Positions 1 through 32,000 of a DNA stretch of 32,000 nucleotides are shown in pieces. Under the pieces are notes generated by a model. It did not search any database. It saw only the letters and a list, made by a program, of their open reading frames with translations, and was not told where the DNA came from. The position numbers were made by a program, and so were the translations under genes. This DNA comes from Sinorhizobium meliloti. GTDB lineage: Bacteria > Pseudomonadota > Alphaproteobacteria > Rhizobiales > Rhizobiaceae. The stretch covers positions 1,110,001 to 1,142,000 of the forward strand of contig NZ_JAGIOS010000003.1 of assembly GCF_017876815.1 (NCBI RefSeq). The letters run 5' to 3'. Numbering within the stretch: position 1 is the stretch's first letter; each line of letters begins with the position of its first letter.

Positions 1-534
1 GTCGCCGATCCGGAGAGCGGCAGGCCGCTCCCGAAAGGCGAAACGGGGATGATCGAGGTGAAGGGCCCGAACGTGTTCAAGGGCTATTGGCGCATGCCCG
101 AAAAGACGCAGAGCGAGTTCCGCGCCGACGGTTTCTTCATAACCGGCGATCTCGGCAGGATCGACGAGCGCGGCTACGTCCATATCGTCGGGCGAGGAAA
201 GGATCTCGTGATCTCCGGCGGTTACAACATTTATCCGAAGGAGGTCGAAACCGAGATCGATCAGATGCCGGGCGTCGTGGAAACGGCTGTGATTGGGCTG
301 CCGCATCCGGATTTCGGCGAAGGCGTCACGGCTGTGGTCGTCCGGAAGCCCGGTGCGGCCATCGACGAACGCGCCATTCTCGATGGTCTGGAAGGTCGCC
401 TCGCGCGCTACAAGCAACCGAAACGGGTGATCTTCGTGGACGACCTGCCGCGCAATACGATGGGCAAAGTCCAGAAGAACGTACTTCGCGAAACATATGC
501 CCGTCTGTACGCAGGAGCCGAAGCGCGTGTGTAG
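1..534 (+). CDS. AMP-dependent acyl-CoA synthetase/ligase, C-terminal part (MatB-like malonyl-CoA synthetase); the 5' end lies outside the window
   Basis: The reading frame is open from base 1. The C-terminal adenylate-forming-enzyme motifs are present: GDLGRIDERGYVHIVGRGKDLVISGGYNIYPKEVE and DDLPRNTMGKVQKNVLR. Confidence 0.85.
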   Translation, partial: VADPESGRPLPKGETGMIEVKGPNVFKGYWRMPEKTQSEFRADGFFITGDLGRIDERGYVHIVGRGKDLVISGGYNIYPKEVETEIDQMPGVVETAVIGLPHPDFGEGVTAVVVRKPGAAIDERAILDGLEGRLARYKQPKRVIFVDDLPRNTMGKVQKNVLRETYARLYAGAEARV

Positions 535-567
535 GCGTCGCGCCCGTATGCCGGAGACATCGGCGCT

Positions 568-1050
568 TTATGAGATGGCTAGGATTTCGAGCTCCTGATC
601 GCCGACACTCGCGACGTCCCCGACAGATTTGCCCATGAGAACCCTTGCCACCGGGGACACGTAGGAGATCGACCCGGCCTTTGGATCGGCTTCATCCTCT
701 CCGACGATCCGGTATTTCTGCACCCGCCCGTCATCACGGCTGAAGGTGACGGTGCTTCCAAAGGCGACTACATCAAAAGAAGCCGGATCGGGGACAAGCT
801 GAGCCGTTCGAACTCTTTCCGCGAAGTAGCGCAGCTCACGCAAGGGGCCGGCCGACTGCCGCCGCCGCTCGTTCACGTCCTCGATCGTGCTTGTGGCATC
901 GAAGGCTTCGCGAGCCTGTTGGAGGTGCAATTCCAGAGCCTTCAATCCCGTTTCGGTGACAAGGTTCGGATGGGGTGAGATCGGCCGGTCAGGCAACAGT
1001 GTTTCCGAGGCCGTTTCGGCACTTTCTTCCTTGATGAAGGCAACGCTCAT
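568..1050 (-). CDS. GreA/GreB-family transcription elongation factor-like protein (Rnk-like)
   Basis: 160-aa ORF. The C-terminal domain, YRIVGEDEADPKAGSISYVSPVARVLMGKSVGDV, is typical of the Gre-factor FKBP-like domain. A GGAG sits about 8 nt upstream of the ATG. Confidence 0.8.
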   Translation of the reverse strand: MSVAFIKEESAETASETLLPDRPISPHPNLVTETGLKALELHLQQAREAFDATSTIEDVNERRRQSAGPLRELRYFAERVRTAQLVPDPASFDVVAFGSTVTFSRDDGRVQKYRIVGEDEADPKAGSISYVSPVARVLMGKSVGDVASVGDQELEILAIS

Positions 1051-1175
1051 CGGCGAACTCCGTTTAGACGTGGCGCTCTCTTCGTACGGAGCGATCGCAC
1101 GTTATTTTCTCGGAACTATATACGGCGATGATAGGAGCCGACAGTGTCGAGTTTCTGCTCATTCTCCCCCCCGAC

Positions 1176-1200
1176 GGAATAGAAGCCTCTCCGTTCCGTT
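1176..1200 (+). promoter_or_regulatory. Candidate ECF-type promoter P1 (GGAATAGA-N-CCGTT) upstream of the 237-aa gene
   Basis: The sequence is GGAATAGAAGCCTCTCCGTTCCGTT: GGAAT, a spacer of exactly 16 nt, then CGTT, lying 31 nt upstream of the ATG at 1231. The same motif recurs at 2544-2568(-), 3402-3426(-) and 3947-3971(+). Confidence 0.55.
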
Positions 1201-1230
1201 ACTCCCGGGCCATTCAACGGGAGAAGCGGG

Positions 1231-1944
1231 ATGTTAAGTTTCCTGAAGAAAGATCCGCAGGTCATTCAGTTTGTCTGCCATCCGGAAGACGATGGCGTCA
1301 TCGCGCCGCCGCTACCGGCCAAATCGGTTCTGCCGGATTGGTTCCGCCGGCTGCCGGCGGTCGACAAAGGGCACCTGTCGGCAACCAACAACGGTCTGAC
1401 CGTCAAACGCTGCATGCCCTTTCTCGATGCTATGACCACCGGCTGGATTCTGCCGATCGCCGCTACGGTGCGCCTTGACGTCAAGGATGACGGCCGCAGC
1501 GTCGATGCAGGCTGGGAGTTCGACCGGGTGATGGTCAGCAACCACGGCGCCCACCAGGTGGCGGGCAATCCGAAAGAGCCCTCCCCGCCCTGCAAGTTTC
1601 ACAATTACTGGTCGATTCGCACGCCGCCGGGATGGAGTTGCCTGTTTCTGCCGCCGCTAAACCGCCCCGGACAGCACTTCGAATGTGTAGCGGGCATTGT
1701 CGATACGGACAGCTATAGCGCTCATATCCATTTTCCGTTCTTCGCGACGGCGCCGGATGGCCTTCACGTCGTCGAAAAGGGAACGCCGCTTGTACAGGTG
1801 ATACCCTTCCGCCGTGCCGATGCGGCGGTCACGGCAGAAATCCGCGCCGAAACCCGCGCGGATGCTACCGAGCGCGAGGCAATCCATCGGAACACCCTCG
1901 CCGGAGAAGGCTGGTATCGCAAGTCGGCGCGCGCCGCGCGCTAG
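1231..1944 (+). CDS. Conserved hypothetical protein, 237 aa, no signal peptide (possibly a DUF6065-type family; not verifiable here)
   Basis: Clean ORF with a GGGAGAAG SD 5 nt upstream of the ATG and GC-rich third codon positions. It is preceded by promoter motif P1. Its stop codon TAG (1942-1944) lies inside the CTAGAGC start of the dispersed repeat. Confidence 0.7.
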   Translation: MLSFLKKDPQVIQFVCHPEDDGVIAPPLPAKSVLPDWFRRLPAVDKGHLSATNNGLTVKRCMPFLDAMTTGWILPIAATVRLDVKDDGRSVDAGWEFDRVMVSNHGAHQVAGNPKEPSPPCKFHNYWSIRTPPGWSCLFLPPLNRPGQHFECVAGIVDTDSYSAHIHFPFFATAPDGLHVVEKGTPLVQVIPFRRADAAVTAEIRAETRADATEREAIHRNTLAGEGWYRKSARAAR

Positions 1945-2052
1945 AGCACTTCCAGGAAGGTACGTGGCGATTTTCCGTCCACAAGTGCATAACTTCAAAG
2001 GGTTAGAGGGCTAGAGCGTTTCATGTCTCGATGAACAGGGAAACACTCTAAA
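1941..2052 (+). repeat. Dispersed intergenic repeat, copy A (CTAGAGCACTTCCAGG...TTTTCCGTCC...CTTCAAAGGGTTAGAG...GATGAAC)
   Basis: It aligns by eye with 14318-14400 (same orientation) and with 23450-23520 and 24550-24617 (opposite orientation). It contains the hairpin GCACTT(1946-1951)/AAGTGC(1983-1988). Confidence 0.6.
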
Positions 2053-2064
2053 CGGTCCGATCAG

Positions 2065-2107
2065 ACAAGAGAGCGGGGGCCGGAATGTCCGGCCCCCGCT
2101 CTCTTGT
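2065..2107. terminator. Strong GC-rich hairpin, probably a bidirectional terminator between convergent genes
   Basis: The sequence is ACAAGAGAGCGGGGGCCGG-aatgt-CCGGCCCCCGCTCTCTTGT, a perfect stem of about 19 bp. It sits between the 237-aa gene (+) and the NSSS-repeat gene (-). Confidence 0.8.
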
Positions 2108-2131
2108 CGCACCTTCAACTTTTCCGCAATC

Positions 2132-2494
2132 TCAGCGCCCTGTGTGCCACAGCTTGCCTGGACGGTACGACCGGTCTGACCGGTTCGAGCTCGAATTGGA
2201 CGAACGATTCGAGGAGGAGTTCGACGAACTGTTCGAGGATGAATTAGAGCTCGAATTCGAGGAACTGTTGGACGAAGAGTTGGAACTCGAATTGCTGGAG
2301 GAGTTGGAACTCGAATTGGATGAGCTGTTGCCGGCGACTATGATCTCGCCGTCGGTCCGGCCCGTCTGGGCGGTTTGCGTCGAAGTGCGATCCACGCCGG
2401 GAAATAAGGGGGCATATTCCCTTGCTTCGGCCGCAGAGCCCACGAATGCCGCCAGGCCGGCAGCGATTGCCTTGTTCGTCCAGTTCTTTGCCAT
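2132..2494 (-). CDS. Small secreted Asn/Ser tetrapeptide-repeat protein (120 aa; signal peptide followed by 13 NSSS-type units)
   Basis: The start was moved to the ATG at 2494, which has an AAGGAG SD 8 nt upstream. The N-terminus MAKNWTNKAIAAGLAAFVGSAAEA looks like a Sec signal peptide with an AxA cleavage site. Promoter motif P2 lies 50 nt upstream, and the terminator hairpin lies downstream. Confidence 0.7.
   Translation of the reverse strand: MAKNWTNKAIAAGLAAFVGSAAEAREYAPLFPGVDRTSTQTAQTGRTDGEIIVAGNSSSNSSSNSSSNSSSNSSSNSSSNSSSNSSSNSSSNSSSNRSSNSSSNRSDRSYRPGKLWHTGR
2174..2329 (-). repeat. 13 tandem 12-nt (4-codon) units encoding NSSS x10, NRSS, NSSS, NRSD
   Basis: Read directly from the sequence. 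The units use different synonymous Ser and Asn codons (AGC/AGT/TCG/TCC/TCT/TCA; AAC/AAT). The repeat is therefore much more regular at the protein level than at the DNA level. Confidence 0.9.
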
Positions 2495-2543
2495 CTCATC
2501 TACTCCTTGTGAAAACCGGACCGGTTCTTCGGTCCGCAGGAGT

Positions 2544-2568
2544 AACGGCCGGTGCGCGCCTCTATTCC
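2544..2568 (-). promoter_or_regulatory. Candidate ECF-type promoter P2 upstream of the NSSS-repeat gene
   Basis: The minus strand reads GGAATAGAGGCGCGCACCGGCCGTT followed by ACTCC. P1 has the same -35 extension (GGAATAGA) and the same CCGTTACTCC -10 region. The spacer is exactly 16 nt. Confidence 0.55.
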
Positions 2569-2590
2569 ATGATCGCAATTTTTGATGCAC

Positions 2591-3376
2591 TTACCGTTGC
2601 GCACCTTGGAGTTCGCTGAGGGCTCTGGCCTCTTCCGCTGCCTCGAGCGGCGCCCCTGCATCGATCGCGGTCAGATAGGCGTCGAGCGTTTCCGTGGAAG
2701 ATGCAGGAGCATAACCGCCGGTGGCTCCGGGTGCGATGACGGCGAACGTCACGCGCCACTCTGACCCGGCGCGGCAGGCAACCGAAACCACTGTTGAGCG
2801 ATCGTCCGAGTCCAGCTCGAACTCGCGGCACAGCGCCTGCGCATTGTCACGGAATGTCGCAATCGCCCGGAAACGTTGGTCGGAACCTGGCAACCGCCGT
2901 TCCTCGCCTGCGGCGACCGTGGCGAGCGCCTCGTCAAGCGCAGGGCTGCCGATGGCGGCAACGCCCGAGCCACCCTCGATCGGCGCCTCGACACTTCCCC
3001 GCAGCCAATATCCGCCGAACCCCGCAACGACAGCCGCCAGAGAGGCGGCGACGGGAGCGAGCCATCGACTTCTGTGAGATTCGTTCGCAGCGCGGCGCGG
3101 GAAAGGCAGGATGCCCGCGCCCGATACCGAAGGTGGCGACGTCTTCTCCATCACCATTCTTTCGACCGCACGCTTGAGCTCGGAAGGTACCGGCTCATCG
3201 AGCAGCGGCTCCATAGCGGCCTTGGCCGCATGGCGCGTTTCGATGAAGAGTGCCACCCGCGCGACCAGCGCATCATCCGTTTCCATCGCTCGTTCTACTT
3301 CGGCAGCAGTCCCGGTATCGAGCTCGCCGTCGGCGAACCGCATCAGTATCTCATCCGAGAAGTCGGCTCTTGTCAT
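2591..3376 (-). CDS. Anti-sigma factor: N-terminal anti-sigma domain without a zinc motif, one TM helix, and a periplasmic domain of about 135 aa
   Basis: An ATGA overlap couples it to the sigma gene (3373-3376). The N-terminus MTRADFSDEILMRFADGELD is typical of ECF anti-sigma factors. The TM segment is WLAPVAASLAAVVAGFGGYW. Confidence 0.8.
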   Translation of the reverse strand: MTRADFSDEILMRFADGELDTGTAAEVERAMETDDALVARVALFIETRHAAKAAMEPLLDEPVPSELKRAVERMVMEKTSPPSVSGAGILPFPRRAANESHRSRWLAPVAASLAAVVAGFGGYWLRGSVEAPIEGGSGVAAIGSPALDEALATVAAGEERRLPGSDQRFRAIATFRDNAQALCREFELDSDDRSTVVSVACRAGSEWRVTFAVIAPGATGGYAPASSTETLDAYLTAIDAGAPLEAAEEARALSELQGAQR

Positions 3377-3912
3377 TCGTTTGCGCCCTTCATTGACTGA
3401 GAACGTCCGGTCGCCTGTGTTATTCCGGCAGCCTCGGCCAAACTCCTGCGTGCCCTCGCCAGTCGGCTCATGACCGTACCGATTGGAATGCCCATCACAT
3501 CGGCCGCTTCGCGATAGGATAGCTCCTCGACGCAGACCAGAAGAACCACCTCCCGCTGCTCGTCCGGCAATTCGGTGATCGCCTCCGCGACGGTCTTGAG
3601 GGTCAGCCGCGCTTCGGTTTCACGCTCGCCAGATGAACCGGCGATGTCATGACGCTCGGTGATATCGTCCTGCACGCCTGCGGTCTTCTGTCGGCGCACC
3701 TGGTCGATCCAGAGATTACGCAGGATACGGAATATCCAAGCATCAAAGCGCGTGCCCGGCTCGAAGCGCTCGGCACTGGCGAGTGCCCGCTCGCAGGCCG
3801 ACTGCACGAGATCATCGGCAACATCACGCGAGCCGCAGAGCGAGATGGCGAAGCGGCGCAGATTGGGCAGGAACGCCATGAGGCGTTCGCCGACATCTTT
3901 CACCGCATTGCT
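3373..3912 (-). CDS. ECF (sigma-70 group 4) RNA polymerase sigma factor
   Basis: Region 2 (DLVQSACERALASAERFEPGTRFDAWIFRILRNLWIDQVRR) and region 4 (LPDEQREVVLLVCVEELSYREAADVMGIPIGTVMSRLARARRSL) are both present. I prefer the ATG at 3912, which has a GGGAG SD, over the GTG at 3978, which has none. Confidence 0.9.
   Translation of the reverse strand, partial: SNAVKDVGERLMAFLPNLRRFAISLCGSRDVADDLVQSACERALASAERFEPGTRFDAWIFRILRNLWIDQVRRQKTAGVQDDITERHDIAGSSGERETEARLTLKTVAEAITELPDEQREVVLLVCVEELSYREAADVMGIPIGTVMSRLARARRSLAEAAGITQATGRSQSMKGANE
3402..3426 (-). promoter_or_regulatory. Candidate ECF-type promoter P4, located inside the 3' end of the sigma ORF and facing the anti-sigma gene
   Basis: The minus strand reads GGAATAACACAGGCGACCGGACGTT. 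The spacer is exactly 16 nt, and CGTTCT matches P3. The CGTT ends 26 nt upstream of the anti-sigma ATG at 3376. Confidence 0.5.
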
Positions 3913-3946
3913 CATCTCCCGAAACTCCGCAATTTGGCTAGAAGAG

Positions 3947-3971
3947 GGAATAGACCGACGACTCAGCCGTT
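3947..3971 (+). promoter_or_regulatory. Candidate ECF-type promoter P3 upstream of the S8 peptidase gene
   Basis: The sequence is GGAATAGACCGACGACTCAGCCGTT, with a spacer of exactly 16 nt, 87 nt upstream of the ATG at 4058. It lies in the divergent sigma/peptidase intergenic region. Confidence 0.55.
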
Positions 3972-4057
3972 CTGACACAATCTACAGGTAGCGGTCTCAT
4001 CGTCCAATGAATGCGCTATCCTCCTATGAGCGTGACCTAGCCGATTGAGGTTTTCGG

Positions 4058-5458
4058 ATGCTGACCAAGTTGAAACTGGCTCTGATCGCTCCCATTGCTG
4101 CAATCGCACTCGTATCCGGCGACATCCTGGCTCCTGGAAACATGATTGTGCGTGAAGTGATCGGAACCGGTCTCGCCTTGGCCGATGACGACGACGATGA
4201 CGGTGGGAGTGGCGGCAACCGCGGATCGGGCGGTTCCGGCCGCTCCGGCTCCTACGGCGCCGGCGCCGGATGGAGTGGCGGCAAGAGCCTGTTTCCATTC
4301 CGAGAGTTCCTGCCACGTCGAAGCATCCCGCGGCGCTCTCGCGCAGCCGCACCCGCTGCGCCGATACGAGCGCCCGATGAGATCGTCGGGCTGGGTTTCA
4401 GTCCGACGGAACTCGGCGAGTTGACAGCCACGGGCTTCGAGGTCCTCGAACGAAACACGATGACGTCATTCAACGCCGAGGTGATCAAGCTTCGCATTCC
4501 CCGCGGGCTGACTCTGGAAGCCGCTCGGCAGCGGGCGCGCGCCGCGGCCCCTCAGGCGGTGATCGACTTCAACCATTATTTCCGGCCGGAGCAGCATCGC
4601 GATGCCCCGTGCGTCACGAGCGACTGCCTGGCACGGAACGTGATCGGCTGGCCCTCGGCTCAAACGGGGCCTAGCAATTGCTCGGCCGGCGTGCGGATCG
4701 GCCTTGTCGATACGGCGATCAATCCCGATCACATCGCATTCGAGGCTCGCAACTTAGAGATCGTCCGTCTCGTCGACGAAGAATTGCCGGAGTCGGGCAG
4801 ACAGCACGGCACCGCTGTCGCGGCTTTGCTTGTCGGCTCAGCCAGTGGCCGTACGCCGGGCCTGATACCGGGTGGCAAGCTCATCGCCGTGGACGCATTT
4901 CATCGGGCGGGACGGCAAGACGACCGATCCGCCGCCTTCGATCTGGCGCGCGCACTCGACCTCCTTGCTGGGCGTCAGGTTCAGGTCATCAATCTCAGCC
5001 TTGCCGGGCCGCCCAATCTCCTGCTTGAACAGGCGGTCAAAAAGACGGGGGAGCGCGGGATCATCATGGTCGCCGCCGCGGGCAATGACGGTCCAAGAGC
5101 CGAGCCCGTCTATCCGGGTGCCTATGAAGAGGTCATTGCCGTCACCGCGACCGACAGGCGCAAACGGCCTTACCGGCGCGCCGGACGCGGAGAGCATATC
5201 GACTTCGCCGCCCCTGGCGTGGCGGTCTGGACAGCAGCCTCGGTCAGCGGCGCGCGTCCGAAGACGGGAACCTCTTTCGCCGCCCCTTTCGTGACCGCGG
5301 CGGTGGCGATGATGAAAGCATCTGAGCCGGAGCTCGCTGCGGAGATGCTCCGCGACAGGCTGACCGGACATGCCGAAGATCTCGGAGATCCGGGAAAGGA
5401 TCCTGTCTTCGGCTGGGGCTTGTTGAACGCGCGAGCGATTTGCAAGGCGAAGTCCTGA
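4058..5458 (+). CDS. Secreted S8-family (subtilisin-like) serine peptidase
   Basis: The catalytic motifs occur in D-H-S order: GLVDTAINPDH, HGTAVAALLVG, AAAGNDG (oxyanion Asn) and GTSFAAPFVTAAVAMM. The N-terminus has a hydrophobic signal-like segment followed by a DDDDDDGGSGGNRGSGGSGRSGSYGAGAG low-complexity tract. Confidence 0.9.
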   Translation: MLTKLKLALIAPIAAIALVSGDILAPGNMIVREVIGTGLALADDDDDDGGSGGNRGSGGSGRSGSYGAGAGWSGGKSLFPFREFLPRRSIPRRSRAAAPAAPIRAPDEIVGLGFSPTELGELTATGFEVLERNTMTSFNAEVIKLRIPRGLTLEAARQRARAAAPQAVIDFNHYFRPEQHRDAPCVTSDCLARNVIGWPSAQTGPSNCSAGVRIGLVDTAINPDHIAFEARNLEIVRLVDEELPESGRQHGTAVAALLVGSASGRTPGLIPGGKLIAVDAFHRAGRQDDRSAAFDLARALDLLAGRQVQVINLSLAGPPNLLLEQAVKKTGERGIIMVAAAGNDGPRAEPVYPGAYEEVIAVTATDRRKRPYRRAGRGEHIDFAAPGVAVWTAASVSGARPKTGTSFAAPFVTAAVAMMKASEPELAAEMLRDRLTGHAEDLGDPGKDPVFGWGLLNARAICKAKS

Positions 5459-5755
5459 GCTAAGCCGCTTCGTCCGGCGCAAGACGTGCATGGGAAGGGC
5501 CAAACCCACCGGCCGGCCACTCGCAACAACCGCACAATCGGCGCTGCGTGAAGACGCTGCAGCGTTGCGAGGTCGATGTGCCTAGCTTTCTTGCGGGCGC
5601 ATTGAATTGTTCGTGATCCCGTGCGACTTTCGAAACGCATAATGGGAGCCTCTTCCGTGAGGTGCTCTACGCTCACTGGCGGCCGGGCGGGTGATTATCG
5701 ACTGTCGGCCGCGTGCGGCCCAAAGCCGAATGTTTCCAAGCGAAAGGACCACGCG

Positions 5756-6229
5756 ATGGCGAAGAATACGATTTGCCTATGGTACGATAAGGACGCCGAG
5801 GCTGCCGCTCGTTTCTACTGCGAGATCTTTCCTGACAGCAGGGTGAGTGCCGTGCACCGCGCACCCGGTGACTACCCCGCGGGCAAAGAGGGCGACGTGT
5901 TGACGGTCGACTTCAGCGTTGCGGGCATTCCCTGTATCGGCCTCAACGGGGGTCCCGCATTCAAGCACAACGAGGCCTTCTCGTTTCAGATCGCCACCGA
6001 CGATCAGGAAGAAACCGACCGCTACTGGAACGCCATCGTCGGCAATGGCGGCAAGGAAAGCGCCTGCGGCTGGTGCAAGGACAAATGGGGGATTTCCTGG
6101 CAGATCACTCCGCGCGTGCTGACCGACGCGATGGCGGCCGGCGGCGACGAAGCAAAGCGGGCGTTCACGGCGATGATGGACATGAAAAAAATAGACGTCG
6201 CTGCAATCGAGGCGGCGCGGCGCGGTTGA
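5756..6229 (+). CDS. VOC/glyoxalase-superfamily protein (PhnB-like, 3-demethylubiquinone-9 3-methyltransferase-domain family)
   Basis: The start was moved to MAKNTICLWYDKDAEAAARFY. The signature ACGWCKDKWGISWQI is typical of this family. Confidence 0.85.
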   Translation: MAKNTICLWYDKDAEAAARFYCEIFPDSRVSAVHRAPGDYPAGKEGDVLTVDFSVAGIPCIGLNGGPAFKHNEAFSFQIATDDQEETDRYWNAIVGNGGKESACGWCKDKWGISWQITPRVLTDAMAAGGDEAKRAFTAMMDMKKIDVAAIEAARRG

Positions 6230-6305
6230 TGCTCCACCGAGACTGCGGCCCAGTTTGCGGCAAGAGCGTGTCCGCGTGTCCCTGTGCAGACGCTCGGACC
6301 GCCGG

Positions 6306-8495
6306 CTAGAAGGAGGTTCCTTGGGCCTTGTCTGTGCCAAGAAGCTGACGAAGTGAATTCTTCGACATCGGCCTGGACAAATGGAATCCCTGCAATTCGT
6401 CACAGCCCAGCTTGCGCAGGATCTCGCTCTGCTCCTCGGTTTCCACGCCTTCGGCGGTGATGCGCAGGCCTTTCGCACGTGCGATGCCGACGATGGACTG
6501 CACGACCGCCACACCACCACCGGGCCGGTCGAAGGCGTGGACGAAAGAGCGATCGATTTTGATCCGGTCGACCTCCAGGCGCTGCAACCGCCCAAATGAA
6601 GAGAATCCCGTACCGAAATCGTCAAGTGCGAACTTGACGCCGAACTCGCGTAGTGCCGTGATGTTTTTTTCGCAGACGCCGGCTTCGTCAAGGAGAGCAG
6701 TTTCGGTGATCTCGAGCTCCAGTCTCGACGGCTCGATCCCGAACTGGCGCAGCAGTGAGAGAACTTGAGCAGCATAATGGCGCTGTGCAAGCTCGACCGC
6801 CGAGACGTTGACTGCAATGTCGAGACCCGGAAATTCACGCGCGGTAGAACAGGCTTCCTTCAGCACGAACGCGCCGAGCCGATCGATGAGGCCGGCAGTC
6901 TCCGCAAGCGGAACGAAGGCATCCGGTGCTATAGGGCCTTTGCTCGGATGCCGCCAGCGAATGAGAGCTTCCAGCGAGCTTATCTCGTGCGACTGCGCAG
7001 AATATACGGGCTGATAGAAGACTTCGAGCTGATTGCCGGCGTCCAGCGCCGCACGCAGATCCTGTTCCAGGTCCCGTTTCGTTCTGATCAGGTCGTCCAT
7101 ATGAGGACCAAAGACTGCGTAGCGGTTCCGCCCGGCCGATTTGGCGTGGTAAAGCGCGATATCGGCCTTCCGCGTGATCTCGATGGGGTCGGCGTCATTT
7201 CCGGTCGCGACCGCCACACCTATCGAAAGCCCGATGAGAATGGGCTGTCCGTCTATCTCGAAAGGTCGGCGGATTGCAGCGATCAGCGCGTCACAGAGTT
7301 TCTCCACCTCGTCCTGGCGGGTACGCGCGACGATGATGGTAAACTCATCACCACCAATTCTGGAAATCGCGGCACCAGCAGCGGTTTCCTTAAGCCGCTT
7401 CGCGACCTCGACCATCAGCCGATCGCCAACGGGATGGCCGAGTGTGTCGTTCACTTGCTTGAAGCGGTCGAGATCGAGATACAGAAGAGCATTGGCTTGA
7501 TCGATTGTCGACGTCGCGACGACCCGCGCCAGCAACCGGTTGAAAGACGCACGGTTGGCGAGCCCGGTCAACGGATCGTGACGCGCCAGATGGTCGAGCT
7601 CCGCCTGGCTTTCCTGCAGGCGTCTCGACCGCCTCCGCAGTACGACACTGAGCGCGCTCGTGAGGGCAAAAAGGAGGGCGCCGGCGACGAGAAGCACAGG
7701 CGCCGTGGCCTTCATCACATCGGCACCGGGTCTGAACGGGAGCCAGGAGAAATATCCTATCGTTTCTCGGGATGATGAAACGATCGGAGCATAGGACCGC
7801 TGTCGACCGAGTTCCGGCAAAACAGAAAAGCGCAGGTCCTCAAAGCCATAATCGTCACCGAGATGCGTCAGGAAATCGCCGTCGAGAAAACGGACCGCTA
7901 AGTGGAGATATTCCCTGCCGGGCTCCTGAACAATATCACCGGTGTCCGACACGATCGGCTTCACGCTGATAATCGCCGGGCGGCCCGCGATGCGTACGAG
8001 ATCGCTCTCGCCGATGGACAGCACCTGCTCACTCGTTCCTCCCTCGTCGCCTGCTGCGAGCCGCTCTTGCAGCTTGGCGATGAGCGGCATTGCTTCGGGT
8101 CCTATGTTGCTGAAAGCTTCCTGCTCGTTGGTCTGGCCGGCAAGAAAGGCGTATAACGGCTTACGATCCGGACTGATCACGAATGCGCCGTCGTGTCGGA
8201 AATAGCTGTTCATCCAGCTACCCAGGTTAGAATCGACCCACCGCGGATCCCATTCCTGCGACACTTTTCTGACGGCGTCATCCCAAACGGTGGCACTCTC
8301 CTGATCATGGGCGATGCTACCTTGCATCTTGGAGATGACAAGCTCGACGAGGTGTTGCTGCCGCTTCACCGCCAAAGCGTCCGATTGCTGCGCCGACCAG
8401 CGGACGGCCAGGTATATGCCTCCCATCAAGGCCATTGCGATGGCCAAGGGCAGCATCCACCTGAAAACCGCGACTTTGCCAGCCACAAACCTCAT
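6306..8495 (-). CDS. Membrane-bound GGDEF-EAL protein (diguanylate cyclase/phosphodiesterase) with a periplasmic CHASE4-like sensor
   Basis: RIGGDEFTII (GGDEF) and LEALIRW (EAL) are both intact. Two TM segments flank a sensor region of about 240 aa. The start was set at the ATG at 8495, which has an AGGAGGAG SD 6 nt upstream. Confidence 0.9.
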   Translation of the reverse strand: MRFVAGKVAVFRWMLPLAIAMALMGGIYLAVRWSAQQSDALAVKRQQHLVELVISKMQGSIAHDQESATVWDDAVRKVSQEWDPRWVDSNLGSWMNSYFRHDGAFVISPDRKPLYAFLAGQTNEQEAFSNIGPEAMPLIAKLQERLAAGDEGGTSEQVLSIGESDLVRIAGRPAIISVKPIVSDTGDIVQEPGREYLHLAVRFLDGDFLTHLGDDYGFEDLRFSVLPELGRQRSYAPIVSSSRETIGYFSWLPFRPGADVMKATAPVLLVAGALLFALTSALSVVLRRRSRRLQESQAELDHLARHDPLTGLANRASFNRLLARVVATSTIDQANALLYLDLDRFKQVNDTLGHPVGDRLMVEVAKRLKETAAGAAISRIGGDEFTIIVARTRQDEVEKLCDALIAAIRRPFEIDGQPILIGLSIGVAVATGNDADPIEITRKADIALYHAKSAGRNRYAVFGPHMDDLIRTKRDLEQDLRAALDAGNQLEVFYQPVYSAQSHEISSLEALIRWRHPSKGPIAPDAFVPLAETAGLIDRLGAFVLKEACSTAREFPGLDIAVNVSAVELAQRHYAAQVLSLLRQFGIEPSRLELEITETALLDEAGVCEKNITALREFGVKFALDDFGTGFSSFGRLQRLEVDRIKIDRSFVHAFDRPGGGVAVVQSIVGIARAKGLRITAEGVETEEQSEILRKLGCDELQGFHLSRPMSKNSLRQLLGTDKAQGTSF

Positions 8496-8586
8496 CCGCA
8501 CTCCTCCTGATAGGCTGCTCATCAATGAGCTGAACGTCTTAAAACGCCGTAAGTAAGCTCCGCACGTGCCGGCGTCATCTTATGAT

Positions 8587-10599
8587 CTAGTCCGCTTTGA
8601 CCGTGCTTTCCGTGTCCGTACGTTTGCTTCTCCGCATGGCGTATCCCGGTGCGATCTTTGGATGGGCGAGTTTCAAAGATCGAGGCAATTCGTCTGAAAG
8701 CGCCTCGCGGACGGCGTCGCCCATCCCGAATACCACGAAGTCTGCCTGCAGCGATTCAATAAGTTGGTCTCTTTCGGTTGTTCCCGGCCGGCCATCCTCT
8801 TTCCAAAGAACAATCCCGACGCGCGCCGCTGGCGCAATACGTTTCAGTCGACGTACGGTAAACTTGGCATGTCTCATGAAATCCTGGTCGAGAACGCTCA
8901 AGACGACCGCGTTGCGCCCCTCGAGCTGCAGTGCCTTTATGTTGCCCGCCTTGAGGACTTCGTGAGTGGCATGGGCCGCATCCGCGCCCTGAATCCAAAG
9001 GGTCTGGGCGAGCATTGATGCGGTAACGTCATCGAGATCACTGCGCCCTCCGACGCACAGGACGGACTTTCCGTCGCCGGGGGGAAGATCATATTCCTCT
9101 GCATCATCATTATCATCATCACTTTCCTGCGCTTCCGTGCTCGTTTCCTCCTCCCCTTCCTCTTCGCCGGCAATCTCCTCGAGATTGGCGATGAGGGTGT
9201 TCGCACTCTGGGCAATCTGAGCCGCCTGGGTATTCGTCAGGGCGCCCCGGGCGCGGTCCCGCTCTGCCAGGAGCAGTGCGGGGATAGCAACCGTGTCGTA
9301 GAACTCGACGAGATACTTCTCCTGCAGCATGTCTTCCGCATTGTCCGTCGCCTCATCCGGATCTCCGGCGAGCAGACGCTGATAGAGGCGCTCCTTCGGA
9401 TCGAGCACGGGCTCATTGCCCAGCAGAATCTCCAGAAATTCGAACTGCGGGACGTGACGACCGAGAACGACAAGGCACACCGTCAGCGGCGTCGACAGCA
9501 CCAATCCGACCGGCCCCCAGAGCCATGCCCAGAAGATCGCCGCGACGATGATCGCAAGCGGCGACAGTCCGGTGCGGGAACCGTAAAGCCAAGGCTCGAC
9601 GACATTGTTGCTCAAGAGTTCAAGGACAATGAACAAGGCTGCCGTCCAAACGAGCAGACTCCATCCAGGTGCGGCGGCAAACGCGAGGAACAACGGCAGA
9701 GCCGCAGCGATCACAGGTCCGATATAGGGGACAAAGCGCAGTACGATGGCGAGCATCCCCCAGAGGACCGCATTGGGTATGCCGAGAAGCGAGAGGCCGA
9801 TGGCCAGCGGAATGCCGTAGGTGATGTTCACGACCAACTGCATGAGCAGATACCGGCCGACACGAGCACCCGCGTCCTGAAGTGCCTCGGTCGTTCGATG
9901 CAGGTCACCGTAGCCGACCAGCCGAATGAAACGGTCGCGCAGCTCCTCCCTCTCGAGCAGCATGAAGATGACCACGACGATGACGAGGCCGGTCGTTGCC
10001 AACGGGCCAAGCAGAGGATTGATGATGTTCTTCAGTGTCTCGATCGGCCGCTGTGGAGAGAAAATCTCCACGAGCAGCGGCTTGGTCTCCGGCGTCGGTT
10101 CGGGTGAGGCGCGCACCTCGGGTTCGGGCCGGCTGATCTCCGTGCTGATCCTCTCTATGACGCGGCCAATGCGCTCAAGGATCTGGCTTTCCGATCCGGT
10201 CTCCTTCAGCGTCCTGACCTTCTCGACGATGTTGTACTGATAGGTCGGCAGGTTCTGAGCCACCTCGCTCACCTGCATCGCTATGACCACACCGAATGCG
10301 GACAGGAACAGAAAAGCTGTCGTCACCGTGCCGATGACGGCCACCGAACGGGGACAACCGACGCGACGCAGCCTCGAAACCAGCGGCGCGAGAGCAAAGG
10401 TGAGCAGAATGGCGATAGCCAGCGGCAGGAAGACGTCCCGGGCGAAATAGAGCACGGCAACCGCGGCGGCGGTCGCGACGAGCGTCGGTAGACGTGACGG
10501 CTGCGCCGCGGCTGCTGAGCCGCGCGCGAAGGCGATTTGCTGCAATCCGCCTGCGGTTGCAGCACGATCCTGGTCAATGCCACGCGAGAACTTCAGCAC
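8587..10599 (-). CDS. AI-2E (PerM/UPF0118) family transporter with a long cytoplasmic C-terminal extension
   Basis: The multi-TM core (YFARDVFLPLAIAILLTFALAPLV ... LSTPLTVCLVVLGRHVPQ) is present. I set the start at the GTG at 10599, which has a GGAGG 6 nt upstream. The longer 841-aa ORF would overlap the divergent PepSY gene. Confidence 0.8.
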   Translation of the reverse strand: MLKFSRGIDQDRAATAGGLQQIAFARGSAAAAQPSRLPTLVATAAAVAVLYFARDVFLPLAIAILLTFALAPLVSRLRRVGCPRSVAVIGTVTTAFLFLSAFGVVIAMQVSEVAQNLPTYQYNIVEKVRTLKETGSESQILERIGRVIERISTEISRPEPEVRASPEPTPETKPLLVEIFSPQRPIETLKNIINPLLGPLATTGLVIVVVIFMLLEREELRDRFIRLVGYGDLHRTTEALQDAGARVGRYLLMQLVVNITYGIPLAIGLSLLGIPNAVLWGMLAIVLRFVPYIGPVIAAALPLFLAFAAAPGWSLLVWTAALFIVLELLSNNVVEPWLYGSRTGLSPLAIIVAAIFWAWLWGPVGLVLSTPLTVCLVVLGRHVPQFEFLEILLGNEPVLDPKERLYQRLLAGDPDEATDNAEDMLQEKYLVEFYDTVAIPALLLAERDRARGALTNTQAAQIAQSANTLIANLEEIAGEEEGEEETSTEAQESDDDNDDAEEYDLPPGDGKSVLCVGGRSDLDDVTASMLAQTLWIQGADAAHATHEVLKAGNIKALQLEGRNAVVLSVLDQDFMRHAKFTVRRLKRIAPAARVGIVLWKEDGRPGTTERDQLIESLQADFVVFGMGDAVREALSDELPRSLKLAHPKIAPGYAMRRSKRTDTESTVKAD

Positions 10600-10777
10600 C
10601 GCACCCTCCACCACATCACCCAACGGTCGACCTGGTTGCGACCAGCAGGCAAGAAACTTGTTCGCAAGTAGGTAGGGCAGTGTTGGACGCCGCCCAGCAG
10701 ATGCTCCGTTGCAAGGAACCGCAGCGGTTGCCTTTTCTCCAAGCCGCCCACCAGCATGGTAGCCGTAGCAGCGCGGG

Positions 10778-10802
10778 GGAACCAATCTCCGCCCGGCGTG
10801 TT
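10778..10802 (+). promoter_or_regulatory. Weak candidate EcfG/RpoE2-type general-stress promoter (GGAAC-N16-TGTT)
   Basis: The sequence is GGAACCAATCTCCGCCCGGCGTGTT, 45 nt upstream of the PepSY ATG. The -10 deviates from the consensus CGTT by one base. Confidence 0.3.
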
Positions 10803-10846
10803 TCTGGGACGGGGGATCAATCGCGGTCTTCTGAAGAGGTAACCAC

Positions 10847-11161
10847 ATGAAAAACATAATCATTGTCGCGGCAGCACTAATGAGTGCCGTGACCACGGCA
10901 TCACTCGCGCAAACGACACCTTCATCGGAAGGAGAAACGCCAGCAGTAGCAACGCCCGATTCGCAGAACCCGACGGCACCGGTCGAAGGGGCAAACAGCT
11001 TCACCGAAGCGCAAGCCAAGGAACGGATCGAAGAGGCCGGATATACCGACGTCAGCGGATTGAAGCTCGATGACAAGGGAGTGTGGCAGGCAACTGCGAT
11101 GAAGGAGGGCAAATCCGTTTCGGTCGCGCTCGACTACCAGGGCAACGTAACAGCGCAGTAA
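10847..11161 (+). CDS. Periplasmic PepSY-domain protein
   Basis: The signal peptide is MKNIIIVAAALMSAVTTASLA. The C-terminal region FTEAQAKERIEEAGYTDVSGLKLDDKGVWQATAMKEGKSVSVALDYQGNV is PepSY-like. Confidence 0.8.
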   Translation: MKNIIIVAAALMSAVTTASLAQTTPSSEGETPAVATPDSQNPTAPVEGANSFTEAQAKERIEEAGYTDVSGLKLDDKGVWQATAMKEGKSVSVALDYQGNVTAQ

Positions 11162-11201
11162 CACCCCACAGGCTTCCTCCAAACGCAAAGGGAGAACGAA
11201 T

Positions 11202-11807
11202 ATGAGAACTGTAACAGGGCTCTTTGATGACTATGGCGATGCTCGCGAAGCCGTAAGCGATCTGGAAGCGGCAGGCGTACCTTCGGATGACATCAGCATT
11301 GTCGCGAACAACATTGGCGATCGATACTCCACCGATGGCTCGAACGCGGCGGAAGGCGCGGGTACCGGAGCCGGCCTAGGCGCTGCCGGGGGCGGCGTTG
11401 TCGGTCTTCTGACGGGGCTCGGTCTGATGGCCATCCCTGGGGTCGGCCCCGTAGTGGCTGCCGGGTGGCTTGCCTCCACTGCGGCCGGCGCTGCGGCGGG
11501 CGCAATCGCCGGTGGGGCAGCCGGAGGCCTGATCGGTGCACTGACGGAATCCGGGGTTGATGAAGAAGACGCCCATGTTTACGCCGAGGGCGTTCGCCGG
11601 GGGGGCACGTTGGTCACAGCAAGGGTCGAGGACAGTGTTGCACCACGAGCAGAAGCGATCCTGAAACAGCGGAAAATCGTGGACCCAGCGGCCCGCAGGA
11701 GCATCTATGCCCAGGAAGGATGGTCGCGATTTGACGAAAATGCCGACCCGTACACGCTCGATCAGGTCGATCGAGAGCGGGAGCGGTACCGCAGCATGAT
11801 GCCGTAA
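11202..11807 (+). CDS. General stress protein (YflT/GsiB-17M-like domains flanking a Gly/Ala-rich membrane segment)
   Basis: GGGAGAA SD. The N-terminal region is TVTGLFDDYGDAREAVSDLEAAGVPSDDISIVAN, and a second related domain reads EEDAHVYAEGVRRGGTLVTARV. A central glycine-zipper-like stretch separates them. Confidence 0.8.
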   Translation: MRTVTGLFDDYGDAREAVSDLEAAGVPSDDISIVANNIGDRYSTDGSNAAEGAGTGAGLGAAGGGVVGLLTGLGLMAIPGVGPVVAAGWLASTAAGAAAGAIAGGAAGGLIGALTESGVDEEDAHVYAEGVRRGGTLVTARVEDSVAPRAEAILKQRKIVDPAARRSIYAQEGWSRFDENADPYTLDQVDRERERYRSMMP

Positions 11808-11917
11808 CGGCTGGCTTACGTCCCGCCGATGCGAGGGCGCGAGGACGGCCCGCCCTGCCGCCAGCGCTGAAGCATCGACTCAAATGGTGGCGCGCCCCAT
11901 GTCCCCTTGGGGCGTGC

Positions 11918-12205
11918 TTATTTGATCTTCAGAAGTAGCATCTTGCCGGCCATGGTGATGCCGTGAGCCGACTCCTCTGGCGGAACATCCGTATTCAGCG
12001 CTTTCACGAGCCTGTGGTCGCGCAGCTCGTTGAGAGTTGCGGTCGTCAGGAACTTGATCTTCTGAGGCCGTTCCTTGAAGCGGTCCTGTTTTGCATAGGT
12101 GACTTGAGCATTCAGGTGCGTCCATCTCTTCCCCGCCTGAGGATGGACGTCGCCGTCCTTAGCGAGCTTCAGACCGCGGATCTGGGTTGGCGTCAATTCA
12201 ATCAT
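11918..12205 (-). CDS. Hypothetical 95-aa protein, translationally coupled to the desaturase gene
   Basis: A TAATG overlap joins the desaturase stop and this ORF's ATG, sharing base 12205. Third codon positions are GC-rich. A hairpin, CGCCCCA-N8-TGGGGCG (11893-11914), lies just downstream. Confidence 0.55.
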   Translation of the reverse strand: MIELTPTQIRGLKLAKDGDVHPQAGKRWTHLNAQVTYAKQDRFKERPQKIKFLTTATLNELRDHRLVKALNTDVPPEESAHGITMAGKMLLLKIK

Positions 12206-13272
12206 TACTTCGTCTTTCGTCCATCTTCAGTAAGGGAGCGGCGCAGCGACCCAGCGGCGTCGTGGAATGAAACTAGCCTCCGGCGCCGGTCGTCCCAGAG
12301 CACGAGCCTGACGCATTTGAGGCTGTCCCACAGGGTGATCCGACCGATGCCGGCAAGTTGCGGATGGTCACGCAGTACTTCCGGCAGACGGTAGTACGGA
12401 ATCCGGCTGGACAGGTGGTGCACGTGATGGATGCCGATATTGCCAGTGAGCCACCGCAGCACCGGCGGAAGATCGTAATGCGAGGCGCCATGCAGCGCCG
12501 CCTGGGGAAACCGCCAATCCTCGCCCGCCGACCAGTGGGTCTCCTCGAACTGGTGCTGCACATAAAAGAGCCAAACGCCGGCTGCACCTGCGAGCAGCAC
12601 GACCGGAAGATGGATCAGGAGAAACGTTCCCAAACCGACGGCCCAAACCATCAAGGCGGCCAGCGTGACGATCGCAAAATTCGTCGCCATGGTCGAAATC
12701 CATGGCAGAGCACCCGAGTTCATCATTCCGAACGGCAGGCGCTGCTTGAACAGAAAGAGCCAGGCCGGCCCGATCCCGAACATGACAAGCGGGTGCCGGT
12801 ACAGCCGGTAGCCGAGGCGTTTGATCGGCGAAAGGGCACAGTATTCGGTAATCGTCAGCGTGGTGATGTCACCAACCCCGCGTTCGTCGAGATTACCTGC
12901 AGTCGCATGATGGGCGGCATGCGCACGCCTCCAATAATCGTAAGGGGTCAGGGTCAGGACCCCGAGCAGGCGGCCGGTCCAGTCATCGAGCCCACGACGG
13001 GAGAAAAACGAGCCGTGGCCGCAATCGTGCTGGATCATGAACAATCGGAGCAGAAAGGCGCTGGCAGGAAGGATTGCAATCAGCCCGGGCCAGAAGCCGT
13101 TGGCCAGCGAAAAGCAGGCCGCTGCCCAGAAGATGGCGAAAGGGACGAGAGTGACGAACAGTTCGAAGGCGCTACGCCCCAGGCGGGGCTGCCGGTATTT
13201 AGCCAGCGTCTTCAACCACGCTCCAGCATTGTCTTCAACGAGTGAAGCGGGTGGATAGACATGTGCGCTCAT
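12205..13272 (-). CDS. Membrane fatty-acid desaturase (three histidine boxes)
   Basis: The three histidine boxes are HDCGH, WRRAHAAHH and GIHHVHH. The start was set at the ATG at 13272 (MSAHVY...), because the longer ORF overlaps the upstream gene. Confidence 0.85.
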   Translation of the reverse strand: MSAHVYPPASLVEDNAGAWLKTLAKYRQPRLGRSAFELFVTLVPFAIFWAAACFSLANGFWPGLIAILPASAFLLRLFMIQHDCGHGSFFSRRGLDDWTGRLLGVLTLTPYDYWRRAHAAHHATAGNLDERGVGDITTLTITEYCALSPIKRLGYRLYRHPLVMFGIGPAWLFLFKQRLPFGMMNSGALPWISTMATNFAIVTLAALMVWAVGLGTFLLIHLPVVLLAGAAGVWLFYVQHQFEETHWSAGEDWRFPQAALHGASHYDLPPVLRWLTGNIGIHHVHHLSSRIPYYRLPEVLRDHPQLAGIGRITLWDSLKCVRLVLWDDRRRRLVSFHDAAGSLRRSLTEDGRKTK

Positions 13273-13357
13273 TATAACCGGTCCGTTTTTCGCTCGCCCC
13301 GCGATCCTCCGCCAGGGCAACAGCTGCGCCCGTGGATCGGGTGCAGGTGTTGAAGTG

Positions 13358-13738
13358 TTACGCCCTACGGGCCTTGCGGGCGGCGTAACGGCGATCACGC
13401 TCTGCCTTGCGGGCCGCCTCGTCCGCCACGACGCGCGAGACCCGATTGGCGATTTCTGCCTGGCGGGCTTCGGCTTCAGCCCTTTGCTCGGCCTCGGCGG
13501 CCGCGGCCGACGCAGCGGCTTCTGCCAGGATTCGCTCGTTCTCGGCGGTCTTCAGCGCTTCGCGCTCGGCACGGCGGGCATCCCTGGCACGGCTAGCCGC
13601 TTCACGAGCAGCCAGTTTTTCCCGCATTTCAGGGTCGGTCGGCTTGGGAGCGGATGCAAATTTTGTCAGGAGCTGACGCTTTGCATCTGCTGCGGCATTG
13701 CGTCGTTCGGCAAAGCCGTTGTCGCTCGGGTGTCTCAA
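13358..13738 (-). CDS. Ala/Arg/Glu-rich coiled-coil protein (DUF6481-like)
   Basis: TTG start with an AAGGAA SD about 7 nt upstream. The composition is highly charged and helical (AAREAASRARDARRAEREALKTAENERILAEAAA...). Confidence 0.7.
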   Translation of the reverse strand: MRHPSDNGFAERRNAAADAKRQLLTKFASAPKPTDPEMREKLAAREAASRARDARRAEREALKTAENERILAEAAASAAAAEAEQRAEAEARQAEIANRVSRVVADEAARKAERDRRYAARKARRA

Positions 13739-13775
13739 TCGTTATTCCTTCGAATCGTTTGGTCGCGTAGAATGG

Positions 13776-13803
13776 GAAAAGGCCAGACATTCGCCTGGCC
13801 TCT
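13776..13803 (-). terminator. Rho-independent terminator of cspA
   Basis: The minus strand reads AGGCCAG-gcgaatgt-CTGGCCT followed by TTTCCC. It lies 55 nt downstream of the cspA stop codon. Confidence 0.6.
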
Positions 13804-13858
13804 TCGAACCTCTTGCCGCGATGCCAGTACATCCGTGGTCATCAGCGGCGAAAAAGCA

Positions 13859-14068
13859 TCAGGCAGCGCGCAGCTGGCCTGCGGACATCTTGCCCGACTT
13901 ATTGTCGCGCTCGAGCTCAAAGCCGAGCTTCTGACCTTCGACAATCGAATTCATGCCGGCGCGTTCAACAGCAGAGATGTGAACGAACACATCGGCGCTG
14001 CCGTCGTCAGGCGCGATGAAACCGAAGCCCTTGGTGGAATTGAACCATTTAACTGTGCCAGTGGTCAT
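13859..14068 (-). CDS. cspA: Cold-shock protein (CspA family, 69 aa)
   Basis: [34 protein letters not shown] carries the RNP1 and RNP2 motifs. An AAGAAAGGG SD precedes the start. Confidence 0.95.
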
Positions 14069-14206
14069 AACGAACCCTTTCTTAGCAACATAGATCACCG
14101 CTGGGCGACGCACAGCGGGGTTTCGACTTTTGAGAGAGGGAAGTTCGTCAAGAGACGCGCAAAGCGCAGCAAAACAAATATCGGCAAACAAAGTATCGAT
14201 GCCCTT

Positions 14207-14234
14207 TCATAGACGAGAGCGGCGGCCACGTCAA
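14207..14234 (-). promoter_or_regulatory. Candidate housekeeping-type promoter of cspA with a long 5' UTR
   Basis: The minus strand reads TTGACG-N16-CTATGA, close to the rhizobial CTTGAC-N17-CTATAT consensus. It would give a leader of about 130 nt, as is typical for cspA genes. Confidence 0.4.
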
Positions 14235-14317
14235 CTTTTTGTTTCCAGAAAAGTCGAATACAACTAAGGATAGCAGATCCGAAGGGTTACGTTCGTTCCC
14301 TGCCGGGGCATGCGCGG

Positions 14318-14400
14318 TTAGAGCACTTCCAGGTGTAACGGTTTTCCGTCCGGAAATGCACAGCTTCAAAGATTAGAGCGTTCCTTGTTAGATGAACGCG
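14318..14400 (+). repeat. Dispersed intergenic repeat, copy B
   Basis: The sequence is GTTAGAGCACTTCCAGG...TTTTCCGTCCGGAAATGCACAGCTTCAAAGATTAGAGCGTTCC..GATGAAC. The hairpin arms are 14323-14333 and 14350-14359. Confidence 0.6.
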
Positions 14401-14681
14401 GCGTGCGTACCGAAAGTCGGCAAACGAGCTGAGTATACCGCTACGCTTCGACGCTTTTTCAACTAACTAACGTCACAGTCTCCTATCCGGCGTAAAAAGG
14501 AAATTCAGGTATGTCAAAATATTCCTTGTATTTTTACCCAACGTTTTGCGCGAAGTTCGGACACTAATTTCACGTCACGCCCAGCTTCGAATAATATTTC
14601 TTGGCACCTCTATTAATCGCGCGCTGGCGATGCTATTTAGGAGTTGCAGCCGCCCTATACGCTGGCCGCAGAAAGAATCCC

Positions 14682-16681
<2,000 letters not shown>

Positions 16682-16754
16682 GAGCAGCGCCTGAACCGTC
16701 CGGCCGGGTGGCCAGGCGGCGAAACTCGAACAACGACGGACGGGGAGACTTCCA

Positions 16755-17144
16755 GTGGCCATGCAGAACAGCAAGACGTCAATCACCCAGCAATTTGGCA
16801 GCTACAAGCCATCCAAGGCGATCCTCGTATGGGCGTGCGTCGCCACGGCAGCCGCGACGATGATCGTCGGCTTCAACTGGGGCGGGTGGGTGACCGGCGG
16901 CACGTCTCGCACAGCGGCAGCGGCCGCAGCCGACATTGCACGCGGCGAACTGGCATCCGCCATATGCGTCGAGCGGTTTAACGCCGCCCCGGACGCGGCC
17001 GCAAAACTGATCGAGTTCAAGGCAATCACTGACGGTTACAAGAAGCGTCAATTCGTGGAGGCCGGCGGTTGGGCGACGATGCCGGGCGAGACCGCACCCG
17101 ACAGCCGCAGCGTTCAAGGTTGCGCCACCGCTCTCGCCATCTGA
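16755..17144 (+). CDS. Hypothetical membrane-anchored protein (start GTG 16755 or ATG 16761)
   Basis: GGGGAGA SD at 16742-16748. It has one TM helix (AILVWACVATAAATMIVGFNWGGW) and coding-like codon usage. Confidence 0.5.
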   Translation: MAMQNSKTSITQQFGSYKPSKAILVWACVATAAATMIVGFNWGGWVTGGTSRTAAAAAADIARGELASAICVERFNAAPDAAAKLIEFKAITDGYKKRQFVEAGGWATMPGETAPDSRSVQGCATALAI

Positions 17145-17214
17145 GGGCAAAGCATGAAAAGCGCTCCGGTGTTGGTTTGGAGCGCTCCCAATTATCAGAT
17201 CAGGAGAACGTCAA

Positions 17215-17382
17215 ATGATTCGTTTCGAGAGAAAGCCCGATCCGCAGCCCTCGCTGAAGGAAGCCGAAAACAAACGTACCAAGCAAATAAGCGAAGCCGC
17301 GAAGGAAGAGAACAAGAAATCGGGCACAACTGGAGCGCCGCGTCGCGCGCCTCAAGCGGCTGATGACGACCGGCTCATTTGA
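17215..17382 (+). CDS. Possible 55-aa charged small protein (below the ORF-track cutoff)
   Basis: An AGGAGA SD lies 7 nt upstream of the ATG at 17215. The product is MIRFERKPDPQPSLKEAENKRTKQISEAAKEENKK.... A 9-bp GC hairpin follows at 17414-17436. It competes with the 69-aa ORF at 17154-17363 in another frame. Confidence 0.3.
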   Translation: MIRFERKPDPQPSLKEAENKRTKQISEAAKEENKKSGTTGAPRRAPQAADDDRLI

Positions 17383-17413
17383 GAGCATATTGGACGCCTC
17401 GGCCGTTTCTCAT

Positions 17414-17436
17414 TGGCCCGCCCCTACGGCGGGCCA
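17414..17436 (+). terminator. GC-rich hairpin (possible terminator or attenuator; no U-tract)
   Basis: The sequence is TGGCCCGCC-cctac-GGCGGGCCA. Confidence 0.3.
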
Positions 17437-17471
17437 GCTTCATCAAATTCAACGTCAAGAGGATCGCATCG

Positions 17472-17615
17472 ATGGCTAAAGGACAAGTGAGAGGCAACCG
17501 CGAGGCGCGGAAGCCGAAAAAGGAAAAGGCGCCGGTGAAGGTAGAGACGAGCTTCACCAATCAGCTCAAGAATGCCGAGAAAAGCAGCCCACAGGGTGGC
17601 AAACACAAAGGCTGA
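17472..17615 (+). CDS. Small basic protein, 47 aa (MAKGQVRGNREARKPKKEKAPVK...)
   Basis: The internal ATG has an AAGAGGA SD about 9 nt upstream. The Lys/Arg-rich N-terminus resembles small conserved alphaproteobacterial proteins as I remember them. Confidence 0.5.
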   Translation: MAKGQVRGNREARKPKKEKAPVKVETSFTNQLKNAEKSSPQGGKHKG

Positions 17616-17666
17616 GCCCAAGGGAACGGCGGTGGCGCTGGAAGACTTCGGAGCCGAGTGCAACGG

Positions 17667-18194
17667 CTATTTTGGCGCTGCGGCCGCGGTTTCGCCCGGT
17701 GGCAAGATCCTGAACATAAAGGTTGATACCTTTTCCCCTGGCTTAAACGGGCCCGGCACCTGATGGCTTACCGGCTTCAGGCTTTGAAGGAATGCTGCAA
17801 TTGCGCCTGCGTCTTCTTTTGTGAGTTGCGCAAATGCGTGCCACGGCATGATCGGCGCCAGCATGCGGCCGTCGGGGCGCTGCCCGGTCTGAATGGCAGT
17901 CACAATCTGCTCCCTAGTCCAGCTGCCGATGCCGGTCTCCTTGTCGGGCGTGATGTTGCGACCGATGAAAACACCCTCCCCGGGAATTTCGAAGCCTACA
18001 TCCGACCCGCCGAGAAAGCGTGAGCTGTCCGGCTTTCCGAAAAAATATCCCGGTGTGTGGCAGTCGTTGCAGCCGCCCATTGTGACGAGATATTCCCCTC
18101 GCGCAATTGCGGGATCGTCGGCAGCGGCCCCGAGAGGCTGTAGCCCAAAAGCAGAGGTGGCGAAACATGCGAACCCAATGCCCAACCGAAACAT
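17667..18194 (-). CDS. Periplasmic mono-haem c-type cytochrome
   Basis: The signal peptide is MFRLGIGFACFATSAFG. There is a single CNDCH haem-binding motif and a distal PIMPW Met. Confidence 0.85.
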   Translation of the reverse strand: MFRLGIGFACFATSAFGLQPLGAAADDPAIARGEYLVTMGGCNDCHTPGYFFGKPDSSRFLGGSDVGFEIPGEGVFIGRNITPDKETGIGSWTREQIVTAIQTGQRPDGRMLAPIMPWHAFAQLTKEDAGAIAAFLQSLKPVSHQVPGPFKPGEKVSTFMFRILPPGETAAAAPK

Positions 18195-18419
18195 GCTTAC
18201 CTCCCTGAGGCTCGCTGCTGAAGCAAACTGAATATCATAACGGCGTTGCCCTATATATTAGTCATTTTGAATTATCGGGAAGTCGACGAATCTTCCCTTT
18301 GGCTCATACTGACGGAGGTCGCACCAATCGGCGACCACCTCCTCGGAAAGTGTGGCCAGTAGGGCGCTCCTGAGCCAGCGCCTGCAGCGCCTTTGCGATA
18401 ACAAATTACGATGTCGTAG

Positions 18420-18758
18420 CTAATGTTGCTGGCCAATAGGCGACAAGAGCGCCTGCTTCAATTGCTGGCGTACCTCATCAGGCTGCTCCAGCAGCGCAGT
18501 CGCGAGTGTTCTAAGCTCCCGCCTCAGCCCATAGAGCTGATCCAGCAGCGCAAGGATGATCGGCACAGCGTCATCGTTGACGTTCATGTCGCGCCGGAGT
18601 TCACAAACCAGGCGGATGCGAGCGACGTCGACGTCGTCAAATGAGGGCCCGCGCTCGCCTTGAGCCGGCACGATCCAGCCGCTGTGCACCCACTGGCGCA
18701 GCTGTTTGCGGGTTACAATGTCGAACTGTTCAAGGACTTGCCTCTCCGTCAATTTCAT
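18420..18758 (-). CDS. cbpM: Chaperone modulator CbpM (MerR-like HTH)
   Basis: An ATGA overlap couples it to the upstream DnaJ-like gene. The sequence pattern FDDVDVARIRLVCELRRDMNVNDDAVPIILALLDQLYGLRRELR is CbpM-like. Confidence 0.8.
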   Translation of the reverse strand: MKLTERQVLEQFDIVTRKQLRQWVHSGWIVPAQGERGPSFDDVDVARIRLVCELRRDMNVNDDAVPIILALLDQLYGLRRELRTLATALLEQPDEVRQQLKQALLSPIGQQH

Positions 18759-19672
18759 GTGGTCCTCCCTAGAGCCTCGCGCGGGTCATAAGCGTGGCTC
18801 CGCCGCCACGTTTCCATGAATCGCTCGAGATCGGGATCGGTCGCCGTCGGCAGAACGACCTTCAGCGTAACACGCTGATCCCCGGCGGGGCCGTGTTGCG
18901 ACTTCACCCCTTTGCCCCTCAGACGCAGGATGTCGCCCGTATTTGAACCCTTAGGGATGGTCATCGATACGCGGCCGGAGATCGTCGGCACTTCGATCTT
19001 TGCACCAAGCACAGCTTCATAAAGCGTAATTGGCAGATCTATTTCGATGTCGTTGCCTTCACGGCGGAAGACCGAGTGAGAACGGACACTAATTTCGATT
19101 AAGGCATCTCCGGGTTCCCCGCCAGCAATCCCCGGCGTCCCCTTGCCCCTCAGCCGCAGCGTGCTGCCATCACGTGTCCCAGCAGGAATGGCTAAGTCGA
19201 GCGTGTTACCGTCGGGAAAGGTGATGCGGCGTCGGGCGCCGTTTACCGCGTCCAGGAACTCGAGTTCGAGGTGATAATGACGGTCCTGCCCACGCGCCTT
19301 GAAACGGCCCCCTGCCCCGCCCTGCCCGAAAAGATCCGCGAAGATGTCCGACACATCTTCGAATTCACCAGTTCCGCCCGCTGATCCATACCGCCGTGCG
19401 TGGTCTGCATCGGCGTAGTGCCTGTAAAAGTGCTGCTGCGGCCGTTCAGCCCCCGATGCATCGATCTCGCCCCGGTCGAACCGGGCCCGCTGCTCGGGAT
19501 CGCTCAGCAAATGGTAGGCTGCGGAAAGCGCCTTGAATTTGGTTTCCACCTCCTTGTCGCCTGGATGGAGATCTGGGTGCAGCTCCTTTGCGCGCTTGCG
19601 GTAGGCTTTGCGGATCTCATCCGGTTTGCCGGTACGCGGAACGCCGAGTATCTGATAGGGATCATCAGTCAC
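18755..19672 (-). CDS. cbpA: Curved-DNA-binding DnaJ-family co-chaperone CbpA (J domain plus two C-terminal domains, no zinc finger)
   Basis: The J domain DPYQILGVPRTGKPDEIRKAYRKRAKELHPDLHPGD carries the HPD motif. The start was set at the GTG at 19672, which has a GGAGG 7 nt upstream. Confidence 0.85.
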   Translation of the reverse strand: MTDDPYQILGVPRTGKPDEIRKAYRKRAKELHPDLHPGDKEVETKFKALSAAYHLLSDPEQRARFDRGEIDASGAERPQQHFYRHYADADHARRYGSAGGTGEFEDVSDIFADLFGQGGAGGRFKARGQDRHYHLELEFLDAVNGARRRITFPDGNTLDLAIPAGTRDGSTLRLRGKGTPGIAGGEPGDALIEISVRSHSVFRREGNDIEIDLPITLYEAVLGAKIEVPTISGRVSMTIPKGSNTGDILRLRGKGVKSQHGPAGDQRVTLKVVLPTATDPDLERFMETWRRSHAYDPREALGRTT

Positions 19673-19865
19673 CGAACACCTCCACCAATTTAACGGGCAC
19701 GTCGAATGCACGGCCGCGGCAAACTGCGCGTCAACATTTCTGTTTAATTTAGCCCGCAGGAAAAGGTGCGCAAGATTGAGACGACGGCAGCGTAGCGGGT
19801 CAAAGGGTTTGGCGGCCTGAGGAGTACGCCAGGCCCGAGAGCTCGCTGGTCTACTCTCCACTAAG

Positions 19866-20110
19866 GAGTTCGCTATACGGCCGAGCTGGTCGGCAACGAC
19901 GAGCCAACCGACATCGCCGGGGATCCACTCGGCCGCGGCCCGTGACCTCGGGCATTGTCAGTGCGCTTGACCGCAGCGGCATCAACGTCGAGGGCTACGA
20001 CATAGTTTATCCAAACCGACGCCTCGATCACCACGGCAATTCCGGCCGTGCACTCGTGGCGACGGATGTCCGTCTGGTGGGTAGATGCGGGATTGGTTCC
20101 CGCGGTCGAC
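19866..20110 (+). pseudogene. Remnant of a DegP/HtrA-family serine protease (frameshifted and internally deleted)
   Basis: Fragments in different frames match the HtrA protease core: AELVGNDEPTDIA, TSGIVSALDRSGINVEGYD and HHGNSGRALVATDVRLVG (the GNSGG-type catalytic Ser region). A stop codon falls after ...GRGP, and no PDZ region is present. Confidence 0.55.
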
Positions 20111-20217
20111 CGATACTTGCTCCCACGCTCAGGCTGCAGCGCGAGGTCTCGACGCCAAGACGCTGTGGCCGAGCCGACATGGGCGAAATCCGGCTGTGCC
20201 TGAGGAAGATCCGTTCG

Positions 20218-20580
20218 CTAAACTTCCTTTGAGATCTGCACGAGTACGGCTTCCAGTTCGCTGTCCAAAAACGGCTTCGTCAGCAAGGGGATGTTCGAAT
20301 ACCTTGTATCCAGGCCTTTGCTGCCATAGCCCGTGGCAAAAATGAAGGGCACGTTGCGCTCCGCCAAAATGTCCGCGACGGGATAACTGGGCTCCCCGTC
20401 CAGGTTGACGTCGATGATGGCGATGTCAAACTGCCCTTTCCGCGCGATATCGAGCGCCTCCTGCATCCGAGAGGCTGTAGCGGCGACCTCATGCCCGAGT
20501 TCGCATAGTGTATCTTCAATCAGCATGGCGATCATGGATTCGTCTTCGACCACGAGAACCCGAAGTCTGCGCTCTGTCAT
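20218..20580 (-). CDS. Single-domain response regulator (CheY-like receiver)
   Basis: RVLVVEDESMIAMLIED ... FDIAIIDVNLDG ... FIFATGYG ... LTKPF are canonical receiver motifs, and there is no output domain. Confidence 0.9.
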   Translation of the reverse strand: MTERRLRVLVVEDESMIAMLIEDTLCELGHEVAATASRMQEALDIARKGQFDIAIIDVNLDGEPSYPVADILAERNVPFIFATGYGSKGLDTRYSNIPLLTKPFLDSELEAVLVQISKEV

Positions 20581-20607
20581 GCGTCAAGCCCGTAAAAGCA
20601 TTGGACG

Positions 20608-23142
20608 TCATGTGAGTGGCGCTTCGATGTGAAAGCGCACGCCACTCGGTGCAAACACAAGGTCAACTTTGCCGCCCAGTTCGCGGGCCAAAGCACGTTC
20701 CAGCAGACGAGTGCCAAAACCGGTCCGCGCTGGGACCATGACAGATGGACCACCAATCTCCTCCCATTGTAAATGCAGGTGAGATACGCTCTCAAGATCG
20801 CTGACATGCCAGTTGACCTTGATCAGACCACCGTCGTTCGTGAGCGCCCCGTATTTTGCAGCGTTTGTGCAAAGCTCATGAAAAGCCATCGATAATGCCA
20901 ACGCCATTTTCGGCCGCAACCGGAGCGGCGGACCAGAGGCCTGAACGCGCTGCTGGGGTTCCACGCAAATCGGATTGATCGTCGCGTGAAGAACCTCTCC
21001 AAGATCCGCACCCTGCCAGCTCTCCCGAGTAAGCACGTCGTGCGCCCTCGCCAATGCTACGAGCCGGCTTTGGAACCGGCCAAAATCTTCGCTTGCATTT
21101 ACACCACGGAAGGTTTGCGCAGCCAGCGATTGAACCGTGGCGAGCGTGTTCTTCACGCGGTGGTTCAGTTCGTTGACCAGGAGCTTGCGGTGTTCTTCGC
21201 TGCGTCGCCTTTCAGTAATATCGCGCGCGATCTTCGACGCGCCGACGACGCGACCGAGGGCGTCTTTCAAAGGGGAAACCGTTAAGGAGACATCGATCAG
21301 GCTTCCGTCCTTTCGAATACGTACCGTCTCATAATGGTCGATGTGCTCGTCTCGCCGAATCCTTTCAAGGATGCCGGGTTCCTCGCCCTGGCGGTCGGGC
21401 GGAATGAGGATGTTTATAGGTTTTCCGATCACTTCCTCGGCGCTATAGCCGAACAGGCGTTCGGCACCTTTATTCCAAGTCTGGATAATGCCTTGCGTGT
21501 CCTTGCTTACGATCGCATCATCCGAGAATCTGACAATTGACGCGAGCCGTTCTGCATATTCCGCAGCTTTCTCGCGATCGGAGATGTCCACCAGCATATT
21601 GACCGCCCCAACAAGCTTGCCGGCGACATCGTGCAGCGGAGTGGGATAAGGTATGAACGGCACACGGGTACCATCCGGTCTTTCGGCCACGGCTTGTTCG
21701 CCACGGACCGGTCGATCTTCTTTGAGCGCCACGGCCATTGGACATTGGTCGTGCGGCAGGTAGGTGCCGTCCGGCCTATAGAGACGCCAGGTGACACACC
21801 ATTTATCTCCGATCTGTGGGGTGCGGCCGGCCATTTCGACAGCCGCCTTATTGAAGAAGGTGATGCGACCTTCGGCATCTGTGGTGTAGACGGCGGCGGG
21901 CAGCGCCTCGAGCAAATCACGCATATGCTGTTCGCTTTCGCGGCGGCGGTCGTCCATGCGTTTGGCTTCGGTGACATCAAGCAGAACCCGCACGCCATAA
22001 CGGAATCGACCGGTGCGATCGCGCACCGTCGAGCTGTAAACGTCGAGATAGATCACCGTACCGTCCGCCTTCACGGCGCGCTTGCGGATAGCATAGGTAT
22101 CAGTCTCTCCGCTGACCTGCCGCGCGTAGCAACGGGCCTCCTCGTCGCGGTCATCCTCGTGCGTGTAGTCGAGGAACGTCATGTTCAGGAGTTGTTCGCG
22201 CGAGCGGCCCAGCATGGTGCAAAATGCATCATTCACCCGCAATAGGCGCCCATCCGCATCGGACTCGGCGATCCCGATCGTGGCCGCCTGATACGTGGCC
22301 GCCAAGCGTTCCTCAGTCTCGCGCCACGCGTTTTCGGTTTCGTGCAGGCTCGTTATATCGGTCGTGAAGCACCGCGTATTGACGAATTTCCCATCCTCGA
22401 AGCGACTGTTGGAGGTGATCAGCACATGCTTGATCGAGCCATCCCGTGCGCGCAAGCGGGCGGGATAGCGATCAAGCTTTTCGCCGCAGGAAAGACGGTC
22501 AAGAATATCGCCGATAACCGGTGCATCTGCGTGGAATTCAGCAATGTGCCGGCCTACATACTCGTCCGCCGGATACCCCAGGAGCTCCAGCTCTGCCTTA
22601 TTTGCCCGCAGGATGATCCCCGCGGCGCTGACGATGTGCAGCCCGATGGCGCTGTTCTCGAAGAAGTCCTCCAGGTCCTTGCTCTTGCAGTTAACCTCCG
22701 CCTCGATCCGCTTTTGTTGCGAAATATCCTGAAAGCAATTGATCGCCCCTTGAATTACTCCCCGATGGTCTCTGAGCGGGCGAATGTTCACGAGCGCAAA
22801 AATGCGGGATCCGTCGGGTCTTTCGATGATCACTTCGGCGTTGCGCGTCGAGACACCGGTCTTGATCGCCTCAGCCATGGGGCATTCCTGGTGGTCCATG
22901 GGCGAGCCGTCCGAGAGGAAAAGACGCTGGGAACCACAAAATCGCTCTCGCGGTGCGCTAAGCGACGGCTGTCTACCCCAAAGTTCGGCAGCCTCCGCGT
23001 TGTAGCCCACGAGCCACCCCTCGTGATCACAGACATAAACGGCTCCCGGTATAGCATCAAGCGCAGTTGGAGCTGACGTAATCAGCGCTTCGTATTCGGT
23101 CAGTACGCGACCGGTGAGTGGAAATTCCTCGACATTCGACAT
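20608..23142 (-). CDS. Cytoplasmic multi-PAS sensor histidine kinase of the HWE/HisKA_2 type (start uncertain: ATG 23142 or TTG 23169)
   Basis: The H-box is LLVNELNHRVKNTLATVQSLAAQT, and a W-x-E box (LHLQWEEIGGP) is present. About 4-5 PAS/PAC repeats occupy the first 640 aa or so. No TM segment is visible. Confidence 0.9.
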   Translation of the reverse strand: MSNVEEFPLTGRVLTEYEALITSAPTALDAIPGAVYVCDHEGWLVGYNAEAAELWGRQPSLSAPRERFCGSQRLFLSDGSPMDHQECPMAEAIKTGVSTRNAEVIIERPDGSRIFALVNIRPLRDHRGVIQGAINCFQDISQQKRIEAEVNCKSKDLEDFFENSAIGLHIVSAAGIILRANKAELELLGYPADEYVGRHIAEFHADAPVIGDILDRLSCGEKLDRYPARLRARDGSIKHVLITSNSRFEDGKFVNTRCFTTDITSLHETENAWRETEERLAATYQAATIGIAESDADGRLLRVNDAFCTMLGRSREQLLNMTFLDYTHEDDRDEEARCYARQVSGETDTYAIRKRAVKADGTVIYLDVYSSTVRDRTGRFRYGVRVLLDVTEAKRMDDRRRESEQHMRDLLEALPAAVYTTDAEGRITFFNKAAVEMAGRTPQIGDKWCVTWRLYRPDGTYLPHDQCPMAVALKEDRPVRGEQAVAERPDGTRVPFIPYPTPLHDVAGKLVGAVNMLVDISDREKAAEYAERLASIVRFSDDAIVSKDTQGIIQTWNKGAERLFGYSAEEVIGKPINILIPPDRQGEEPGILERIRRDEHIDHYETVRIRKDGSLIDVSLTVSPLKDALGRVVGASKIARDITERRRSEEHRKLLVNELNHRVKNTLATVQSLAAQTFRGVNASEDFGRFQSRLVALARAHDVLTRESWQGADLGEVLHATINPICVEPQQRVQASGPPLRLRPKMALALSMAFHELCTNAAKYGALTNDGGLIKVNWHVSDLESVSHLHLQWEEIGGPSVMVPARTGFGTRLLERALARELGGKVDLVFAPSGVRFHIEAPLT

Positions 23143-23449
23143 GTAAACAGGGCTCTCGCGGCTCTTCAAGGGATCGATTGAATCTCAGCCGGAGTCATGG
23201 AGGGACAACTCTGCTCGACGCGCGACCCCCGGGTGCGCAATCTCGGTTAACGTGCATGAACGTACCAGACGCGGTTTTGTTCCCGCCATTTTTTGACTCG
23301 CGCATTTTCGGACCGGCAGCGTCATCCAAGGAGTACCGTTGATCGCACGCGCGCCGCAGGTTGGTCACGGCGTCCTTCTTGAAGGATATGGCGAGAAGCT
23401 GCCCAGCTCCTTCGCCGTTCGCTAATGAGGACGCGACCTAGAATCGTGA

Positions 23450-23520
23450 GACGCGGGATGCGGGAGGAAAATCGCACGCACTTCTCCTCATCCCGCTCTA
23501 GACCCCGGCGCTTTAGAGAT
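23450..23520 (-). repeat. Dispersed intergenic repeat, copy D (variant stem)
   Basis: The forward strand reads GCGGGATGCGGGAGGAAAATCGCACGCACTTCTCCTCATCCCGCTCTAG. The loop and the CTAG end match copy C. The stem arms (23452-23465 and 23483-23495) differ in sequence but still pair. Confidence 0.5.
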
Positions 23521-23658
23521 CTACACTCAAGCTTCTGTGAACCTGAAATTGCATCGGGTCCAGCCCCCTCGCATCGCCCACCGCAATGAATTGCGGTTCG
23601 GGCCCGCGCTTCAGCCCTCAATATACGCAATCTCACCGTGCAAGCGGGAGGAGTATCC

Positions 23659-24069
23659 ATGACCAATGCCCAATGCGCCTGCGGCGCTTTAAGACTGATG
23701 CTTAATGAACCGCCACAATTGACCGCGCTGTGTCACTGTTTGGCTTGCCAGCGAAGAACTGGTGCACCGTTCAGCGCTAATGCGTTCTACTCGATTGACT
23801 GTGTCGAAATATCTGGAGTGTCTACAGAATACATTCGTACGGCCGAGAGCGGTCGCAAGGTCCGAATGCATTTTTGCCCAACCTGCGGCTCGACCCTCTT
23901 TTGGAAAGCCGACGCTTCGCCGTCCTGGATCGGGGTAGCGGTAGGTTCATTTGCCGATCCGGCCTTCGCGCCACCTGCCATGTCAGTATTCGAACGGTCG
24001 AAACATAAGTGGGTGCAGCTTGAGGGAACGGTAGAGCATTTCCAAGACCTTCCAATCGGGCAATATTAG
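23659..24069 (+). CDS. GFA-family (CENP-V/glutathione-dependent formaldehyde-activating-like) zinc protein
   Basis: GGAGGAG SD. The Cys pattern is CACG ... CHCLACQRRTG ... CPTCGSTLFW. Confidence 0.85.
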   Translation: MTNAQCACGALRLMLNEPPQLTALCHCLACQRRTGAPFSANAFYSIDCVEISGVSTEYIRTAESGRKVRMHFCPTCGSTLFWKADASPSWIGVAVGSFADPAFAPPAMSVFERSKHKWVQLEGTVEHFQDLPIGQY

Positions 24070-24190
24070 CAGCAATAGACGCGGTGAGGCAGCAGCCGGT
24101 GGGCGCGCACCGAACCTCGGCTTTTCACGCGTTGCAGACGCTGGGTGACTGCTGAATGCAGACGGCCCGCGCCGCTCGACCTGCTGCTCT

Positions 24191-24545
24191 CTACCCGCCG
24201 CCCGAAACGATCTGAAGACCAGCGGATGAGGTTTCTGATTCATCGGTAGTGCCAAGGTTTACGACGGTAAGCTCTGCCGAGCCGGTATCGCCTGTCGCGA
24301 CGATAAATCCCCTGGAGGCGGCAATGGCGGCAATATATCCGTTGGGCGCGTCGGAAATTCTTTGCCGGCCGCTCGAGCGGTCACCGCAAGCTTGGCATAG
24401 CAGCGCGCAGCTCCAATGTCGAACGGCAATACGCGATCGCCAAACAGTTCGAGCACGCCGTCAAGCATTTCGGTCAGAGCCTTCTTGCGCCGACCGTCCG
24501 GCAGCGCACCGATGCCGAACAGCAGTTCGCTTTCTCCGAATCGCG
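24191..24545 (-). pseudogene. VapC/PIN-domain toxin remnant (N-terminally truncated, one frameshift)
   Basis: One frame gives ELLFGIGALPDGRRKKALTEMLDGVLELFGDRVLPFDIGAARCYAKLAVTARAAGKEF. The C-terminal part, DAPNGYIAAIAASRGFIVATGDTGS, continues in another frame. About 45 N-terminal residues and any vapB partner are missing. Confidence 0.6.
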
Positions 24546-24549
24546 GAAA

Positions 24550-24617
24550 CTCTCTAACCCTTTGTTTCCGCAATCCCGGACGGAAACCCACTCCGCACTT
24601 CTCCTGGAATTGCTCTA
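24550..24617 (-). repeat. Dispersed intergenic repeat, copy C, whose terminal CTAG was the IS630 target
   Basis: The forward strand reads CTCTAACCCTTTGTTTCCGCAATCCCGGACGGAAACCCACTCCGCACTTCTCCTGGAATTGCTCTA. The hairpin arms are 24570-24579 and 24603-24613. Confidence 0.55.
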
Positions 24618-24710
24618 GAGCGGGATGCATTTAGGCGGAATCGGAAAGGGGATTCCTTTTTCTGCGCAAATCAGATTCACCATTCAGGCCGGTGAAGGAG
24701 GCCGGCCTTT

Positions 24711-25657
24711 ATGGCGAGACCTTTTTCGAATGATCTTCGGGAACGCGTTGTCGATGCGGTGACGGGCGAGGGCCTATCGTGCCGGGCAGCGGCCAAGCGC
24801 TTCGGCATCGGCATCAGCACCGCGATCGATTGGGTGCGGCGGTTTCGCGAGACGGGCAGCGCCGCACCCGGCCAGATGGGTGGGCACAAGCCCCGCAAGC
24901 TTTCCGGTCCGCACCGGGCTTGGCTGCTTTGCCGCTGCCGCGAGCGCGACTTCACGCTGCACGGACTTGTCGCCGAGTTGAGCGAGCGCGGCCTGAAGGT
25001 GGATTATCGCGCCGTCTGGACCTTCGTGCACGAAGAGGGGTTGAGTTATAAAAAAAGACGCTGGTCGCCAGCGAACGGGAGCGGCCCGACGTCGCCCGCC
25101 ACCGGGCACGATGGCTGAAGCACTGCCCCGGAATTGATCCCGCCCGCCTCGTTTTCATCGATGAGACCTGGACGAAGACGAACATGGCGCCGCTGCGGGG
25201 CTGGGCGCCTCGCGGCGAACGACTGGTGGGCTACGCCCCCTTCGGCCATTGGAACACCATGACCTTTGTCGCCGCACTCAGGGCCGACCGCGTCAGCGCT
25301 CCCTTTATCCTCGATGGCCCGATCAATGGCGAACGCTTCCGCATCTATGTCCAGCAAGTTCTGGTGCCGGAACTCAAAGCCGGCGACATCGTCATCCTGG
25401 ACAATCTCGGCTCCCATAAGGGTCAGGAGATCCGCGCCGCCATCCGTAAGGCCGGCGCCCGCCTGTTCTTTCTGCCGAAATATTCCCCCGATCTCAATCC
25501 GATCGAAAAGCTCTTCGCCAAAATCAAGCACTGGTTGCGTGAGGCACAGGCCAGATCACGCGATGCAATCCATGACGAACTGCGCCACATTCTCCAAGCC
25601 GTCACCCCACAGGAATGCGCAGTCTACTTCAAAGAGGCGGGATATGAACGGGCTTAA
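24711..25657 (+). CDS. IS630-family DDE transposase, in two frames joined by a -1 shift at an A7G run
   Basis: The first frame has an HTH N-terminus ([24 protein letters not shown]). The -1 frame continues [21 protein letters not shown]...[26 protein letters not shown]...ILDNLGSHK...[13 protein letters not shown]. Confidence 0.85.
25050..25057 (+). other. A-AAA-AAG-type slippery run (AAAAAAAG) at the transposase frame junction
   Basis: A run of seven A followed by G lies exactly where the reading frame changes from frame 0 to frame -1. Confidence 0.5.
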
Positions 25658-25689
25658 ATACATACCGCTCTAGCAGGCTGTTGAAGAAG

Positions 25690-26034
25690 TCAGTCGCGTT
25701 CGCACACGAAACCGGAATCGTCTCCGTTATGGACGTAGATGTGTCCGACAAGGCGTCCAGCGGAGCCGAGAGCTGCCCATCCACGACCACAGACCGGGTC
25801 GCTCTCGTCTTGTCCTTCCCATGAGAACTCTGCACAGGCGGATCCATCGCGTGCGCCATAGCGAACATCGAGAAAGCCCTTGAGCGCGACAAATGCGATT
25901 TCGCCGTCCGCTGTGCCCTGGAATGTCAGATGCGCCTCTTCGACGAGATCGAGGACGTCGTTGTCCCAGTTGTCCATCTCGACGATGCGCCAACGACCGG
26001 CGAAGGCCTTGGCGAAGGGAGAAACTCTCGCCAT
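25690..26034 (-). CDS. Conserved hypothetical 114-aa protein (passenger ORF inside the IS5-family element)
   Basis: Codon usage is coding-like. Its ATG overlaps the transposase stop (TGATG). Its own stop codon abuts the terminal inverted repeat. The motifs are GRWRIVEMDNWDNDVLDLV ... FSWEGQDESDPVCGRGWA. Confidence 0.6.
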   Translation of the reverse strand: MARVSPFAKAFAGRWRIVEMDNWDNDVLDLVEEAHLTFQGTADGEIAFVALKGFLDVRYGARDGSACAEFSWEGQDESDPVCGRGWAALGSAGRLVGHIYVHNGDDSGFVCERD

Positions 26035-27135
26035 CAGCCTGTCTCCGTCATGAGCTTCGGCAGCCGCACCAGATTATAGGCGGCGGCCGCGAAGGTGAAG
26101 GCCCATCCGACGCGGTCGCGCCCGCGGAACTTCGTCTTATCCTGCCCCGCGACGGTTTTGATCCAGCCGAACGCCTCTTCGATGCGCTTGCGGATACGCA
26201 AGCTGGCCTTATAGCCGCAATGTCGCGTCGTGCGCCCATCAATGGCCGAACGGCGACCGTTGATGTTCTGCGTCACGTGGGGTGTCACCTTTATCGATCG
26301 CAAATCTTTGACGGAGTCTTTTGTGTCATATGCTTTGTCGGCACCCAGCGTGATCGCTTGTGGCCGGTCGGAGAAGGGTTCGATCATGGCAAGCGCCGCG
26401 ACACGTTCGGCATATCCGCTGGCCTCTGTAGGCAGGCATCGGCCAGTAGGCCATGGCGGTTCTCCATCAGCCCATGGCCCATAAAGCACAGCTGGCTTCC
26501 TTGCCTTTGCCTTTCTTATAAAGCTTTGCATCGGGGTCGGTCGTTGAAGCATGCGTCTCGTTGGAACGCCTTTCGCCGTGGAAGTCTGATCCCGCATTCC
26601 GACCGCCGCTATCTGATGGTGGTTCGCCATTATCGCCCCTTGGGCCGTCCTTCGGCTTGAAGCTCTTCATCGACGCCCAGGCCTCGACCAGTGTGCCATC
26701 GACAGAGAAATGGTCAGTTGACAGCAGCCGCTTTACCTTGGGCTGGGAAAGGATTGCACCCAGGAACTTCGCAGCGATGTCGCCATCAAGCAACCGGTCG
26801 CGGTTCTTCGAAAACACCGAGTGGTCCCAAGCCGGATCGTCAATGCCGAGGTCAACAAACCAGCGGAAAAGAAGGTCGTATTCCAGCCGCTCCATTAAAA
26901 GCCGTTCAGAACGGATCGAATAGAAGGCTTGCAAAAGCATGGCACGTAGAAGCTTCTCAGGCGCGATCGAAGGCCGTCCGATCGGCGAATAGAGTGCTGC
27001 AAAATCTCGTTCCAGCGAGACGAGTGCATCGTTCACGATCTGACGGATGGCACGTAGAGGATGATCTTTTCGAACACGATCCTCAAGATCGACATAGCTG
27101 AAGAGTTCGCCTGTCCTCACATCGCCGCCGCGCAT
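26034..27135 (-). pseudogene. IS5-family transposase inactivated by two 1-bp deletions
   Basis: The N-terminal part, MRGGDVRTGELFSYVDLEDRVRKDHPLRAIRQIV...HFSVDGTLVEAWASMKSF...DPDAKLYKKGKGKEA, is followed by LCFMGHGLMENRHGLLADACL in a second frame. TEASGYAERVAALAMIE...LGADKAYD...RKRIEEAFGWIK then continues in a third frame. Confidence 0.85.
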
Positions 27136-27210
27136 CCATCAGCTCCAAATCGCAATACAGCGAGTGAATCATGACCAGAGCCCGGGCGCTAGGGCTTTTT
27201 CAACACCCTG

Positions 27211-28173
27211 CTAGACGGCTGGCACCAATCTCATACGATGGCCAGGCGCGATCTCGACGAGTTCGGAGGGCGGGGGCGCGGAAAAGACGTCCGGTGCGGT
27301 GCTGCCGTCAACTGCGAAGCTGCGACCGTCAGGAAGCGGCACATCGGCAAAGTGGTCTTTCGTCCCCGGGTTCAGGGCTGCATCCGGATCGGGAATGGCG
27401 GCGATGAGCCGACGCGTATAGGGATGGGCGGGCCTTTCGAAGATGTCCCGCCAGCCGCCCTCCTCCACGACCTGTCCGAAGAACATCACCAGCACCCGGT
27501 CGCTCATATGCTCCACCACGCTCAGGTCGTGGCTGATCATCAGGTAGCCGAGGCCGAGCTTTTCCTGCAGGTCCAGCAGCAGGTTGATGATCTGTGCGCG
27601 TATCGACACGTCGAGGGCGGATACCGGTTCGTCTAGCACGACGATTTCCGGTTCGAGGATGAGCGCGCGGGCAATGCCGATGCGCTGGCGTTGGCCGCCG
27701 GAGAACTCGTGCGGATAGCGGTTCGCCTGCTCGGGCGTCAGCCCCACATTGGCGAGCATGACCTCGATCCGGTCGGCGATCTCCGATGCCGCCGTGATGC
27801 CGTGCAGCCGCAGCGGCGCAGCCAGCGAGGTGCGTACCGACTGGCGCGGGTTCAGCGAGGCATAGGGGTCCTGGAAAACCATCTGCACCGCCTTGGCGCG
27901 CTGCATGCGTCCGGGCGCCCCCGGCCCGGTGAGCGGCTGACCGCGATAACGGATCGTGCCTTCGGTCGGCTCCTGAAGACCGAGAACCGAGAGCGCCGTC
28001 GTGGACTTGCCGCAACCGGATTCGCCGACGATCGACAGGCATTCGCCCTTGGAGAGCGAGAAGCCGATGCCGTTGACGGCATGCAGCATGCGCCGACCGG
28101 TTCCGAGCAGTCCTCCGCCGGAAACGGAGAAGCGGACATGCAGGTCGTCCACCTCCAGCAGGGGGTTGGTCAT
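27211..28173 (-). CDS. Peptide ABC transporter ATP-binding protein (DppF/OppF-like)
   Basis: Walker A is GESGCGKST, the signature is [15 protein letters not shown] and Walker B is [12 protein letters not shown]. An ATGA overlap couples it to the upstream ATPase gene. Confidence 0.9.
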
Positions 28174-29084
28174 GGCTGGCCCCCCTCTTCCGCACCGCGC
28201 GGCGCGATGAAGCGGGTCTCGATGAGCTTCGAGCGGTCGGCAATGATGCTGTCGATGTCGACCAGCCGCTGGCGGCCGTGCAGACTGCGGCTGCCGAAGC
28301 GCGGCAGGGCGCCGAGGAGCCCGCGGGTATATTCGTGCCGGGGTGCCGCGAAGAGCGCCCGCGTCTCGTTCTCCTCGACGAGGCAGCCGGCATACATGAC
28401 GCCGACCCGTTGGCAGATGCTGGCGATCACGCCGAGATCGTGGCTGATGAAGAGAACCGCCGTACCGCGCTCGGCGCAGAGTTCTTTAATCAGCCGTAAG
28501 ACCTCGGCCTGCACGGTGACGTCGAGCGCCGTGGTCGGCTCGTCGGCGATCAGGAGGTCCGGATTGCAGGCGAGCGCCATGGCGATCATTACGCGCTGGC
28601 GCAAGCCCCCCGACATCTGGTGCGGATAGTTGCGCGCCCGCCGGTCGGGATTGGGCACGCGCACGCTGGCGAGCGCTTCGATTGCGAGTTTCTGCGCCTC
28701 GTCCCAGCTCTTTCCCTGATGCAGCACGAACATTTCGGCGATCTGCCGACCGATGGTCGAGAGCGGGTTCAGTGCCGTCATCGGCTCCTGAAAAATCATG
28801 GCGATGCGGTTGCCGCGCAGGCGCCGCATTTCGCGCTTCGGCAGTTCCAGCAGGTTCTGGCCCTTGAACAATATCTCGCCGCCGGAGACGGCGAGCGGCT
28901 TCTTGAGAAGGCCCATGACGGCGAGCGAAGTCACCGACTTGCCCGAGCCGGACTCGCCGACGAGGCCATAGGCCTCGCCCGGCATGATTTGGAACGAGAC
29001 TCCTTTGAGGAGCGGGCGATTGACGGAGCGACCGACCGCGATGCCCAAGTGGAGATCCCTGATGTCCAGAAGCGGCTCGATCAT
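28170..29084 (-). CDS. Peptide ABC transporter ATP-binding protein (DppD/OppD-like)
   Basis: The start was moved to [13 protein letters not shown] (ATG at 29084), which forms an ATGA overlap with the permease stop. The motifs are [23 protein letters not shown] and [12 protein letters not shown]. Confidence 0.9.
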
Positions 29085-29902
29085 GGGTTGCGCGTCCTCA
29101 TATGCGGGTCGAGGCTGTCGCGCAGGCCGTCGCCGAGAAGGTTGAAGCCGAGCACCGAGAGGAAGATGGCAAGGCCGGGGAAGATGGCCACCCAGGGCGC
29201 GAGCTGGATGAGCTGGCGCGCATCCGTCAGCATCGAGCCCCAGCTCGGGAACGGCGGCTGGATGCCGAGGCCCAGAAAGGAGAGCGCGGCTTCCGAAAGC
29301 ACCGCCGAGCCCATGCCGAGCGTCGCCATGACGAGGATCGGCCCCATCATGTTGGGCAGGATCTGCGTGAACATGATGCGAAGGTCCCCGTAGCCGAGCG
29401 TCTGCGCTGCCTGCACGTAGCCCAGCGACTTCAGGGAGAGTGTGGAAGAGCGGGCGATGCGGCAAGTCCAGCTCCAGTTGGTCAGGCCGAGCGCGATGAG
29501 CAGCGACGGCAGGCCGGGGCCTAGCACCGCCATCACGGCGAGCGCGAAGATCAGGGATGGAATGGCGAGCATGACGTTCGTGAATCCGTTCACCAGATCG
29601 TCCCACCAGCCGCCCCAATAGCCGGCCGTCATGCCGAGCGTGACGCCGATGATCGAGTTGATCACCTGCGAGACGATGCCGACCGTCAGCGATATCTGCG
29701 CGCCGTAGAGGATGCGGGTATAGACGTCCCGCCCCTGCCCGTCCGTGCCGAACCAGAAGATGGCGTCTGGCGGCAGTTCGGAGTTCATCAGGTCCGCGTC
29801 AAGCACGGGGTCAAAGGGCGCGATCCACGGCGCGAGGATACCGGCGAGGACCACCAGCGTCGTCAGCCCGGCACCGAGCCAGAAGTTGAAGCCGAGGCGC
29901 AT
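29081..29902 (-). CDS. Peptide ABC transporter permease (DppC/OppC-like)
   Basis: The start was moved to MRLGFNFWLGAG (ATG at 29902), 5 nt after the upstream stop, with a GGAG SD. An EAA-like loop (SEAALSFLGLGIQPP) is present. Confidence 0.9.
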   Translation of the reverse strand: MRLGFNFWLGAGLTTLVVLAGILAPWIAPFDPVLDADLMNSELPPDAIFWFGTDGQGRDVYTRILYGAQISLTVGIVSQVINSIIGVTLGMTAGYWGGWWDDLVNGFTNVMLAIPSLIFALAVMAVLGPGLPSLLIALGLTNWSWTCRIARSSTLSLKSLGYVQAAQTLGYGDLRIMFTQILPNMMGPILVMATLGMGSAVLSEAALSFLGLGIQPPFPSWGSMLTDARQLIQLAPWVAIFPGLAIFLSVLGFNLLGDGLRDSLDPHMRTRNP

Positions 29903-29907
29903 TCCCG

Positions 29908-30843
29908 TCACTCCTGCTTGATGCGCGGATCGATCGCGGCATAGATCAGATCGACGGCCGTGTTGATGACGAGGAACCAGAGCACGATGACGAGGATCGT
30001 GCCCTGCACCACGGGAATGTCGCGGCTCGCGACGCTGTCCACCAGAAGCGAGCCGATACCGGGCCAGGCGAAGAGCTTCTCGATGACCACGGCCTGGCCG
30101 ATCAGCGAACCGAATTGCAGGCCGACGGTCGTGACGATCAGCACCAGCGCGTTGCGCGCCACATGCCAGCGCACCACCTTGGCCTCGCTCATGCCCTTGG
30201 AATGGGCGGTGCGGATGAAGTCGGCGTTGAGGACATCGAGGACCCCGGCCCGCGTGGTGCGCGCGAGAAGCGCAAGCGGCGTGACCCCTAGCGTGACGGC
30301 GGGCAGAATCAGGTTCCGGAAGGACCCGTCGCCGTAGCCGAAGCTCGGCAACCAGTTCAGCTGCAGGGCGAAGAGATACATCATCAGGAGGCCCAGCCAG
30401 AACTGCGGCATGGAGAGGCCGGACACCGCCCCGATCATCGTCACCGTATCGAGCACCGAGCCGGGCCTCAGCGCCGCAACGAAGCCGAGCGGCACACTGA
30501 TGACGAGGGCGAAGATCATGGCGGCGATCGCCAGTTGCAGCGAGGCCCACATGCGGTCGTTGATGAGGTCGATCACCGGCTGACGGGTGCGGAAACTGGT
30601 GCCGAGATCGAATTGCGCAAGGTCCGTGACATAGGTCACGAAGCGCTCCATCAACGGCTTGTTCAGCCCGAATTCCTCGTTGAGGCGGGCGATCATCTGC
30701 GGGTCGGCGGCGCGCCTGCCGTCGGCGAAGAGGCTTGCGGCGAAGGTTCCCGGTACGACGCTGAAGATGACGAATATAAGCAACGCAACGACCACGACCG
30801 TGGGTATGATCTGCAGGACGCGGCGCAGGGTGAAACGAAGCAT
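29908..30843 (-). CDS. Peptide ABC transporter permease (DppB/OppB-like)
   Basis: The N-terminus MLRFTLRRVLQIIPTVVVVALLIFVIF is typical of this family, and it has a multi-TM BPD-transporter core. Confidence 0.9.
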   Translation of the reverse strand: MLRFTLRRVLQIIPTVVVVALLIFVIFSVVPGTFAASLFADGRRAADPQMIARLNEEFGLNKPLMERFVTYVTDLAQFDLGTSFRTRQPVIDLINDRMWASLQLAIAAMIFALVISVPLGFVAALRPGSVLDTVTMIGAVSGLSMPQFWLGLLMMYLFALQLNWLPSFGYGDGSFRNLILPAVTLGVTPLALLARTTRAGVLDVLNADFIRTAHSKGMSEAKVVRWHVARNALVLIVTTVGLQFGSLIGQAVVIEKLFAWPGIGSLLVDSVASRDIPVVQGTILVIVLWFLVINTAVDLIYAAIDPRIKQE

Positions 30844-30924
30844 GAGCGGTTCCGTTCTGGCCGCCCGTACGGGCGGCGACAATCGATGAGGGGCAGCCGC
30901 AGCTACCCCCTCCCCCTCAAGGTC

Positions 30925-32000
30925 TTACTGGCGCGATGACGGCGCCGTCTCGTCGATCCAGATTTCGTCATAGGGCTGGATCGCCAGTTCCGTCGCGTTC
31001 GGAACGAGGCCGTGGATCCACGGCTGGTAGGCCATCACCGCCTTGTTGTAGTTGAAGAACCAGACCGGAGCGTCGTCCTGCACGATGTTGTTGGCCTGGC
31101 GCAGGAGATCGTTCTGCTTGGCCGAGTCGCGTTCCTGCTGCGCCGCCTCGTAGAGCTTGTCGAATTCCGGGCTTGCATAGCTGGTGTAGTTGCAGGCCGA
31201 TTGCGCCGTCTTCGAATAGTAGCAACGCAGTGCGTTCAGCGGGTCGGGGCCAGAAAGGTTCGACCAGATGAAGGCCTGGAAGTTGTTGGTCGTCACCGCC
31301 TCGCCGAGCGTGGAGCTTTCGACCGGCTTCGGCTTCACGGTGATGCCGACCTTCTTCAGCATCGGCAGGATGGCTTCGACGATCGGCACGCCCCAGCTTT
31401 CGTTCGGGCTCGCCGTCACCTCGAATTCGAAGCCGTCGGCATAGCCGGCCTCGGCGAGCAATGCCTTTGCCTTCTCCGGATCGTAGGCGTAGGGCGCCTT
31501 GTCCTTGTCGAAGGCGGGCGAGGAGATCGGCAGCCAGCCGGAGGCCGGGTAGGCCTTGTTCTTGACCAGGCGTTCGATGATCAGCGGCGCATTGATGGCA
31601 TGGTTGATCGCCTGGCGCACCCGCTTGTCCTTGAAGGGCTCGAAGGCGGGGTTGAAGCCGATATTGCGGGTATAGACCTCGGCGACTTCCAGGAGGTGAT
31701 CTTTCAGCCCCTCCTCGCCCTGATAGGCCTGGTATTGGGTAGGGCCGAGGATCGAAACGTCGATTTCCTTGTTGCGGAAGGCGACGTCGCGCGCGGCGTC
31801 CTCAGCCATCAGCACGATGTTGATGCGATCGAGATAGGGCCTGCCCTCCTCGTAGTACTTGTCGAATTTTTCCACGACGACCTGCGAACCGGGTACGTGC
31901 TCCTTGAAGACGAAGGCGCCGAGGCCGACCGGATTCTTGCCGAAGGTCGATTCGTCCTCGACATTCGACGGATAGATGACCGTCGTGTTCTGCATTAGCG
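30925..32000 (-). CDS. Family-5 extracellular solute-binding protein (DppA/OppA-like); the N-terminus lies outside the window
   Basis: The frame stays open to the window edge. The sequence is typical of a family-5 solute-binding protein (FGKNPVGLGAFVFKEHVPGSQVVVEKFDKYYEEGRPYLDRI...). Confidence 0.9.
   Translation of the reverse strand, partial: LMQNTTVIYPSNVEDESTFGKNPVGLGAFVFKEHVPGSQVVVEKFDKYYEEGRPYLDRINIVLMAEDAARDVAFRNKEIDVSILGPTQYQAYQGEEGLKDHLLEVAEVYTRNIGFNPAFEPFKDKRVRQAINHAINAPLIIERLVKNKAYPASGWLPISSPAFDKDKAPYAYDPEKAKALLAEAGYADGFEFEVTASPNESWGVPIVEAILPMLKKVGITVKPKPVESSTLGEAVTTNNFQAFIWSNLSGPDPLNALRCYYSKTAQSACNYTSYASPEFDKLYEAAQQERDSAKQNDLLRQANNIVQDDAPVWFFNYNKAVMAYQPWIHGLVPNATELAIQPYDEIWIDETAPSSRQ

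Follow-up and report, generated by a model that had tools for sequence, protein, structure and literature searches.

The four copies of the bipartite element GGAAT-N16-CGTT found around an ECF sigma factor gene in the stretch of Sinorhizobium meliloti DNA analysed here (the window, 32 kb) are promoters read by the sigma factor RpoE6, and the best explanation, which we hold to be almost certainly correct, is that the RpoE6 regulon of megaplasmid pSymA has its four strong local promoters here. This is a correct but ordinary finding, and it carries little weight as a discovery, since papers of 2013 and 2018 had already described the regulon together with its motif and transcription starts. The locus is 100% identical to pSymA of S. 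meliloti SM11 over 4.5 kb, and strain 2011 carries the same sequence at each of the four motifs. Its genes are rpoE6 (SMa0143), ecfR6 (SMa0144), SMa0142, SMa0148 and the unannotated SMa_ORF_1. The sites of SMa0148, ecfR6 and SMa0142 are mapped promoters in Table 1 of Lang et al. 2018 (PMC6180224), which includes starts from 5'-RACE, and the promoter strings given there for these three genes occur verbatim in the window.

An exact pattern search of both strands of the whole 32-kb window recovers the element at 1176-1200 (+), 2544-2568 (-), 3402-3426 (-) and 3947-3971 (+), with no fifth exact match. The coordinates and sequences quoted in an earlier, sequence-only reading are thus borne out, as is its remark that no further copy was seen, which is true for the exact pattern within the window. 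That reading had also described an extended -35 element shared by three sites, pairwise agreement after the spacer, and a start codon 25-90 nt downstream of each copy. All three descriptions hold: GGAATAGA is common to three sites, CCGTTACTCC is present after the spacer in two sites and CGTTCT in the other two, and the start codons, confirmed at 1231, 2494, 3376 and 4058, lie 30, 49, 25 and 86 nt past the last T of CGTT. Its further claim that the repeats are not due to chance agrees with 100 dinucleotide-preserving shuffles, in which the chance level was 0.27 against the four observed and no shuffle reached four. Each of the four sites combines a GGAATA -35 with a GT-containing -10, the combination that characterizes ECF26 target promoters. 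A relaxed scan of the window adds a weaker site, TTGAAT-N16-CGAC at 5603-5627 (+), 5' of SMa0139, and a few intragenic near-matches that are chance-like in appearance.

The rpoE6 gene (3373..3915, minus strand) encodes a protein of 180 aa, in which Pfam profiles detect only Sigma70_r2 (E = 8e-17) and Sigma70_r4_2 (E = 4e-17), i.e. the sigma-2 plus sigma-4 architecture of ECF sigma factors. It also scores above the TIGR02937 sigma70-ECF cutoff, and was placed in group ECF26 by ECFfinder (Lang 2018, PMC6180224). The start of ecfR6 (2591..3376, minus strand) overlaps the rpoE6 stop codon (ATGA). Its product of 261 aa, the membrane anti-sigma factor named EcfR6 in Lang 2018, shows a weak N-terminal zf-HC2 match (E = 0.0085, below cutoff) and NCBIfam anti-sigma matches that are likewise below cutoff, and a single hydrophobic segment can be read from its sequence at about residues 105-125. 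The RpoE6-dependent ecfR6 promoter (3402..3426, minus strand), an exact match identical to the string in Lang 2018 Table 1, is situated within the 3' end of the rpoE6 ORF, where GGA ATA encodes Gly-Ile and CGT encodes Arg; this third site drives the anti-sigma gene only, with a start at window position 3393. The promoter mapped for rpoE6 is of a different type, namely the sigma-70-like TTGGAC-N17-TAGATT (3979..4007, minus strand; start at 3971), whose string is given in Lang 2018 Table 1 and is termed RpoD/RpoH-like in the footnote of that table (PMC6180224). Arranged back to back with the overlapping SMa0142 promoter, it is conserved in other Sinorhizobium and in one related locus.

Upstream of SMa0148, the RpoE6-dependent promoter (1176..1200, plus strand) consists of the -35 element GGAATAGA, a 16-nt spacer and the -10 element CGTT, and is an exact match that reproduces the Lang 2018 string. 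Transcription appears to begin at window position 1212, about 12 nt past CGTT, if the strings in Table 1 are taken to end at the start. The gene (1231..1944, plus strand) encodes a protein of 237 aa belonging to the DUF6065 family (Pfam PF19541, E = 4e-9), the name that PGAP also gives it, and the motif is encountered in the matching position 5' of DUF6065 genes in 14 other species. A permissive Pfam scan of this protein revealed nothing further, comparison of the DUF6065 profile with PDB sequences gave nothing below E = 0.6, and an AlphaFold2 prediction based on 26 close homologues was unusable (mean pLDDT 43). A perfect 21-bp inverted repeat (2064..2108; 100% complementary, folding energy -50.9 kcal/mol, z = -8.4) separates SMa0148 from the convergent NSSS-repeat gene and is likely to function as a bidirectional terminator. 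A simple sigma-70/terminator scan missed both this hairpin and the rpoE6 promoter, and Rfam searches recovered no RNA family in the window.

The NSSS-repeat gene (2132..2494, minus strand), a conserved intact ORF of 120 aa, is SMa_ORF_1 of Schlüter et al. 2013 (PMC3616915), where it was predicted as a new ORF that has a transcription start of its own. Its promoter, GGAATAGA-N-CGTT (2544..2568, minus strand), is again an exact match, and the published start SMa_TSS0230 (NC_003037 position 80344; PMC3616915) falls at window position 2536, 8 nt after CGTT, with agreement of the first transcribed bases (CGG). The protein comprises a signal peptide, a conserved DGxIIVAGN segment, the (NSSS)n repeat and a basic tail. 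The minus-strand ORF is intact and retains the signal peptide in 9 of 9 species examined, a Shine-Dalgarno sequence is present 5' of it in the species inspected, and the motif occupies the corresponding position past the anti-sigma gene in 15 loci. RefSeq/PGAP records place the SMa0146 CDS opposite this conserved, promoter-linked and signal-peptide-bearing gene, i.e. the public annotation has the wrong strand for SMa0146. In Lang 2018 (PMC6180224), the probe set for SMa0146 and the 5'-RACE primers were also aimed at the strand opposite the NSSS gene; hence the RpoE6 dependence of the NSSS transcript is indirect, and the NSSS promoter is absent from Table 1 of that paper because SMa0146 was taken as a gene of the other strand. 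Codon-position periodicity cannot settle the strand, as the third codon positions of the overlapping frames coincide.

The fourth RpoE6-dependent promoter (3947..3971, plus strand), an exact match also present in Lang 2018 Table 1, precedes SMa0142 (4058..5458, plus strand), which encodes an S8 (subtilisin-like) serine peptidase (Pfam Peptidase_S8, E = 3e-34). The peptidase has a hydrophobic segment at the N-terminus and a low-complexity region rich in Asp and Gly. The SMa0142 start, found by both methods (Lang 2018 Table 1, PMC6180224), is SMa_TSS0227 (Schlüter et al. 2013, PMC3616915) at window position 3980, 9 nt past CGTT; the first bases (ATC) agree and the leader is 78 nt long. The degenerate fifth RpoE6 promoter recovered by the relaxed scan (5603..5627, plus strand) is the SMa0139 promoter of Lang 2018 Table 1; its spacer is unlike that of strain 2011, but both hexamers are retained. 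SMa0139 (5756..6229, plus strand) encodes a VOC/glyoxalase-superfamily protein (Pfam PF06983, E = 1e-49; VOC family protein in PGAP), and is a weaker RpoE6 target.

To assess conservation, a check that the sequence-only reading had itself proposed, we compared 52 loci of other species encoding an RpoE6 orthologue (489 kb) with 28 paralogue loci (277 kb). The motif recurs at matching relative positions in the former, with 113 exact matches as against two in the paralogue loci; these matches cluster at the same four positions, their spacers are unrelated, and the base following GGAAT is A in 99 of 102 orthologous sites. The promoter inside the sigma ORF has been kept across many genera, being present in exact form in 33 and in relaxed form in 43 of the 52 loci, with the reading frame unchanged throughout. 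The spacer of this internal promoter contains the stop codon of the sigma gene in Rhodobacterales; the internal -35 is retained with either a coding or a non-coding spacer. The divergent, SMa0142-type site is exact in 22 and relaxed in 43 of 49 loci, and in most of the 52 loci tblastn searches locate an S8 gene adjacent to the sigma gene, divergently oriented in nearly all cases. As the motif fixes only nine bases and CG-containing words abound in this GC-rich genome, it could be argued that the four matches arose by chance, or are remnants of duplicated or mobile sequence devoid of promoter function. Against this, none of the shuffles attained the observed count, the unrelated spacers of the four window sites indicate that they are not copies of each other, dozens of species have sites at the same positions, and published starts lie 8-9 nt downstream. 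With starts mapped and sites conserved, this explanation is refuted and its probability is negligible.

Upon RpoE6 overexpression, in a strain that still carried its anti-sigma factors, the log2 induction was 6.5 for SMa0148, the strongest RpoE6 target, 3.6 for ecfR6, 4.7 for SMa0142, 2.3 for SMa0146 and 2.6 for SMa0139 (Lang 2018, PMC6180224); rpoE6 was supplied from a plasmid in these experiments, so the array was blind to positive rpoE6 autoregulation. These published data uphold the proposal that the elements are ECF-type promoters through which the adjacent sigma/anti-sigma pair governs a local regulon, but they contradict the notion that it is self-contained, as about 40 genes respond to RpoE6 and 27 of the 40 are also targets of the general stress sigma factor RpoE2 (PMC6180224). 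Two other parts of the proposal need amendment: within the pair the motif belongs to ecfR6 and not to rpoE6, with its mapped sigma-70/RpoH-like promoter, and the four exact local sites are joined by the degenerate one preceding SMa0139. A strain lacking all ECF sigma factors, RpoE6 included, formed a nitrogen-fixing symbiosis and was wild-type-like in most culture phenotypes tested (Lang 2018, PMC6180224).

The shared targets and the resemblance between the RpoE6 and RpoE2 consensus motifs (Lang 2018, PMC6180224) could imply that the sites are in fact promoters of RpoE2 (EcfG type, ECF15), and that the neighbouring sigma gene is coincidental. The RpoE2 consensus GGAAC-N16-CGTT is only one base off, with identical -10 and spacing, and an unrelated copy of it is present in the window at 23259-23283. 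However, at all four sites the fifth base is T rather than C and is followed by A, giving the GGAATA signature of ECF26; in Data Set S1 the local genes are entered solely under RpoE6, and across genera the motif accompanies the RpoE6 orthologue, making the attribution to RpoE2 highly improbable. Alternatively, RpoE1 or RpoE4, paralogous sigma factors of group ECF26 whose promoters likewise have a GGAATA -35, might be the main readers of the sites, the RpoE6 effect being cross-talk. SMa0142 does respond slightly to RpoE4 (log2 0.7), and a heterologous ECF26 promoter is activated by both RpoE6 and RpoE4, but RpoE6 elicits much stronger responses (4.7 to 6.5), CGTCT or GTCT stands in place of CGTT in the Table 1 promoters of RpoE1 and RpoE4 (Lang 2018, PMC6180224), and the exact motif is nearly absent from the paralogue loci. 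Thus, it is very unlikely that these paralogues are the principal readers.

Under the favoured explanation, RpoE6 would direct RNA polymerase to GGAATA(G/A)-N15/16-CGTT, with the RpoE6-RNA polymerase probably recognizing the sites directly and transcription beginning 8-9 nt past CGTT (about 12 nt at SMa0148). The four promoters would drive SMa0148, the secreted NSSS-repeat protein, ecfR6 and SMa0142, a weaker fifth would drive SMa0139, and rpoE6 would be transcribed from its sigma-70-like promoter. An envelope signal might free RpoE6 from EcfR6 in the membrane; once active, RpoE6 would raise its own inhibitor, with no evident matching promoter for rpoE6, a configuration suggestive of negative feedback. 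It is because the ecfR6 promoter lies inside rpoE6, and the rpoE6 promoter is sigma-70-like, that RpoE6 is predicted to lift its inhibitor but not evidently itself. An extension to the S8-linked ECF26 branch of alphaproteobacteria, combining this wiring with a set of outputs, is tentative and in our estimate somewhat doubtful. In this branch the sigma gene may lack an ECF promoter, with the internal Gly-Ile (GGAATA) promoter serving the anti-sigma gene only, in a pure negative feedback. The conserved outputs may be the S8 peptidase, the DUF6065 protein and a small secreted protein with a low-complexity repeat (NSSS, SN, Gly-rich or Asp-rich), and the repeat protein could be a substrate or partner of the S8 peptidase.

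A candidate leader structure, in which the pyrimidine-rich ACTCC/TCTCC element past CGTT complements the Shine-Dalgarno sequence of the NSSS and DUF6065 genes, was rejected because of little covariation, a weak within-locus energy gain and the location of the element upstream of the mapped starts. For the NSSS set, RNAalifold recovered only four outer pairs (two compensatory sequences), for the DUF6065 set it recovered none, and leader duplexes were barely better within than between loci (-9.0 vs -7.3 and -9.8 vs -8.6 kcal/mol). The element is generic anti-Shine-Dalgarno-like composition or a part of the promoter.

The analysis illustrates that a real ECF regulon can be recovered from raw sequence, and its practical residue is the misplaced strand of SMa0146 in RefSeq/PGAP records. 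The conserved promoter inside the sigma ORF also offers a clean test case for ECF wiring based on negative feedback only, as synonymous changes in the Gly-Ile and Arg codons would abolish the promoter and leave RpoE6 unaltered.

Among known systems, the RpoE6/EcfR6 regulon of S. meliloti Rm1021 (PMC6180224, PMC3616915) is the same locus, of which the present DNA is a strain variant. Genes, promoter strings, starts and overexpression targets are alike and nothing essential differs, the present strain having two fewer NSSS units and a different SMa0139 promoter spacer. The locus shares with group ECF26 the GGAATA -35, the spacer of about 16 nt, the GT-containing -10 and a downstream co-oriented gene for a putative single-pass anti-sigma factor. 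Within this group the RpoE6 subgroup is set apart by CGTT in place of the CGTCT of RpoE1 and RpoE4, and by its divergent S8 peptidase, where ECF26s1 has a catalase and cytochrome b561 context. EcfG/RpoE2 (ECF15, GGAAC-N16-CGTT) has a nearly identical bipartite motif and partly overlapping S. meliloti targets, but its fifth -35 base is C where the RpoE6 sites have T, and it is controlled by NepR/PhyR partner switching. Membership in ECF15 is contradicted by GGAAT at all four sites and by the lack of NepR or PhyR genes at the locus, where the PhyR_sigma2 Pfam match falls within the sigma-2 region of RpoE6 itself. Like RsiW of the Bacillus subtilis SigW/RsiW system, EcfR6 appears to be a single-pass anti-sigma factor with a cytoplasmic sigma-binding N-terminus, and some similarity between the C-terminal domains of the two has been noted (Lang et al. 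2018, PMC6180224). RsiW is removed by regulated proteolysis, a route of activation that is hypothetical for EcfR6. Furthermore, sigW is autoregulated together with rsiW from a single upstream promoter in B. subtilis, whereas ecfR6 is served by a separate promoter within the sigma ORF.

Exact searching of the window for GGAAT-N16-CGTT returns four matches, at 1176-1200 (+), 2544-2568 (-), 3402-3426 (-) and 3947-3971 (+), with the positions and sequences reported in the sequence-only reading. These sites, numbered 1 to 4 in this order, span 2.8 kb around the ECF sigma factor gene rpoE6 (SMa0143; 3373-3915, -), and each faces a gene with a start codon 25-86 nt downstream: the DUF6065 protein SMa0148 (1231-1944, +), a secreted NSSS-repeat protein (2132-2494, -), the anti-sigma factor EcfR6 (SMa0144; 2591-3376, -) and the S8 peptidase SMa0142 (4058-5458, +). 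The shared -35 element GGAATAGA and the common sequences CCGTTACTCC or CGTTCT after the spacer likewise hold. The mean chance expectation for the window is 0.27 matches, and 0 of 100 dinucleotide-preserving shuffles reached four. The neighborhood also encodes a GreA-like transcription elongation factor (568-1050, -) and the VOC family protein SMa0139 (5756-6229, +). Compared with pSymA of Sinorhizobium meliloti strains, the region shows 100% identity to SM11 and 96-99% to many others. Stress-type genes are abundant in the surrounding pSymA sequence (11202-19861), coding for a YflT-domain protein, a Cpn60/GroEL paralogue, a DnaJ-like protein and a fatty acid desaturase.

The reading of these sites as ECF-type promoters of a local regulon is supported by published promoters, start sites and inductions. 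Lang et al. (2018, PMC6180224) mapped start sites and overexpressed, one by one, all 11 ECF sigma factors of S. meliloti; the promoter strings that their Table 1 gives for SMa0148, ecfR6 and SMa0142 are identical to three of the four sites. They placed RpoE6 in group ECF26, with motifs said to fit the ECF26 consensus (-35 GGAATA, -10 GT), and reported log2 inductions of 6.5 for SMa0148, 3.6 for ecfR6, 4.7 for SMa0142, 2.3 for SMa0146 and 2.6 for SMa0139. Schlüter et al. (2013, PMC3616915) recorded SMa_TSS0227 at NC_003037 position 78900 (-) and SMa_TSS0230 at 80344 (+), the latter as the start of a newly predicted SMa_ORF_1 (80386-80772). Subtracting NC_003037 coordinates from 82880, a conversion under which the ends of rpoE6 and SMa0142 agree, puts these starts at window positions 3980 and 2536, respectively 9 nt past the CGTT of site 4 and 8 nt past that of site 2, with agreeing first bases (ATC and CGG). 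At the sites whose start coordinates could be checked, starts thus fall within the predicted 6-10 nt, and the Table 1 strings and mapped starts together mean that experimental support is already on record for all four sites. The idea of a self-contained regulon fails, as about 40 genes respond to RpoE6, including rpoH2 and the rpoE4 and sorT operons, and 27 of them are common to the general stress sigma factor RpoE2 (PMC6180224).

Relaxed scanning of the window adds a few intragenic near-matches and one further site of weight, TTGAAT-N16-CGAC at 5603-5627 (+). At this SMa0139 promoter both elements are kept and about half of the 16-nt spacer is unlike strain 2011; since the published SMa_sRNA_10 promoter of Rm1021 is the reverse complement of the same stretch, that promoter may differ in the window's strain. 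A GGAAT-N17-CGTT match at 7889-7914 (-), within a CHASE4-GGDEF-EAL gene (6306-8525, -), is probably due to chance. A PAS/HWE histidine kinase gene (20608-23169, -) has a GGAAC-N16-CGTT site of the RpoE2/EcfG type ~90 nt upstream, at 23259-23283 (-); this probably corresponds to the SMa0113/0114 pair, which was reported to depend on RpoE2 (PMC3616915).

The motif is also conserved at related loci, a point that the sequence-only reading had left to comparison. Our sample comprised 80 loci from different species, each encoding an RpoE6 relative; 52 also encode an S8 peptidase and/or an EcfR6 homologue, and the other 28 represent more distant paralogues. The 52 RpoE6-type loci contain 113 exact matches in 489 kb versus ~4 expected, and the paralogue loci 2 in 277 kb. 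The matches gather at the same four relative positions: facing the S8 gene and divergent from the sigma gene, inside the sigma gene (~490 nt in), just past the anti-sigma gene, and before the DUF6065 gene. Orthologous sites have unrelated spacers, and A follows GGAAT in 99 of 102 of them; the pattern across species is that of a conserved promoter rather than a repeated element.

The motif does not precede the sigma gene itself; the mapped rpoE6 start at 3971 (-) is instead preceded by TTGGAC-N17-TAGATT, a promoter termed RpoD/RpoH-like by Lang et al. (PMC6180224) and kept in other Sinorhizobium. This sigma-70-like promoter (3971-4007) and the RpoE6-dependent one of SMa0142 (start 3980, +) overlap in back-to-back orientation, and their transcripts therefore share ~10 nt in antisense. 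Occupation of one promoter could occlude the other. Site 3 lies within the last rpoE6 codons, where region 4.2 ends with Gly-Ile (GGA ATA) and CGT encodes an Arg. The intervening residues vary freely in Rhizobiales, and in Rhodobacterales the sigma-gene stop codon falls inside the spacer, yet both -35 and -10 are retained. This internal promoter is exact in 33 of the 52 loci and present in relaxed form in 43, whereas a motif on the same strand ahead of the sigma gene is found at 6 (exact) or 11 (relaxed) of 49 loci, mainly those devoid of the internal one. Such an arrangement would provide negative feedback via the anti-sigma factor, with a sigma gene devoid of an evident ECF-type promoter.

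Public annotation (SMa0146 in Rm1021; PGAP in CP140920, as a hypothetical protein) has a TTG-initiated plus-strand CDS at 2196-2585, antisense to the NSSS-repeat ORF, and this is also the strand that Lang et al. addressed with their 5'-RACE primers (PMC6180224). The minus-strand ORF, preferred in the sequence-only reading, is the better gene on several grounds: it is unbroken in 9 of 9 species examined, encodes a signal peptide and a conserved DGxIIVAGN segment ahead of (NSSS)n, shows in the leaders read a ribosome-binding site of the AAGGAG type, and is directly preceded by the conserved motif; the opposite ORF is broken in two species. The annotated CDS thus probably sits on the wrong strand. 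The minus-strand ORF corresponds, after coordinate conversion, to SMa_ORF_1, and had been proposed earlier by Schlüter et al. (PMC3616915). Strains differ in the copy number of its 12-bp repeat coding for (NSSS)n (2184-2330): the protein has 120 aa in the window, as in strain ml56, and reaches 128 aa in strain 2011. A perfect 21-bp inverted repeat at 2064-2108 (-50.9 kcal/mol, z = -8.4), 24 nt beyond the ORF and common to the convergent SMa0148, is likely a bidirectional terminator; it was missed by a simple terminator scan because it lacks a T-run.

For DUF6065, modeling gave no usable structure and no PDB relative was found. In other species the motif precedes further secreted low-complexity proteins, rich in SN, Gly or Asp, as well as DCC1-like oxidoreductases, an α/β hydrolase, a glycerate kinase, a DASS-type transporter, an HTTM-domain protein and an RTX protein. 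That the regulon output is exported and envelope-directed is a reasonable guess, no more. The small secreted proteins from other genera (SN-, Gly- or Asp/Gly-rich) include those at the comparison loci L016 (7252), L022 (7557), L025 (6066), L027 (471), L031 (7197), L009 (8225) and L017 (8105), and several have, past the signal peptide, a DPxxRFLxxxF-like segment resembling FPFREFLPR in the N-terminal region of the window's S8 peptidase. The DCC1-like thiol-disulfide oxidoreductase genes lie behind the motif in four species, and in Salipiger it precedes an HTTM/vitamin-K-carboxylase-like gene (L007, 2624; L025, 6534; L030, 7531; L031, 7665; L036, 8724, for both types); these observations suggest further lineage-specific regulon members.

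The literature already covers the RpoE6 system, and what is added here is incremental: the motif is conserved across genera, the promoter within the sigma ORF is maintained independently of coding, and annotation on the wrong strand persists for the NSSS gene.

What the first reader, a model, noticed from the sequence alone, without database searches (positions are those of the whole stretch)
1231..1944. Cytoplasmic 237-aa protein of unknown function as a predicted ECF target
The ORF has a good SD, coding-like codon usage and promoter motif P1 31 nt upstream, but no signal peptide or TM helix.

Conserved-looking blocks are KRCMPFLDAMTTGWILP, FHNYWSIRTPPGWSCLFLPPLNRP, GIVDTDSY and GTPLVQVIPFRR. 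They resemble an uncharacterised family I recall as DUF6065-like, which I could not verify.

An ECF regulon that pairs an intracellular protein of unknown fold with a secreted repeat peptide and a secreted protease hints at a modification or maturation role. That link is pure inference.
Basis: inference. Interest (0 to 1): 0.5.

Follow-up and report, generated by a model that had tools for sequence, protein, structure and literature searches.

The report
Stress-induced dUTPase-like protein with repeat-protein partner
This gene is the known top target of the Sinorhizobium meliloti stress sigma factor RpoE6; its protein has the fold of a nucleotide-cleaving enzyme (dUTPase) and almost always sits beside a gene for an exported protein made of Asn-Ser-Ser-Ser repeats, so the two probably work together in a way nobody has described.

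Summary
The ORF at 1231-1944 (+) is real. The window is S. meliloti pSymA and the ORF is the SMa0148 orthologue. Its status as an ECF target is already published: it is the strongest RpoE6 (ECF26) target, and the mapped promoter matches window 1174-1212 exactly (Lang et al. 2018).

New here:
- **Fold.** A confident AlphaFold model (pLDDT 94.8) has a trimeric-dUTPase-like fold. dUTPase motifs III and IV are kept, and the Gly-rich motif V is missing.
- **Relatives.** Relatives at 40-56% identity are phage and archaeal-virus genes. Several lie beside ribonucleotide reductase, DNA polymerase or thymidylate synthase genes.
- **Partner gene.** In 80 species-level loci the most constant neighbour is a gene for a Sec-exported (NSSS)n repeat protein. 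It is adjacent in 65 of 69 loci with full flanks. The sigma factor and the protease are less constant.
- **Regulation.** An ECF26-type promoter precedes the DUF6065 gene in 66 of 79 loci.
- **Annotation.** The repeat gene (SMa0146) appears to be annotated on the wrong strand.

Function is untested. My best inference is a nucleotide-dependent cytoplasmic enzyme that works with the repeat protein.

The parts
1176..1200 (+). RpoE6 (ECF26) promoter of the DUF6065 gene: -35 GGAATA at 1176-1181 and -10 CGTT at 1197-1200. The published mapped promoter string equals 1174-1212. I read its last base (1212) as the transcription start.
   Evidence: Lang et al. 2018, Table 1. The same motif lies within 200 nt upstream of the orthologue in 66 of 79 loci.
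1219..1223 (+). Shine-Dalgarno sequence GGGAG, 7 nt before the ATG
   Evidence: Read directly from the sequence.
1231..1944 (+). DUF6065 protein (SMa0148 orthologue), 237 aa, cytoplasmic, dUTPase-like beta-barrel core at about residues 60-195. Motif III-like GIVDTDSY is at residues 155-162 and motif IV-like GTPLVQVIP at 184-192. Cys61 and Tyr229 are invariant.
2065..2107 (.). Perfect 19-bp hairpin (5-nt loop) between the two convergent genes. Likely a bidirectional terminator.
   Evidence: Read from the sequence. The consensus scan did not call it because there is no T-run.
2132..2494 (-). Exported (NSSS)n repeat protein, 120 aa. It has a Sec-type signal peptide (MAKNW...AAEA), a linker, the block IIVAG, 12 NSSS units (nt 2186-2329) and a basic/aromatic tail. 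This is the true gene at the SMa0146 position.
   Evidence: - Eleven distinct 12-mers encode 12 near-identical units, and all six Ser codons are used.
- Homologues with signal peptides lie next to DUF6065 in 65 of 69 loci.
2544..2568 (-). ECF26-type promoter of the NSSS gene (GGAATAGAGGCGCGCACCGGCCGTT), followed by the SD AAGGAG and the ATG at 2494
   Evidence: The motif is conserved upstream of the NSSS gene in most loci.
2591..3376 (-). Anti-sigma factor EcfR6 (SMa0144)
3373..3915 (-). ECF26 sigma factor RpoE6 (SMa0143). The PGAP start is 3915, while the longest ORF runs to a GTG at 3978. An internal ecfR6 promoter motif lies at 3402-3426 (-).
3947..3971 (+). RpoE6 promoter of the S8 protease gene
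   Evidence: published promoter string.
4058..5458 (+). Exported S8 (subtilisin-family) serine protease SMa0142. It is an RpoE6 target and co-occurs with the sigma/anti-sigma pair.

Best explanation
**Shown.** The ORF encodes the SMa0148 orthologue, a cytoplasmic DUF6065 protein. It is transcribed directly from an RpoE6 (ECF26) promoter.

**Shown by model and comparison.** Its core has the beta-barrel fold of trimeric dUTPases. It keeps counterparts of dUTPase motif III (G-I-V-D-T-D-x-Y, which holds the catalytic Asp and the sugar-stacking Tyr in Dut) and of motif IV (the Gln in PLVQVI). It lacks the Gly-rich motif V. In its place is a C-terminal helical arm with an invariant Tyr.

**Shown by comparative genomics.** It forms a two-gene module with a Sec-exported (NSSS)n repeat protein. 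The module keeps its adjacency across several orders of bacteria. Its controller varies between an ECF26 sigma/anti-sigma pair (with the S8 protease in the same number of loci) and a HAMP histidine kinase with an OmpR-type regulator. In three loci the repeat gene lies immediately downstream of MacAB-type exporter genes on the same strand.

**Inferred mechanism.**
1. An envelope signal releases RpoE6.
2. RpoE6 switches on both genes.
3. The DUF6065 protein, probably a trimer, binds a pyrimidine nucleotide (an NTP, a dNTP or a nucleotide-linked donor).
4. It carries out chemistry at the alpha-phosphate. This serves the production, modification or safe handling of the repeat protein before Sec export.
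5. The repeat protein is then released to the periplasm or outside, where the S8 protease may process it.
For: **Identity and regulation**
- 100% DNA identity to S. meliloti pSymA.
- Published induction and a promoter identical to the window.
- Motif enrichment in the window.
- The motif lies upstream of orthologues in 66 of 79 loci, including 26 loci with no sigma gene in the fetched locus (8 kb either side).

**Fold**
- Model pLDDT 94.8, pTM 0.88.
- 78 PDB matches with E <= 1e-3, and the top 50 are all trimeric dUTPases.
- In the viral structure library, uncharacterised phage proteins come first and dUTPases follow.
- Seven of eight weak profile hits to PDB sequences are dUTPases aligned over motifs III-IV.
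- hhalign against E. coli Dut aligns GIVDTDSY with GLIDSDY and GTPLVQVI with GERIAQMI. The Dut sequence used is exact.

**Nucleotide context of phage relatives**
- Next to ribonucleotide reductase in HF1, VOLN27B and cyanophage S-RIM4.
- Next to DNA polymerase A, thymidylate synthase and a YfbR-like nucleotidase.
- Next to DNA polymerase A or endonuclease VII.

**Coupling to the NSSS protein**
- Adjacent in 65 of 69 loci with full flanks. Orientations include convergent and same-strand (NSSS upstream or downstream).
- Same promoter type on both genes.
- NSSS-then-DUF6065 on one strand next to a two-component system in about a dozen loci.
- The NSSS gene lies directly downstream of MacA/ABC/MacB genes on the same strand in L050, L073 and L074.
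Against: - No biochemical data exist for any DUF6065 protein. No paper in the searched library mentions the family.
- The Pfam dUTPase model does not hit any of the 56 family members. Identity to dUTPases is only 11-18%.
- Motif V is absent and motif II is changed (PLNR in place of PRS).
- HF1-group viruses already encode Dcd and ThyX, so the viral protein is not simply the missing dUTPase.
- Two phage contexts point elsewhere. They hold SAM methyltransferases, a 2OG-Fe(II) oxygenase and a tail-fibre gene.
- The viral relatives have no NSSS partner. This argues that the substrate is a general small molecule and not the repeat protein itself.
- The model coordinates could not be inspected, so I did not test whether Cys61, His105, Asp158 and Asp160 cluster in space.
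Confidence: 0.4

Rival explanations
1. It is a free-nucleotide-pool enzyme, for example a dNTP/NTP pyrophosphatase that cleans or depletes a pyrimidine nucleotide during envelope stress or phage attack. On this view the NSSS gene is only a co-regulated neighbour.
For: - dUTPase fold and motifs III/IV.
- Phage and archaeal-virus relatives at 40-46% identity sit beside RNR, DNA polymerase and thymidylate synthase genes. That level of conservation fits a universal small-molecule substrate.
Against: - It does not explain why the NSSS gene stays adjacent in 65 of 69 loci through changes of orientation and of regulator.
- There is no PADLOC defence hit.
- Motif V, which trimeric dUTPases need for efficient hydrolysis (established knowledge), is missing.
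Confidence: 0.25
2. It is a non-catalytic partner: a cytoplasmic chaperone, export pilot or immunity protein for the aggregation-prone Asn/Ser-rich precursor. It could also be a regulator acting by protein binding, as staphylococcal phage dUTPases do with the Stl repressor.
For: - Strict pairing with a low-complexity exported protein.
- In Inquilinus and R. leguminosarum the gene lies directly downstream of the sigma/anti-sigma pair on the same strand.
- dUTPases that moonlight as regulators appear among the structural matches (Stl complexes).
Against: - A set of polar residues typical of an active site is invariant or nearly so across cellular and viral members that have no NSSS partner: Cys61, His105, Gln109, Lys122, Asp160, Arg195, Tyr229.
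- The gene is also kept where no sigma gene lies in the fetched locus (8 kb either side).
Confidence: 0.15
3. It is a leftover phage gene that happens to sit in the RpoE6 island and has no dedicated cellular role.
For: The family is mostly phage-borne (phrog_7084, E = 3e-51). The gene is on a megaplasmid.
Against: - 64-87% identity is kept across 80 species of several orders.
- The promoter and the partner gene are conserved.
- No phage genes flank it.
- It is the most strongly induced RpoE6 target.
Confidence: 0.03

Closest known systems
SMa0148 of S. meliloti Rm1021 (RpoE6 regulon; Lang et al. 2018, PMC6180224)
   Same: It is the same gene. The promoter string and the RT primer match the window exactly. 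The best database relative, an S. meliloti protein, is 99% identical.
   Different: Nothing differs. The paper lists it only as 'conserved hypothetical protein' and gives no fold, family or partner analysis.
Trimeric dUTPase (Dut, Pfam PF00692; e.g. E. coli 1DUD, M. tuberculosis 1SLH, Drosophila 3ECY)
   Same: The beta-barrel fold matches (Foldseek E = 4e-5, target TM up to 0.72). Motif III (G-x-x-D-x-D-Y) and the motif IV Gln align.
   Different: - Identity is 11-18%.
- The Pfam dUTPase model gives no hit.
- The Gly-rich motif V is absent.
- Motif II reads PLNR where Dut has PRS.
- It has an extra 55-residue Pro-rich N-terminal segment and a C-terminal helical arm.
- Cys61 is invariant and His105 nearly so; E. 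coli Dut has no obvious counterpart to either.
- Activity is untested.
dCTP deaminase (Dcd), the other branch of the dUTPase superfamily
   Same: From established knowledge only: it shares the superfamily fold and has no classical motif V. It did not appear among the top 50 PDB matches, which are all dUTPases.
   Different: By eye, I see no counterpart of the catalytic Glu that follows motif III in Dcd. The segment here reads SAHIHFPFF.
phrog_7084 / DUF6065 proteins of haloarchaeal tailed viruses (HF1 HfxHF1_475, HF2, HRTV, HCTV) and cyanophages
   Same: They belong to the same family: E = 3e-51 to the PHROG and 40-46% identity over 80% of the length.
   Different: They are viral and lie next to RNR and other DNA-metabolism genes. 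The annotated flanks show no repeat-protein partner, ECF sigma or protease gene. HF1's protein is longer (294 aa).
HMW1C/HMW1 of Haemophilus influenzae (cytoplasmic modification of an exported protein before Sec export). This is a resemblance in how it might work, taken from established knowledge.
   Same: A cytoplasmic enzyme encoded next to a Sec-exported substrate rich in Asn-x-Ser/Thr.
   Different: HMW1C is a GT41 glycosyltransferase with an unrelated fold. The Asn-x-Ser pattern is not strict here, since NSNS units are common. No modification has been shown.

Membership tests
Pfam DUF6065 (PF19541) | Score at or above the curated gathering score of the family model | tested here: met
   36.8 bits against a cut-off of 26.6, residues 58-206. 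48 of 56 aligned relatives also hit the model.
RpoE6 / ECF26 regulon | ECF26-type promoter (GGAATA, about 15-17 nt, CGTT) at the right distance from the start codon | tested here: met
   The motif is at 1176-1200. It is identical to the published mapped promoter and conserved in 66 of 79 orthologous loci.
RpoE6 / ECF26 regulon | Transcript induced when the sigma factor is overexpressed | not testable with these tools
   Published for the identical gene in Rm1021: log2 fold change 6.5, the largest in the RpoE6 set.
dUTPase superfamily (trimeric dUTPase / dCTP deaminase fold) | dUTPase-like beta-barrel fold | tested here: met
   Model pLDDT 94.8. 78 PDB matches with E <= 1e-3, and the top 50 are all dUTPases. 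Viral dUTPases also match.
dUTPase superfamily (trimeric dUTPase / dCTP deaminase fold) | Motif III, G-(I/V/L)-(I/V)-D-x-D-Y, with the catalytic Asp | tested here: met
   GIVDTDSY (155-162) aligns with GLIDSDY of E. coli Dut and with AGVIDEDY of chlorella-virus Dut. Asp160 is conserved in at least 90% of the family.
Canonical dUTPase (Dut, PF00692) | Motif V, the C-terminal Gly-rich arm (R-G-x-x-G-F-G-S-T-G) | tested here: not met
   No Gly-rich C-terminal motif is present. The C-terminus is helical (residues 209-233) with an invariant Tyr229.
Canonical dUTPase (Dut, PF00692) | Motifs II (P-R-S) and IV (R-I-A-Q) | tested here: inconclusive
   PPLNR (139-143) and PLVQVI (186-191) sit at the equivalent places. 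The Gln aligns, but the Arg and Ser residues are not conserved.
Canonical dUTPase (Dut, PF00692) | Hit to the family's sequence model | tested here: not met
   None of the 56 members hits PF00692 even at E <= 1. Profile hits to PDB dUTPases reach only E = 0.4-1.8.
Canonical dUTPase (Dut, PF00692) | Homotrimer with dUTP hydrolysis to dUMP + PPi | not testable with these tools
   Only a monomer model was available, and there are no biochemical data.
Known anti-phage defence proteins (PADLOC-DB) | Hit to a defence-system model | tested here: not met
   No hit for the DUF6065 protein, the NSSS protein or EcfR6. The only strong hit is S8 to a generic subtilase model; RpoE6 gives two marginal hits (E about 0.004-0.005).

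The most novel reading that the evidence does not exclude
A phage-derived, dUTPase-fold enzyme has been recruited by alphaproteobacteria to modify a Sec-exported (NSSS)n polypeptide covalently before export. It would use a nucleotide donor, for example to add a nucleotide, a phosphate or a sugar-phosphate to Ser or Asn. That would be a new class of protein-modifying enzyme and a new kind of secreted, modified repeat polymer under envelope-stress control.
Probability: 0.12. Interest if true: 0.8.

Novelty: new variant of a known kind. Interest (0 to 1): 0.5.

Why it matters
RpoE6 has the second-largest ECF regulon in S. meliloti, yet it has no known signal or role. Its strongest target was a blank 'conserved hypothetical'.

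Three results turn that blank into experiments that can be done in a genetically tractable model organism:
- The protein has a dUTPase-like fold.
- Its relatives are mostly viral.
- It has a near-obligate partner, an exported (NSSS)n protein whose gene seems to be annotated on the wrong strand.

More broadly, DUF6065 has about 2,000 clusters at 50% identity and many are phage-borne. A first activity for it would annotate many viral genes. It could also reveal a dUTPase-superfamily branch with new chemistry.

Tried and rejected
- **Sequence search of PDB with the single protein:** no hit even at E = 10.
- **NCBIfam:** no family.
- **PADLOC:** no defence model.
- **Literature:** nothing for 'DUF6065' or 'NSSSNSSS'. 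The ECF re-classification paper adds nothing on this neighbourhood. The HF1-group genomics paper has no hit for the search terms used that concerns this viral homologue.
- **Cupin / 2OG-oxygenase fold** (my first guess from the His/Asp-containing blocks): rejected, because the top 50 structural matches are all dUTPases.
- **N-glycosylation sequon reading of NSSS:** weakened, because NSNS units that break the Asn-x-Ser/Thr pattern are common.
- **Type I secretion link in Ensifer adhaerens:** rejected as coincidence. By gene order, the adjacent ABC/HlyD genes look like part of a Has-type haem-uptake operon with a TonB-dependent receptor.
- **First gene-clustering attempt:** it picked antisense ORFs in these GC-rich loci. 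I redid it with a GC3-based frame choice.
- **Rfam and sigma-70 promoter scans** of the region: nothing found.
- **Not possible:** I could not inspect model coordinates or predict a complex, so active-site geometry and trimer formation are untested.

Full report
**1.

The ORF runs from ATG 1231 to the stop at 1944 and encodes 237 aa. GGGAG lies 7 nt upstream of the ATG. Its base composition by codon position (GC1/2/3 = 0.65/0.48/0.73) matches the neighbouring genes, and no segment is hydrophobic enough for a membrane helix or signal peptide. The promoter-like motif GGAATA-N15-CGTT is at 1176-1200. The pattern occurs five times in the window against 0.15 expected by chance, and four of the five copies lie in this gene cluster. 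The recollected family is right: Pfam DUF6065 scores 36.8 bits against a cut-off of 26.6.

**2. Identity and regulation are already published**

The first 6.3 kb of the window are 100% identical to pSymA-type megaplasmids of Sinorhizobium meliloti. An annotated relative lists these genes in order:
- malonyl-CoA synthase
- GreA
- DUF6065 family protein
- a hypothetical protein
- anti-sigma factor
- sigma factor
- S8 peptidase
- VOC protein
- EAL protein

Lang et al. 2018 (PMC6180224) overexpressed each ECF sigma factor of strain Rm1021. SMa0148 was the most induced RpoE6 target (log2 fold change 6.5). Their mapped promoter string is identical to window 1174-1212, and their SMa0148 primer matches the window exactly. 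RpoE6 belongs to group ECF26. Its other local targets are ecfR6, the S8 protease SMa0142, SMa0139 and SMa0146. So 'predicted ECF target' is correct but not new. The paper assigns no function to SMa0148 and found no phenotype for the sigma-factor mutants.

**3. The fold is dUTPase-like**

Sequence searches against solved structures and NCBIfam gave nothing. A search of 1.84 billion representative proteins found 2,078 clusters related to the query. A 56-sequence alignment gave an AlphaFold model with mean pLDDT 94.8 and pTM 0.88.

Foldseek against the PDB returned 78 matches with E <= 1e-3, and the top 50 are all trimeric dUTPases. Against viral models, uncharacterised phage proteins come first and annotated dUTPases follow.

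Sequence agrees, though weakly:
- Seven of eight sub-threshold profile hits in the PDB are dUTPases aligned over the same 40 residues.
- hhalign pairs GIVDTDSY with GLIDSDY (motif III) and GTPLVQVI with GERIAQMI (motif IV) of E. coli Dut. I checked that Dut sequence as exact.

The differences from canonical dUTPases are clear:
- The Pfam dUTPase model hits no family member.
- The Gly-rich motif V is missing.
- Motif II is altered.
- There is a 55-residue N-terminal extension and a C-terminal helical arm.
- Cys61 and Tyr229 are invariant. His105, Gln109, Lys122, Asp160 and Arg195 are nearly so.

I therefore place it in the dUTPase superfamily as a divergent branch and not as a dUTPase.

**4. 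The wider family is largely viral**

The protein matches phrog_7084 at E = 3e-51. Relatives at 40-46% identity occur in haloarchaeal tailed viruses of the HF1 group, and weaker ones occur in cyanophages.

Contexts that point to DNA and nucleotide metabolism:
- Next to ribonucleotide reductase in HF1, VOLN27B and S-RIM4.
- Next to DNA polymerase A, thymidylate synthase, a YfbR-like nucleotidase and an exonuclease on a 79-kb phage contig.
- Next to DNA polymerase A or endonuclease VII on others.

Contexts that point elsewhere:
- Two relatives are coupled to SAM methyltransferases, a 2OG-Fe(II) oxygenase and a tail-fibre gene.
- HF1-group viruses already carry Dcd and ThyX.

Nucleotide binding fits the evidence. 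A plain dUTPase role does not.

**5. The conserved partner is the repeat protein**

A scan of one genome per species returned 80 loci with orthologues at 64-87% identity. They come from Sinorhizobium, Ensifer, Mesorhizobium, Aminobacter, Rhizobium, Hyphomicrobium, Bauldia, Inquilinus, Dongia and a Hydrogenophaga MAG.

Neighbour frequencies:
- The sigma or anti-sigma gene is in the locus in 42 of 80, and so is the S8 protease.
- An ORF made of NSSS-type repeats lies next to the DUF6065 gene in 65 of 69 loci with full flanks.
- In two more loci it lies 3-4 kb away. Only two loci lack it.

Every one of these complete ORFs has the same layout:
- a Sec-type signal peptide;
- a variable linker;
- a short hydrophobic block just before the repeats (IIVAG, LQFAG and similar);
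- roughly 10 to 27 units of N-x-S-S;
- a short tail, either basic/aromatic or DDD.

In the window, 12 units are encoded by 11 different 12-mers using all six serine codons. Selection therefore acts on this reading frame.

Orientation varies (convergent, or on the same strand with NSSS upstream or downstream), and so does the control system:
- The ECF26 motif precedes the DUF6065 gene in 66 of 79 loci. Twenty-six of these have no sigma gene in the fetched locus (8 kb either side). The motif also precedes the NSSS gene in most loci.
- About a dozen loci lack the motif. They carry a HAMP histidine kinase and an OmpR-type regulator next to NSSS and DUF6065 on one strand.
- In three Hyphomicrobium-like loci the NSSS gene lies directly downstream of, and on the same strand as, the genes of a MacA/ABC/MacB-type exporter. 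Such exporters expel periplasmic substrates, which suggests the repeat protein ends up outside the cell.

**6. What it most likely does**

The shown parts are the RpoE6-dependent transcription, the cytoplasmic location, the dUTPase-superfamily fold with motifs III and IV retained, and the near-obligate pairing with an exported (NSSS)n protein.

The mechanism is inferred. I think the protein is a nucleotide-dependent enzyme whose product or activity serves the making, modification or safe handling of the repeat protein before Sec export. The S8 protease may process that protein afterwards.

I put about 0.4 on this combined reading. The rivals are:
- 0.25 on a pure nucleotide-pool role with the neighbour only co-regulated.
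- 0.15 on a non-catalytic chaperone, immunity or regulator role.
- Very little on a phage remnant.

The main arguments against a direct action on the repeat protein are two. The viral relatives at 40-46% identity have no such partner. And no protein-modifying enzyme with this fold is known to me.

**7. Novelty**

The regulation is known. I found no description of the fold assignment, the viral affinity of DUF6065, the conserved module with the repeat protein, or the likely wrong-strand annotation of SMa0146 in the searched literature. I rate the finding as a new variant of a known kind and of moderate interest. It is a well-defined, testable lead in a model organism, but it is not yet a demonstrated new mechanism.

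Noticed in passing
window 2085-2590, both strands: SMa0146 seems to be annotated on the wrong strand. PGAP (CP140882) calls the plus-strand ORF, an irregular acidic ELELEF-type sequence. The SMa0146 RT primer of Lang et al. (window 2380-2397, a minus-strand oligo) can only prime on a plus-strand RNA. No SMa0146 promoter appears among the promoter-table rows retrieved. The minus-strand frame has an ECF26 promoter, an SD, a signal peptide and codon-level evidence of selection.
   Followed up: yes
window 2065-2107: A perfect 19-bp inverted repeat with a 5-nt loop lies between the convergent DUF6065 and NSSS genes. It is probably a shared terminator. It has no T-run, so the consensus scan missed it.
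   Followed up: partly
window 7889-7914 (-): A fifth exact match to GGAATA-N16-CGTT lies inside the GGDEF/EAL gene (6306-8525, -). It could be an internal RpoE6 promoter or a chance match.
   Followed up: no
L051-L055, L058, L064, L065, L068, L070: In these genomes the NSSS and DUF6065 genes lie on one strand with NSSS upstream, and the ECF26 motif is absent. Most of them have a HAMP histidine kinase and/or an OmpR-type regulator next to the pair (not seen in the short contig L068). The same module is wired to a different sensor.
   Followed up: partly
L050, L073, L074: The NSSS gene lies directly downstream of, and on the same strand as, a MacA-like adaptor, an ABC ATPase and a MacB-type permease (MacB_PCD + FtsX). 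This suggests the repeat protein is expelled from the periplasm to the outside.
   Followed up: partly
L063, L066, L069, L076, L077, L080, L081: An RTX calcium-binding repeat protein of about 350-430 aa lies divergently next to the DUF6065 gene, with type I secretion ABC/HlyD genes in several of these loci. Its relation to the module is unknown.
   Followed up: partly
window 4184-4282 (within the S8 gene, 4058-5458 +): After its signal peptide the S8 protease has an Asp/Gly/Ser-rich low-complexity stretch (DDDDDDGGSGGNRGSGGSGRSGSYGAGAGWSGG). The Inquilinus orthologues have a longer version.
   Followed up: no
window 5756-6229 (+); L027 6120-6506: A VOC/glyoxalase-superfamily gene recurs beside the sigma factor: SMa0139 here (PF06983) and a Glyoxalase_6 protein in Inquilinus. 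It may be another recurrent regulon member.
   Followed up: no
window 3915-3978 (-): The longest rpoE6 ORF starts at a GTG at 3978 and overlaps the divergent S8 promoter (3947-3971). PGAP uses the start at 3915, which fits the promoter layout better.
   Followed up: partly
window 11202-27135: The rest of the window carries stress-type genes:
- a YflT-like protein (11202-11807)
- a fatty-acid desaturase (12205-13398, -)
- a GroEL paralogue (14888-16681)
- a DnaJ-like protein (18755-19861, -)
- a multi-PAS HWE histidine kinase (20608-23169, -)
- a DUF772 transposase fragment (26467-27135, -)
   Followed up: no
P0168, P0193, P0197, P0221, P0234, P0257, P0261; L093: Some DUF6065 proteins are tandem duplications of about 450-480 aa. 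One sits on a contig with an XPG/FEN1-type nuclease and a Fic protein.
   Followed up: partly

Follow-up and report, generated by a model that had tools for sequence, protein, structure and literature searches.

Bipartite palindromic repeats of Sinorhizobium meliloti pSymA as probable MITEs of IS630-type transposases

Described repeats closest to the pSymA copies

The closest described relatives of the repeat analyzed here are the S. meliloti REP (repetitive extragenic palindromic) elements (Tobes and Pareja 2006; GenDB re-annotation), which come from the same organism, are of the same sequence type and have been characterized as extragenic, palindromic, often paired, transcribed and targeted by IS elements. 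Those reported to use REPs as targets are ISRm22, ISRm19 and ISRm5, together with ISRm2011 in one of two cases (PMC1525189). One REP of pSymB has been given coordinates (Table S3 in Schlueter et al. 2010 [PMC2873474]); this element, at positions 1457135-1457178, reads gcgggatgaggaaaagtgtgtgcggttttccgcccgcatcccgc and is of the hairpin type of our copy C, the match covering subtype 2 only. The repeat family itself is not new, since it is already annotated as REP in S. meliloti. However, that annotation treats each palindrome of 45 to 60 nt separately and proposes no mobility mechanism, whereas the two palindromes described here belong to a single 104-bp unit, whose insertion duplicates a TA. The match to the annotated REP is for the copy C type; copies A, B and D are of subtype 1.

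RIME1 and RIME2 (Rhizobium-specific intergenic mosaic elements; Osteras, Stanley and Finan 1995) of Rhizobium and Sinorhizobium are reportedly intergenic, about 108 to 109 bp long and built of two large palindromes. The unit found here is also intergenic, shows the two-palindrome layout, has a similar size (modal length of 103 to 104 nt in full units, counted from the first base of TAG to the last base of CTA) and occurs in both genera, a likeness of description rather than of sequence; unlike the Rhizobium-specific RIME label, it reaches well beyond Rhizobium. RUP of Streptococcus pneumoniae, non-coding and about 107 bp long, has IS630-like ends and duplicates TA; mobilization in trans has been proposed for it. 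Correia elements duplicate a TA target, are co-transcribed and fold into hairpins.

The mechanism proposed for RUP and other IS630-related MITEs such as Nezha (Oggioni and Claverys 1999, as cited by others) is the one that we propose below, although RUP is unrelated in sequence and belongs to another host phylum, and the element here differs from it in having two self-complementary modules and a deeply conserved core absent from the IS ends seen. The Correia/NEMIS repeats of Neisseria are classed as MITEs (PMC3733652) and are about 100 to 150 bp long with inverted-repeat ends; they have another sequence, share no ends with our element and carry IHF sites and promoters, neither of which was found here in scans of copies A and B. 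In Brucella, a related genus of Hyphomicrobiales, Bru-RS1 and Bru-RS2 (Halling and Bricker 1994) are palindromic repeats of 103 to 106 bp that act as hot spots for an IS duplicating TA at YTAR. This likeness is one of description, not of sequence; their partner is IS711 and not an IS630-family element, and no Brucella contig was found among the at least 120 loci listed. REP, BIME and REPIN of Escherichia coli and Pseudomonas are also short extragenic palindromes, often located at gene 3' ends, clustered and used as IS targets, but the element here lacks their GTAG/CGTC tag, is a larger unit, is flanked by a TA duplication and has ends of the DDE-type IS630 kind.

Copies in the window, their relatives and unit anatomy

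The window, the whole stretch of 32,000 nt that was analyzed, is part of S. meliloti pSymA and was 100% identical to pSmeSM11c of strain SM11 over the four stretches compared. A first-pass annotation had described four copies of an intergenic repeat in it, with a CTAGAGC-stem-core-stem layout, internal inverted repeats and, in three copies, a second module. The pattern TAGAGC-N6-AGG-N5-25-KTTTCCKYCC had exactly four matches in the window versus 0.00 expected (100 shuffles), and an nhmmer profile built from the four copies recovered the same four (E values of 6e-24 to 4e-13) and nothing further in the window below E=0.8. Both analyses place the copies at essentially the positions and on the strands first given (Table 1), rule out a chance similarity and show that the likeness withstands formal analysis; the layout and the inverted repeats are present as described, and the second module is seen in A, B and D. 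A lack of copies elsewhere in the genome had been named as evidence against the family, yet extra copies were found and the family proved abundant. Mean column identity among the four window copies was 57%, with A and B 82% identical over a 33-nt stretch. The ends of B, C and D are degenerate and the S. meliloti copies have diverged, so the family may have been inactive in this genome for a long time.

Relatives appeared in 525 plasmid records and, among the matches listed, on more than 100 genome contigs of Hyphomicrobiales, with 16 to 24 BLAST places in pSymB-like replicons and 6 to 8 in pSymA-like ones. Hosts beyond Rhizobium included Mesorhizobium, Aminobacter, Chelativorans, Nitrobacter, Xanthobacteraceae and Beijerinckiaceae. 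In a full-text literature search, the core sequence strings were not found, nor was anything relevant on rhizobial MITE/IS630.

Table 1. Repeat copies and the adjoining IS630-family element in the window (copy limits run from TA to TA where definable)
Feature	Position	Strand	Description
Copy A	1942..2050	+	Full bipartite unit
Copy A, pattern match	1942-1980	+	Pattern scan
Copy A, TA at 5' end	1942-1943	+
Copy A, element	1944-2048	+	105 bp
Copy A, TA at 3' end	2049-2050	+
Copy A, hairpin 1	1946-1988	+
Copy A, palindrome 2	2012-2050	+
Copy A, internal CTAG	2011-2014
Copy B	14319 to about 14399	+	Right end degenerate, boundary not clean
Copy B, pattern match	14319-14351	+	Pattern scan
Copy B, hairpin 1	14323-14359	+	GCACTTCC...GGAAATGC
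Copy B, module 2	14374-14399	+	Degenerate
Copy C	23439-23500	-	Short form, hairpin 1 only, second stem subtype
Copy C, pattern match	23462-23500	-	Pattern scan
Copy D	about 24519-24617	-	Hairpin 1, spacer, degenerate module 2; 3' end degenerate
Copy D, pattern match	24578-24617	-	Pattern scan
Copy D, hairpin 1		-	GCAATTCC...GGGATTGC
Copy D, 5' CTAG	24615-24618
ISRm2011-2 (IS630 family)	24618-25670	+	1053 bp; HTH and DDE_3 ORFs, inverted repeats
ISRm2011-2, flanking TA	24616-24617 and 25671-25672

All four window copies lie outside the long Pfam-matching ORFs, apart from a shared stop codon, and are extragenic, palindromic and multicopy, as expected of REPs. The initial reading as a RIME/REP-type repeat holds, the annotated pSymB REP being of the copy C hairpin type. 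The shared stop is that of a 237-aa DUF6065 gene (1231-1944), whose TAG (1942-1944) is supplied by copy A, as the first-pass annotation had recognized. Copy B sits in a divergent spacer between a cspA-like gene (-) and groES (+); M270 has it, whereas the orthologous spacer lacks it in Sinorhizobium sp. C101 as well as in S. meliloti MABNR56, and this comparison yielded no clean empty site. Promoter and terminator scans at copies A and B found nothing. Copy C, which reads TA-GAGCGGGATGAGG..core..CCCGCATCCCGC-GTCTCACGATTC-TA, has as neighbors a PAS/HWE histidine kinase gene (20608-23169, -) and a GFA gene (23638-24069, +).

The full unit of about 104 bp consists of TA-GAGC, hairpin 1, an A-rich spacer, palindrome 2 and GCTC-TA, with the invariant core AGGAAAAGTG..CGGTTTTCCGYCC borne by hairpin 1. 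Units range from 62 to 116 bp, and the ORFs that run across them are over-extended or have no Pfam match; this small size without coding capacity is typical of MITEs, as are the terminal inverted repeats, which start with TA-GAGC(R)(R)TTC and end with GAA(Y)(Y)GCTC-TA. In subtype 2, hairpin 1 is palindromic along its whole length, as far as GAGCGGGATG/CATCCCGCTC.

Insertion at TA and the ends of IS630-family elements

The Rhizobium leguminosarum complex provides two clean pairs of alleles, in which the empty site carries one TA and the filled site has TA on both sides of the element, the target-site duplication expected from transposition. At the SDR-MFS locus of R. leguminosarum Ta1k, the filled site reads ..TTCCTC-TA-[GAGAAATTCC...GAACCGCTC]-TA-GGTTTCAG, and the empty counterpart in WSM1325 is ..TTCCTC-TA-GGTTTCAG. 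In the second pair, ..GGCGCT-TA-[GAGCAATTCC...GAACCGCTC]-TA-GAATCC of UPM791 corresponds to ..GGCGCT-TA-AAACCC at the R. ruizarguesonis TP15 locus. Copy A of the window is likewise a precise insertion of 105 bp plus TA compared to S. medicae and S. fredii; without the 105 bp and one TA, the sequence is collinear with both, free of gaps across the junction (CGC-TAA-ACGGTCCG versus CGC-TGA-ACGATCCG). The base preceding the 5' TA was C in 72 copies, T in 25, A in 15 and G in 8, and the base following the 3' TA was G in 44, A in 19, C in 1 and T in 1. The whole unit inserts in one piece at Y-TA-R, most often CTAG, with TA on both sides, and this duplication within a CTAG-like target is what an IS630-derived MITE would be expected to produce. 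A MITE-like relic had been one of the options considered at first and it is borne out by these alleles, which show a MITE-type insertion. We consider it probable that the repeats are MITE copies mobilized by an IS630-type transposase.

The presence of "REP" in the existing annotation could suggest instead that the repeat is of the REP/REPIN type and that a RAYT (an IS200/IS605-like tyrosine transposase) moves it in single-stranded form. The imperfect hairpins with a conserved bulge and a conserved 5' foot, widespread in intergenic DNA, would agree with this, and the excess of wobble pairs on the top strand (see below) would suit a single-strand mechanism. However, the modules travel together as a 104-bp unit with TA on both sides, and its ends match DDE-type IS630 inverted repeats. 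IS200/IS605-type enzymes are not known to produce such a TA duplication. Moreover, the foot is (C/T)TAGAGC, TAGAGC being preceded by G in only 8 of 120 copies, and does not correspond to the GTAG/CGTC tag that defines REPs, while the hairpin modules, of about 45 to 55 nt, are at or beyond the upper end of the REP range of 20 to 40 bp (PMC3733652). A RAYT origin appears highly improbable to us.

The IS630-type reading draws on the ends of ISRm2011-2, named after the RefSeq annotation of identical copies, which lies outside the repeat proper and has its end type and target in common with it. The inverted repeats read GAGCGGGATGCATTTAGGC and GAGCGGTATGTATTTAAGC, the latter (right end) given as reverse complement. 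Four other IS630-family elements of rhizobia were inspected: three of them, like ISRm2011-2, have C-TA-GAGC.. at both ends; in the fourth (L143), the right end, the one identified, has TA-GAGC, in a GCTAG context, so that TA|GAGC is common to at least one end of all five. An automatic search found no inverted repeats for L141 and L143, and their ends were read by eye. Over its first 10 nt, the inverted repeat of ISRm2011-2 is identical to the subtype 2 end GAGCGGGATG, and the first 10 nt after TA in copy C are those of its left inverted repeat. The right end of an R. leguminosarum element, TAGAGCGGTTCAACTTTTC, matches that of an IS from Rhizobium sp. WSM4643, TAGAGCGGTTCATGTTTTG, over 12 contiguous bases and 16 of 19 overall. 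Nevertheless, the likeness is confined to the terminal 10 to 19 nt, a length that may be too short for transposase binding. We found no autonomous IS with the invariant inner core in its inverted repeats, and tblastn with IS630 transposases detected no such transposase in the at least 120 loci.

A MITE could also have been moved by a different transposase that duplicates TA, for instance one like that of the Brucella element IS711, which belongs to the IS5 family. IS711 duplicates TA at YTAR, the same target consensus as that of the repeat, and prefers as targets the Bru-RS palindromic repeats of roughly 103 bp (PMC3163539). On the other hand, the GAGC.. motif and up to 12 contiguous bases (16 of 19) match IS630-family ends from the same species complexes, in a comparison that took in IS630-family ends only. 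We regard such a partner as quite improbable.

The first-pass annotation had taken the CTAG of copy C as the IS630 target, which was a mistake: nothing is inserted at that site (23498-23501), and ISRm2011-2 adjoins the CTAG of copy D. In copy A of strain RMO17, the TA of the internal CTAG borders directly on one end of an ISRm2011-2. Homology to the ten collinear strains listed extends up to copy D's CTAG (query 1374) and no further, and what lies right of ISRm2011-2 was matched only at other locations in the records listed, which indicates that in SM11 this IS marks a rearrangement. The right flank of ISRm2011-2 at copy D comes from another locus.

Stop codons, hairpin conservation and implications

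Several counts relate the repeats to stop codons. In 62 of 119 copies, an ORF of at least 100 codons terminates with the 5' TAG, compared to 4 and 33 for the other frames, and the frame of this TAG is open and has the highest GC3 in 50 of 113. Among 65 full units, a stop coincides with the 5' end in 28 cases and with the 3' end, read on the other strand, in 21 (controls 8 and 8), and 8 units have a stop at both ends; there is no clear orientation bias. PGAP annotation confirmed both stops in Shinella and that of copy D in strain RCAM1750, where an ABC-transporter ATPase gene (-) is annotated as ending with the TAG of this CTAG. Intergenic locations were convergent in 21 cases, tandem in 35 and divergent in 8, against a base-pair baseline of 21/53/26%, but these ORF-based context counts rest on crude gene calling and are only indicative. 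The GC3-based caller failed on pSymA, where it missed an 853-aa kinase, and with the longest-ORF caller 42 copies fell "inside" ORFs, most of them no more than about 300 nt from the ORF end.

In the mechanism that we propose, an IS630-family transposase acting in trans would cut at TA|GAGC and paste the element elsewhere. TA would be scarce in GC-rich genomes, and a TAA or TAG stop would suffer no harm from an insertion into its TA because the terminal G of the element restores TAG; surviving copies would therefore pile up at stops, in either orientation. Each insertion would create new CTAG sites, landing pads for IS630-type elements and further copies, which would account for the ISRm2011-2 found at copy D and for the one at copy A of another strain. 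A copy in a 3' UTR would be co-transcribed and would fold into stable hairpins, with a plausible effect on the fate of the mRNA.

To evaluate hairpin conservation, 119 copies from over 100 Hyphomicrobiales contigs (among the matches listed) were aligned over 56 columns. RNAalifold predicted no structure on the MAFFT alignment because of 1-nt register shifts between the stem subtypes, and the consensus structure was then set by hand. The hairpin is kept across 26 outer-stem variants: pairing holds in 91.2% of the cells and falls to 58% at most when the structure is slid. A double change is seen in 154 cells versus 39.7 in shuffles (0 of 500 reaching that value). On the top strand, G-T pairs exceed A-C pairs 47:16. 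The asymmetry of the core is also conserved, with a G-G mismatch, a T-G wobble and a 4-nt GYCC bulge. Part of the core conservation is due to ascertainment, since the scan pattern demanded AGG and KTTTCCKYCC, but the core positions that this pattern left free (AAAAGTG and CGG) show an identity of at least 90% from family to family, unlike the variable outer stem. The core, its asymmetry and the G-T excess point to a constraint beyond a simple MITE model.

One source of such constraint would be a repeat that is foremost a functional RNA element under structure selection, be it a 3' UTR stabilizer, an attenuator or terminator, or a small RNA. Together with the strong compensatory change and the G-T excess, this would fit the location of copies A and D directly behind stop codons in sense orientation, as well as the short stable transcripts that map to S. 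meliloti REPs, such as the 65-nt SmelB182 over a pSymB copy (PMC2873474). In E. coli, REPs at 15 nt or less from the stop codon affect translation, according to work cited in PMC5082802. Nonetheless, the presence/absence polymorphism with TA duplication indicates arrival by transposition, copies also occur in divergent promoter spacers (copy B), and the copies show no strong preference for either orientation with respect to the neighboring gene (28 versus 21). Folding z-scores of single copies are modest (-1.5 to -3.2) and alike on both strands, and no terminator-like T-run is present. Rfam covariance models gave no match at the gathering threshold, nor any at the four copies up to E 10, and a known RNA family was discarded. 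A primary RNA function seems unlikely to us, although it could be a secondary, co-opted role.

The at least 90% identity at AAAAGTG and CGG would also be expected if the core were the binding site of a host protein (a nucleoid protein, gyrase or a CcrM-linked factor) and the repeats organized DNA or its methylation. GANTC sites were present in 30 of 65 full units versus 22 ± 4 in shuffled ones, clustered in the loop of module 2, and long intergenic repeats have been tied to CcrM sites in alpha-proteobacteria (Chen and Shapiro 2003, as far as a citing paper conveys it). Yet this excess is only about 2 standard deviations, more than half of the copies have no site and there is no known candidate protein. 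That closely related strains differ in their insertions speaks against an essential role in the chromosome, and amplification restricted to copies with an intact transposase-binding site would conserve the core just as well. We find a host-protein site very unlikely as the main explanation, although the transcript-stability and protein-binding options of the first-pass annotation may apply as secondary roles.

Returning to mobilization by an IS630-type transposase, a broader and more tentative reading, possible although we would not favor it, is that RIME, REP and Bru-RS-type repeats form one ancient superfamily of IS630-mobilized MITEs with stop codons as their main landing pads. If so, the inner core would have been kept either as a transposase-binding site or through a co-opted, translation-coupled control of the mRNA, similar to that of E. 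coli REPs beside stop codons. In the context of this superfamily, some copies exactly bridge two convergent stops, placing a strong hairpin right behind the point where the ribosome stops.

The four stretches are a real and ordinary kind of bacterial mobile repeat, and what is new is the evidence on mechanism, namely the empty sites, the shared TA|GAGC ends, the docking at stop codons and the targeting by IS elements. For annotation, these units matter since they overwrite stop codons and yield spurious ORFs and C-terminal extensions. They also mark CTAG hot spots, where IS630-type insertion then drives rearrangements, as at copy D in SM11. The natural pairs of filled and empty alleles are suitable for testing the effect of the hairpin on gene expression, and the empty sites, shared ends and docking provide a testable hypothesis for how RIME/REP-type repeats spread in alpha-proteobacteria.

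Identity and anatomy of the repeat

The four window repeats (copies A to D) represent a real, already known repeat family. The window itself matches S. meliloti pSymA-type megaplasmid DNA, judging by an identity of 100% to pSmeSM11c of strain SM11 (in a comparison of four stretches between 221 nt and 2.85 kb long) and of 96.5 to 99.5% to pSymA of strain 1021 (three stretches with a 1021 row among the matches listed). A pattern derived from the four copies (TAGAGC-N6-AGG-N5-25-KTTTCCKYCC) matched the window exactly four times, at copies A to D, versus 0.00 matches in 100 dinucleotide-preserving shuffles, and a profile HMM of the copies recovered the same places (E of 6e-24 to 4e-13) and nothing else in the window below E=0.8. 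The first-pass annotation had treated these stretches as related, each with an internal hairpin, and both points hold, every copy folding as described; copy A also, as proposed, supplies the 237-aa DUF6065 gene with its TAG stop. None of the Rfam families matched the four copies. In size and two-palindrome layout the unit resembles RIME1 and RIME2, reportedly described by Osteras in 1995, a likeness of description and not of sequence. It is similarly likened, by description rather than sequence, to Bru-RS1/2 of Brucella (103 to 106 bp, hot spots of IS711 at YTAR; PMC3163539). REP elements of S. meliloti 1021 with transcription were tabulated by Schlueter et al. 2010 (PMC2873474). The 65-nt transcript SmelB182 overlaps the one pSymB REP to which they assign coordinates (1457135-1457178); that REP's sequence, gcgggatgaggaaaagtgtgtgcggttttccgcccgcatcccgc, has the same hairpin type as copy C. 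Tobes and Pareja 2006 (PMC1525189) counted 294 REPs in the S. meliloti chromosome and reported S. meliloti REPs as insertion targets of ISRm22, ISRm19 and ISRm5, with ISRm2011 at a REP in one of two cases.

A family scan with one genome per species gave at least 120 DNA stretches, about 110 of them family members and nearly all from Hyphomicrobiales (among the matches listed, Rhizobium, Sinorhizobium/Ensifer, Mesorhizobium, Aminobacter, Chelativorans, Pleomorphomonas, Nitrobacter, Variibacter, Xanthobacteraceae and Beijerinckiaceae). A consensus 106-mer matched 3162 places across 525 plasmid records, all 16 genera named belonging to Hyphomicrobiales, with 16 to 24 places per pSymB-type and 6 to 8 per pSymA-type replicon. 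The intact unit, visible in the scanned relatives and blurred in the older window copies, has a modal length of 103 to 104 nt (full units among the matches listed). In order, it comprises (C/T)TA-GAGC, a stem of 6 variable nt, A, GGAAAAGTG, a 3-to-5-nt loop, CGGTTTTCC, GYCC and the closing stem, after which come an A-rich spacer (AAAACAAAGAGT) and TA-GAGCGGTTC...GAACCGCTC-TA. In subtype 2, represented in the window by copy C in a short form, the stem is GGGATG/CATCCC and the second palindrome also differs (GATCACG...CGTGATC).

Hairpin 1 is strongly supported as a paired structure. Across 119 aligned copies among the matches listed, which include 26 outer-stem variants, 91.2% of cells paired versus at most 58% with the partner slid, and double-change cells numbered 154 versus 39.7 in shuffles (0/500). 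In the same copies, core positions outside the scan pattern (AAAAGTG, CGG) were at least 90% conserved, core conservation being partly ascertainment because the pattern demanded AGG and KTTTCCKYCC; a G-G mismatch, a T-G wobble and a 4-nt bulge were retained throughout, and top-strand G-T versus A-C pairs stood at 47:16. The invariant asymmetric core and the G-T excess suggest one of two constraints, either the need to bind a transposase or one acting on a single strand (RNA or ssDNA). GANTC sites were mildly enriched (30 of 65 full units among the matches listed, versus 22 ± 4 in shuffles), and 19 of 36 CcrM-type sites in full units of L001-L120 (the scanned stretches) cluster in the palindrome 2 loop, at unit positions 70-79. 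Chen and Shapiro reportedly described methylation-site-associated intergenic repeats in 2003, to which this clustering may relate the unit.

Some hairpin-1 copies of L064 carry in their apical loop an extra small GC-rich palindrome (CATGCCCCGGCGAAGGCCGGGGTG, after AAAAG), which suggests another tiny palindromic element nested inside the unit. Head-to-tail arrays occur in other genomes, with two full units in L044 having one common TA (..CCTC-TA-GAGC..); the hairpin-1 direct repeats of L112 and L042, which are without the TAGA foot, suggest slippage or recombination and not transposition.

Features of the window and of compared loci
Feature	Source	Position (strand)	Sequence or detail
Copy A	window	1942-2050 (+)	
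Copy B	window	14319 to about 14399 (+)	
Copy C	window	23439-23500 (-)	
Copy D	window	about 24519 to 24617 (-)	
ISRm2011-2	window	24618-25670 (+)	C-TA-GAGCGGGATGCATTTAGGC...GCTTAAATACATACCGCTC-TA-G
Perfect 21-bp inverted repeat	window	2064-2108	GACAAGAGAGCGGGGGCCGGA/TCCGGCCCCCGCTCTCTTGTC
12-nt-period repeat	window	2184-2334	TTCGAGGAGGAG-like, at least 6 copies
Overlapping ORFs	window	2085-2585 (+), 2132-2590 (-)	neither with a Pfam match
285-aa ORF	window	13355-14212 (+)	without Pfam match
Sub-threshold Rfam matches	window	13772-14186 (-)	cspA thermoregulator, 61 bits vs gathering 78, E 3e-13; sRNA ar35, 38.6 vs gathering 45
Extra palindromes, L064	MAG Alphaproteobacteria N075bin68	6014-6150, 3361-3500	
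Head-to-tail array, L044		3583-3740	
Hairpin-1 direct repeats, L112		1482-1640	
Hairpin-1 direct repeats, L042		2328-2450	
SDR-MFS locus, filled	Ta1k		..TTCCTC-TA-[ GAGAAATTCC...GAACCGCTC ]-TA-GGTTTCAG
SDR-MFS locus, empty	WSM1325		..TTCCTC-TA-GGTTTCAG
GNAT locus, filled	UPM791		..GGCGCT-TA-[ GAGCAATTCC...GAACCGCTC ]-TA-GAATCC
GNAT locus, empty	R. ruizarguesonis		..GGCGCT-TA-AAACCC
IS630-family end	R. beringeri		GAGCGGGATTGTTTTAG
IS630-family ends	R. ruizarguesonis		GAGCATGCTGTGATTTAG and GAGCGTGCTGTTTTTAG
IS630-family ends	Rhizobium sp. WSM4643		GAGCGGTTCATCGCGTC and GAGCGGTTCATGTTTTG
IS630-family element, L143	S. meliloti L6-AK89 plasmid pCpl	1423-1672	right end GAGCACGTCCAC, in GCTAG
IS630-family right end	Mesorhizobium		GAGGGGGATGAATTTAG

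Other features lie near the window copies. The inverted repeat just downstream of copy A fails the terminator rule in the window, being without a T-run; its core hairpin is kept, with a T-run behind it, in S. medicae and S. fredii. The 12-nt-period repeat lies inside the two overlapping ORFs, and the 800-bp stretch around it (1600-2400) is 24 bp longer in strain 1021. Sinorhizobium sp. C101 has an annotated cold-shock protein gene at the position orthologous to the sub-threshold Rfam matches, and the 285-aa ORF is probably a shadow ORF.

Insertion at TA and at stop codons

Filled and empty alleles were paired at two loci of the R. leguminosarum complex, with flanks about 94 to 95% identical (see table); a small CDS is annotated as ending at the TAA of the empty GNAT allele. 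Once 105 bp and one TA were taken out of copy A, its locus aligned gap-free across the junction with S. medicae and S. fredii (CGC-TAA-ACGGTCCG versus CGC-TGA-ACGATCCG). The bipartite unit therefore inserts whole, with TA on both sides. The cspA-groES spacer is without copy B, whose right boundary is eroded, in S. meliloti MABNR56 and Sinorhizobium sp. C101. Flanking bases give the target consensus Y-TA-R, the 5' TA being preceded by C 72, T 25, A 15 and G 8 times (copies among the matches listed) and the 3' TA followed by G 44, A 19, C 1 and T 1 times (full units among the matches listed).

In 62 of 119 copies the 5' TAG ended, in frame, an ORF of 100 codons or more (other frames, 4 and 33), and the stop-ended frame was also open and highest in GC3 in 50 of 113. 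Among 65 full-length units, 28 closed a long ORF with the 5' TAG, 21 closed one on the other strand with the 3' CTA (controls, 8 and 8) and 8 did so at both ends; all these counts are among the matches listed. PGAP annotation independently agrees: in Shinella a deacetylase gene ends at the unit's TAG and a convergent LysR gene at its CTA, and in S. meliloti RCAM1750 the stop of an ABC-ATPase gene is the CTAG of copy D. By a crude intergenic classification with weak gene calls, copies were in excess between convergent gene pairs and in deficit in divergent spacers. Because there is no strong orientation preference, the stop-codon pattern is attributed to target choice and survival, and an orientation-specific RNA function would not yield it. 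Under target choice and survival, a TA within TAA or TAG would accept the unit harmlessly, because the unit's terminal G restores TAG. A regulatory role of the family, if any, would be secondary and is unproven.

IS630-type ends and the insertion at copy D

Every unit insertion creates new CTAG sites. The first-pass annotation had placed an IS630 insertion at the CTAG of copy C; the element instead occupies that of copy D and is ISRm2011-2, a 1053-bp member of the IS630 family that carries HTH and DDE_3 ORFs. We compared the element together with its flanks (24400-26100) with other records. Homology ended at the CTAG of copy D (query 1374) in all 10 collinear S. meliloti/S. kummerowiae records listed, and the 430 bp to the right matched solely at other locations among the matches listed (three records: one S. 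meliloti accessory plasmid, Ensifer canadensis and Rhizobium sp. T136), adjoined by an IS5-family transposase in two of the three. Taken together, the break and the right flank matching elsewhere indicate that ISRm2011-2 marks a strain-specific rearrangement in SM11. In strain RMO17, an ISRm2011-2 end adjoins the TA of the CTAG that separates copy A's two modules.

The subtype-2 hairpin end equals the first 10 nt of ISRm2011-2. Four further IS630-family elements were inspected (three from Rhizobium or Sinorhizobium, one from Mesorhizobium); the inspected elements start TA|GAG at one or both ends, and CTAG is the site of all except L143. The R. leguminosarum unit has the right end TAGAGCGGTTCAACTTTTC, or ..CAGCTTTTA, which shares 12 contiguous bases, and 16/19 overall, with the WSM4643 inverted repeat. 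The repeat's inner core was in none of the inspected elements, and no IS630 transposase lay within the 120 scanned loci.

The L143 element differs from ISRm2011-2 and lies directly upstream of another groES-groEL copy, paralleling copy B, which likewise precedes groES in the window. Just past the right end of the L143 element is an inverted repeat of CIRCE-like type (TTAGCACTC..GAGTGCTAA).

These ends support, without proving, mobilisation of the unit by an IS630-family transposase, and the best-supported reading of the family is a TA-duplicating MITE, a small non-coding mobile element, with IS630-type ends.

Follow-up and report, generated by a model that had tools for sequence, protein, structure and literature searches.

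The window, the whole 32,000-nt stretch of Sinorhizobium meliloti DNA that was analyzed, belongs to the symbiotic megaplasmid and carries the locus of rpoE6, which encodes an ECF26 sigma factor. The locus comprises the genes for RpoE6, its anti-sigma factor EcfR6 and, divergent from rpoE6, a secreted S8 (subtilisin-like) peptidase, together with two convergent genes encoding a DUF6065 protein and a 120-aa protein with a tract of Asn-Ser-Ser-Ser repeats, hereafter the NSSS peptide (Table 1). In the published work on RpoE6, the DUF6065 gene SMa0148 was the strongest target (log2FC 6.5), the RpoE6 targets overlapped the general stress (RpoE2) regulon, and deletion of rpoE6-ecfR6 gave no symbiotic phenotype (PMC6180224). 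In published descriptions, SMa0148 and SMa0146, an ORF on the strand opposite the NSSS gene, figure simply as "hypothetical" RpoE6 targets. An Rfam scan of the window returned zero RNA families.

Table 1. Features of the rpoE6 locus in the analyzed window (position 1 is the first nucleotide of the window).
Feature	Position	Strand	Description	Basis
RpoE6-dependent promoter of the DUF6065 gene	1176-1200	plus		motif match; PMC6180224 (Table 1) gives the identical SMa0148 promoter
DUF6065 protein, SMa0148	1231-1944	plus	237 aa, no signal peptide; convergent with the NSSS gene	family match
Inverted repeat between the NSSS and DUF6065 genes	2064-2108	unstranded	perfect, 21 bp	folding
NSSS peptide CDS	2132-2494	minus	363 nt with stop, 120 aa	ORF read, substitutions, orthologues, published TSS
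Basic/aromatic C-terminal tail	2135-2173	minus	RSYRPGKLWHTGR	Arg/Trp-rich tails recur in the family
Repeat tract	2174-2329	minus	13 four-residue units: NSSS x10, NRSS, NSSS, NRSD	
Junction D-G-E-I-I-V-A-G	2330-2353	minus	directly before the first repeat Asn	conserved in the family
Predicted Sec-type signal peptide	2423-2494	minus	aa 1-24	sequence inspection, hydropathy
Ribosome-binding site	2503-2508	minus	AAGGAG, 8 nt before the ATG	sequence; "AGGAG" also in supplementary file 2 of PMC3616915
RpoE6 (ECF26)-type promoter of the NSSS gene	2544-2568	minus	GGAATAGAGGCGCGCACCGGCCGTT, GGAATA-N15-CGTT	motif match
Opposite-strand ORF, SMa0146	2196-2585	plus	"hypothetical protein", E/L/D/F-rich	judged a non-gene
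Anti-sigma factor EcfR6, SMa0144	2591-3376	minus		
ECF26 sigma factor RpoE6, SMa0143	3373-3915	minus		
RpoE6 promoter of ecfR6, inside rpoE6	3426-3402	minus		motif match, mapped promoter
RpoE6 promoter of SMa0142	3947-3971	plus		
Secreted S8 (subtilisin-like) peptidase, SMa0142	4058-5458	plus	divergent from rpoE6	

The NSSS peptide consists of the putative signal peptide MAKNWTNKAIAAGLAAFVGSAAEA, a 31-aa linker (REY...DGEIIVAG), the repeat tract and the C-terminal tail, and this ORF read bears out the original prediction, made from the letters alone, of a signal peptide, a linker, 13 units and a basic/aromatic tail. That prediction had given no strand; the gene lies on the minus strand. The first 24 residues display the n-, h- and c-regions expected of a Sec export signal, with a basic n-region (K3, K8), the hydrophobic stretch AIAAGLAAFVGSAA and A-E-A followed by R, and the A-x-A site is retained in orthologues. 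Ser and Asn together make up 53% of the mature part, the hydropathy stays near -1.5 all along the tract, and Cys is absent from the 120-aa protein. No family in Pfam or NCBIfam matched the peptide, a literature search for the Asn-Ser-Ser-Ser repeat and DUF6065 returned nothing relevant, and the product is missing from a 15-billion-protein collection in which the antisense shadow ORF is present in dozens of records. The earlier statement that no characterized bacterial protein has this architecture thus stands, but the ORF is not wholly unknown, having been listed as a new ORF of S. meliloti 1021 ("SMa_ORF_1") in a 2013 supplementary table (PMC3616915). SMa_ORF_1 has 15 repeat units, compared to 13 in the window, and one 24-nt (two-unit) duplication separates strains 1021 and 2011 from SM11.

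The regularity of the tract is not mirrored in its DNA. All six Ser codons (TCG 12, TCC 11, AGC 4, AGT 4, TCA 3, TCT 2) and both Asn codons (AAC 7, AAT 6) are used, as had been noted from the sequence, and Ser codon usage does not differ from that in the long ORFs of the window (chi-square p = 0.22). Compared pairwise, the ten NSSS units share a mean nucleotide identity of 0.585, which is as low as that of random synonymous codons (0.612 ± 0.043), and the DNA repeat is therefore fully randomized at synonymous sites. Consistent with this, Tandem Repeats Finder reported weak 24- and 36-nt periodicity only, and the longest exact repeat in the tract is 18 nt. Given the randomized synonymous sites, we rejected the idea that the whole tract arose by recent slippage.

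Comparison between species points the same way. Between S. meliloti and S. medicae the tract carries 23 nucleotide differences, 21 of them at third positions, and 0/54 amino acid changes, compared to 7/53 residues changed in the antisense frame. Between S. meliloti and S. fredii there are 60 nucleotide differences, including nine switches between TCN and AGY codons, with 2/62 amino acid changes, and in the antisense frame 27/61 residues change, including acidic-to-hydrophobic swaps. The substitution pattern thus indicates that purifying selection acts on the NSSS frame, not on the antisense frame, and, together with the synonymous randomization, agrees with the suggestion that regularity is kept on the peptide and not on the DNA. 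Across species the number of units shifts in frame only (13, 15, 13 and 15), and the sole frame-breaking allele is a C5 run lengthened by one C, seen in two assemblies of one project, which we take as a sequencing error because both assemblies also differ in the homopolymer lengths of the hairpin downstream of the gene. The original prediction had named three observations that would speak against it, namely the lack of a transcript, a repeat number and frame not conserved in relatives, and expression of the opposite-strand ORF instead; what we found was a published transcript start, changes across species that are in frame throughout, and an antisense frame that is unconserved.

The annotated gene on the opposite strand, SMa0146, nevertheless deserves consideration as the true gene, with the NSSS frame as its shadow. 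Both GenBank and PGAP place their gene on this strand, in S. medicae and further species as well as in S. meliloti. Overexpression of RpoE6 raises the signal of the SMa0146 microarray probes by log2 2.3 (PMC6180224), and internal start sites have been reported for the strand (PMC3616915). However, the SMa0146 frame is open by necessity, since AAY, TCN and AGY codons allow no stop opposite them in that register, and it lacks periodicity, a conserved start and a promoter motif, alongside the much higher rate of residue change already given for S. fredii. A 5'-RACE attempt on SMa0146 reported no start site (PMC6180224), and its array signal is explicable by read-through from the highly induced SMa0148, which lies upstream on the same strand. 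We consider it extremely improbable that SMa0146 is the gene here. Based on the substitution pattern, the published transcript start and the ribosome-binding site, the NSSS gene is a genuine gene that is routinely mis-annotated.

Upstream of the NSSS gene lies the motif GGAATA-N15-CGTT, with GGAATA as the -35 and CGTT as the -10 element, which occurs four times in the 32-kb window compared to 0.01 matches expected. The three other occurrences, with the same N15 spacing, are the three RpoE6 promoters mapped in the window by Lang et al. in 2018 (PMC6180224), those of SMa0142, ecfR6 and SMa0148. A transcript start detected by RNA-seq, SMa_TSS0230, leaves a 42-nt 5' UTR before the NSSS ATG with CGG as its first bases (PMC3616915); it falls at position 2536, 8 nt downstream of the motif. 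In orthologous loci of the ECF type the motif is kept in 41/43, at 67-77 nt upstream of the start codon, and it is present in 1/12 of the loci with a two-component system alone. On the basis of the motif and the published start, the NSSS gene is transcribed from its own promoter, predicted to be of the RpoE6 type, in line with the ECF-type promoter proposed for it originally. The published RpoE6-overexpression array probes only the opposite strand at this locus (SMa0146, log2FC 2.3), and the supplement of Lang et al. contains zero intergenic array probes covering the NSSS strand.

The inverted repeat 3' of the NSSS stop codon folds into a hairpin with a dG of -52 kcal/mol (z = -7.6) and is a probable bidirectional terminator for the two convergent genes. 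Of the strong terminator originally described, the strong hairpin is therefore present, but a terminator U-tract is absent on the NSSS strand; a terminator scan missed the hairpin because it has no T-run.

Beyond S. meliloti, the NSSS gene is accompanied by DUF6065. Among 80 DUF6065 loci, each from a different species, 71 have an adjacent (N-x-S-S)n gene in tandem or convergent orientation, and the pairing was recovered also when the search started from the peptide. Of the nine remaining loci, seven are next to the end of a contig or to masked sequence, and two full-length loci have DUF6065 with no NSSS gene within 5 kb. Distant DUF6065 members occur on phage-like contigs, where NSSS genes are lacking. 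Clustering of the ORFs at 86 loci gave sigma/anti-sigma, S8 and histidine kinase/response regulator (HK/RR) genes as the sole other recurrent neighbors; the genes for VOC/glyoxalase and GreA-like proteins found in S. meliloti are not conserved at other loci and were dropped as partners. An anti-sigma gene is found in 43 loci and S8 in 40 (both in 38), and HK and RR genes in 19 and 16, respectively, 14 of these being without an ECF module. The sigma/anti-sigma/S8 module is thus found at about half of the loci, and a two-component system of a histidine kinase and an OmpR-type response regulator often stands in its stead. It had been suggested to search for (NSSS)n proteins that co-occur with ECF/S8 neighbors: such a family does exist, with the ECF/S8 module at only about half of its loci. 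The data show that the NSSS gene and DUF6065 form a two-gene cassette across Alphaproteobacteria with a variable regulator.

The family members (96-194 aa, 4 to 23 repeat units) share one plan: a predicted Sec signal, a variable linker ending in D-G-x-I-I-V-A-G, (N-x-S-S)n and a short tail. Among 82 members, the junction before the first repeat Asn has G at -1 (66 members), A at -2 (63), V or F at -3 (62), and G at -7 and D at -8 (44 each). Within the units, position 2 is the variable one; about 89% have Ser at position 3, and 114/1128 (~10%) are of the NSNS type. The tails are Arg/Trp-rich (RWRWR, RNWRFR, RGWRGWRR) or poly-Asp, many ending in DDD. The A-G|N junction is kept with either of the partner enzymes described below and in loci without S8, and it is therefore a guess that it serves for recognition or cleavage.

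DUF6065 comprises about 2,500 representatives at 50% identity, phage members included. Sequence-only searches of the PDB gave nothing significant, and DUF6065 matched none of the RiPP enzyme families in Pfam and NCBIfam. The AlphaFold model of the protein has a pLDDT of 94.5; a model built on few and close sequences (identity of 70% or more throughout) reached 39.7 and was discarded. The top 50 PDB fold matches of the model are trimeric dUTPases bar one dCTP deaminase (E = 5e-5 to 1e-3; Foldseek probability 1.0, target-normalized TM 0.5-0.73, identity 10-19%), and viral dUTPases match as well. Profile alignment superposes GxVDxDxY and GxPxVQxI of DUF6065 on dUTPase motifs III and IV, such that the residues D160 and Q189, near-invariant in a diverse DUF6065 alignment, correspond to the motif III Asp and the motif IV Gln. 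From the model, we confidently assign a predicted dUTPase-like fold to DUF6065. Further invariant residues are K59, C61 and H105; we saw no RGxxGFGSTG-like motif V in the sequence, the C-terminus of which is helical with an invariant Tyr 229. Given the lack of an obvious motif V and these extra invariant residues, the chemistry of DUF6065 cannot be read off from the fold.

Three cyanobacterial loci have NSSS homologues, and in 3/3 a JmjC_2 gene directly follows the NSSS gene, the other neighbors being unrelated. The encoded protein is a relative of NO66, MINA53, YcfD and YxbC with the HxD...H motif intact, suggesting that in cyanobacteria a JmjC protein hydroxylase of the NO66/YcfD type replaces DUF6065. 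This pairing raised the idea that DUF6065 itself might be a cupin/JmjC-type hydroxylase, which was rejected: it has no HxD...H, one near-invariant His and the dUTPase-like fold. One of the cyanobacterial loci adjoins two GT4 glycosyltransferases and a Wzm/Wzt exporter.

Taken as a whole, these observations are best explained if the repeat peptide, predicted to be exported, is the substrate of a dedicated cytoplasmic enzyme, a reading to which we give close to an even chance and for which genomic linkage is the evidence, the modification and its chemistry being surmised. The adjacent enzyme would act on the repeat tract ahead of Sec export, in the manner of other modified peptides that leave the cell by Sec. 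Because DUF6065 keeps the catalytic Asp of motif III and the Gln of motif IV, it would most likely attack a nucleotide alpha-phosphate, and the acceptor or beneficiary would be a side chain of the peptide, Ser or Asn. Nucleotidylylation and transfer from a nucleotide-activated group are two forms that this could take. Once exported, the product would be a polymer-like peptide, very hydrophilic and probably carrying decorations, with its action in the envelope during the stress that induces RpoE6. The signalling module would include the S8 peptidase, which may in addition shorten the pro-region by a cut at A-G|N. The fuller version of this proposal, which we hold only tentatively and consider somewhat unlikely in all its parts, is that (N-x-S-S)n proteins are precursors of a new class of exported ribosomal polymer whose Ser or Asn residues are decorated in each repeat by DUF6065 (e.g., by Ser O-nucleotidylylation or transfer of a nucleotide-activated group) or alternatively by the JmjC protein in cyanobacteria, as the functional output of the RpoE6/ECF26-S8 stress pathway.

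The peptide could also be exported and work unmodified, as a disordered hydrophilic Ser/Asn polymer (e.g., a hydration or desiccation shield, a spacer or brush, or a polar-zipper matrix) tethered to the anionic envelope by its Arg/Trp tail, with DUF6065 as a co-regulated nucleotide-handling enzyme that does not touch it. The composition and hydropathy of the mature part would suit such a role, as would tails that resemble short cationic Trp/Arg membrane-binding motifs, the nucleotide-hydrolase motifs kept in DUF6065 and the overlap of RpoE6 targets with the RpoE2 general stress regulon (PMC6180224). However, many members have DDD rather than cationic tails, and an unmodified polymer explains neither the adjacency to DUF6065 in 71/80 species, while regulators and orientation vary, nor the protein hydroxylase gene after the cyanobacterial NSSS genes. 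We regard this explanation as fairly unlikely. A quite unlikely one, following the original prediction of a dedicated S8 substrate or partner, has the peptide dedicated to the S8 peptidase and the anti-sigma factor, whether as their substrate, their inhibitor or a partner in signalling; cleavage at A-G|N could, for instance, free a ligand that feeds back on EcfR6. The co-regulation on which it drew is upheld by the common promoter type on the S8, sigma/anti-sigma and NSSS genes and by synteny in about half of the family loci; the junction is conserved, and the S8 protein SMa0142 matches leader-processing subtilases such as QhpE and PatA, at scores below the curated cut-offs. However, S8 follows the anti-sigma gene (38 loci with both) and not the peptide, and NSSS-DUF6065 pairs with an intact A-G junction occur in two-component loci without S8 or the ECF pair. 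Because S8 is missing where a two-component system replaces sigma/anti-sigma, the idea of an S8 substrate is the weaker reading, and the constant partner is DUF6065 (71/80), which the original prediction had not linked to the NSSS gene.

In another alternative, the tract would carry glycans, either N-linked at N-x-S sequons or O-linked on Ser, and form a mucin-like periplasmic or surface glycopeptide. The N-x-S sequon, originally pointed out for every unit, fits the ~89% of family units with Ser at position 3, next to a variable position 2, but it is lost in the 114/1128 NSNS units, which weakens the idea. In principle, UDP-sugars might fit into a uridine pocket of the dUTPase kind, and one cyanobacterial locus has the GT4 and Wzm/Wzt genes noted above, surroundings not repeated at the other cyanobacterial loci. 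PglB-type enzymes require an acidic residue at -2, and this is missing from the units. Among the 86 loci there is no recurrent glycosyltransferase or oligosaccharyltransferase gene, and we consider a glycopeptide very unlikely.

If DUF6065 does modify the peptide, the dUTPase fold would acquire a new chemistry and the NSSS peptides would be a new class of modified peptides. To our knowledge, no dUTPase-fold enzyme has so far been described to act on a peptide, and DUF6065 would then be the first. In either case DUF6065 gains a predicted fold, conserved catalytic-type residues and a candidate substrate, and the orphan RpoE6/ECF26-S8 pathway gains a defined output in the form of a cytoplasmic enzyme and a repeat peptide predicted to be exported. 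The locus also demonstrates that a model organism, S. meliloti 1021, carries a wrong-strand annotation (SMa0146) at a locus that is among those induced most strongly by RpoE6. Gene callers systematically overlook low-complexity repeat genes in which the codons leave no room for an antisense stop.

The NSSS peptide and DUF6065 look like a new peptide-plus-enzyme system in which the peptide has no characterized relative, and several known systems share parts of it. ECF26 modules with a divergent serine protease are part of the Staron 2009 classification, as cited in PMC6180224, and the window presents such a module exactly (rpoE6, ecfR6, SMa0142 and the GGAATA/CGTT promoters); published accounts of the modules do not describe the NSSS peptide and its pairing with DUF6065. 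With the dUTPase/dCTP deaminase superfamily, DUF6065 shares the predicted fold, motif III (G-x-[IV]-D-x-D-Y) and motif IV (G-x-x-[ILV]-[AV]-Q). It differs from dUTPases in being about 90 residues longer, in its N-terminal extension with the invariant K59 and C61, in the lack of a recognizable Gly-rich motif V, and in almost always adjoining a repeat-peptide gene, which no dUTPase is known to do.

Ser-dominated repeats that are modified ahead of export, and that depend for their function on dense glycosylation or phosphorylation of their side chains, are known from Gram-positive SRRP adhesins (e.g., Fap1, GspB) and from eukaryotic phosphophoryn, (Asp-Ser-Ser)n. These share with the NSSS peptide a long, short-period, Ser-dominated repeat with diverse codons beneath a regular peptide. 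They are very large proteins with folded domains, however, served by an accessory Sec system with GtfA/B or by kinases, none of which is encoded at the NSSS locus, and the NSSS unit is different and without homology to theirs. Across the 86 loci we found no SecA2/Y2, GtfA/B, LPXTG or very long SR regions, the proteins being 96-194 aa.

As in RiPP pathways, a short putative precursor gene is coupled to that of a candidate tailoring enzyme (DUF6065 in 71/80 loci; JmjC_2 in 3/3 in cyanobacteria), and DUF6065, with its predicted dUTPase fold, is outside the recognized tailoring classes. Bufferins are RiPP precursors with a Sec signal that are modified by cytoplasmic MNIO/DUF692 enzymes and are often under ECF-sigma control. 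They resemble the NSSS system in the small Sec-signal precursor, the adjoining cytoplasmic enzyme, the ECF sigma/anti-sigma control and the presumed periplasmic action. In contrast to them, the NSSS peptide is without Cys and a DUF2282-type core and has a long tetrapeptide repeat, its partner has a predicted dUTPase fold rather than that of an MNIO, its modification is surmised, and DUF692 is not among the recurrent neighbors at the 86 loci. A DUF692 gene does occur in the RpoE7 regulon of S. meliloti (PMC6180224, Table 1). The NSSS system likewise has the small peptide with many copies of a 3-4 residue unit and the adjacent dedicated enzyme gene that are seen with HxsA. HxsA is a His-Xaa-Ser repeat RiPP precursor with radical-SAM maturases and no Sec signal peptide, whereas the NSSS peptide combines a different unit and a different enzyme class with a predicted Sec signal peptide.

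The interval 2132–2494 does contain, as the original prediction had it, an ORF encoding a repeat peptide; the ORF lies on the minus strand (see the table). The protein begins with MAKNWTNKAIAAGLAAFVGSAAEA, in which the n-region is basic, the hydrophobic core spans 14 residues, and an A-E-A site is present. This is followed by a linker of 31 aa whose C-terminal end is DGEIIVAG, a tract of 13 tetrapeptide units (NSSS x10, NRSS, NSSS, NRSD), and the C-terminal tail RSYRPGKLWHTGR. The ORF draws on all six codons for Ser and both for Asn, and the Ser codon frequencies of the tract are indistinguishable from those of the long ORFs of the window (chi-square p = 0.22). Mean DNA identity among the ten NSSS units is 58.5% (random synonymous codons give 61.2 ± 4.3%), and Tandem Repeats Finder noted only weak 24- and 36-nt periodicity. 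Given that the codons are shuffled to the random-synonymous level and that periodicity in the DNA is weak, the regularity resides in the peptide, as originally claimed.

Features of the rpoE6 locus and the NSSS gene (window positions; log2FC upon RpoE6 overexpression, PMC6180224)
Feature	Position	Strand	Details
Malonyl-CoA synthase, 3′ end	1-534	+	flanks the locus in S. meliloti and S. medicae
GreA/GreB-like paralogue	568-1050	-	160 aa; flanks the locus in S. meliloti and S. medicae
SMa0148, DUF6065	1231-1944	+	log2FC 6.5, strongest target
Perfect 21-bp hairpin	2064-2108		dG -52 kcal/mol, z = -7.6; 3′ of the NSSS stop, common to the convergent DUF6065 gene
Opposite-strand E/L/D/F-rich ORF	2085-2585, PGAP start 2196	+	174 aa as SMa0146 of strain 1021; called 'hypothetical protein' by PGAP
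NSSS gene	2494->2132	-	ATG at 2494, stop 2134-2132; 120 aa
Ribosome-binding site AAGGAG	8 nt 5′ of the NSSS ATG	-	
SMa_TSS0230	2536	-	8 nt 3′ of CGTT
GGAATA-N15-CGTT, fourth site	2568->2544	-	immediately upstream of the NSSS gene
ecfR6 (SMa0144)	3376->2591	-	anti-sigma factor
rpoE6 (SMa0143)	3915->3373	-	ECF26 sigma factor
SMa0142, S8 peptidase	4058-5458	+	log2FC 4.7
SMa0142, residues ~42-75	~4180-4290	+	DDDDDD run, then Gly/Ser-rich low-complexity stretch (GGSGGNRGSGGSGRSGSYGAGAGWSGG)
SMa0139, VOC/glyoxalase family	~5756-6229	+	RpoE6 target with variant promoter (PMC6180224)

The symbiotic megaplasmids of S. meliloti SM11 and RU11/001 match the region at 100% identity; it is found in 68 Sinorhizobium plasmid records and lies on pSymA at ~80 kb in strains 1021 and 2011; its rpoE6 locus was the subject of Lang et al. 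2018 (PMC6180224). The acidic and Gly/Ser-rich segment of the S8 peptidase directly follows the signal peptide, with a similar segment in a distant orthologue (L059), and an sRNA, SMa_sRNA_10, has been reported opposite SMa0139. SMa0139 was not a conserved neighbor among 80 loci, nor are the GreA/GreB-like and malonyl-CoA synthase genes kept beside the cassette in other genera.

The 32-kb window has exactly four copies of GGAATA-N15-CGTT (0.01 expected); three coincide with promoters of SMa0148, ecfR6, and SMa0142 that were mapped experimentally as RpoE6-dependent (PMC6180224), and the fourth precedes the NSSS gene. A published start site on the NSSS strand, SMa_TSS0230 (first bases CGG, 42-nt 5′ UTR, 95 reads; Schlueter et al. 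2013, PMC3616915, supplementary file 2), falls just downstream of this motif. The gene is real and has the ECF-type promoter of its own that had been predicted, of RpoE6 type. The site was assigned to a 'new ORF', SMa_ORF_1 (387 nt, ATG...TGA, RBS AGGAG; PMC3616915), which is a 15-unit allele of the NSSS gene; given this match, the ORF was not wholly unseen before, having been noticed as one supplementary-table line but never described, and later work went back to SMa0146. Across orthologous loci, the motif is kept 67–77 nt from the start codon in 41 of 43 with an ECF module and 16 of 18 with no regulator within range, and in only 1 of 12 with a two-component system alone. The hairpin beyond the stop codon shows no U-tract on the NSSS strand.

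SMa0146, a 'hypothetical protein' given as an RpoE6 target (log2FC 2.3) with no start site reported (PMC6180224), is the plus-strand E/L-rich ORF, as identified from the probe-set prefixes and 5′-RACE primers in Data Set S5 of that study. The original prediction named expression of this ORF as a refuting outcome, and annotation favors it as the gene: in S. meliloti, S. medicae, Phyllobacterium, and a Rhizobium species, the annotated ORF of PGAP and GenBank is on the opposite strand, and in a collection of ~15 billion proteins, the antisense products form clusters of 73 and 13 members (including AAK64735.1, 'hypothetical protein SMa0146'), while for the NSSS proteins of SM11, 2011, and S. medicae there is no exact entry. 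The substitutions within the repeat tract argue against it. Between S. meliloti SM11 and S. medicae, 23 of 162 nt differ, 21 at third positions, changing 0/54 residues in the NSSS frame and 7/53 in the antisense frame; between S. meliloti 2011 and S. fredii, 60 of 186 nt differ (with nine TCN<->AGY switches), changing 2/62 and 27/61 residues, respectively, and the antisense-frame changes include acid-to-hydrophobic swaps. Conservation is thus at the level of the NSSS peptide. The open antisense register and the sense frame have third codon positions in common, and by codon logic no stop is possible in that register opposite AAY, TCN, or AGY codons, which makes a long antisense 'ORF' automatic. 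The annotated ORF is apparently a spurious shadow that has taken the place of the real gene in databases, and that it is the gene itself is barely credible. Three internal start sites opposite the NSSS gene, SMa_TSS0231-0233 (69, 30, and 410 reads; pSymA of strain 1021 80520-80764, minus strand; PMC3616915), correspond to the window plus strand within 2132–2494; antisense RNAs, or read-through transcripts of the DUF6065 gene that have been processed, may account for them.

Frame and repeat number in relatives had been proposed as a check, and the number varies only in frame (SM11 13 units, 2011 15, S. medicae 13, S. fredii 15), with 2011 differing from SM11 by one 24-nt duplication. The sole frame-breaking allele among those compared, a +1 C in a C5 run (window ~2408-2412 equivalent), occurs in two assemblies of one project (AK57, locus L099; R11, locus L103); because these also carry an extra G or C in hairpin homopolymers, it is most likely a sequencing error rather than a pseudogene. 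In an Ensifer MAG (L050, 5781-6139), the gene is split into two frames inside the tract, by either pseudogenization or assembly error in the repeat.

Database searches that used the protein and a family profile as queries found only 45–56 called family proteins, nearly all metagenomic singletons, and no entry describing the peptide exists in Pfam, NCBIfam, PDB, or the literature, in keeping with the claim that no protein of this architecture has been characterized. These members are built to a single plan: a signal peptide and a linker that varies, then hydrophobic-A-G, the (N-x-S-S)n tract, and a short tail of charged residues. Across 82 proteins (4 to 23 units each, median 13.5; 1128 units in all), NSSS accounts for 73% of units, NSNS 10%, NGSS 3%, NRSS 2.7%, and NTSS 2.5%; variation is tolerated at position 2, with Ser at position 3 in 89% and position 4 in 93%. 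At the junction, the consensus reads D-G-x-[ILF]-[IQ]-[VF]-A-G before the first N, and tails are Arg/Trp-rich with a terminal Arg, DDD, or end in ..LLRQR.

Scanning one genome per species, we found a close relative of DUF6065 in 328 genomes and examined the best 80 loci, 71 of which have an NSSS-type ORF adjoining DUF6065, in tandem or convergent and usually 100–600 nt apart; seven of the nine others lie at a contig end or masked stretch, leaving two genuine absences. This near-obligate pairing extends over taxa including Sinorhizobium/Ensifer, Mesorhizobium, Rhizobium, Shinella, Aminobacter, Phyllobacterium, Inquilinus, Elioraea, Dongia, Hyphomicrobiaceae, and one Hydrogenophaga MAG. Clustering of all ORFs in 86 loci returned an anti-sigma gene in 43, S8 in 40 (38 of them with the anti-sigma gene too), a sigma factor in 37, a HAMP-HisKA kinase in 19 (14 without the ECF module), and an OmpR-type regulator in 16, with no further recurrent neighbors. 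From these counts, the NSSS and DUF6065 pair is constant and its regulatory module interchangeable. Co-occurrence with ECF/S8 neighbors, which the original prediction proposed to test, holds in about half of the loci, but the constant partner is DUF6065, and S8 goes with the sigma/anti-sigma pair.

DUF6065 lacks a signal peptide. Its AlphaFold model (pLDDT 94.5, pTM 0.88; 50-sequence diverse alignment, 28–53% identity) matched trimeric dUTPases in all of its top 50 PDB folds save one dCTP deaminase (probability 1.0, target-normalised TM 0.5–0.73), and its annotated viral matches are dUTPases as well. Profile-sequence alignment places 'sGiVDtDkY' onto dUTPase motif III and 'GtPlvQvI' onto motif IV, with no Gly-rich motif V evident; D160, Q189, K59, C61, H105, K122, S136, and R195 are near-invariant. 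An HxD...H motif is absent from the alignment, which rules out a 2-oxoglutarate oxygenase. Two distant homologues (28% identity) lie in phage-like contigs (L097, 2506-5472; L098, 355-6075) with a T4 gp15-type tail gene nearby. Their neighbors are a second DUF6065-like paralogue, a 2OG-Fe(II) oxygenase of P4H type, in one case a PF11397 GlcNAc-transferase, and repetitive fiber-like proteins rich in Tyr/Gly/Pro or Gly/Ala/Ser. In three cyanobacterial loci (Leptolyngbya and relatives; L001, 6001-7703; L003, 6001-7780; L105, 3001-4715), with otherwise unrelated surroundings, a JmjC_2 gene directly 3′ of the NSSS gene takes the place of DUF6065. In the (N-x-S-S)n units there, position 2 is often Asp or Glu and position 1 sometimes Asp. 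The JmjC_2 protein is a relative of the hydroxylases of proteins NO66, MINA53, YcfD, and YxbC (E down to 1e-18), with HxD...H intact.

Given a constant cytoplasmic enzyme downstream and that one of its two alternatives, JmjC, is of a bona fide protein-modifying type, the NSSS peptide is most simply read as a substrate of its adjoining enzyme; for DUF6065 specifically, we hold this tentatively, at somewhat under an even chance. The repeat would be modified in the cytoplasm by DUF6065, possibly through nucleotide-dependent chemistry, and exported through Sec, with the product acting in the envelope; S8 could take part in signaling and/or pro-peptide trimming. An unmodified, disordered envelope peptide with DUF6065 as an unrelated neighbor is rather unlikely. 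A partner for S8, as originally proposed, or for the anti-sigma factor is improbable, since S8 follows the sigma/anti-sigma pair whereas NSSS and DUF6065 form the constant unit, and a tract serving as a glycan carrier is a distinctly slim prospect.

Bufferins are Sec-exported modified peptides with a Cys core and an MNIO enzyme. The bufferin type, a Sec-exported, ECF-controlled modified peptide, is the nearest analogue of the NSSS system in logic, although the Cys core and MNIO enzyme are missing here. We rate the peptide–enzyme pair, its function drawn from genomic inference, as outside the known kinds. Its regulatory module is the known ECF26/S8 arrangement, and DUF6065 belongs structurally to the dUTPase superfamily, in a genomic context unlike that of any characterized member.

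Follow-up and report, generated by a model that had tools for sequence, protein, structure and literature searches.

The RpoE6/EcfR6 module of Sinorhizobium meliloti, a sigma/anti-sigma pair of group ECF26, probably operates by negative feedback through the anti-sigma factor without direct self-amplification of the sigma factor. The window, i.e. the whole stretch of 32,000 nucleotides that was analysed, belongs to a pSymA-type megaplasmid and contains the rpoE6-ecfR6 locus, which is the one described in strain Rm1021 by Lang et al. (2018, mSphere, PMC6180224); eight positions between 2400 and 4100 differ from Rm1021, none of them within promoters. The gene rpoE6 (SMa0143, 3373..3915, minus strand) encodes an ECF sigma factor of 180 residues that is 100% identical to S. 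meliloti records, contains sigma2 and sigma4 only (Pfam Sigma70_r2, residues 13-76; Sigma70_r4_2, residues 108-158) and matches the NCBIfam model TIGR02937 sigma70-ECF with 96.7 bits at a cut-off of 42.9. Its annotated ATG is located at 3915-3913, which corrects the sigma start at 3912 given in a first-pass annotation of the same sequence. The adjacent ecfR6 (SMa0144, 2591..3376, minus strand) encodes a predicted anti-sigma factor, named so by PGAP and by Lang et al. (PMC6180224). EcfR6 has one hydrophobic segment; its zf-HC2 match is weak (E=0.0085) and misses the Pfam cut-off, and its matches to NCBIfam anti-sigma models are likewise weak and sub-threshold. Sigma stop (TGA 3375-3373) and anti-sigma start (ATG 3376-3374) overlap as ATGA at 3373..3376 on the minus strand, as previously annotated, and this overlap is common to most orthologues and allows translational coupling on a bicistronic rpoE6-ecfR6 mRNA. 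The regulon member SMa0142 (4058..5458, plus strand) encodes a secreted S8 (subtilisin-family) serine peptidase (Pfam Peptidase_S8, E=3e-34), and the divergent layout is kept in 55 non-redundant relatives. An Rfam search of positions 1-8000 returned no match.

Lang et al. assigned RpoE6 to ECF26 with ECFfinder and quoted a cross-species ECF26 consensus with GGAATA as -35 and (C)GT as -10 element (PMC6180224). Accordingly, GGAATA-N15-CGTT fronts the local regulon at four sites. These four exact matches in 32 kb compare with 0.01 expected from 100 shuffles, which excludes chance; all of them fall in 1176-3971, each with a gene start directly downstream, and they score 20-24 bits with a position weight matrix (PWM) built from 195 motif instances from related loci. 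One of them, GGAATAACACAGGCGACCGGACGTT (3426-3402, minus strand, 23.1 bits), is an ECF26-type promoter inside the rpoE6 ORF, with the -35 element GGAATA at 3426-3421, a 15-nt spacer and the -10 element CGTT at 3405-3402, encoded by codons G164-I165 and R171-S172, respectively. It lies within the final 54 nt of the sigma gene and ends 26 nt from the anti-sigma ATG, in agreement with the first-pass annotation. The second, GGAATAGACCGACGACTCAGCCGTT (3947-3971, 23.7 bits), lies in the spacer between the sigma and peptidase genes on the plus strand only, facing the peptidase as had been claimed. A third promoter of this type (2544..2568, minus strand, 21.9 bits) precedes a small secreted Ser/Asn-repeat ORF, 'SMa_ORF_1' (2132-2494, minus strand), and corresponds to TSS0230 (Rm1021 80344, window 2536) of the RNA-seq list of Schluter 2013. 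The fourth (1176..1200, plus strand), recognised by motif and PWM, precedes SMa0148, a DUF6065 protein (1231-1944, plus strand), whose published start is at 1212.

The published 5' end of the ecfR6 transcript maps to 3393 on the minus strand, the last base of the respective sequence in Table 1 of Lang et al., 17 nt before the ATG and at the ninth nucleotide past CGTT; the table lists the site as the ecfR6 promoter (PMC6180224). Sequences of that table map to transcription start sites (TSSs) at 3393, 3971, 3980 and 1212. The starts at 3393 and 3971 were taken from the 5'-RACE of Lang et al., whose Data Set S5 includes ecfR6-specific 5'-RACE primers (PMC6180224), and the end at 3393 comes from the RpoE6 over-expressing strain only. 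Upon RpoE6 over-expression native ecfR6 increased with a log2 fold change of 3.56 (~12-fold), SMa0142 with 4.66 and SMa0148 with 6.51, and SMa0146/SMa_ORF_1 was up as well (PMC6180224). Because the insert of the over-expression plasmid ends ~20 nt past the rpoE6 stop, the ecfR6 signal is native. The mapped 5' end and the native induction support the earlier proposal that the sigma factor drives extra anti-sigma. Cross-activation by paralogues was considered as a role of the internal promoter and rejected, since ecfR6 rose with RpoE6 only (PMC6180224). AAGGG at 3386..3390 (minus strand), encoded by a conserved Lys-Gly of the sigma tail, is on sequence grounds the likely Shine-Dalgarno (SD) of ecfR6, and almost every locus with a promoter at the sigma/anti-sigma junction retains a purine-rich A(A/G)(A/G)GG 7-12 nt ahead of the anti-sigma start.

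Alternatively, the end at 3393 might result from processing of the bicistronic transcript, with the motif conserved for some other reason at the level of DNA. Standard 5'-RACE is blind to the difference between primary and processed ends, and the RNA-seq TSS list of Schluter 2013 contains neither 3393 nor 3971, but another sense-internal TSS at 3534; for 3971 this conflicts with a footnote of Lang et al. implying that the start was found by both methods (PMC6180224). However, the distance from CGTT at 3393 is shared with the protease start, confirmed by RNA-seq in the same list (TSS0227, Rm1021 78900, window 3980, 3625 reads). Moreover, the internal motif matches the regulon promoter perfectly, its position tracks the anti-sigma start among relatives, and ecfR6 responds to RpoE6 despite the non-ECF promoter of rpoE6. 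Processing is therefore very improbable, and initiation at the internal promoter is the preferred reading.

Conservation of the internal promoter was assessed in a codon set of 25 non-identical orthologues of 60-100% identity. Close orthologues were gathered by plasmid tblastn, from annotated regions and by a metagenome scan; a scan of genome contigs gave mostly distant relatives among the matches listed. In all 25 orthologues the sigma tail reads GGA ATA, five variable codons and CGT TCN, so that the spacer is fixed in length and free in sequence. Only four of the 72 conserved degenerate columns use a single codon, and three of these four are GGA164, ATA165 and CGT171 (hypergeometric P=2.7e-4). 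All three are non-preferred codons, with ~10%, 5% and 9% usage elsewhere in the gene after removal of the 25 motif codons, whereas other conserved residues show a median codon entropy of 1.21 bits. Constraint on the protein might be invoked, with the motif as a by-product of a Gly-Ile...Arg-Ser signature, since the protein shows no variation at G164, R171 or S172 and hardly any at I165. Yet the synonymous positions are invariant too, and the tail is not part of the sigma4 fold: the domain ends near residue 162, PDB homologues align to residues <=163 only, and in the AF2 model the last helix ends at 162, with a pLDDT below 50 for the tail, whose residues 164-180 carry the promoter. In several relatives (e.g. 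L008, L105, L106, L115, L117) the sigma ORF ends in or just past the -35 element and the -10 element persists in non-coding DNA; the motif and its spacing to the anti-sigma start are maintained in relatives with such an early stop. In 31 of 38 loci, 26-37 nt separate the -10 element from the anti-sigma start, whereas the position of the sigma stop varies between -16 and +62. A coding by-product or a chance match thus retains practically no probability; both were ruled out by the invariant rare codons, the non-coding persistence and the shuffles. According to the alignments, selection acts on the embedded promoter as DNA throughout the clade, over and above any coding constraint, as follows from its invariant rare codons, its persistence outside the ORF and its fixed distance to the anti-sigma start. 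The first-pass annotation had named a lack of conservation over and above coding constraint as a result that would refute its reading, and the comparison of orthologues came out in favour of that reading.

The rpoE6 gene has its own promoter at 3971..4007 (minus strand), with TTGGAC at 4007-4002, a spacer of 17 nt, TAGATT at 3984-3979, a TSS at 3971 and no ECF motif. It is classed as RpoD/RpoH-like in Table 1 of Lang et al. and its footnote (PMC6180224) and is conserved in S. medicae, S. fredii and R. gallicum, with TTGGA(C/G)-N17-TAGATT kept in Sinorhizobium and R. gallicum. A strict sigma-70 consensus scan of 2000-4300 called no promoter, so the RpoD/RpoH-like label derives from Lang et al. 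and from this conservation. Upstream of rpoE6 on the same strand, no ECF motif was detected by regular expression with 0-1 mismatch, and the best PWM candidate in 3930-4300 (minus strand) reached only -9.3 bits. The sigma gene is thus devoid of a motif of its own even at low stringency, as the first-pass annotation had it, and the cognate upstream promoter on the coding strand that defines canonical autoregulation was not found at rpoE6. Instead, as at the rseA P3 promoter of Escherichia coli, a promoter with the factor's own consensus (3402-3426, minus strand) is located within the ORF (3373-3915) before the anti-sigma start. The RpoE6-dependent S8 protease promoter (3947..3980, plus strand; GGAATA 3947-3952, CGTT 3968-3971, TSS 3980) overlaps that of rpoE6 in a head-on arrangement, with 10 bp shared by the 5' ends of the two transcripts.

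From the promoter type we infer that rpoE6 is not self-induced. A mixed feedback is conceivable nonetheless, in which the sigma gene is positively regulated through RpoE6, rpoH2 and an RpoH-type rpoE6 promoter, or through a weak unrecognised site, and which would resemble the E. coli rpoE system (autoregulated operon plus internal rseA P3) rather than a negative-only circuit. RpoE6 over-expression activates rpoH2, and in combination with the RpoD/RpoH-like rpoE6 promoter this makes an indirect positive loop possible; the ECF26 paralogue rpoE3, with a promoter of this kind, is partly RpoH1-dependent, and Lang et al. initially took the ecfR6 induction as pointing to autogenous regulation (PMC6180224). 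In the over-expression arrays, native rpoE6 mRNA is inseparable from, and masked by, the plasmid copy. Against a mixed feedback stand the score of the best sigma-strand candidate, the orientation of the spacer motif, the only ECF one there, which faces the protease across the clade, and the near-exclusive distribution of junction and upstream promoters among relatives, which suggests replacement. We consider it unlikely. The earlier statement that the sigma factor does not amplify itself thus holds for direct autoregulation only, and an indirect loop via RpoH2 may exist.

Promoter positions were compared among the 55 S8-linked loci, of which 30 have the promoter at the junction only, 16 upstream only, 3 at both positions and 6 at neither. 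Junction and upstream promoters are nearly mutually exclusive (Fisher P=1.5e-6 for the 55 loci, with phylogeny ignored), suggesting that one replaces the other. In a rough neighbour-joining tree (no bootstrap) nearly all junction-class loci fall in one clade, indicating few independent transitions. Clade members with at least 60% identity show no same-strand upstream ECF motif except for regular-expression matches in L088 and L098, the former off-spacing (GGAATG-N14-CGTT).

The following circuit is proposed. A constitutive or heat-shock-type promoter would provide sigma and anti-sigma factor as a fixed pool with coupled stoichiometry. An envelope signal would free RpoE6 to transcribe its small local regulon and also an anti-sigma-only mRNA with its own SD (AAGGG), and the additional EcfR6 would re-capture RpoE6. 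Such negative feedback without direct self-amplification would give a bounded output and a fast shut-off. Since RNA polymerase with RpoE6 at 3947-3980 (plus strand) would overlap the rpoE6 promoter at 4007-3971 (minus strand), occlusion may additionally reduce rpoE6 transcription upon induction, an effect that the geometry of the two promoters alone would predict. Sigma tail residues 164-180 would then essentially be translated regulatory DNA, comprising -35, spacer, -10, +1 and SD. More tentatively, and with rather less than even confidence, an evolutionary path may be drawn for the S8-linked ECF26 clade (Rhizobiaceae, Phyllobacteriaceae and other alphaproteobacteria): an ancestral self-activating upstream promoter might have been replaced by a junction promoter for the anti-sigma alone, and in the RpoE6 subclade the sigma frame might subsequently have been extended through it, so that the 'conserved' G-I, R-S and K-G would represent -35, -10 and SD. 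Together with the head-on promoter overlap, this would amount to a doubly negative, non-amplifying circuit, in which positive feedback could only be post-translational, e.g. by the co-induced S8 protease acting on the periplasmic domain of the anti-sigma factor.

The core facts of the locus were published in 2018; new here are the clade-wide conservation and the alternation with the canonical topology. The study of Lang et al. comprised no conservation or codon-constraint analysis and left operon autoregulation open, and it mentions neither the alternative upstream topology in relatives nor that the promoters of rpoE6 and SMa0142 overlap head-on (PMC6180224). The value added is evolutionary evidence for selection on the layout and for its alternation with the canonical one. 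In addition, the locus illustrates that codon choice in a host gene, and what looks like conservation of its protein, can be imposed by an embedded promoter.

The third major mode of signalling in bacteria, ECF sigma/anti-sigma pairs, also finds use as a source of orthogonal parts for synthetic circuits. In most textbook ECF systems positive feedback is coupled to negative feedback, since a single autoregulated promoter serves both genes; a conserved natural variant that uncouples these arms, pairing a constitutive sigma with an inducible anti-sigma, is a ready example of a bounded, fast-resetting design. Like RpoE6, FliA (sigma28) of enterobacteria drives a promoter dedicated to its anti-sigma factor, FlgM; it differs in belonging to another sigma group, in the unlinked genes, in the exported anti-sigma and in that fliA is also self-activated. 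The topology, called unusual in the first-pass annotation, is real, but the word overstates its rarity, as autoregulation is predicted to be absent from ~45% of ECFs (PMC8103513) and rseA P3 provides a precedent. According to PMC8595263, which summarises Rhodius et al. 2006, the sigmaE-dependent P3 inside rpoE of the E. coli rpoE-rseABC operon yields an anti-sigma-only transcript and forms a negative-feedback arm as in rpoE6-ecfR6. In E. coli a sigmaE-dependent promoter also lies upstream of rpoE and provides positive autoregulation, whereas rpoE6 has no upstream ECF promoter, and P3 is located 228 nt upstream of rseA with a long, sRNA-regulated leader, compared with a 17-nt leader and a promoter in the extreme 3' tail at the rpoE6 locus. 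The E. coli factor belongs to ECF02, RpoE6 to ECF26. Within ECF26, RpoE3 resembles RpoE6 in its RpoD/RpoH-like sigma-gene promoter and in showing no visible autoregulation (PMC6180224); over-expression of RpoE3 leaves ecfR3 uninduced, however, so that the anti-sigma feedback promoter is missing from the RpoE3 system. RpoE1, RpoE4 and the upstream-class S8-linked relatives (e.g. L006, L007, L014-L019) are likewise ECF26 factors with GGAATA/CGT(T/C) promoters, a sigma/anti-sigma operon and often a divergent S8 protease, but unlike in RpoE6 their ECF promoter precedes the sigma gene, as in canonical positive autoregulation, and the junction has none.

Region 1000-5600 of the window is 100% identical to pSymA-type megaplasmids of Sinorhizobium meliloti, and its counterpart in Rm1021 lies at pSymA 75-80 kb. 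Only 8 positions between 2400 and 4100 distinguish the window from Rm1021, and the promoters are free of differences. Following Lang et al. 2018 (PMC6180224), the ECF sigma factor gene (3373-3915, minus strand; Pfam Sigma70_r2 and r4_2) is rpoE6 (SMa0143), the overlapping gene for a 261-aa anti-sigma factor (2591-3376, minus strand) is ecfR6 (SMa0144), the S8 peptidase gene divergent from the sigma gene (4058-5458, plus strand) is SMa0142, and the DUF6065 gene (1231-1944, plus strand) is SMa0148. The native start codon of rpoE6 is a GTG according to Lang et al. (PMC6180224) and the ATG at 3915 in RefSeq/PGAP. The GTG that starts the long ORF, at 3978, lies 5' of the mapped transcription start at 3971 and is therefore unusable from that transcript; an alternative GTG is found at 3903.

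The ECF26 motif GGAATA-N15-CGTT occurs four times in the 32 kb, against 0.01 expected. All copies lie within 2.8 kb, each preceding a gene, and they score 20-24 bits on a weight matrix trained on 195 instances from related loci. The first-pass annotation had placed one copy inside the sigma ORF, and this was confirmed: GGAATAACACAGGCGACCGGACGTT is located at 3426-3402 (minus strand) in the final 54 nt of the ORF, 26 nt from the anti-sigma ATG, and the sigma stop shares the sequence ATGA (3373-3376) with the anti-sigma start codon. The spacer between the sigma and peptidase genes carries the motif on the plus strand only (3947-3971), as had been proposed; the sigma start given with that layout, 3912, did not hold, the annotated ATG being at 3915. 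No same-strand ECF site was detected 5' of the sigma gene, where the best weight-matrix score was -9.3 bits.

Every S. meliloti ECF sigma factor has been over-expressed and 5' ends mapped by Lang et al. 2018 (PMC6180224), and the sequences of their Table 1 can be placed exactly on the window. The 5' end of ecfR6 falls on 3393 (minus strand), the ninth nucleotide past the internal CGTT, and those of SMa0142 and SMa0148 are at 3980 and 1212 (both plus strand). The rpoE6 5' end at 3971 (minus strand) is preceded by TTGGAC-N17-TAGATT and was grouped by the authors with RpoD/RpoH promoters. RpoE6 over-expression increased native ecfR6, SMa0142 and SMa0148 by log2 values of 3.56, 4.66 and 6.51, respectively. 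Because the insert of the rpoE6 expression plasmid ends about 20 nt past the rpoE6 stop (PMC6180224), the ecfR6 signal is chromosomal; the rpoE6 signal is an inseparable sum of native and plasmid copies. These data show RpoE6-dependent induction of native ecfR6 and a non-ECF promoter for the sigma gene, and the core of the internal-promoter finding is already in the literature for this locus. The RNA-seq start list of Schluter 2013 confirms the protease start (Rm1021 78900, window 3980; 3625 reads) and includes neither 3393 nor 3971. It also contains a sense-internal start within rpoE6 (Rm1021 79346, window 3534, minus strand; 115 reads), with no ECF motif upstream, and the cis-antisense RNA SmelAR010/SMa_asRNA_51, starting at Rm1021 80279 (window 2601, plus strand) opposite the ecfR6 3' end. 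Either could exert further control on anti-sigma levels.

The published 5' ends, placed on the window, give ecfR6 two transcript starts, bicistronic from 3971 and monocistronic from 3393. The earlier proposal that the sigma factor drives extra anti-sigma without directly amplifying itself is supported by the ecfR6 induction, the 3393 start and the non-ECF rpoE6 promoter (PMC6180224). A housekeeping or heat-shock-type promoter would set the coupled sigma/anti-sigma pool, and freed RpoE6 would activate its local regulon together with extra anti-sigma, giving negative feedback. The main rival is an indirect positive loop on rpoE6 through rpoH2, favored by the induction of rpoH2 by RpoE6 and by the RpoD/RpoH-like rpoE6 promoter (PMC6180224). 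The negative-feedback circuit may have a second arm. The rpoE6 promoter (4007-3971, minus strand; -35 at 4007-4002, -10 at 3984-3979) and the RpoE6-dependent protease promoter (3947-3980, plus strand; motif at 3947-3971) overlap head-on, their 5' ends sharing 10 bp and the -10 element of each covering +1 to +10 of the other. Holoenzyme at one should thus exclude the other, and this mutual exclusion would possibly add repression of rpoE6. The overlap is not discussed in Lang et al. (PMC6180224).

Conservation of the motif in orthologues beyond coding constraint, a check set beforehand, was found in the form of invariant minority codons. Past the sigma4 helix, a protein alignment of 21 homologues conserves only G164, (I165), R171 and S172, and the five residues between I165 and R171 vary freely. 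The DNA of this tail reads GGA ATA, five variable codons and CGT TCN in all orthologues examined (Sinorhizobium, Ensifer, Rhizobium, Agrobacterium, Shinella, Neorhizobium, Pararhizobium, Aminobacter, Taklimakanibacter, a Rhodobacterales MAG and metagenomic contigs). Among 25 non-identical genes of 60-100% identity, a conserved amino acid with degenerate codons occupies 72 columns. Only four of them use a single codon, and three of these are the minority codons GGA164, ATA165 and CGT171 (hypergeometric P=2.7e-4); median codon entropy at other columns is 1.21 bits. Positions free of coding constraint are also fixed across distinct junction sites (GGAATA 37/37, CGTT 36/37). In more distant relatives (loci L008, L105, L106, L115, L117 and others) the sigma ORF ends within or just past the -35 ('...LGIK-stop'), leaving the -10 in a short non-coding spacer. 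In 31 of 38 loci the -10 and the anti-sigma start are 26-37 nt apart, with a purine-rich SD between them, whereas the sigma stop falls anywhere from -16 to +62 with respect to the -10, which argues that the element is positioned for the anti-sigma gene. Judged from sequence, the motif has no need of a coding context. PDB homologues align only to residues up to 163, and in an AF2 model of moderate quality the last helix stops at 162 and the tail has pLDDT <50. Regulatory DNA that is also translated is the best reading of the tail, in which G-I stands for the -35, R-S for the -10 and K-G for the SD.

Promoter layout was compared in 55 non-redundant relatives that have an S8 peptidase gene in divergent orientation: 30 carry only the junction promoter, 16 only an ECF promoter 5' of the sigma gene, 3 both and 6 neither (Fisher P=1.5e-6). 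In a rough NJ tree nearly all junction-type loci fall in one clade, nested among upstream-type lineages, so the P value reflects few evolutionary events. Loci at >=60% identity are junction-type without exception, and their spacer motif lies on the protease strand only, 20-45 nt from the sigma start, save in L088 and L098, which have an additional same-strand regex match and belong to the three loci with both. The picture from these comparisons is of a junction promoter that would be a derived, stably kept replacement of the autoregulatory one. In the upstream-class relatives L006, L014, L015 and L044, sigma-facing and protease-facing ECF promoters stand back-to-back; in L006, about 50-60 nt 5' of the sigma start, the two -35 boxes overlap within the palindrome GGAATAATTCC. 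This arrangement may be an ancestral bidirectional state, one arm of which was lost in the RpoE6 clade.

Further sites were noted in the window. At 2132-2588, two ORFs run antisense to each other through a repeat region. The minus-strand ORF 2132-2494 ('SMa_ORF_1') encodes a secreted-looking Ser/Asn-repeat protein and is equipped with an ECF26 promoter (2544-2568), a start already published (window 2536) and the SD AAGGAG; PGAP and the original annotation choose a plus-strand Glu/Leu-rich ORF instead (SMa0146 type, ~2199-2588), so that the annotated strand is probably wrong. At 23259-23283 (minus strand), GGAACAAAACCGCGTCTGGTACGTT resembles an EcfG/RpoE2-type general-stress promoter; despite its GGAAC it reaches 18.1 bits on the ECF26 matrix. 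A large histidine kinase ORF of the PAS/HWE type (20608 to ~23140, minus strand) is found ~90-115 nt downstream of this site. The published RpoE6-dependent SMa0139 promoter of Rm1021 is GGATTGAATACTTTATGTACCCGTGCGAC (PMC6180224), and the window has a different sequence, GCATTGAATTGTTCGTGATCCCGTGCGAC, at 5599-5632 (plus strand), a weak motif match of 2.8 bits. The window contains no exact match to the Rm1021 SMa0139-promoter or SMa_sRNA_10 sequence.

The literature searched held no report of clade-wide codon conservation, non-coding persistence or near-exclusive alternation with the canonical promoter, and these three give greater confidence in a functional circuit. Outside the rpoE6-ecfR6 locus, the nearest parallel is the sigmaE-dependent rseA P3 promoter within rpoE of E. 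coli; there the autoregulated upstream promoter is also retained, and the leader that follows P3 is regulated and 228 nt long (PMC8595263). Autoregulation is predicted for ~55% of ECFs (PMC8103513), and its lack is in itself common. Within S. meliloti, RpoE3 is non-autoregulated but has no anti-sigma promoter, whereas RpoE1 and RpoE4 are canonical (PMC6180224).

Follow-up and report, generated by a model that had tools for sequence, protein, structure and literature searches.

What is the role of a subtilase whose gene is transcribed divergently from that of an ECF sigma factor? In the stretch of Sinorhizobium meliloti DNA analysed here (the window; 32,000 nucleotides, GCF_017876815.1 NZ_JAGIOS010000003.1:1110001-1142000), a sequence-only reading had described such a gene as encoding an ECF-controlled, secreted and probably active S8 enzyme with a poly-Asp and Gly/Ser-rich N-terminal tract. 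The reading of an ECF-controlled subtilase is correct, yet it has already been published for this very gene, SMa0142. Below, we establish the identity of the gene and its regulation, compare the locus with those of related genomes, describe the architecture of the protein and weigh the roles that it may play (Table 1).

Table 1 Features of the subtilase locus in the window
Feature	Position (nt)	Strand	Description and basis
DUF6065 protein, SMa0148	1231..1944	+	GGAATA-N15-CGTT promoter at 1176-1200 (+)
(NSSS)12 secreted protein, 120 aa, probably SMa0146	2132..2494	-	GGAATA-N15-CGTT at 2568-2544 (-)
ecfR6, single-pass anti-sigma factor	2591..3376	-	own GGAATA-N15-CGTT at 3426-3402 (-), inside rpoE6
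rpoE6, ECF26 sigma factor, 180 aa	3373..3915	-	divergent from protease gene; ATG at 3915, PGAP agrees
RpoE6 (ECF26)-type protease promoter	3942..3980	+	-35 GGAATA 3947-3952; -10 CGTT 3968-3971; published start 3980
S8 subtilase gene, SMa0142 orthologue	4058..5458	+	466 aa; ORF, Pfam, 99% identical S. meliloti protein
Presequence, aa 1-42	4058..4183	+	basic N-terminal end, hydrophobic core aa 7-21, A-x-A aa 40-42; family alignment
Poly-Asp then Gly/Ser-rich tract, aa 43-75, DDDDDDGGSGGNRGSGGSGRSGSYGAGAGWSGG	4184..4282	+	acidic head of disordered extension; pLDDT 30-40
Arg/Pro-rich basic tail, aa 76-102, KSLFPFREFLPRRSIPRRSRAAAPAAP	4283..4363	+	low pLDDT; R87, R92 and P102 nearly invariant
Putative I9-like prodomain, aa 103-176	4364..4585	+	beta-alpha-beta-beta-alpha-beta; ends in conserved DFNHY(F/Y)RP; AlphaFold and Foldseek
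Linker, aa 177-209	4586..4684	+	conserved Cys185, Cys190, Cys208; alignment and family statistics
Catalytic domain, aa 210-466	4685..5458	+	Pfam, subtilisin DY alignment, family statistics
Catalytic codons	4709-4711 (Asp218); 4805-4807 (His250); 5084-5086 (Asn343); 5273-5275 (Ser406)	+

Identity and regulation of the gene

Positions 1200-6300 of the window match pSymA of the S. meliloti strains SM11 and RU11/001 with 100% identity. The nearest database protein to the product of the gene at 4058-5458 is an S. meliloti 'S8 family serine peptidase' (99% identical), and a CDS of equal length carries the same annotation in a near-identical pSymA record, in which the gene order is GreA, DUF6065, hypothetical protein, anti-sigma factor, sigma factor, S8 peptidase, VOC protein and EAL protein. 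The region is that of SMa0148 - SMa0146 - ecfR6 (SMa0144) - rpoE6 (SMa0143) - SMa0142 - SMa0139 in strain 1021. The open reading frame starts with an ATG, which is preceded at a distance of 7 nt by the Shine-Dalgarno sequence GAGG (4047-4050).

Lang et al. 2018 (mSphere, PMC6180224) overexpressed the 11 ECF sigma factors of S. meliloti individually, and SMa0142, listed as 'serine protease', increased by log2 4.7 upon overexpression of RpoE6. The promoter string given for SMa0142 in Table 1 of that paper, AAGAGGGAATAGACCGACGACTCAGCCGTTCTGACACAa, has an exact match at 3942-3980 (+) of the window, which places the transcription start at 3980. The published rpoE6 promoter string maps to 4009-3971 (-), and as transcription of rpoE6 starts at 3971 (-), an upstream GTG at 3978 is ruled out and the gene begins at the ATG at 3915. 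The window thus shares with the SMa0142 locus of Lang et al. the sequence (99-100%), the promoter string, the transcription start and the divergent rpoE6-ecfR6 pair, and we consider it near-certain, grading identity and regulation together, that the gene is SMa0142 of S. meliloti pSymA. The divergent sigma gene, the motif upstream of the protease gene (GGAATA-N15-CGTT, 3947-3971 (+)) and the control by the sigma factor, all proposed from the sequence, are borne out by the coordinates, the mapped promoter and the published response to RpoE6.

The same motif is present four times in the first 7 kb of the window, where a base-composition estimate predicts about 0.2 occurrences, and each copy lies upstream of a gene in the correct orientation: DUF6065 (1176, +), the NSSS gene (2568, -), ecfR6 (3426, -) and the protease gene (3947, +). 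A heterologous Pecf26 promoter is strongly activated by RpoE6 (PMC10880074). The subtilase had also been called the main output of the sigma factor, a description that holds by synteny (see below) but not by fold-change, as SMa0148 responds to RpoE6 more strongly than SMa0142 does (log2 6.5 compared to log2 4.7; PMC6180224).

The arrangement of the sigma factor and protease genes is called widely conserved by Lang et al., who treat the mechanism of ECF26 activation as hypothetical and found no role for RpoE6; a strain devoid of all 11 factors is reported to retain nitrogen fixation and to withstand envelope stress (PMC6180224). Overexpression of SMa0142 in bacteroids leaves plants Fix+ (PMC8175422). 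Our literature search found nothing useful on rpoE6 beyond Lang et al., and the main text of the ECF reclassification by Casas-Pastor 2021 mentions neither S8 proteases nor subtilases. In the periplasmic domain of EcfR6, a pair of Cys residues and a C-terminal motif are conserved; the sequence matched no known domain, and a search for its relatives returned 11 matches.

The locus in related genomes

One genome per species was scanned, which yielded 505 relatives; the best 80 loci were analysed (Hyphomicrobiales, Rhodobacterales and Inquilinus). In 74 of these 80 loci, the sigma factor gene is located directly upstream of the protease gene in divergent orientation and is followed by the anti-sigma factor gene. 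Of the other six, two contain the pair in a different orientation; the remaining four include two truncated contigs. This comparison, which had been suggested as a check, shows that the S8, ECF and anti-sigma genes form a conserved triad among the best 80 of 505 loci. The strict GGAATA-N15-CGTT motif points toward the protease gene in 48 of the 74 loci (among the best 80 of 505). With the looser published -10 element (CGT), GGAATA-N13-16-CGT is found toward the protease gene in 67 of the 74, compared to 0.4 predicted by shuffles, and toward the sigma gene in five. Among the genes that accompany RpoE6-type sigma/anti-sigma pairs in alphaproteobacteria, the protease gene is the most regularly present (best 80 of 505 loci). 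The sequence-only reading had staked itself on conservation and on sigma-dependent expression: the comparisons found both the catalytic triad and the synteny conserved, and expression of SMa0142 follows the sigma factor (PMC6180224).

Two further genes preceded by the motif encode the (NSSS)n and DUF6065 proteins. The (NSSS)12 protein has a signal peptide and a repeat in which 47 of 48 residues are perfect at the peptide level, while its coding sequence employs the full set of Ser codons (six, in two boxes) and of Asn codons (two). A near-perfect peptide repeat written in varied codons indicates selection on the minus-strand reading frame, and on this codon evidence we dropped the plus-strand Glu/Leu-rich 'ELELE...' open reading frame (2085-2585) as a gene. 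One PGAP record annotates the opposite-strand Glu/Leu-rich frame in place of the NSSS gene.

Signal peptide-(NSSS)n proteins are encoded in 36 of the best 80 of 505 loci and come in two flavours, which have either a basic Trp/Arg C-terminus or an A-x-A/DDP start (the slash marking the junction) with a DDD end. They are accompanied by DUF6065 in 33 loci, and DUF6065 is found alone in one. This co-occurrence, in about 45% of the best 80 of 505 loci, is a modest new detail. In more than half of these 80 loci, the protease and its acidic tract are kept although neither an (NSSS)n nor a DUF6065 gene lies within 6 kb, so processing of the NSSS protein cannot be the general function of the family. 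A motif that the NSSS flanks and the N-terminal extension of the protease seemed to share by eye ('GWSGG..LF', 'RRW') was rejected as composition only: in Smith-Waterman comparisons to composition-preserving shuffles, the median z was 0.15, and z exceeded 2 in one of 32 loci.

DUF6065 gave no interpretable fold (AlphaFold mean pLDDT 51). The Foldseek matches were dUTPase-like and weak (E about 1e-2, TM about 0.3), a profile search of PDB sequences returned nothing (best E 0.69), and a literature search on DUF6065 found nothing.

Architecture of the protease

The Pfam Peptidase_S8 profile (PF00082) matches residues 210-454 over positions 2-288 of its 288, with 119 bits compared to a cut-off of 21.8. 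Alignment with subtilisin DY equates Asp218, His250, Asn343 and Ser406 with Asp32, His64, Asn155 and Ser221, respectively. In a family set of 210 full-length members, many of which are at most 50% identical to the query and which includes representatives clustered at 50% identity, these residues are kept in 209 (Asp), 210 (His), 207 (Asn) and 205 (Ser) sequences. The D/H/S triad and the oxyanion Asn are thus intact, as had been read from the sequence, and kept in at least 205 of the 210 members, which suggests that the enzyme is active. The AlphaFold model of the protease, built on a 19-sequence alignment, has a mean pLDDT of 57.7 and reproduces the catalytic domain poorly; the S8 assignment is independent of this model.

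The named NCBIfam models that fit the catalytic domain best score, without exception, far under their cut-offs. Type VII mycosin (TIGR03921) reaches 128.8 bits compared to 278.75, and the protein is devoid of the C-terminal membrane anchor; QhpE (NF049966) reaches 79.5 bits compared to 165, and cyanobactin PatA/PatG (TIGR03895) 66.6 bits compared to 421.05. These proteases are likewise compact S8 domains of narrow specificity, and Foldseek also retrieved PatA and PagA, but, unlike in those systems, the context of SMa0142 includes no type VII secretion, quinohemoprotein or cyanobactin genes. The autotransporter serine peptidase model (EprS, NF051851) was rejected with 19 bits compared to 1700, and the protein has no sequence left for a C-terminal beta-barrel. 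As the earlier reading held, there is no C-terminal anchor or autotransporter barrel, and the protein ends 12 residues past the S8 domain.

The prodomain-like region that had been noticed ahead of the catalytic domain corresponds to an AlphaFold unit of residues 103-176 with a pLDDT of about 90 (about 85-92 along its length). Foldseek searches against the PDB, with 370-450 aligned columns, gave subtilase pro-forms as the best matches, namely PCSK9, fervidolysin, unprocessed pro-subtilisin E and Tk-SP. The Pfam I9 domain had no match in the product. Cys185, Cys190 and Cys208 of the linker and Cys462 of the catalytic domain are each present in 196-203 of the 210 family members and are presumably engaged in disulfide bonds, and the zymogen presumably processes itself. 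When residues 76-210 were used as a query, 220 of 1.84 billion cluster representatives matched with E <= 1e-3, which makes this a small and specific family.

SMa0142 resembles classical pro-subtilisins (subtilisin E/BPN', Tk-subtilisin, fervidolysin) in its S8 fold, in its D-H-S triad with the oxyanion Asn and in a putative I9-like prodomain at the N-terminus, which probably serves as inhibitor and folding chaperone. It differs from them in having a disordered extension of about 60 residues, acidic and then basic, in front of the prodomain and four family-specific Cys residues, in residing in a Gram-negative host with no route across the outer membrane, and in its sequence, which is about 25-29% identical to theirs.

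Residues 12-102 are disordered in the AlphaFold model. The acidic tract reported between the N-terminus and the prodomain lies there, at exactly residues 43-75 (4184-4282). Its first residues D43, D44 and D45 are kept in 173, 195 and 186 of the 210 family members, respectively, and the preceding A40 and A42 in 185 and 198; with such conservation, the poly-Asp tract cannot be put down to accidental low complexity. Among the best 80 of 505 loci, 67 match the strict motif [AGSV]-x-[AG]/[DE]-D (the slash marking the junction), 65 of these with A-x-A, and the stretch from this junction to the prodomain spans a median of 63 residues (range 35-111). Across the orthologous loci, the acidic head of the extension has a median net charge of -9 and the basic tail one of +7, in a sequence that is otherwise highly variable. 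The A-x-A/DDD junction and the acidic-then-basic disordered extension before an I9-like prodomain are near-universal in the family. The conservation of this arrangement is a modest new detail that we did not find in the literature. The function of the extension may lie in cation binding, in docking to a partner or in charge pairing of its head with its tail.

The N-terminus in front of the junction resembles an export signal. Basic residues followed by a hydrophobic core (Kyte-Doolittle 2.8 in SMa0142) are present in 173 of the 210 members, those carrying the A-x-A/acid motif, and the presequence comprises a median of 42 residues. The core is separated from A-x-A by 18-21 residues in SMa0142 and by a median of 18 (range 13-21) in the family, a spacer that is long by signal peptidase I standards. 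Cleavage after A42, which would leave Asp43 as the N-terminus, is plausible; given the long spacer, the N-terminus could instead stay uncleaved and act as a membrane anchor. An oxidising compartment would suit the four conserved Cys residues, and we infer a periplasmic location. The part of the earlier reading that called the protein secreted is accordingly retained as to the export signal but not beyond it: nothing indicates passage beyond the periplasm, and 'exported to the periplasm' is the better description. The localisation of SMa0142 is given as 'cytoplasmic' in PMC8175422, where the protein is yet named 'extracellular serine protease', so prediction tools disagree.

Proposed role of the protease in the RpoE6/EcfR6 module

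Combining these observations, we consider it reasonably probable that SMa0142 is a Sec-exported periplasmic subtilase zymogen that provides the RpoE6/EcfR6 envelope module with its conserved proteolytic output. In this model, RpoE6, which the membrane anti-sigma factor EcfR6 holds in check, reads the ECF26-type promoter GGAATA-N15-CGTT of the divergent gene next door. The zymogen, in the order export signal, disordered extension of about 60 residues, I9-like prodomain, Cys linker and full S8 domain, would be exported by Sec to the periplasm, where it would fold with the aid of its prodomain and process itself. The mature protease would then cut periplasmic or envelope proteins, with the co-regulated (NSSS)n protein as one candidate substrate where it is present.

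A periplasmic protease whose gene lies next to that of an envelope ECF sigma factor, by which it is transcribed, has parallels in DegP, which is under sigma-E control, and in MucD of rpoE-rseA-mucD operons, and feedback of the protease on signalling is possible at such loci. DegP and MucD are HtrA-family (S1C) enzymes with PDZ domains, whereas SMa0142 is an S8 zymogen.

The protease could also act at the input of the module, making the site-1 cut in the periplasmic domain of EcfR6 and freeing RpoE6 in a positive feedback, with the extension sensing a cue that would be, for example, cations, pH or cationic peptides. We regard this as unlikely, even with the protease beside the sigma/anti-sigma pair in 74 of the best 80 of 505 loci, compared to about 34-36 of the 80 for other local targets. 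The protease and the EcfR6 sensor domain would share the periplasm, the way in which ECF26 anti-sigma factors are activated is described as unknown (PMC6180224), and the extension conserves its charge pattern and not its sequence, as a physico-chemical sensor would. However, conserved neighbours that carry the sigma factor's own promoter are usually regulon members, and our literature search found no S8 protease linked to anti-sigma cleavage, the site-1 proteases that it did find (Prc and CtpA) belonging to other families. The site-1 proteases DegS, PrsW and signal peptidase are likewise of families other than S8. We give little credence to the more elaborate version in which the poly-Asp/Arg-Pro extension senses divalent cations, pH or cationic peptides and thereby gates the zymogen, the protease cutting EcfR6 and/or the (NSSS)n protein. 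It is also quite improbable, as part of the same sensor reading, that the S8/ECF26/anti-sigma cassette, with or without NSSS and DUF6065, forms a self-contained protease-triggered envelope loop. If true, such a loop with an S8 enzyme would be without described precedent.

The four motif-bearing genes of the locus, those of the S8 protease, the (NSSS)n protein, DUF6065 and EcfR6, suggest another division of labour, in which the protease would be dedicated to the maturation or degradation of the (NSSS)n protein. DUF6065 would be a third partner, such as a modifying enzyme, and together they would form a small RpoE6-controlled cassette that produces a peptide or polymer. The repeat is strongly selected at the peptide level, (NSSS)n is present in 36 of the best 80 of 505 loci and nearly always with DUF6065, and the nearest NCBIfam models (mycosin, QhpE and PatA), though below their cut-offs, are specific processing proteases. 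This role is nonetheless doubtful: over half of the best 80 of 505 loci keep the protease and its acidic tract with neither partner within 6 kb, the likeness between the NSSS flanks and the extension is only compositional (median z 0.15), and DUF6065 offers no interpretable fold. A truly extracellular protease of broad specificity, nutritional or host-directed, would accord with the older S. meliloti annotation (PMC8175422) and with the secreted Bacillus subtilisins that are the nearest solved relatives by sequence. We consider it very unlikely in view of (i) the lack of an autotransporter barrel, a C-terminal sorting signal or nearby secretion genes, (ii) the tight coupling of the gene to an envelope sigma/anti-sigma pair, and (iii) the host plant being unaffected by SMa0142 overexpression (PMC8175422). 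We thus retain the periplasmic zymogen under RpoE6 control as the preferred reading.

This result carries little practical weight, as the gene, its control by the sigma factor and the gene arrangement are published, and mutants without the regulator show no phenotype (PMC6180224). That paper does not describe the architecture of the SMa0142 protein, its poly-Asp/basic extension or the co-occurrence of (NSSS)n with DUF6065. The residual value lies in the constancy of the protease, in the acidic-then-basic extension, and in the presence of NSSS and DUF6065 in about half of the best 80 of 505 loci. These comparative observations provide handles on what ECF26 systems of the RpoE6 type sense and do, with the NSSS protein as a candidate substrate.

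Divergent promoters and probable internal control of the anti-sigma gene

The transcription starts of rpoE6, the ECF26 sigma gene, and of the divergent S8 protease gene lie at 3971 (−) and 3980 (+), respectively (Lang et al. 2018, PMC6180224), and because they are arranged back to back, the two transcripts share 10 nt. The rpoE6 promoter is located within the 5′ untranslated region of the protease gene and the protease promoter within that of rpoE6. The GGAATA/CGTT motif of RpoE6-type promoters has no match in the rpoE6 promoter itself, and among the 74 relatives' loci with a divergent sigma/anti-sigma pair a motif of this kind, with the −10 relaxed to CGT, is directed towards the sigma gene in only 5. 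At its 3′ end, rpoE6 contains an ECF26-type motif that precedes the anti-sigma gene ecfR6, in agreement with the internal RpoE6-dependent promoter described by Lang et al. (PMC6180224). The sigma factor would therefore be able to induce its anti-sigma factor separately from rpoE6 itself.

The EcfR6 periplasmic domain has no Pfam domain match. Its cysteine pair (LCREFE ... VACR) and the C-terminal motif GY.PAS...LD.YL are retained across 75 anti-sigma sequences, and a redox or disulfide role for this domain is conceivable.

Features of the window and of three relatives' loci (locus coordinates for the latter)
Feature	Position	Strand	Remark
(NSSS)12 secreted protein gene	2132-2494	−	opposite-strand ORF, 2085-2585 (+)
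GGAATA-N15-CGTT promoter of (NSSS)12 gene	2568-2544	−	
EcfR6 periplasmic domain	2591-3004	−	
ECF26-type motif GGAATAACACAGGCGACCGGACGTT	3402-3426	−	
Protease presequence	4058-4183		aa 1-42
Small secreted protein gene	within 10847-11807		
Gly-rich membrane protein gene	11202-11807		
Extra GroEL-type chaperonin gene	14888-16681		
DnaJ-like protein gene	18755-19861		
Multi-PAS HWE histidine kinase gene	20608-23169		
(NSSS)n example, locus L007	3745-4131	−	
(NSSS)n example, locus L006	3048-3377	−	
(NSSS)n example, locus L020	7257-8069	−	

Secreted NSSS-repeat proteins and the protease presequence

The (NSSS)12 peptide repeat is perfect at 47 of 48 residues, even though all six serine codons and both asparagine codons are used. 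At least one pSymA record (CP140920.1, annotated by PGAP) instead gives the label 'hypothetical protein' to the Glu/Leu-rich ORF of the opposite strand; the wrong strand was probably called there. Proteins with a signal peptide and an (NSSS)n repeat, each unit of which carries an N-x-S sequon, are found beside the sigma, anti-sigma and S8 genes in several genera (36 of the best 80 loci of 505 relatives). They come in two flavours, one with a basic, Trp/Arg-rich C-terminus and the other with DDP..TRFL at the mature N-terminus and DDD at the C-terminus. Their co-occurrence with DUF6065 is almost perfect, both being present at 33 of these best 80 loci.

The presequence of the protease is unusually long (median of 42 aa in the family). 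In the protease and its orthologues, the hydrophobic core is followed by a conserved Pro/Gly-containing spacer of 13-21 aa and an invariant A-x-A, a geometry that differs from that of the usual signal peptidase I site.

Downstream region and wider neighbourhood

The promoter strings published for SMa0139 and SMa_sRNA_10 in strain 1021 are absent from the window even with four errors allowed, and the protease-VOC intergenic region (5459-5752) therefore varies between strains. Farther downstream, the genes at 10847-11807 and 14888-23169 look stress-related, which fits the reported overlap of the RpoE6 regulon with the general-stress RpoE2 regulon.

Follow-up and report, generated by a model that had tools for sequence, protein, structure and literature searches.

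A defective IS5-family insertion sequence carrying a small passenger gene in Sinorhizobium meliloti

Structure and boundaries of the element

Analysis of the window, i.e., the whole stretch of 32,000 nucleotides of Sinorhizobium meliloti DNA, confirmed an IS5-family (IS5-group) insertion sequence (IS) of Rhizobiales with a two-gene layout. The IS proper occupies positions 25674 to 27210 on the minus strand and is 1,537 bp long, and intact copies elsewhere are 1,539 bp long. It contains a transposase pseudogene followed by a 114-aa open reading frame (ORF). The features are as follows (positions are those of the window).

25670-25673, no strand: CTAG target duplication on the ORF-end side of the IS; CTAG or CTAA likewise occurs at both ends of copies at other sites
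25674-25689, minus strand: 3'-terminal inverted repeat (IR) of the element, IRR, CTTCTTCAACAGCCTG in the transposase sense (repeat search and copy alignments)
25690-26034, minus strand: passenger gene, type A (see below), 114 aa, predicted small all-beta protein (ORF list, homologues, dN/dS, AF2)
26034-27135, minus strand: IS5-family transposase pseudogene, 367 aa when intact (DUF772 and DDE_Tnp_1; alignment with intact copies)
26043-26046, minus strand: GGAG, Shine-Dalgarno-like motif of putative function, eight bases 5' of the passenger ATG, within the last transposase codons (read from the sequence)
26429-26430, minus strand: second 1-bp deletion, IS position 783, CTAACAG to CTACAG (alignment with intact copies)
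26492-26494 (about 26493), minus strand: first 1-bp deletion, IS position 718, GCCAAGCT to GCCAGCT (alignment with intact copies)
27195-27210, minus strand: 5'-terminal IR of the element, IRL, CAGGGTGTTGAAAAAG in the transposase sense (repeat search and copy alignments)
27211-27214, no strand: second copy of the CTAG target duplication (read from the sequence)

A repeat search revealed two 21-nt arms, 25669-25689 and 27195-27215, that are 90% complementary. Comparison with copies at other sites resolved these arms into a 16-bp terminal IR and the 4-bp CTAG target duplication. The IR arms match at 14 of 16 positions (25674-25689, CAGGCTGTTGAAGAAG, against 27195-27210, CAGGGTGTTGAAAAAG, reverse complement), and the right end of metagenome relatives carries TTCAACAGCCTG. 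An earlier analysis made from the letters of this DNA (here, the sequence-only reading) had placed 15/17 repeats at 25673-25689 and 27195-27211; these repeats are real, but that span includes one duplicated base.

The same end bases were found in copies at other sites in S. meliloti, Ensifer, Rhizobium, Bradyrhizobium, Mesorhizobium, and metagenomes. Since identical boundaries with a CTAG or CTAA duplication recur across different insertion sites, the boundaries of the element are not due to chance. Many S. meliloti plasmids contain the segment 25670-27214 at 99% identity, and the three examined carry it at different sites. Furthermore, the whole element including the ORF constitutes an entire contig of about 1.53 kb in three cases (L042, L061, and L091). 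An ABC ATPase gene (27211-28173, minus strand) adjoins the element; its TAG stop is supplied by the CTA of the CTAG duplication.

The family assignment made by the sequence-only reading was borne out by three observations. The intact transposase homologue scored 266 bits with NF033581 (cutoff, 140), Pfam detected DUF772 (2.6e-23) and DDE_Tnp_1 (1.4e-8) in the window fragments, and a 4-bp CTAG/CTAA duplication flanks the copies. The IS1182 model gave 189 bits on the intact homologue, below its cutoff of 270. IS5 duplicates a 4-bp site of the YTAR type. The element resembles the group of IS5 from E. coli in its DUF772 and DDE_Tnp_1 transposase, short IRs, 4-bp CTAG/CTAA duplication, and length of 1.3 to 1.5 kb. 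It differs from that group by a second conserved gene on the same strand, which fills the whole 3' end. The PGAP label of the transposase is just "IS5 family transposase," without a named ISfinder relative. Searching the literature revealed no ISfinder name for the element, which may already be catalogued in ISfinder. The name ISRm19 was considered and rejected because it denotes a different, REP-associated IS.

The transposase and its two deletions

The transposase pseudogene is split over three frames: 27135-26467, a middle segment, and 26630-26034. The middle segment is readable in the third frame only, where it reads LCFMGHGLMENRHGLLADACL, exactly as had been claimed from the letters. Alignment with intact 1,539-bp copies revealed exactly two 1-bp deletions; M270 accessoryB is one source of an intact element. 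Two frame changes had been predicted within 26486-26500 and 26421-26437, and the deletions, at about 26493 and at 26429/30, fall within these intervals. The first deletion is common to the window copy and to the pSymA insertion of four other strains. Among the ten copies compared, the second is present only in the window sequence, which two plasmid records match at 100%. The two deletions are independent of each other. With its three frames and two deletions, the transposase of the window copy is, as judged from its sequence, inactive. An intact 367-aa DDE transposase would be expected to recognise the 16-bp IRs and to insert at CTAR with a 4-bp duplication. The window copy would be mobile only if an intact copy supplied the transposase in trans.

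The sequence-only reading took an intact ORF inside a dead IS as a sign of selection on the ORF. This argument from a single copy is weak because the element in the window is 99.8% identical to some other copies, because arithmetic gives a chance of about 58% that two deletions both hit the transposase, which is 3.2-fold longer than the ORF, and because the Rm41 copy, a related frameshifted copy, carries a 2-bp insertion in the ORF. The ORF is also disrupted in two further copies (L142 and L188). Selection on the ORF was shown by other evidence, namely, dN/dS and copies that survived without a transposase, as described below.

The 3' module and its passenger gene

The 3' modules of 80 metagenome loci, found via their transposases (75 to 96% identical), were compared. 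Type A corresponds to the ORF of the window, type B to a paralogue of 37 to 46% identity, and type C to an internal deletion of A or B. The three types are intermixed inside transposase clusters of at least 88% identity, and passengers that are just 37 to 46% identical occur beside transposases that are 90 to 96% identical. The type A ORF uses every base up to the terminal repeat, and the type B ORF runs through it. The spacers of type C match the two ends, 5' and 3', of type A or type B ORFs, which indicates that type C elements are internal deletions of ORF-bearing forms. One such deletion form was found at three to four different sites with a target duplication at each. More distant relatives with the same IR type (transposases 47 to 67% identical) end about 100 to 150 bp past the stop and lack the ORF.

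In every full-length copy of the type A or type B architecture, the ORF lies inside the IRs. This agrees with the proposal of the sequence-only reading that the ORF is cargo of the IS, and the comparison supports cargo rather than a neighbour gene. If the ORF were a neighbour gene, or a frame left open by chance in GC-rich DNA, the true end of the IS would lie near 26034, and related IS do have short variants whose ends lie about 100 to 130 bp past the transposase stop. However, there is no inverted repeat near 26034, every full-length copy at another site has the ORF and shares the same terminal base, and the short variants are forms in which the ORF has undergone an internal deletion. Together with a dN/dS of 0.1 and a confident fold prediction (see below), these data have already refuted such a reading. 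Homologous copies that end soon after the transposase had been named beforehand as evidence against cargo; such copies exist, and they indicate a dispensable ORF, not a neighbour gene. At the level of these alignments, the ORF was shown to be dispensable in cis for transposition, and other copies in the cell that bear the ORF could in principle supply its product in trans. Deletion derivatives that lack the ORF appear still to transpose.

The junction of the two genes is tight. The passenger ATG begins with the last base of the transposase TGA (TGATG), and the TGA stop of the passenger (25690-25692) directly adjoins the IR; the earlier description of the 114-aa ORF at 25690-26034 was correct in all these details. 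The overlap is conserved as TGATG in type A and as ATGA in type B. The passenger is probably transcribed on the transposase message and probably translated from its own GGAG; in intact copies, re-initiation at the TGATG overlap may contribute. Those transposase-less copies that were inspected for it also retain the GGAG 5' of the ORF. The translational coupling that had been suggested is consistent with the conserved overlap, but the ORF has its own GGAG, and coupling cannot operate in the window copy because the transposase reading frame ends about 430 nt upstream. A consensus scan revealed no promoter inside the element, though a TATAAT is present some 45 nt 5' of the ORF; the claim of an internal promoter at this site was dropped.

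The ORF might instead be fused to the transposase as a C-terminal domain, through readthrough or a programmed -1 frameshift of the kind used by two-ORF groups of the IS5, IS3, and IS1 families. Type A and type B ORFs do both occupy the -1 frame with respect to the transposase. This explanation is highly improbable, since by the NCBIfam model the 367 aa alone make up a complete IS5 transposase, a slippery heptamer was not seen in the junction ACGGAGACAGGCTGATG, and the ORF has its own ATG and GGAG and is free-standing in transposase-less contexts and in distant homologues. Assignment to a two-ORF frameshift group of the IS427/IS1031 type was rejected because the upstream ORF encodes a complete DDE transposase, no such heptamer was seen, and the ORF occurs alone elsewhere.

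Homologues of the passenger form 967 clusters at 90% identity; of the 120 best ones listed, most have 114 aa and are 74 to 98% identical. At 50% identity, the family comprises 2,234 clusters (E ≤ 1e-3). The comparison of passenger and transposase that had been suggested was carried out on 39 intact elements (Nei-Gojobori, 736 pairs): dS was similar in the two genes, and dN/dS was 0.105 in the ORF versus 0.112 in the transposase. Within type A, pairwise nucleotide distances of the ORF and the transposase correlate with r=0.84. A count of loci with an intact ORF and a broken transposase was set aside because the 80 genome loci concerned had been ascertained via the ORF and kept by best score, which biases such a count. 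Selection was judged instead by dN/dS and by the transposase-ascertained loci. The ORF is a real protein-coding gene, and purifying selection on it was shown independently of the window copy by dN/dS of about 0.1 and by the transposase-less survivors.

The passenger protein and its copies outside the element

Searches with the 114-aa protein against Pfam, NCBIfam, PHROG, and PADLOC returned no match. For Pfam and NCBIfam, this holds at E ≤ 0.1 or higher, and the protein is not a member there of the IS accessory families (IS21 IstB, IS66 TnpB, and IS605/IS200 TnpB). The PADLOC anti-phage defence models matched none of seven family members. A profile search of the PDB yielded noise only (calcineurin B, E ~2), and a Foldseek search of BFVD gave nothing significant. 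The cargo family is large and is neither named nor modelled in Pfam, NCBIfam, PHROGs, or PADLOC.

The structure of the passenger, which had been named as a worthwhile prediction, was modelled with AF2 on an alignment of diverse homologues (A3). The model has eight strands, with a pLDDT of 95.3 and a pTM of 0.87; it replaced an earlier AlphaFold run on close homologues only (alignment A2; pLDDT, 52). The best Foldseek matches were CRABP2 and NanoLuc, both weak (E ~2e-3; TM, 0.4 to 0.5; rmsd, 6 to 12 Å; 10 to 14% identity). Residues G13, W15, and W23 are invariant in the family, E69, R84, W86, and H102 are nearly so, and single family members have weak matches to Lipocalin_4 or lipocalin-like Pfam models. 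The passenger resembles calycin-type barrels such as CRABP2 and NanoLuc in its small size, its GxW first-strand motif, and a predicted eight-strand antiparallel sheet after a short N-terminal helix. In contrast to calycins, it has no sequence-level membership and only the weak structural matches given above, from which no ligand or activity can be inferred. The passenger is predicted to be a small, probably cytoplasmic, all-beta protein with weak structural matches of the barrel type.

Free-standing distant homologues are 110 to 130 aa long, and distant family members occur in non-IS contexts. Some distant homologues are fused to partners (DUF7713, DUF6398, or a zinc ribbon), and their neighbours include an XRE-type HTH gene, PRiA4_ORF3, and DUF4926; both sets are uninformative.

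The ORF was also found without a transposase in "phage" contexts, i.e., predicted viral contigs or prophage-like regions. In these copies, the ORF with 12 to 80 nt of the transposase 3' end adjoins P2-type tail genes (GPW_gp25, Baseplate_J, and Tail_P2_I) or follows TerL, and the IR is sometimes present as well. Between transposase-less copies that share flanks, dN/dS is 0.08 to 0.28. Such fragments have persisted under purifying selection in tail and terminase regions of prophage-like DNA. They are similar to phage morons in their position between tail genes or after terminase and in their purifying selection. In contrast to classical morons with their own promoter and terminator, they retain the transposase 3' end and sometimes the IR and are thus IS remnants; moreover, the gene was found in no isolated phage genome in GenBank. 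Retention of the ORF without a transposase in prophage-like structural modules points to a function in trans. The passenger may act on a cellular or mobile-element target and benefit whichever element or host carries it.

The data as a whole make it likely that the window contains a defective IS5-family copy with a real passenger gene, which is cargo in a modular 3' slot rather than transposition machinery. Alternatively, the 114-aa protein might be an accessory factor or regulator of transposition, e.g., a copy-number inhibitor or a target-choice helper, and transposase-less copies might repress incoming related IS. The conserved tight overlap with the transposase stop, the equal dS and dN/dS of both genes with their correlated distances within type A, and the use of all bases up to the terminal repeat (or through it in type B) are in line with such a role. 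However, the pairing of transposases that are 90 to 96% identical with strongly divergent passengers argues against a specific protein-protein partnership. ORF-less deletion derivatives at several new sites, relatives with the same IR and target but without the ORF, family members outside IS, and the failure to detect a DNA-binding or ATPase domain in the 114-aa protein also speak against an accessory factor, which we regard as unlikely.

For the cargo gene, we tentatively consider a role in conflicts of mobile elements with one another or with the host. Type A and type B passengers could be alleles within a large, unnamed family of small beta-structure proteins, with anti-defence, exclusion, or immunity versus related IS as conceivable tasks. 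IS5-type elements might then serve as vehicles that shuffle and spread the alleles, and prophages might repeatedly have domesticated alleles from IS remnants. This proposal is speculative and more likely wrong than right.

By the usual definition, insertion sequences carry only transposition genes, and the element is an exception to this definition. It is an IS with a passenger gene, and such elements are of a known kind: as in transporter-type IS (tIS) as defined by ISfinder/TnCentral, a transposase and a gene not needed for transposition (here dispensable in cis) lie inside one IR pair and move as a unit. In one published account, tIS are confined to the IS1595 and IS66 families, whereas the present element belongs to the IS5 family. 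Its cargo also differs from that of tIS: instead of a resistance gene, regulator, or transporter, the element carries one very small gene whose family is uncharacterised, and this cargo occurs in two divergent alleles and in deletion forms. The element represents a widespread IS5-family lineage of soil and root-nodule bacteria with a cargo slot that has undergone repeated losses. With respect to annotation, the "hypothetical protein" that follows these IS5 transposases belongs to the element.

Layout and boundaries of the IS5-family element

The IS region (window 25674-27210, minus strand, 1537 bp) was 100% identical to S. meliloti SM11 plasmid NC_017327.1 and to RU11/001. Its features and neighbours are as follows, in minus-strand order; the CTAG target duplication was read from the sequence, and the two IS630-family ORFs come from a domain search.

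27211-28173, minus strand: oligopeptide/dipeptide-type ABC ATPase gene (ABC_tran and oligo_HPY)
27214-27211, minus strand: CTAG target duplication, first copy
27210-27195, minus strand: 16-bp IS end CAGGGTGTTGAAAAAG
27135, minus strand: transposase start
26036-26034, minus strand: transposase stop codon TGA, whose A is the A of the ORF ATG
25692-25690, minus strand: TGA closing the ORF of 114 codons
25689-25674, minus strand: other 16-bp IS end CTTCTTCAACAGCCTG
25673-25670, minus strand: second CTAG
25184-25657: IS630-family ORF with DDE_3 domain
24711-25118: IS630-family ORF with HTH domain

Fourteen of the 16 positions agree between the two IS ends; the repeat-finding tool gave 19/21, with the palindromic CTAG counted in the arms. 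An IS630-family element (24711-25669), the transposase of which appears split or frameshifted, abuts the IS5 copy directly. The CTAG holding the IS5 copy is the meeting point of the IS630-family sequence and the ABC ATPase gene end; the TAG stop of this gene is formed by the CTAG duplication, with the insertion exactly at the stop codon.

A megablast search of the region against plasmids yielded 46 records with at least 80% query coverage, most of which had alignment ends at window positions 25670 and 27214. Alignment of three intact, annotated copies in distinct contexts (M270 accessoryB, ml28 pSymB, and Ensifer canadensis pT173b) placed the similarity limits at identical bases in all three, and the four flanking bases on both sides were CTAG or CTAA. 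The 1539-bp unit with a 4-bp CTAR duplication was also present in a pSymA insertion (five strains), at a second M270 site, and in a prophage copy, and in several cases the whole element made up an entire contig of 1.52-1.54 kb (L042, L061, L091, and L099). In most of the 80 genome loci found with the ORF, the transposase ended no more than a few bases away from where the ORF starts, usually with a TGATG overlap and sometimes with ATGA. The IS boundaries are real, and the ORF belongs to the mobile unit, as the sequence-only reading had proposed, because copies in different contexts are bounded at the same bases with the ORF included. At locus L185 (~1340-1372), the right IS end is followed by only CTAG and then by the left IS end (...TTCAACAGCCTG CTAG CAGG...); this arrangement represents either a head-to-tail pair of copies or a junction where two ends abut.

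DUF772 and DDE_Tnp_1 were detected in the window transposase fragments, and an intact 367-aa homologue passed NCBIfam NF033581 (IS5 family) with 266 bits against a cutoff of 140 and failed the IS1182 model. Alignment with intact copies revealed exactly two 1-bp deletions in the window copy, at IS positions 718 and 783 (window ~26493 and 26429/30), each within the interval predicted from sequence. Inspection revealed no homopolymer or slippery motif at either deletion; both are ordinary mutations. The position-718 deletion and three linked substitutions are common to the window copy and the pSymA insertion of RCAM1750, USDA1021, Rm41, and RMO17 (L117-L120), the flanks of which differ from those of the window copy. 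An already frameshifted copy therefore occupies two loci, and either it was mobilised in trans or the deletion spread by gene conversion.

The ORF is an optional 3' module

Metagenome contigs were searched with the transposase, so that ascertainment was independent of the ORF. This search yielded 80 loci with transposases 75-96% identical. Three architectures were found 3' of the transposase stop, all closing with the TTCAACAGCCTG repeat, beyond which the flank is CTAG, CTAA, or (once) TTAG.

Three 3' modules (approximate tally; about 73 loci had flanks long enough for assignment)
Type A: about 1528-1539 bp; ORF about 80% identical to that of the window; TGATG junction; ~19 loci
Type B: about 1503-1521 bp; ORF of 113-115 aa, 37-46% identical; ATGA junction; ~27 loci
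Type C: about 1273-1311 bp; no ORF; ~27 loci

The type B ORF belongs to the same family as that of the window (80-100 bits on the family HMM; BLASTP 3e-18). It runs through the 16-bp terminal repeat, encoding ...TSSTAC (L124, L137, L159, L163, and other type B loci), and it terminates at the TAG or TAA within the CTAR target duplication; the stop codon thus comes from the insertion site. Type C spacers align to both extremities of type A or B modules (the 5'-most 55-95 nt and the 3'-most 20-50 nt); type C elements are internal deletions of ORF-bearing modules. One and the same deletion form occupies three or four sites, all distinct and all with a duplication of their own; ORF-less elements have thus transposed.

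Elements of types A, B, and C are mixed together on the transposase tree. Three A and three B elements make up the cluster with the S. meliloti transposase (at least 88% identity), and the closest relative (96%) is of type B. More distant relatives (transposases 47-67% identical) from Skermanella, Azospirillum, Novosphingobium, Paracoccus, Pandoraea, and Variovorax have a like end and target; they extend about 100-150 bp past the transposase, and no member of the ORF family was detectable in them. These results show that the ORF is optional in cis and that the element is modular, with A, B, and deletion forms. Insertion sequences with passenger genes are a known class (tIS); a literature search found no published description of this element or ORF, and the PGAP annotation reads "IS5 family transposase" for one gene and "hypothetical protein" for the other.

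Conservation and predicted fold of the ORF product

A search of 5.8 billion proteins yielded 967 homologous clusters, the best 120 of which are mainly proteins of 114 aa at 74-98% identity, none of them named; an exhaustive profile search yielded 2234 clusters at 50% identity (E<=1e-3). No model for the family was found in Pfam, NCBIfam, PHROGs, or PADLOC. The passenger-to-transposase comparison across copies suggested by the sequence-only reading was made by the Nei-Gojobori method on 39 elements with both genes intact (736 usable pairs). The ORF gave a dN/dS of 0.105 and the transposase one of 0.112 at similar median dS (0.84 and 0.77), and the pairwise nucleotide distances of the two genes correlated (r=0.84). 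The ORF is a real gene under purifying selection.

Selection on the passenger had previously been argued from the intact ORF in this dead copy. The conclusion holds on family-wide data; the argument does not, since the window copy differs by ~0.2% from some copies and the transposase is a 3.2 times larger target, so that an intact ORF here is no evidence of selection. Moreover, the Rm41 pSYMA copy (L119) has a 2-bp insertion (GA) in the ORF at IS position 1262; the passenger is therefore not always intact in dead copies. Some metagenome elements (L142, L188) have a truncated ORF beside an intact transposase.

AlphaFold2 with a diverse alignment predicted eight beta strands preceded by a short helix at the N terminus (pLDDT 95.3, pTM 0.87). 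The only Foldseek matches in the PDB were weak ones, to NanoLuc and cellular retinoic-acid-binding protein (E about 2e-3, TM 0.4-0.5). Together with G13 and W15, invariant in the family, they suggest a calycin-like barrel, which points to no particular activity.

Retention without the transposase and possible expression

The ORF was found without the transposase on nine IMG/VR contigs and at several genome loci; one 76% identical homologue (P0081) lies 60 nt downstream of a large terminase gene. At these loci, IS similarity covers only 12-80 nt on the 5' side of the ATG and extends to the ORF stop codon or slightly past it; they are 5'-truncated IS remnants. One group lies between P2-type tail genes (GPW_gp25, Baseplate_J, and Tail_P2_I) and a long ORF adjoining an ORF with a phage tail repeat. 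Between transposase-less copies with the same flanks, which consequently diverged after transposase loss, dN/dS was 0.08-0.28 at dS 0.2-0.65. The gene was not found in the isolated phage genomes of GenBank, and "prophage-like region" is therefore the safe wording. In one such tail region (L020, 4437-5375), a short-chain dehydrogenase gene is flanked on one side by the Tail_P2_I gene and on the other by the retained ORF, past which come the long ORFs; this arrangement looks like a small cargo island.

A consensus scan revealed no promoter, and the ORF would be expressed as part of the IS transcript. A GGAG motif, which transposase-less copies retain, precedes the ATG by eight bases. The transposase frame of the window copy stops at 26467, about 430 nt upstream of the ORF, which makes translational coupling impossible in this copy, and any translation of the ORF would depend on GGAG. 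Because near-identical transposases occur with highly divergent alleles and the gene persists where the transposase is absent, its product may act in trans, with a target different from its own transposase.

The domain of the ORF family also forms the C-terminal part of longer proteins (P0205, P0266, and P0212), fused to DUF6398, DUF7713, or a zinc ribbon. Distant members (40-50% identical) at L105, L106, and L116 have no adjoining IS5 transposase; their neighbours, one each, are an XRE-type HTH gene 20 nt downstream, an overlapping PRiA4_ORF3 family gene, and an adjoining DUF4926 gene.
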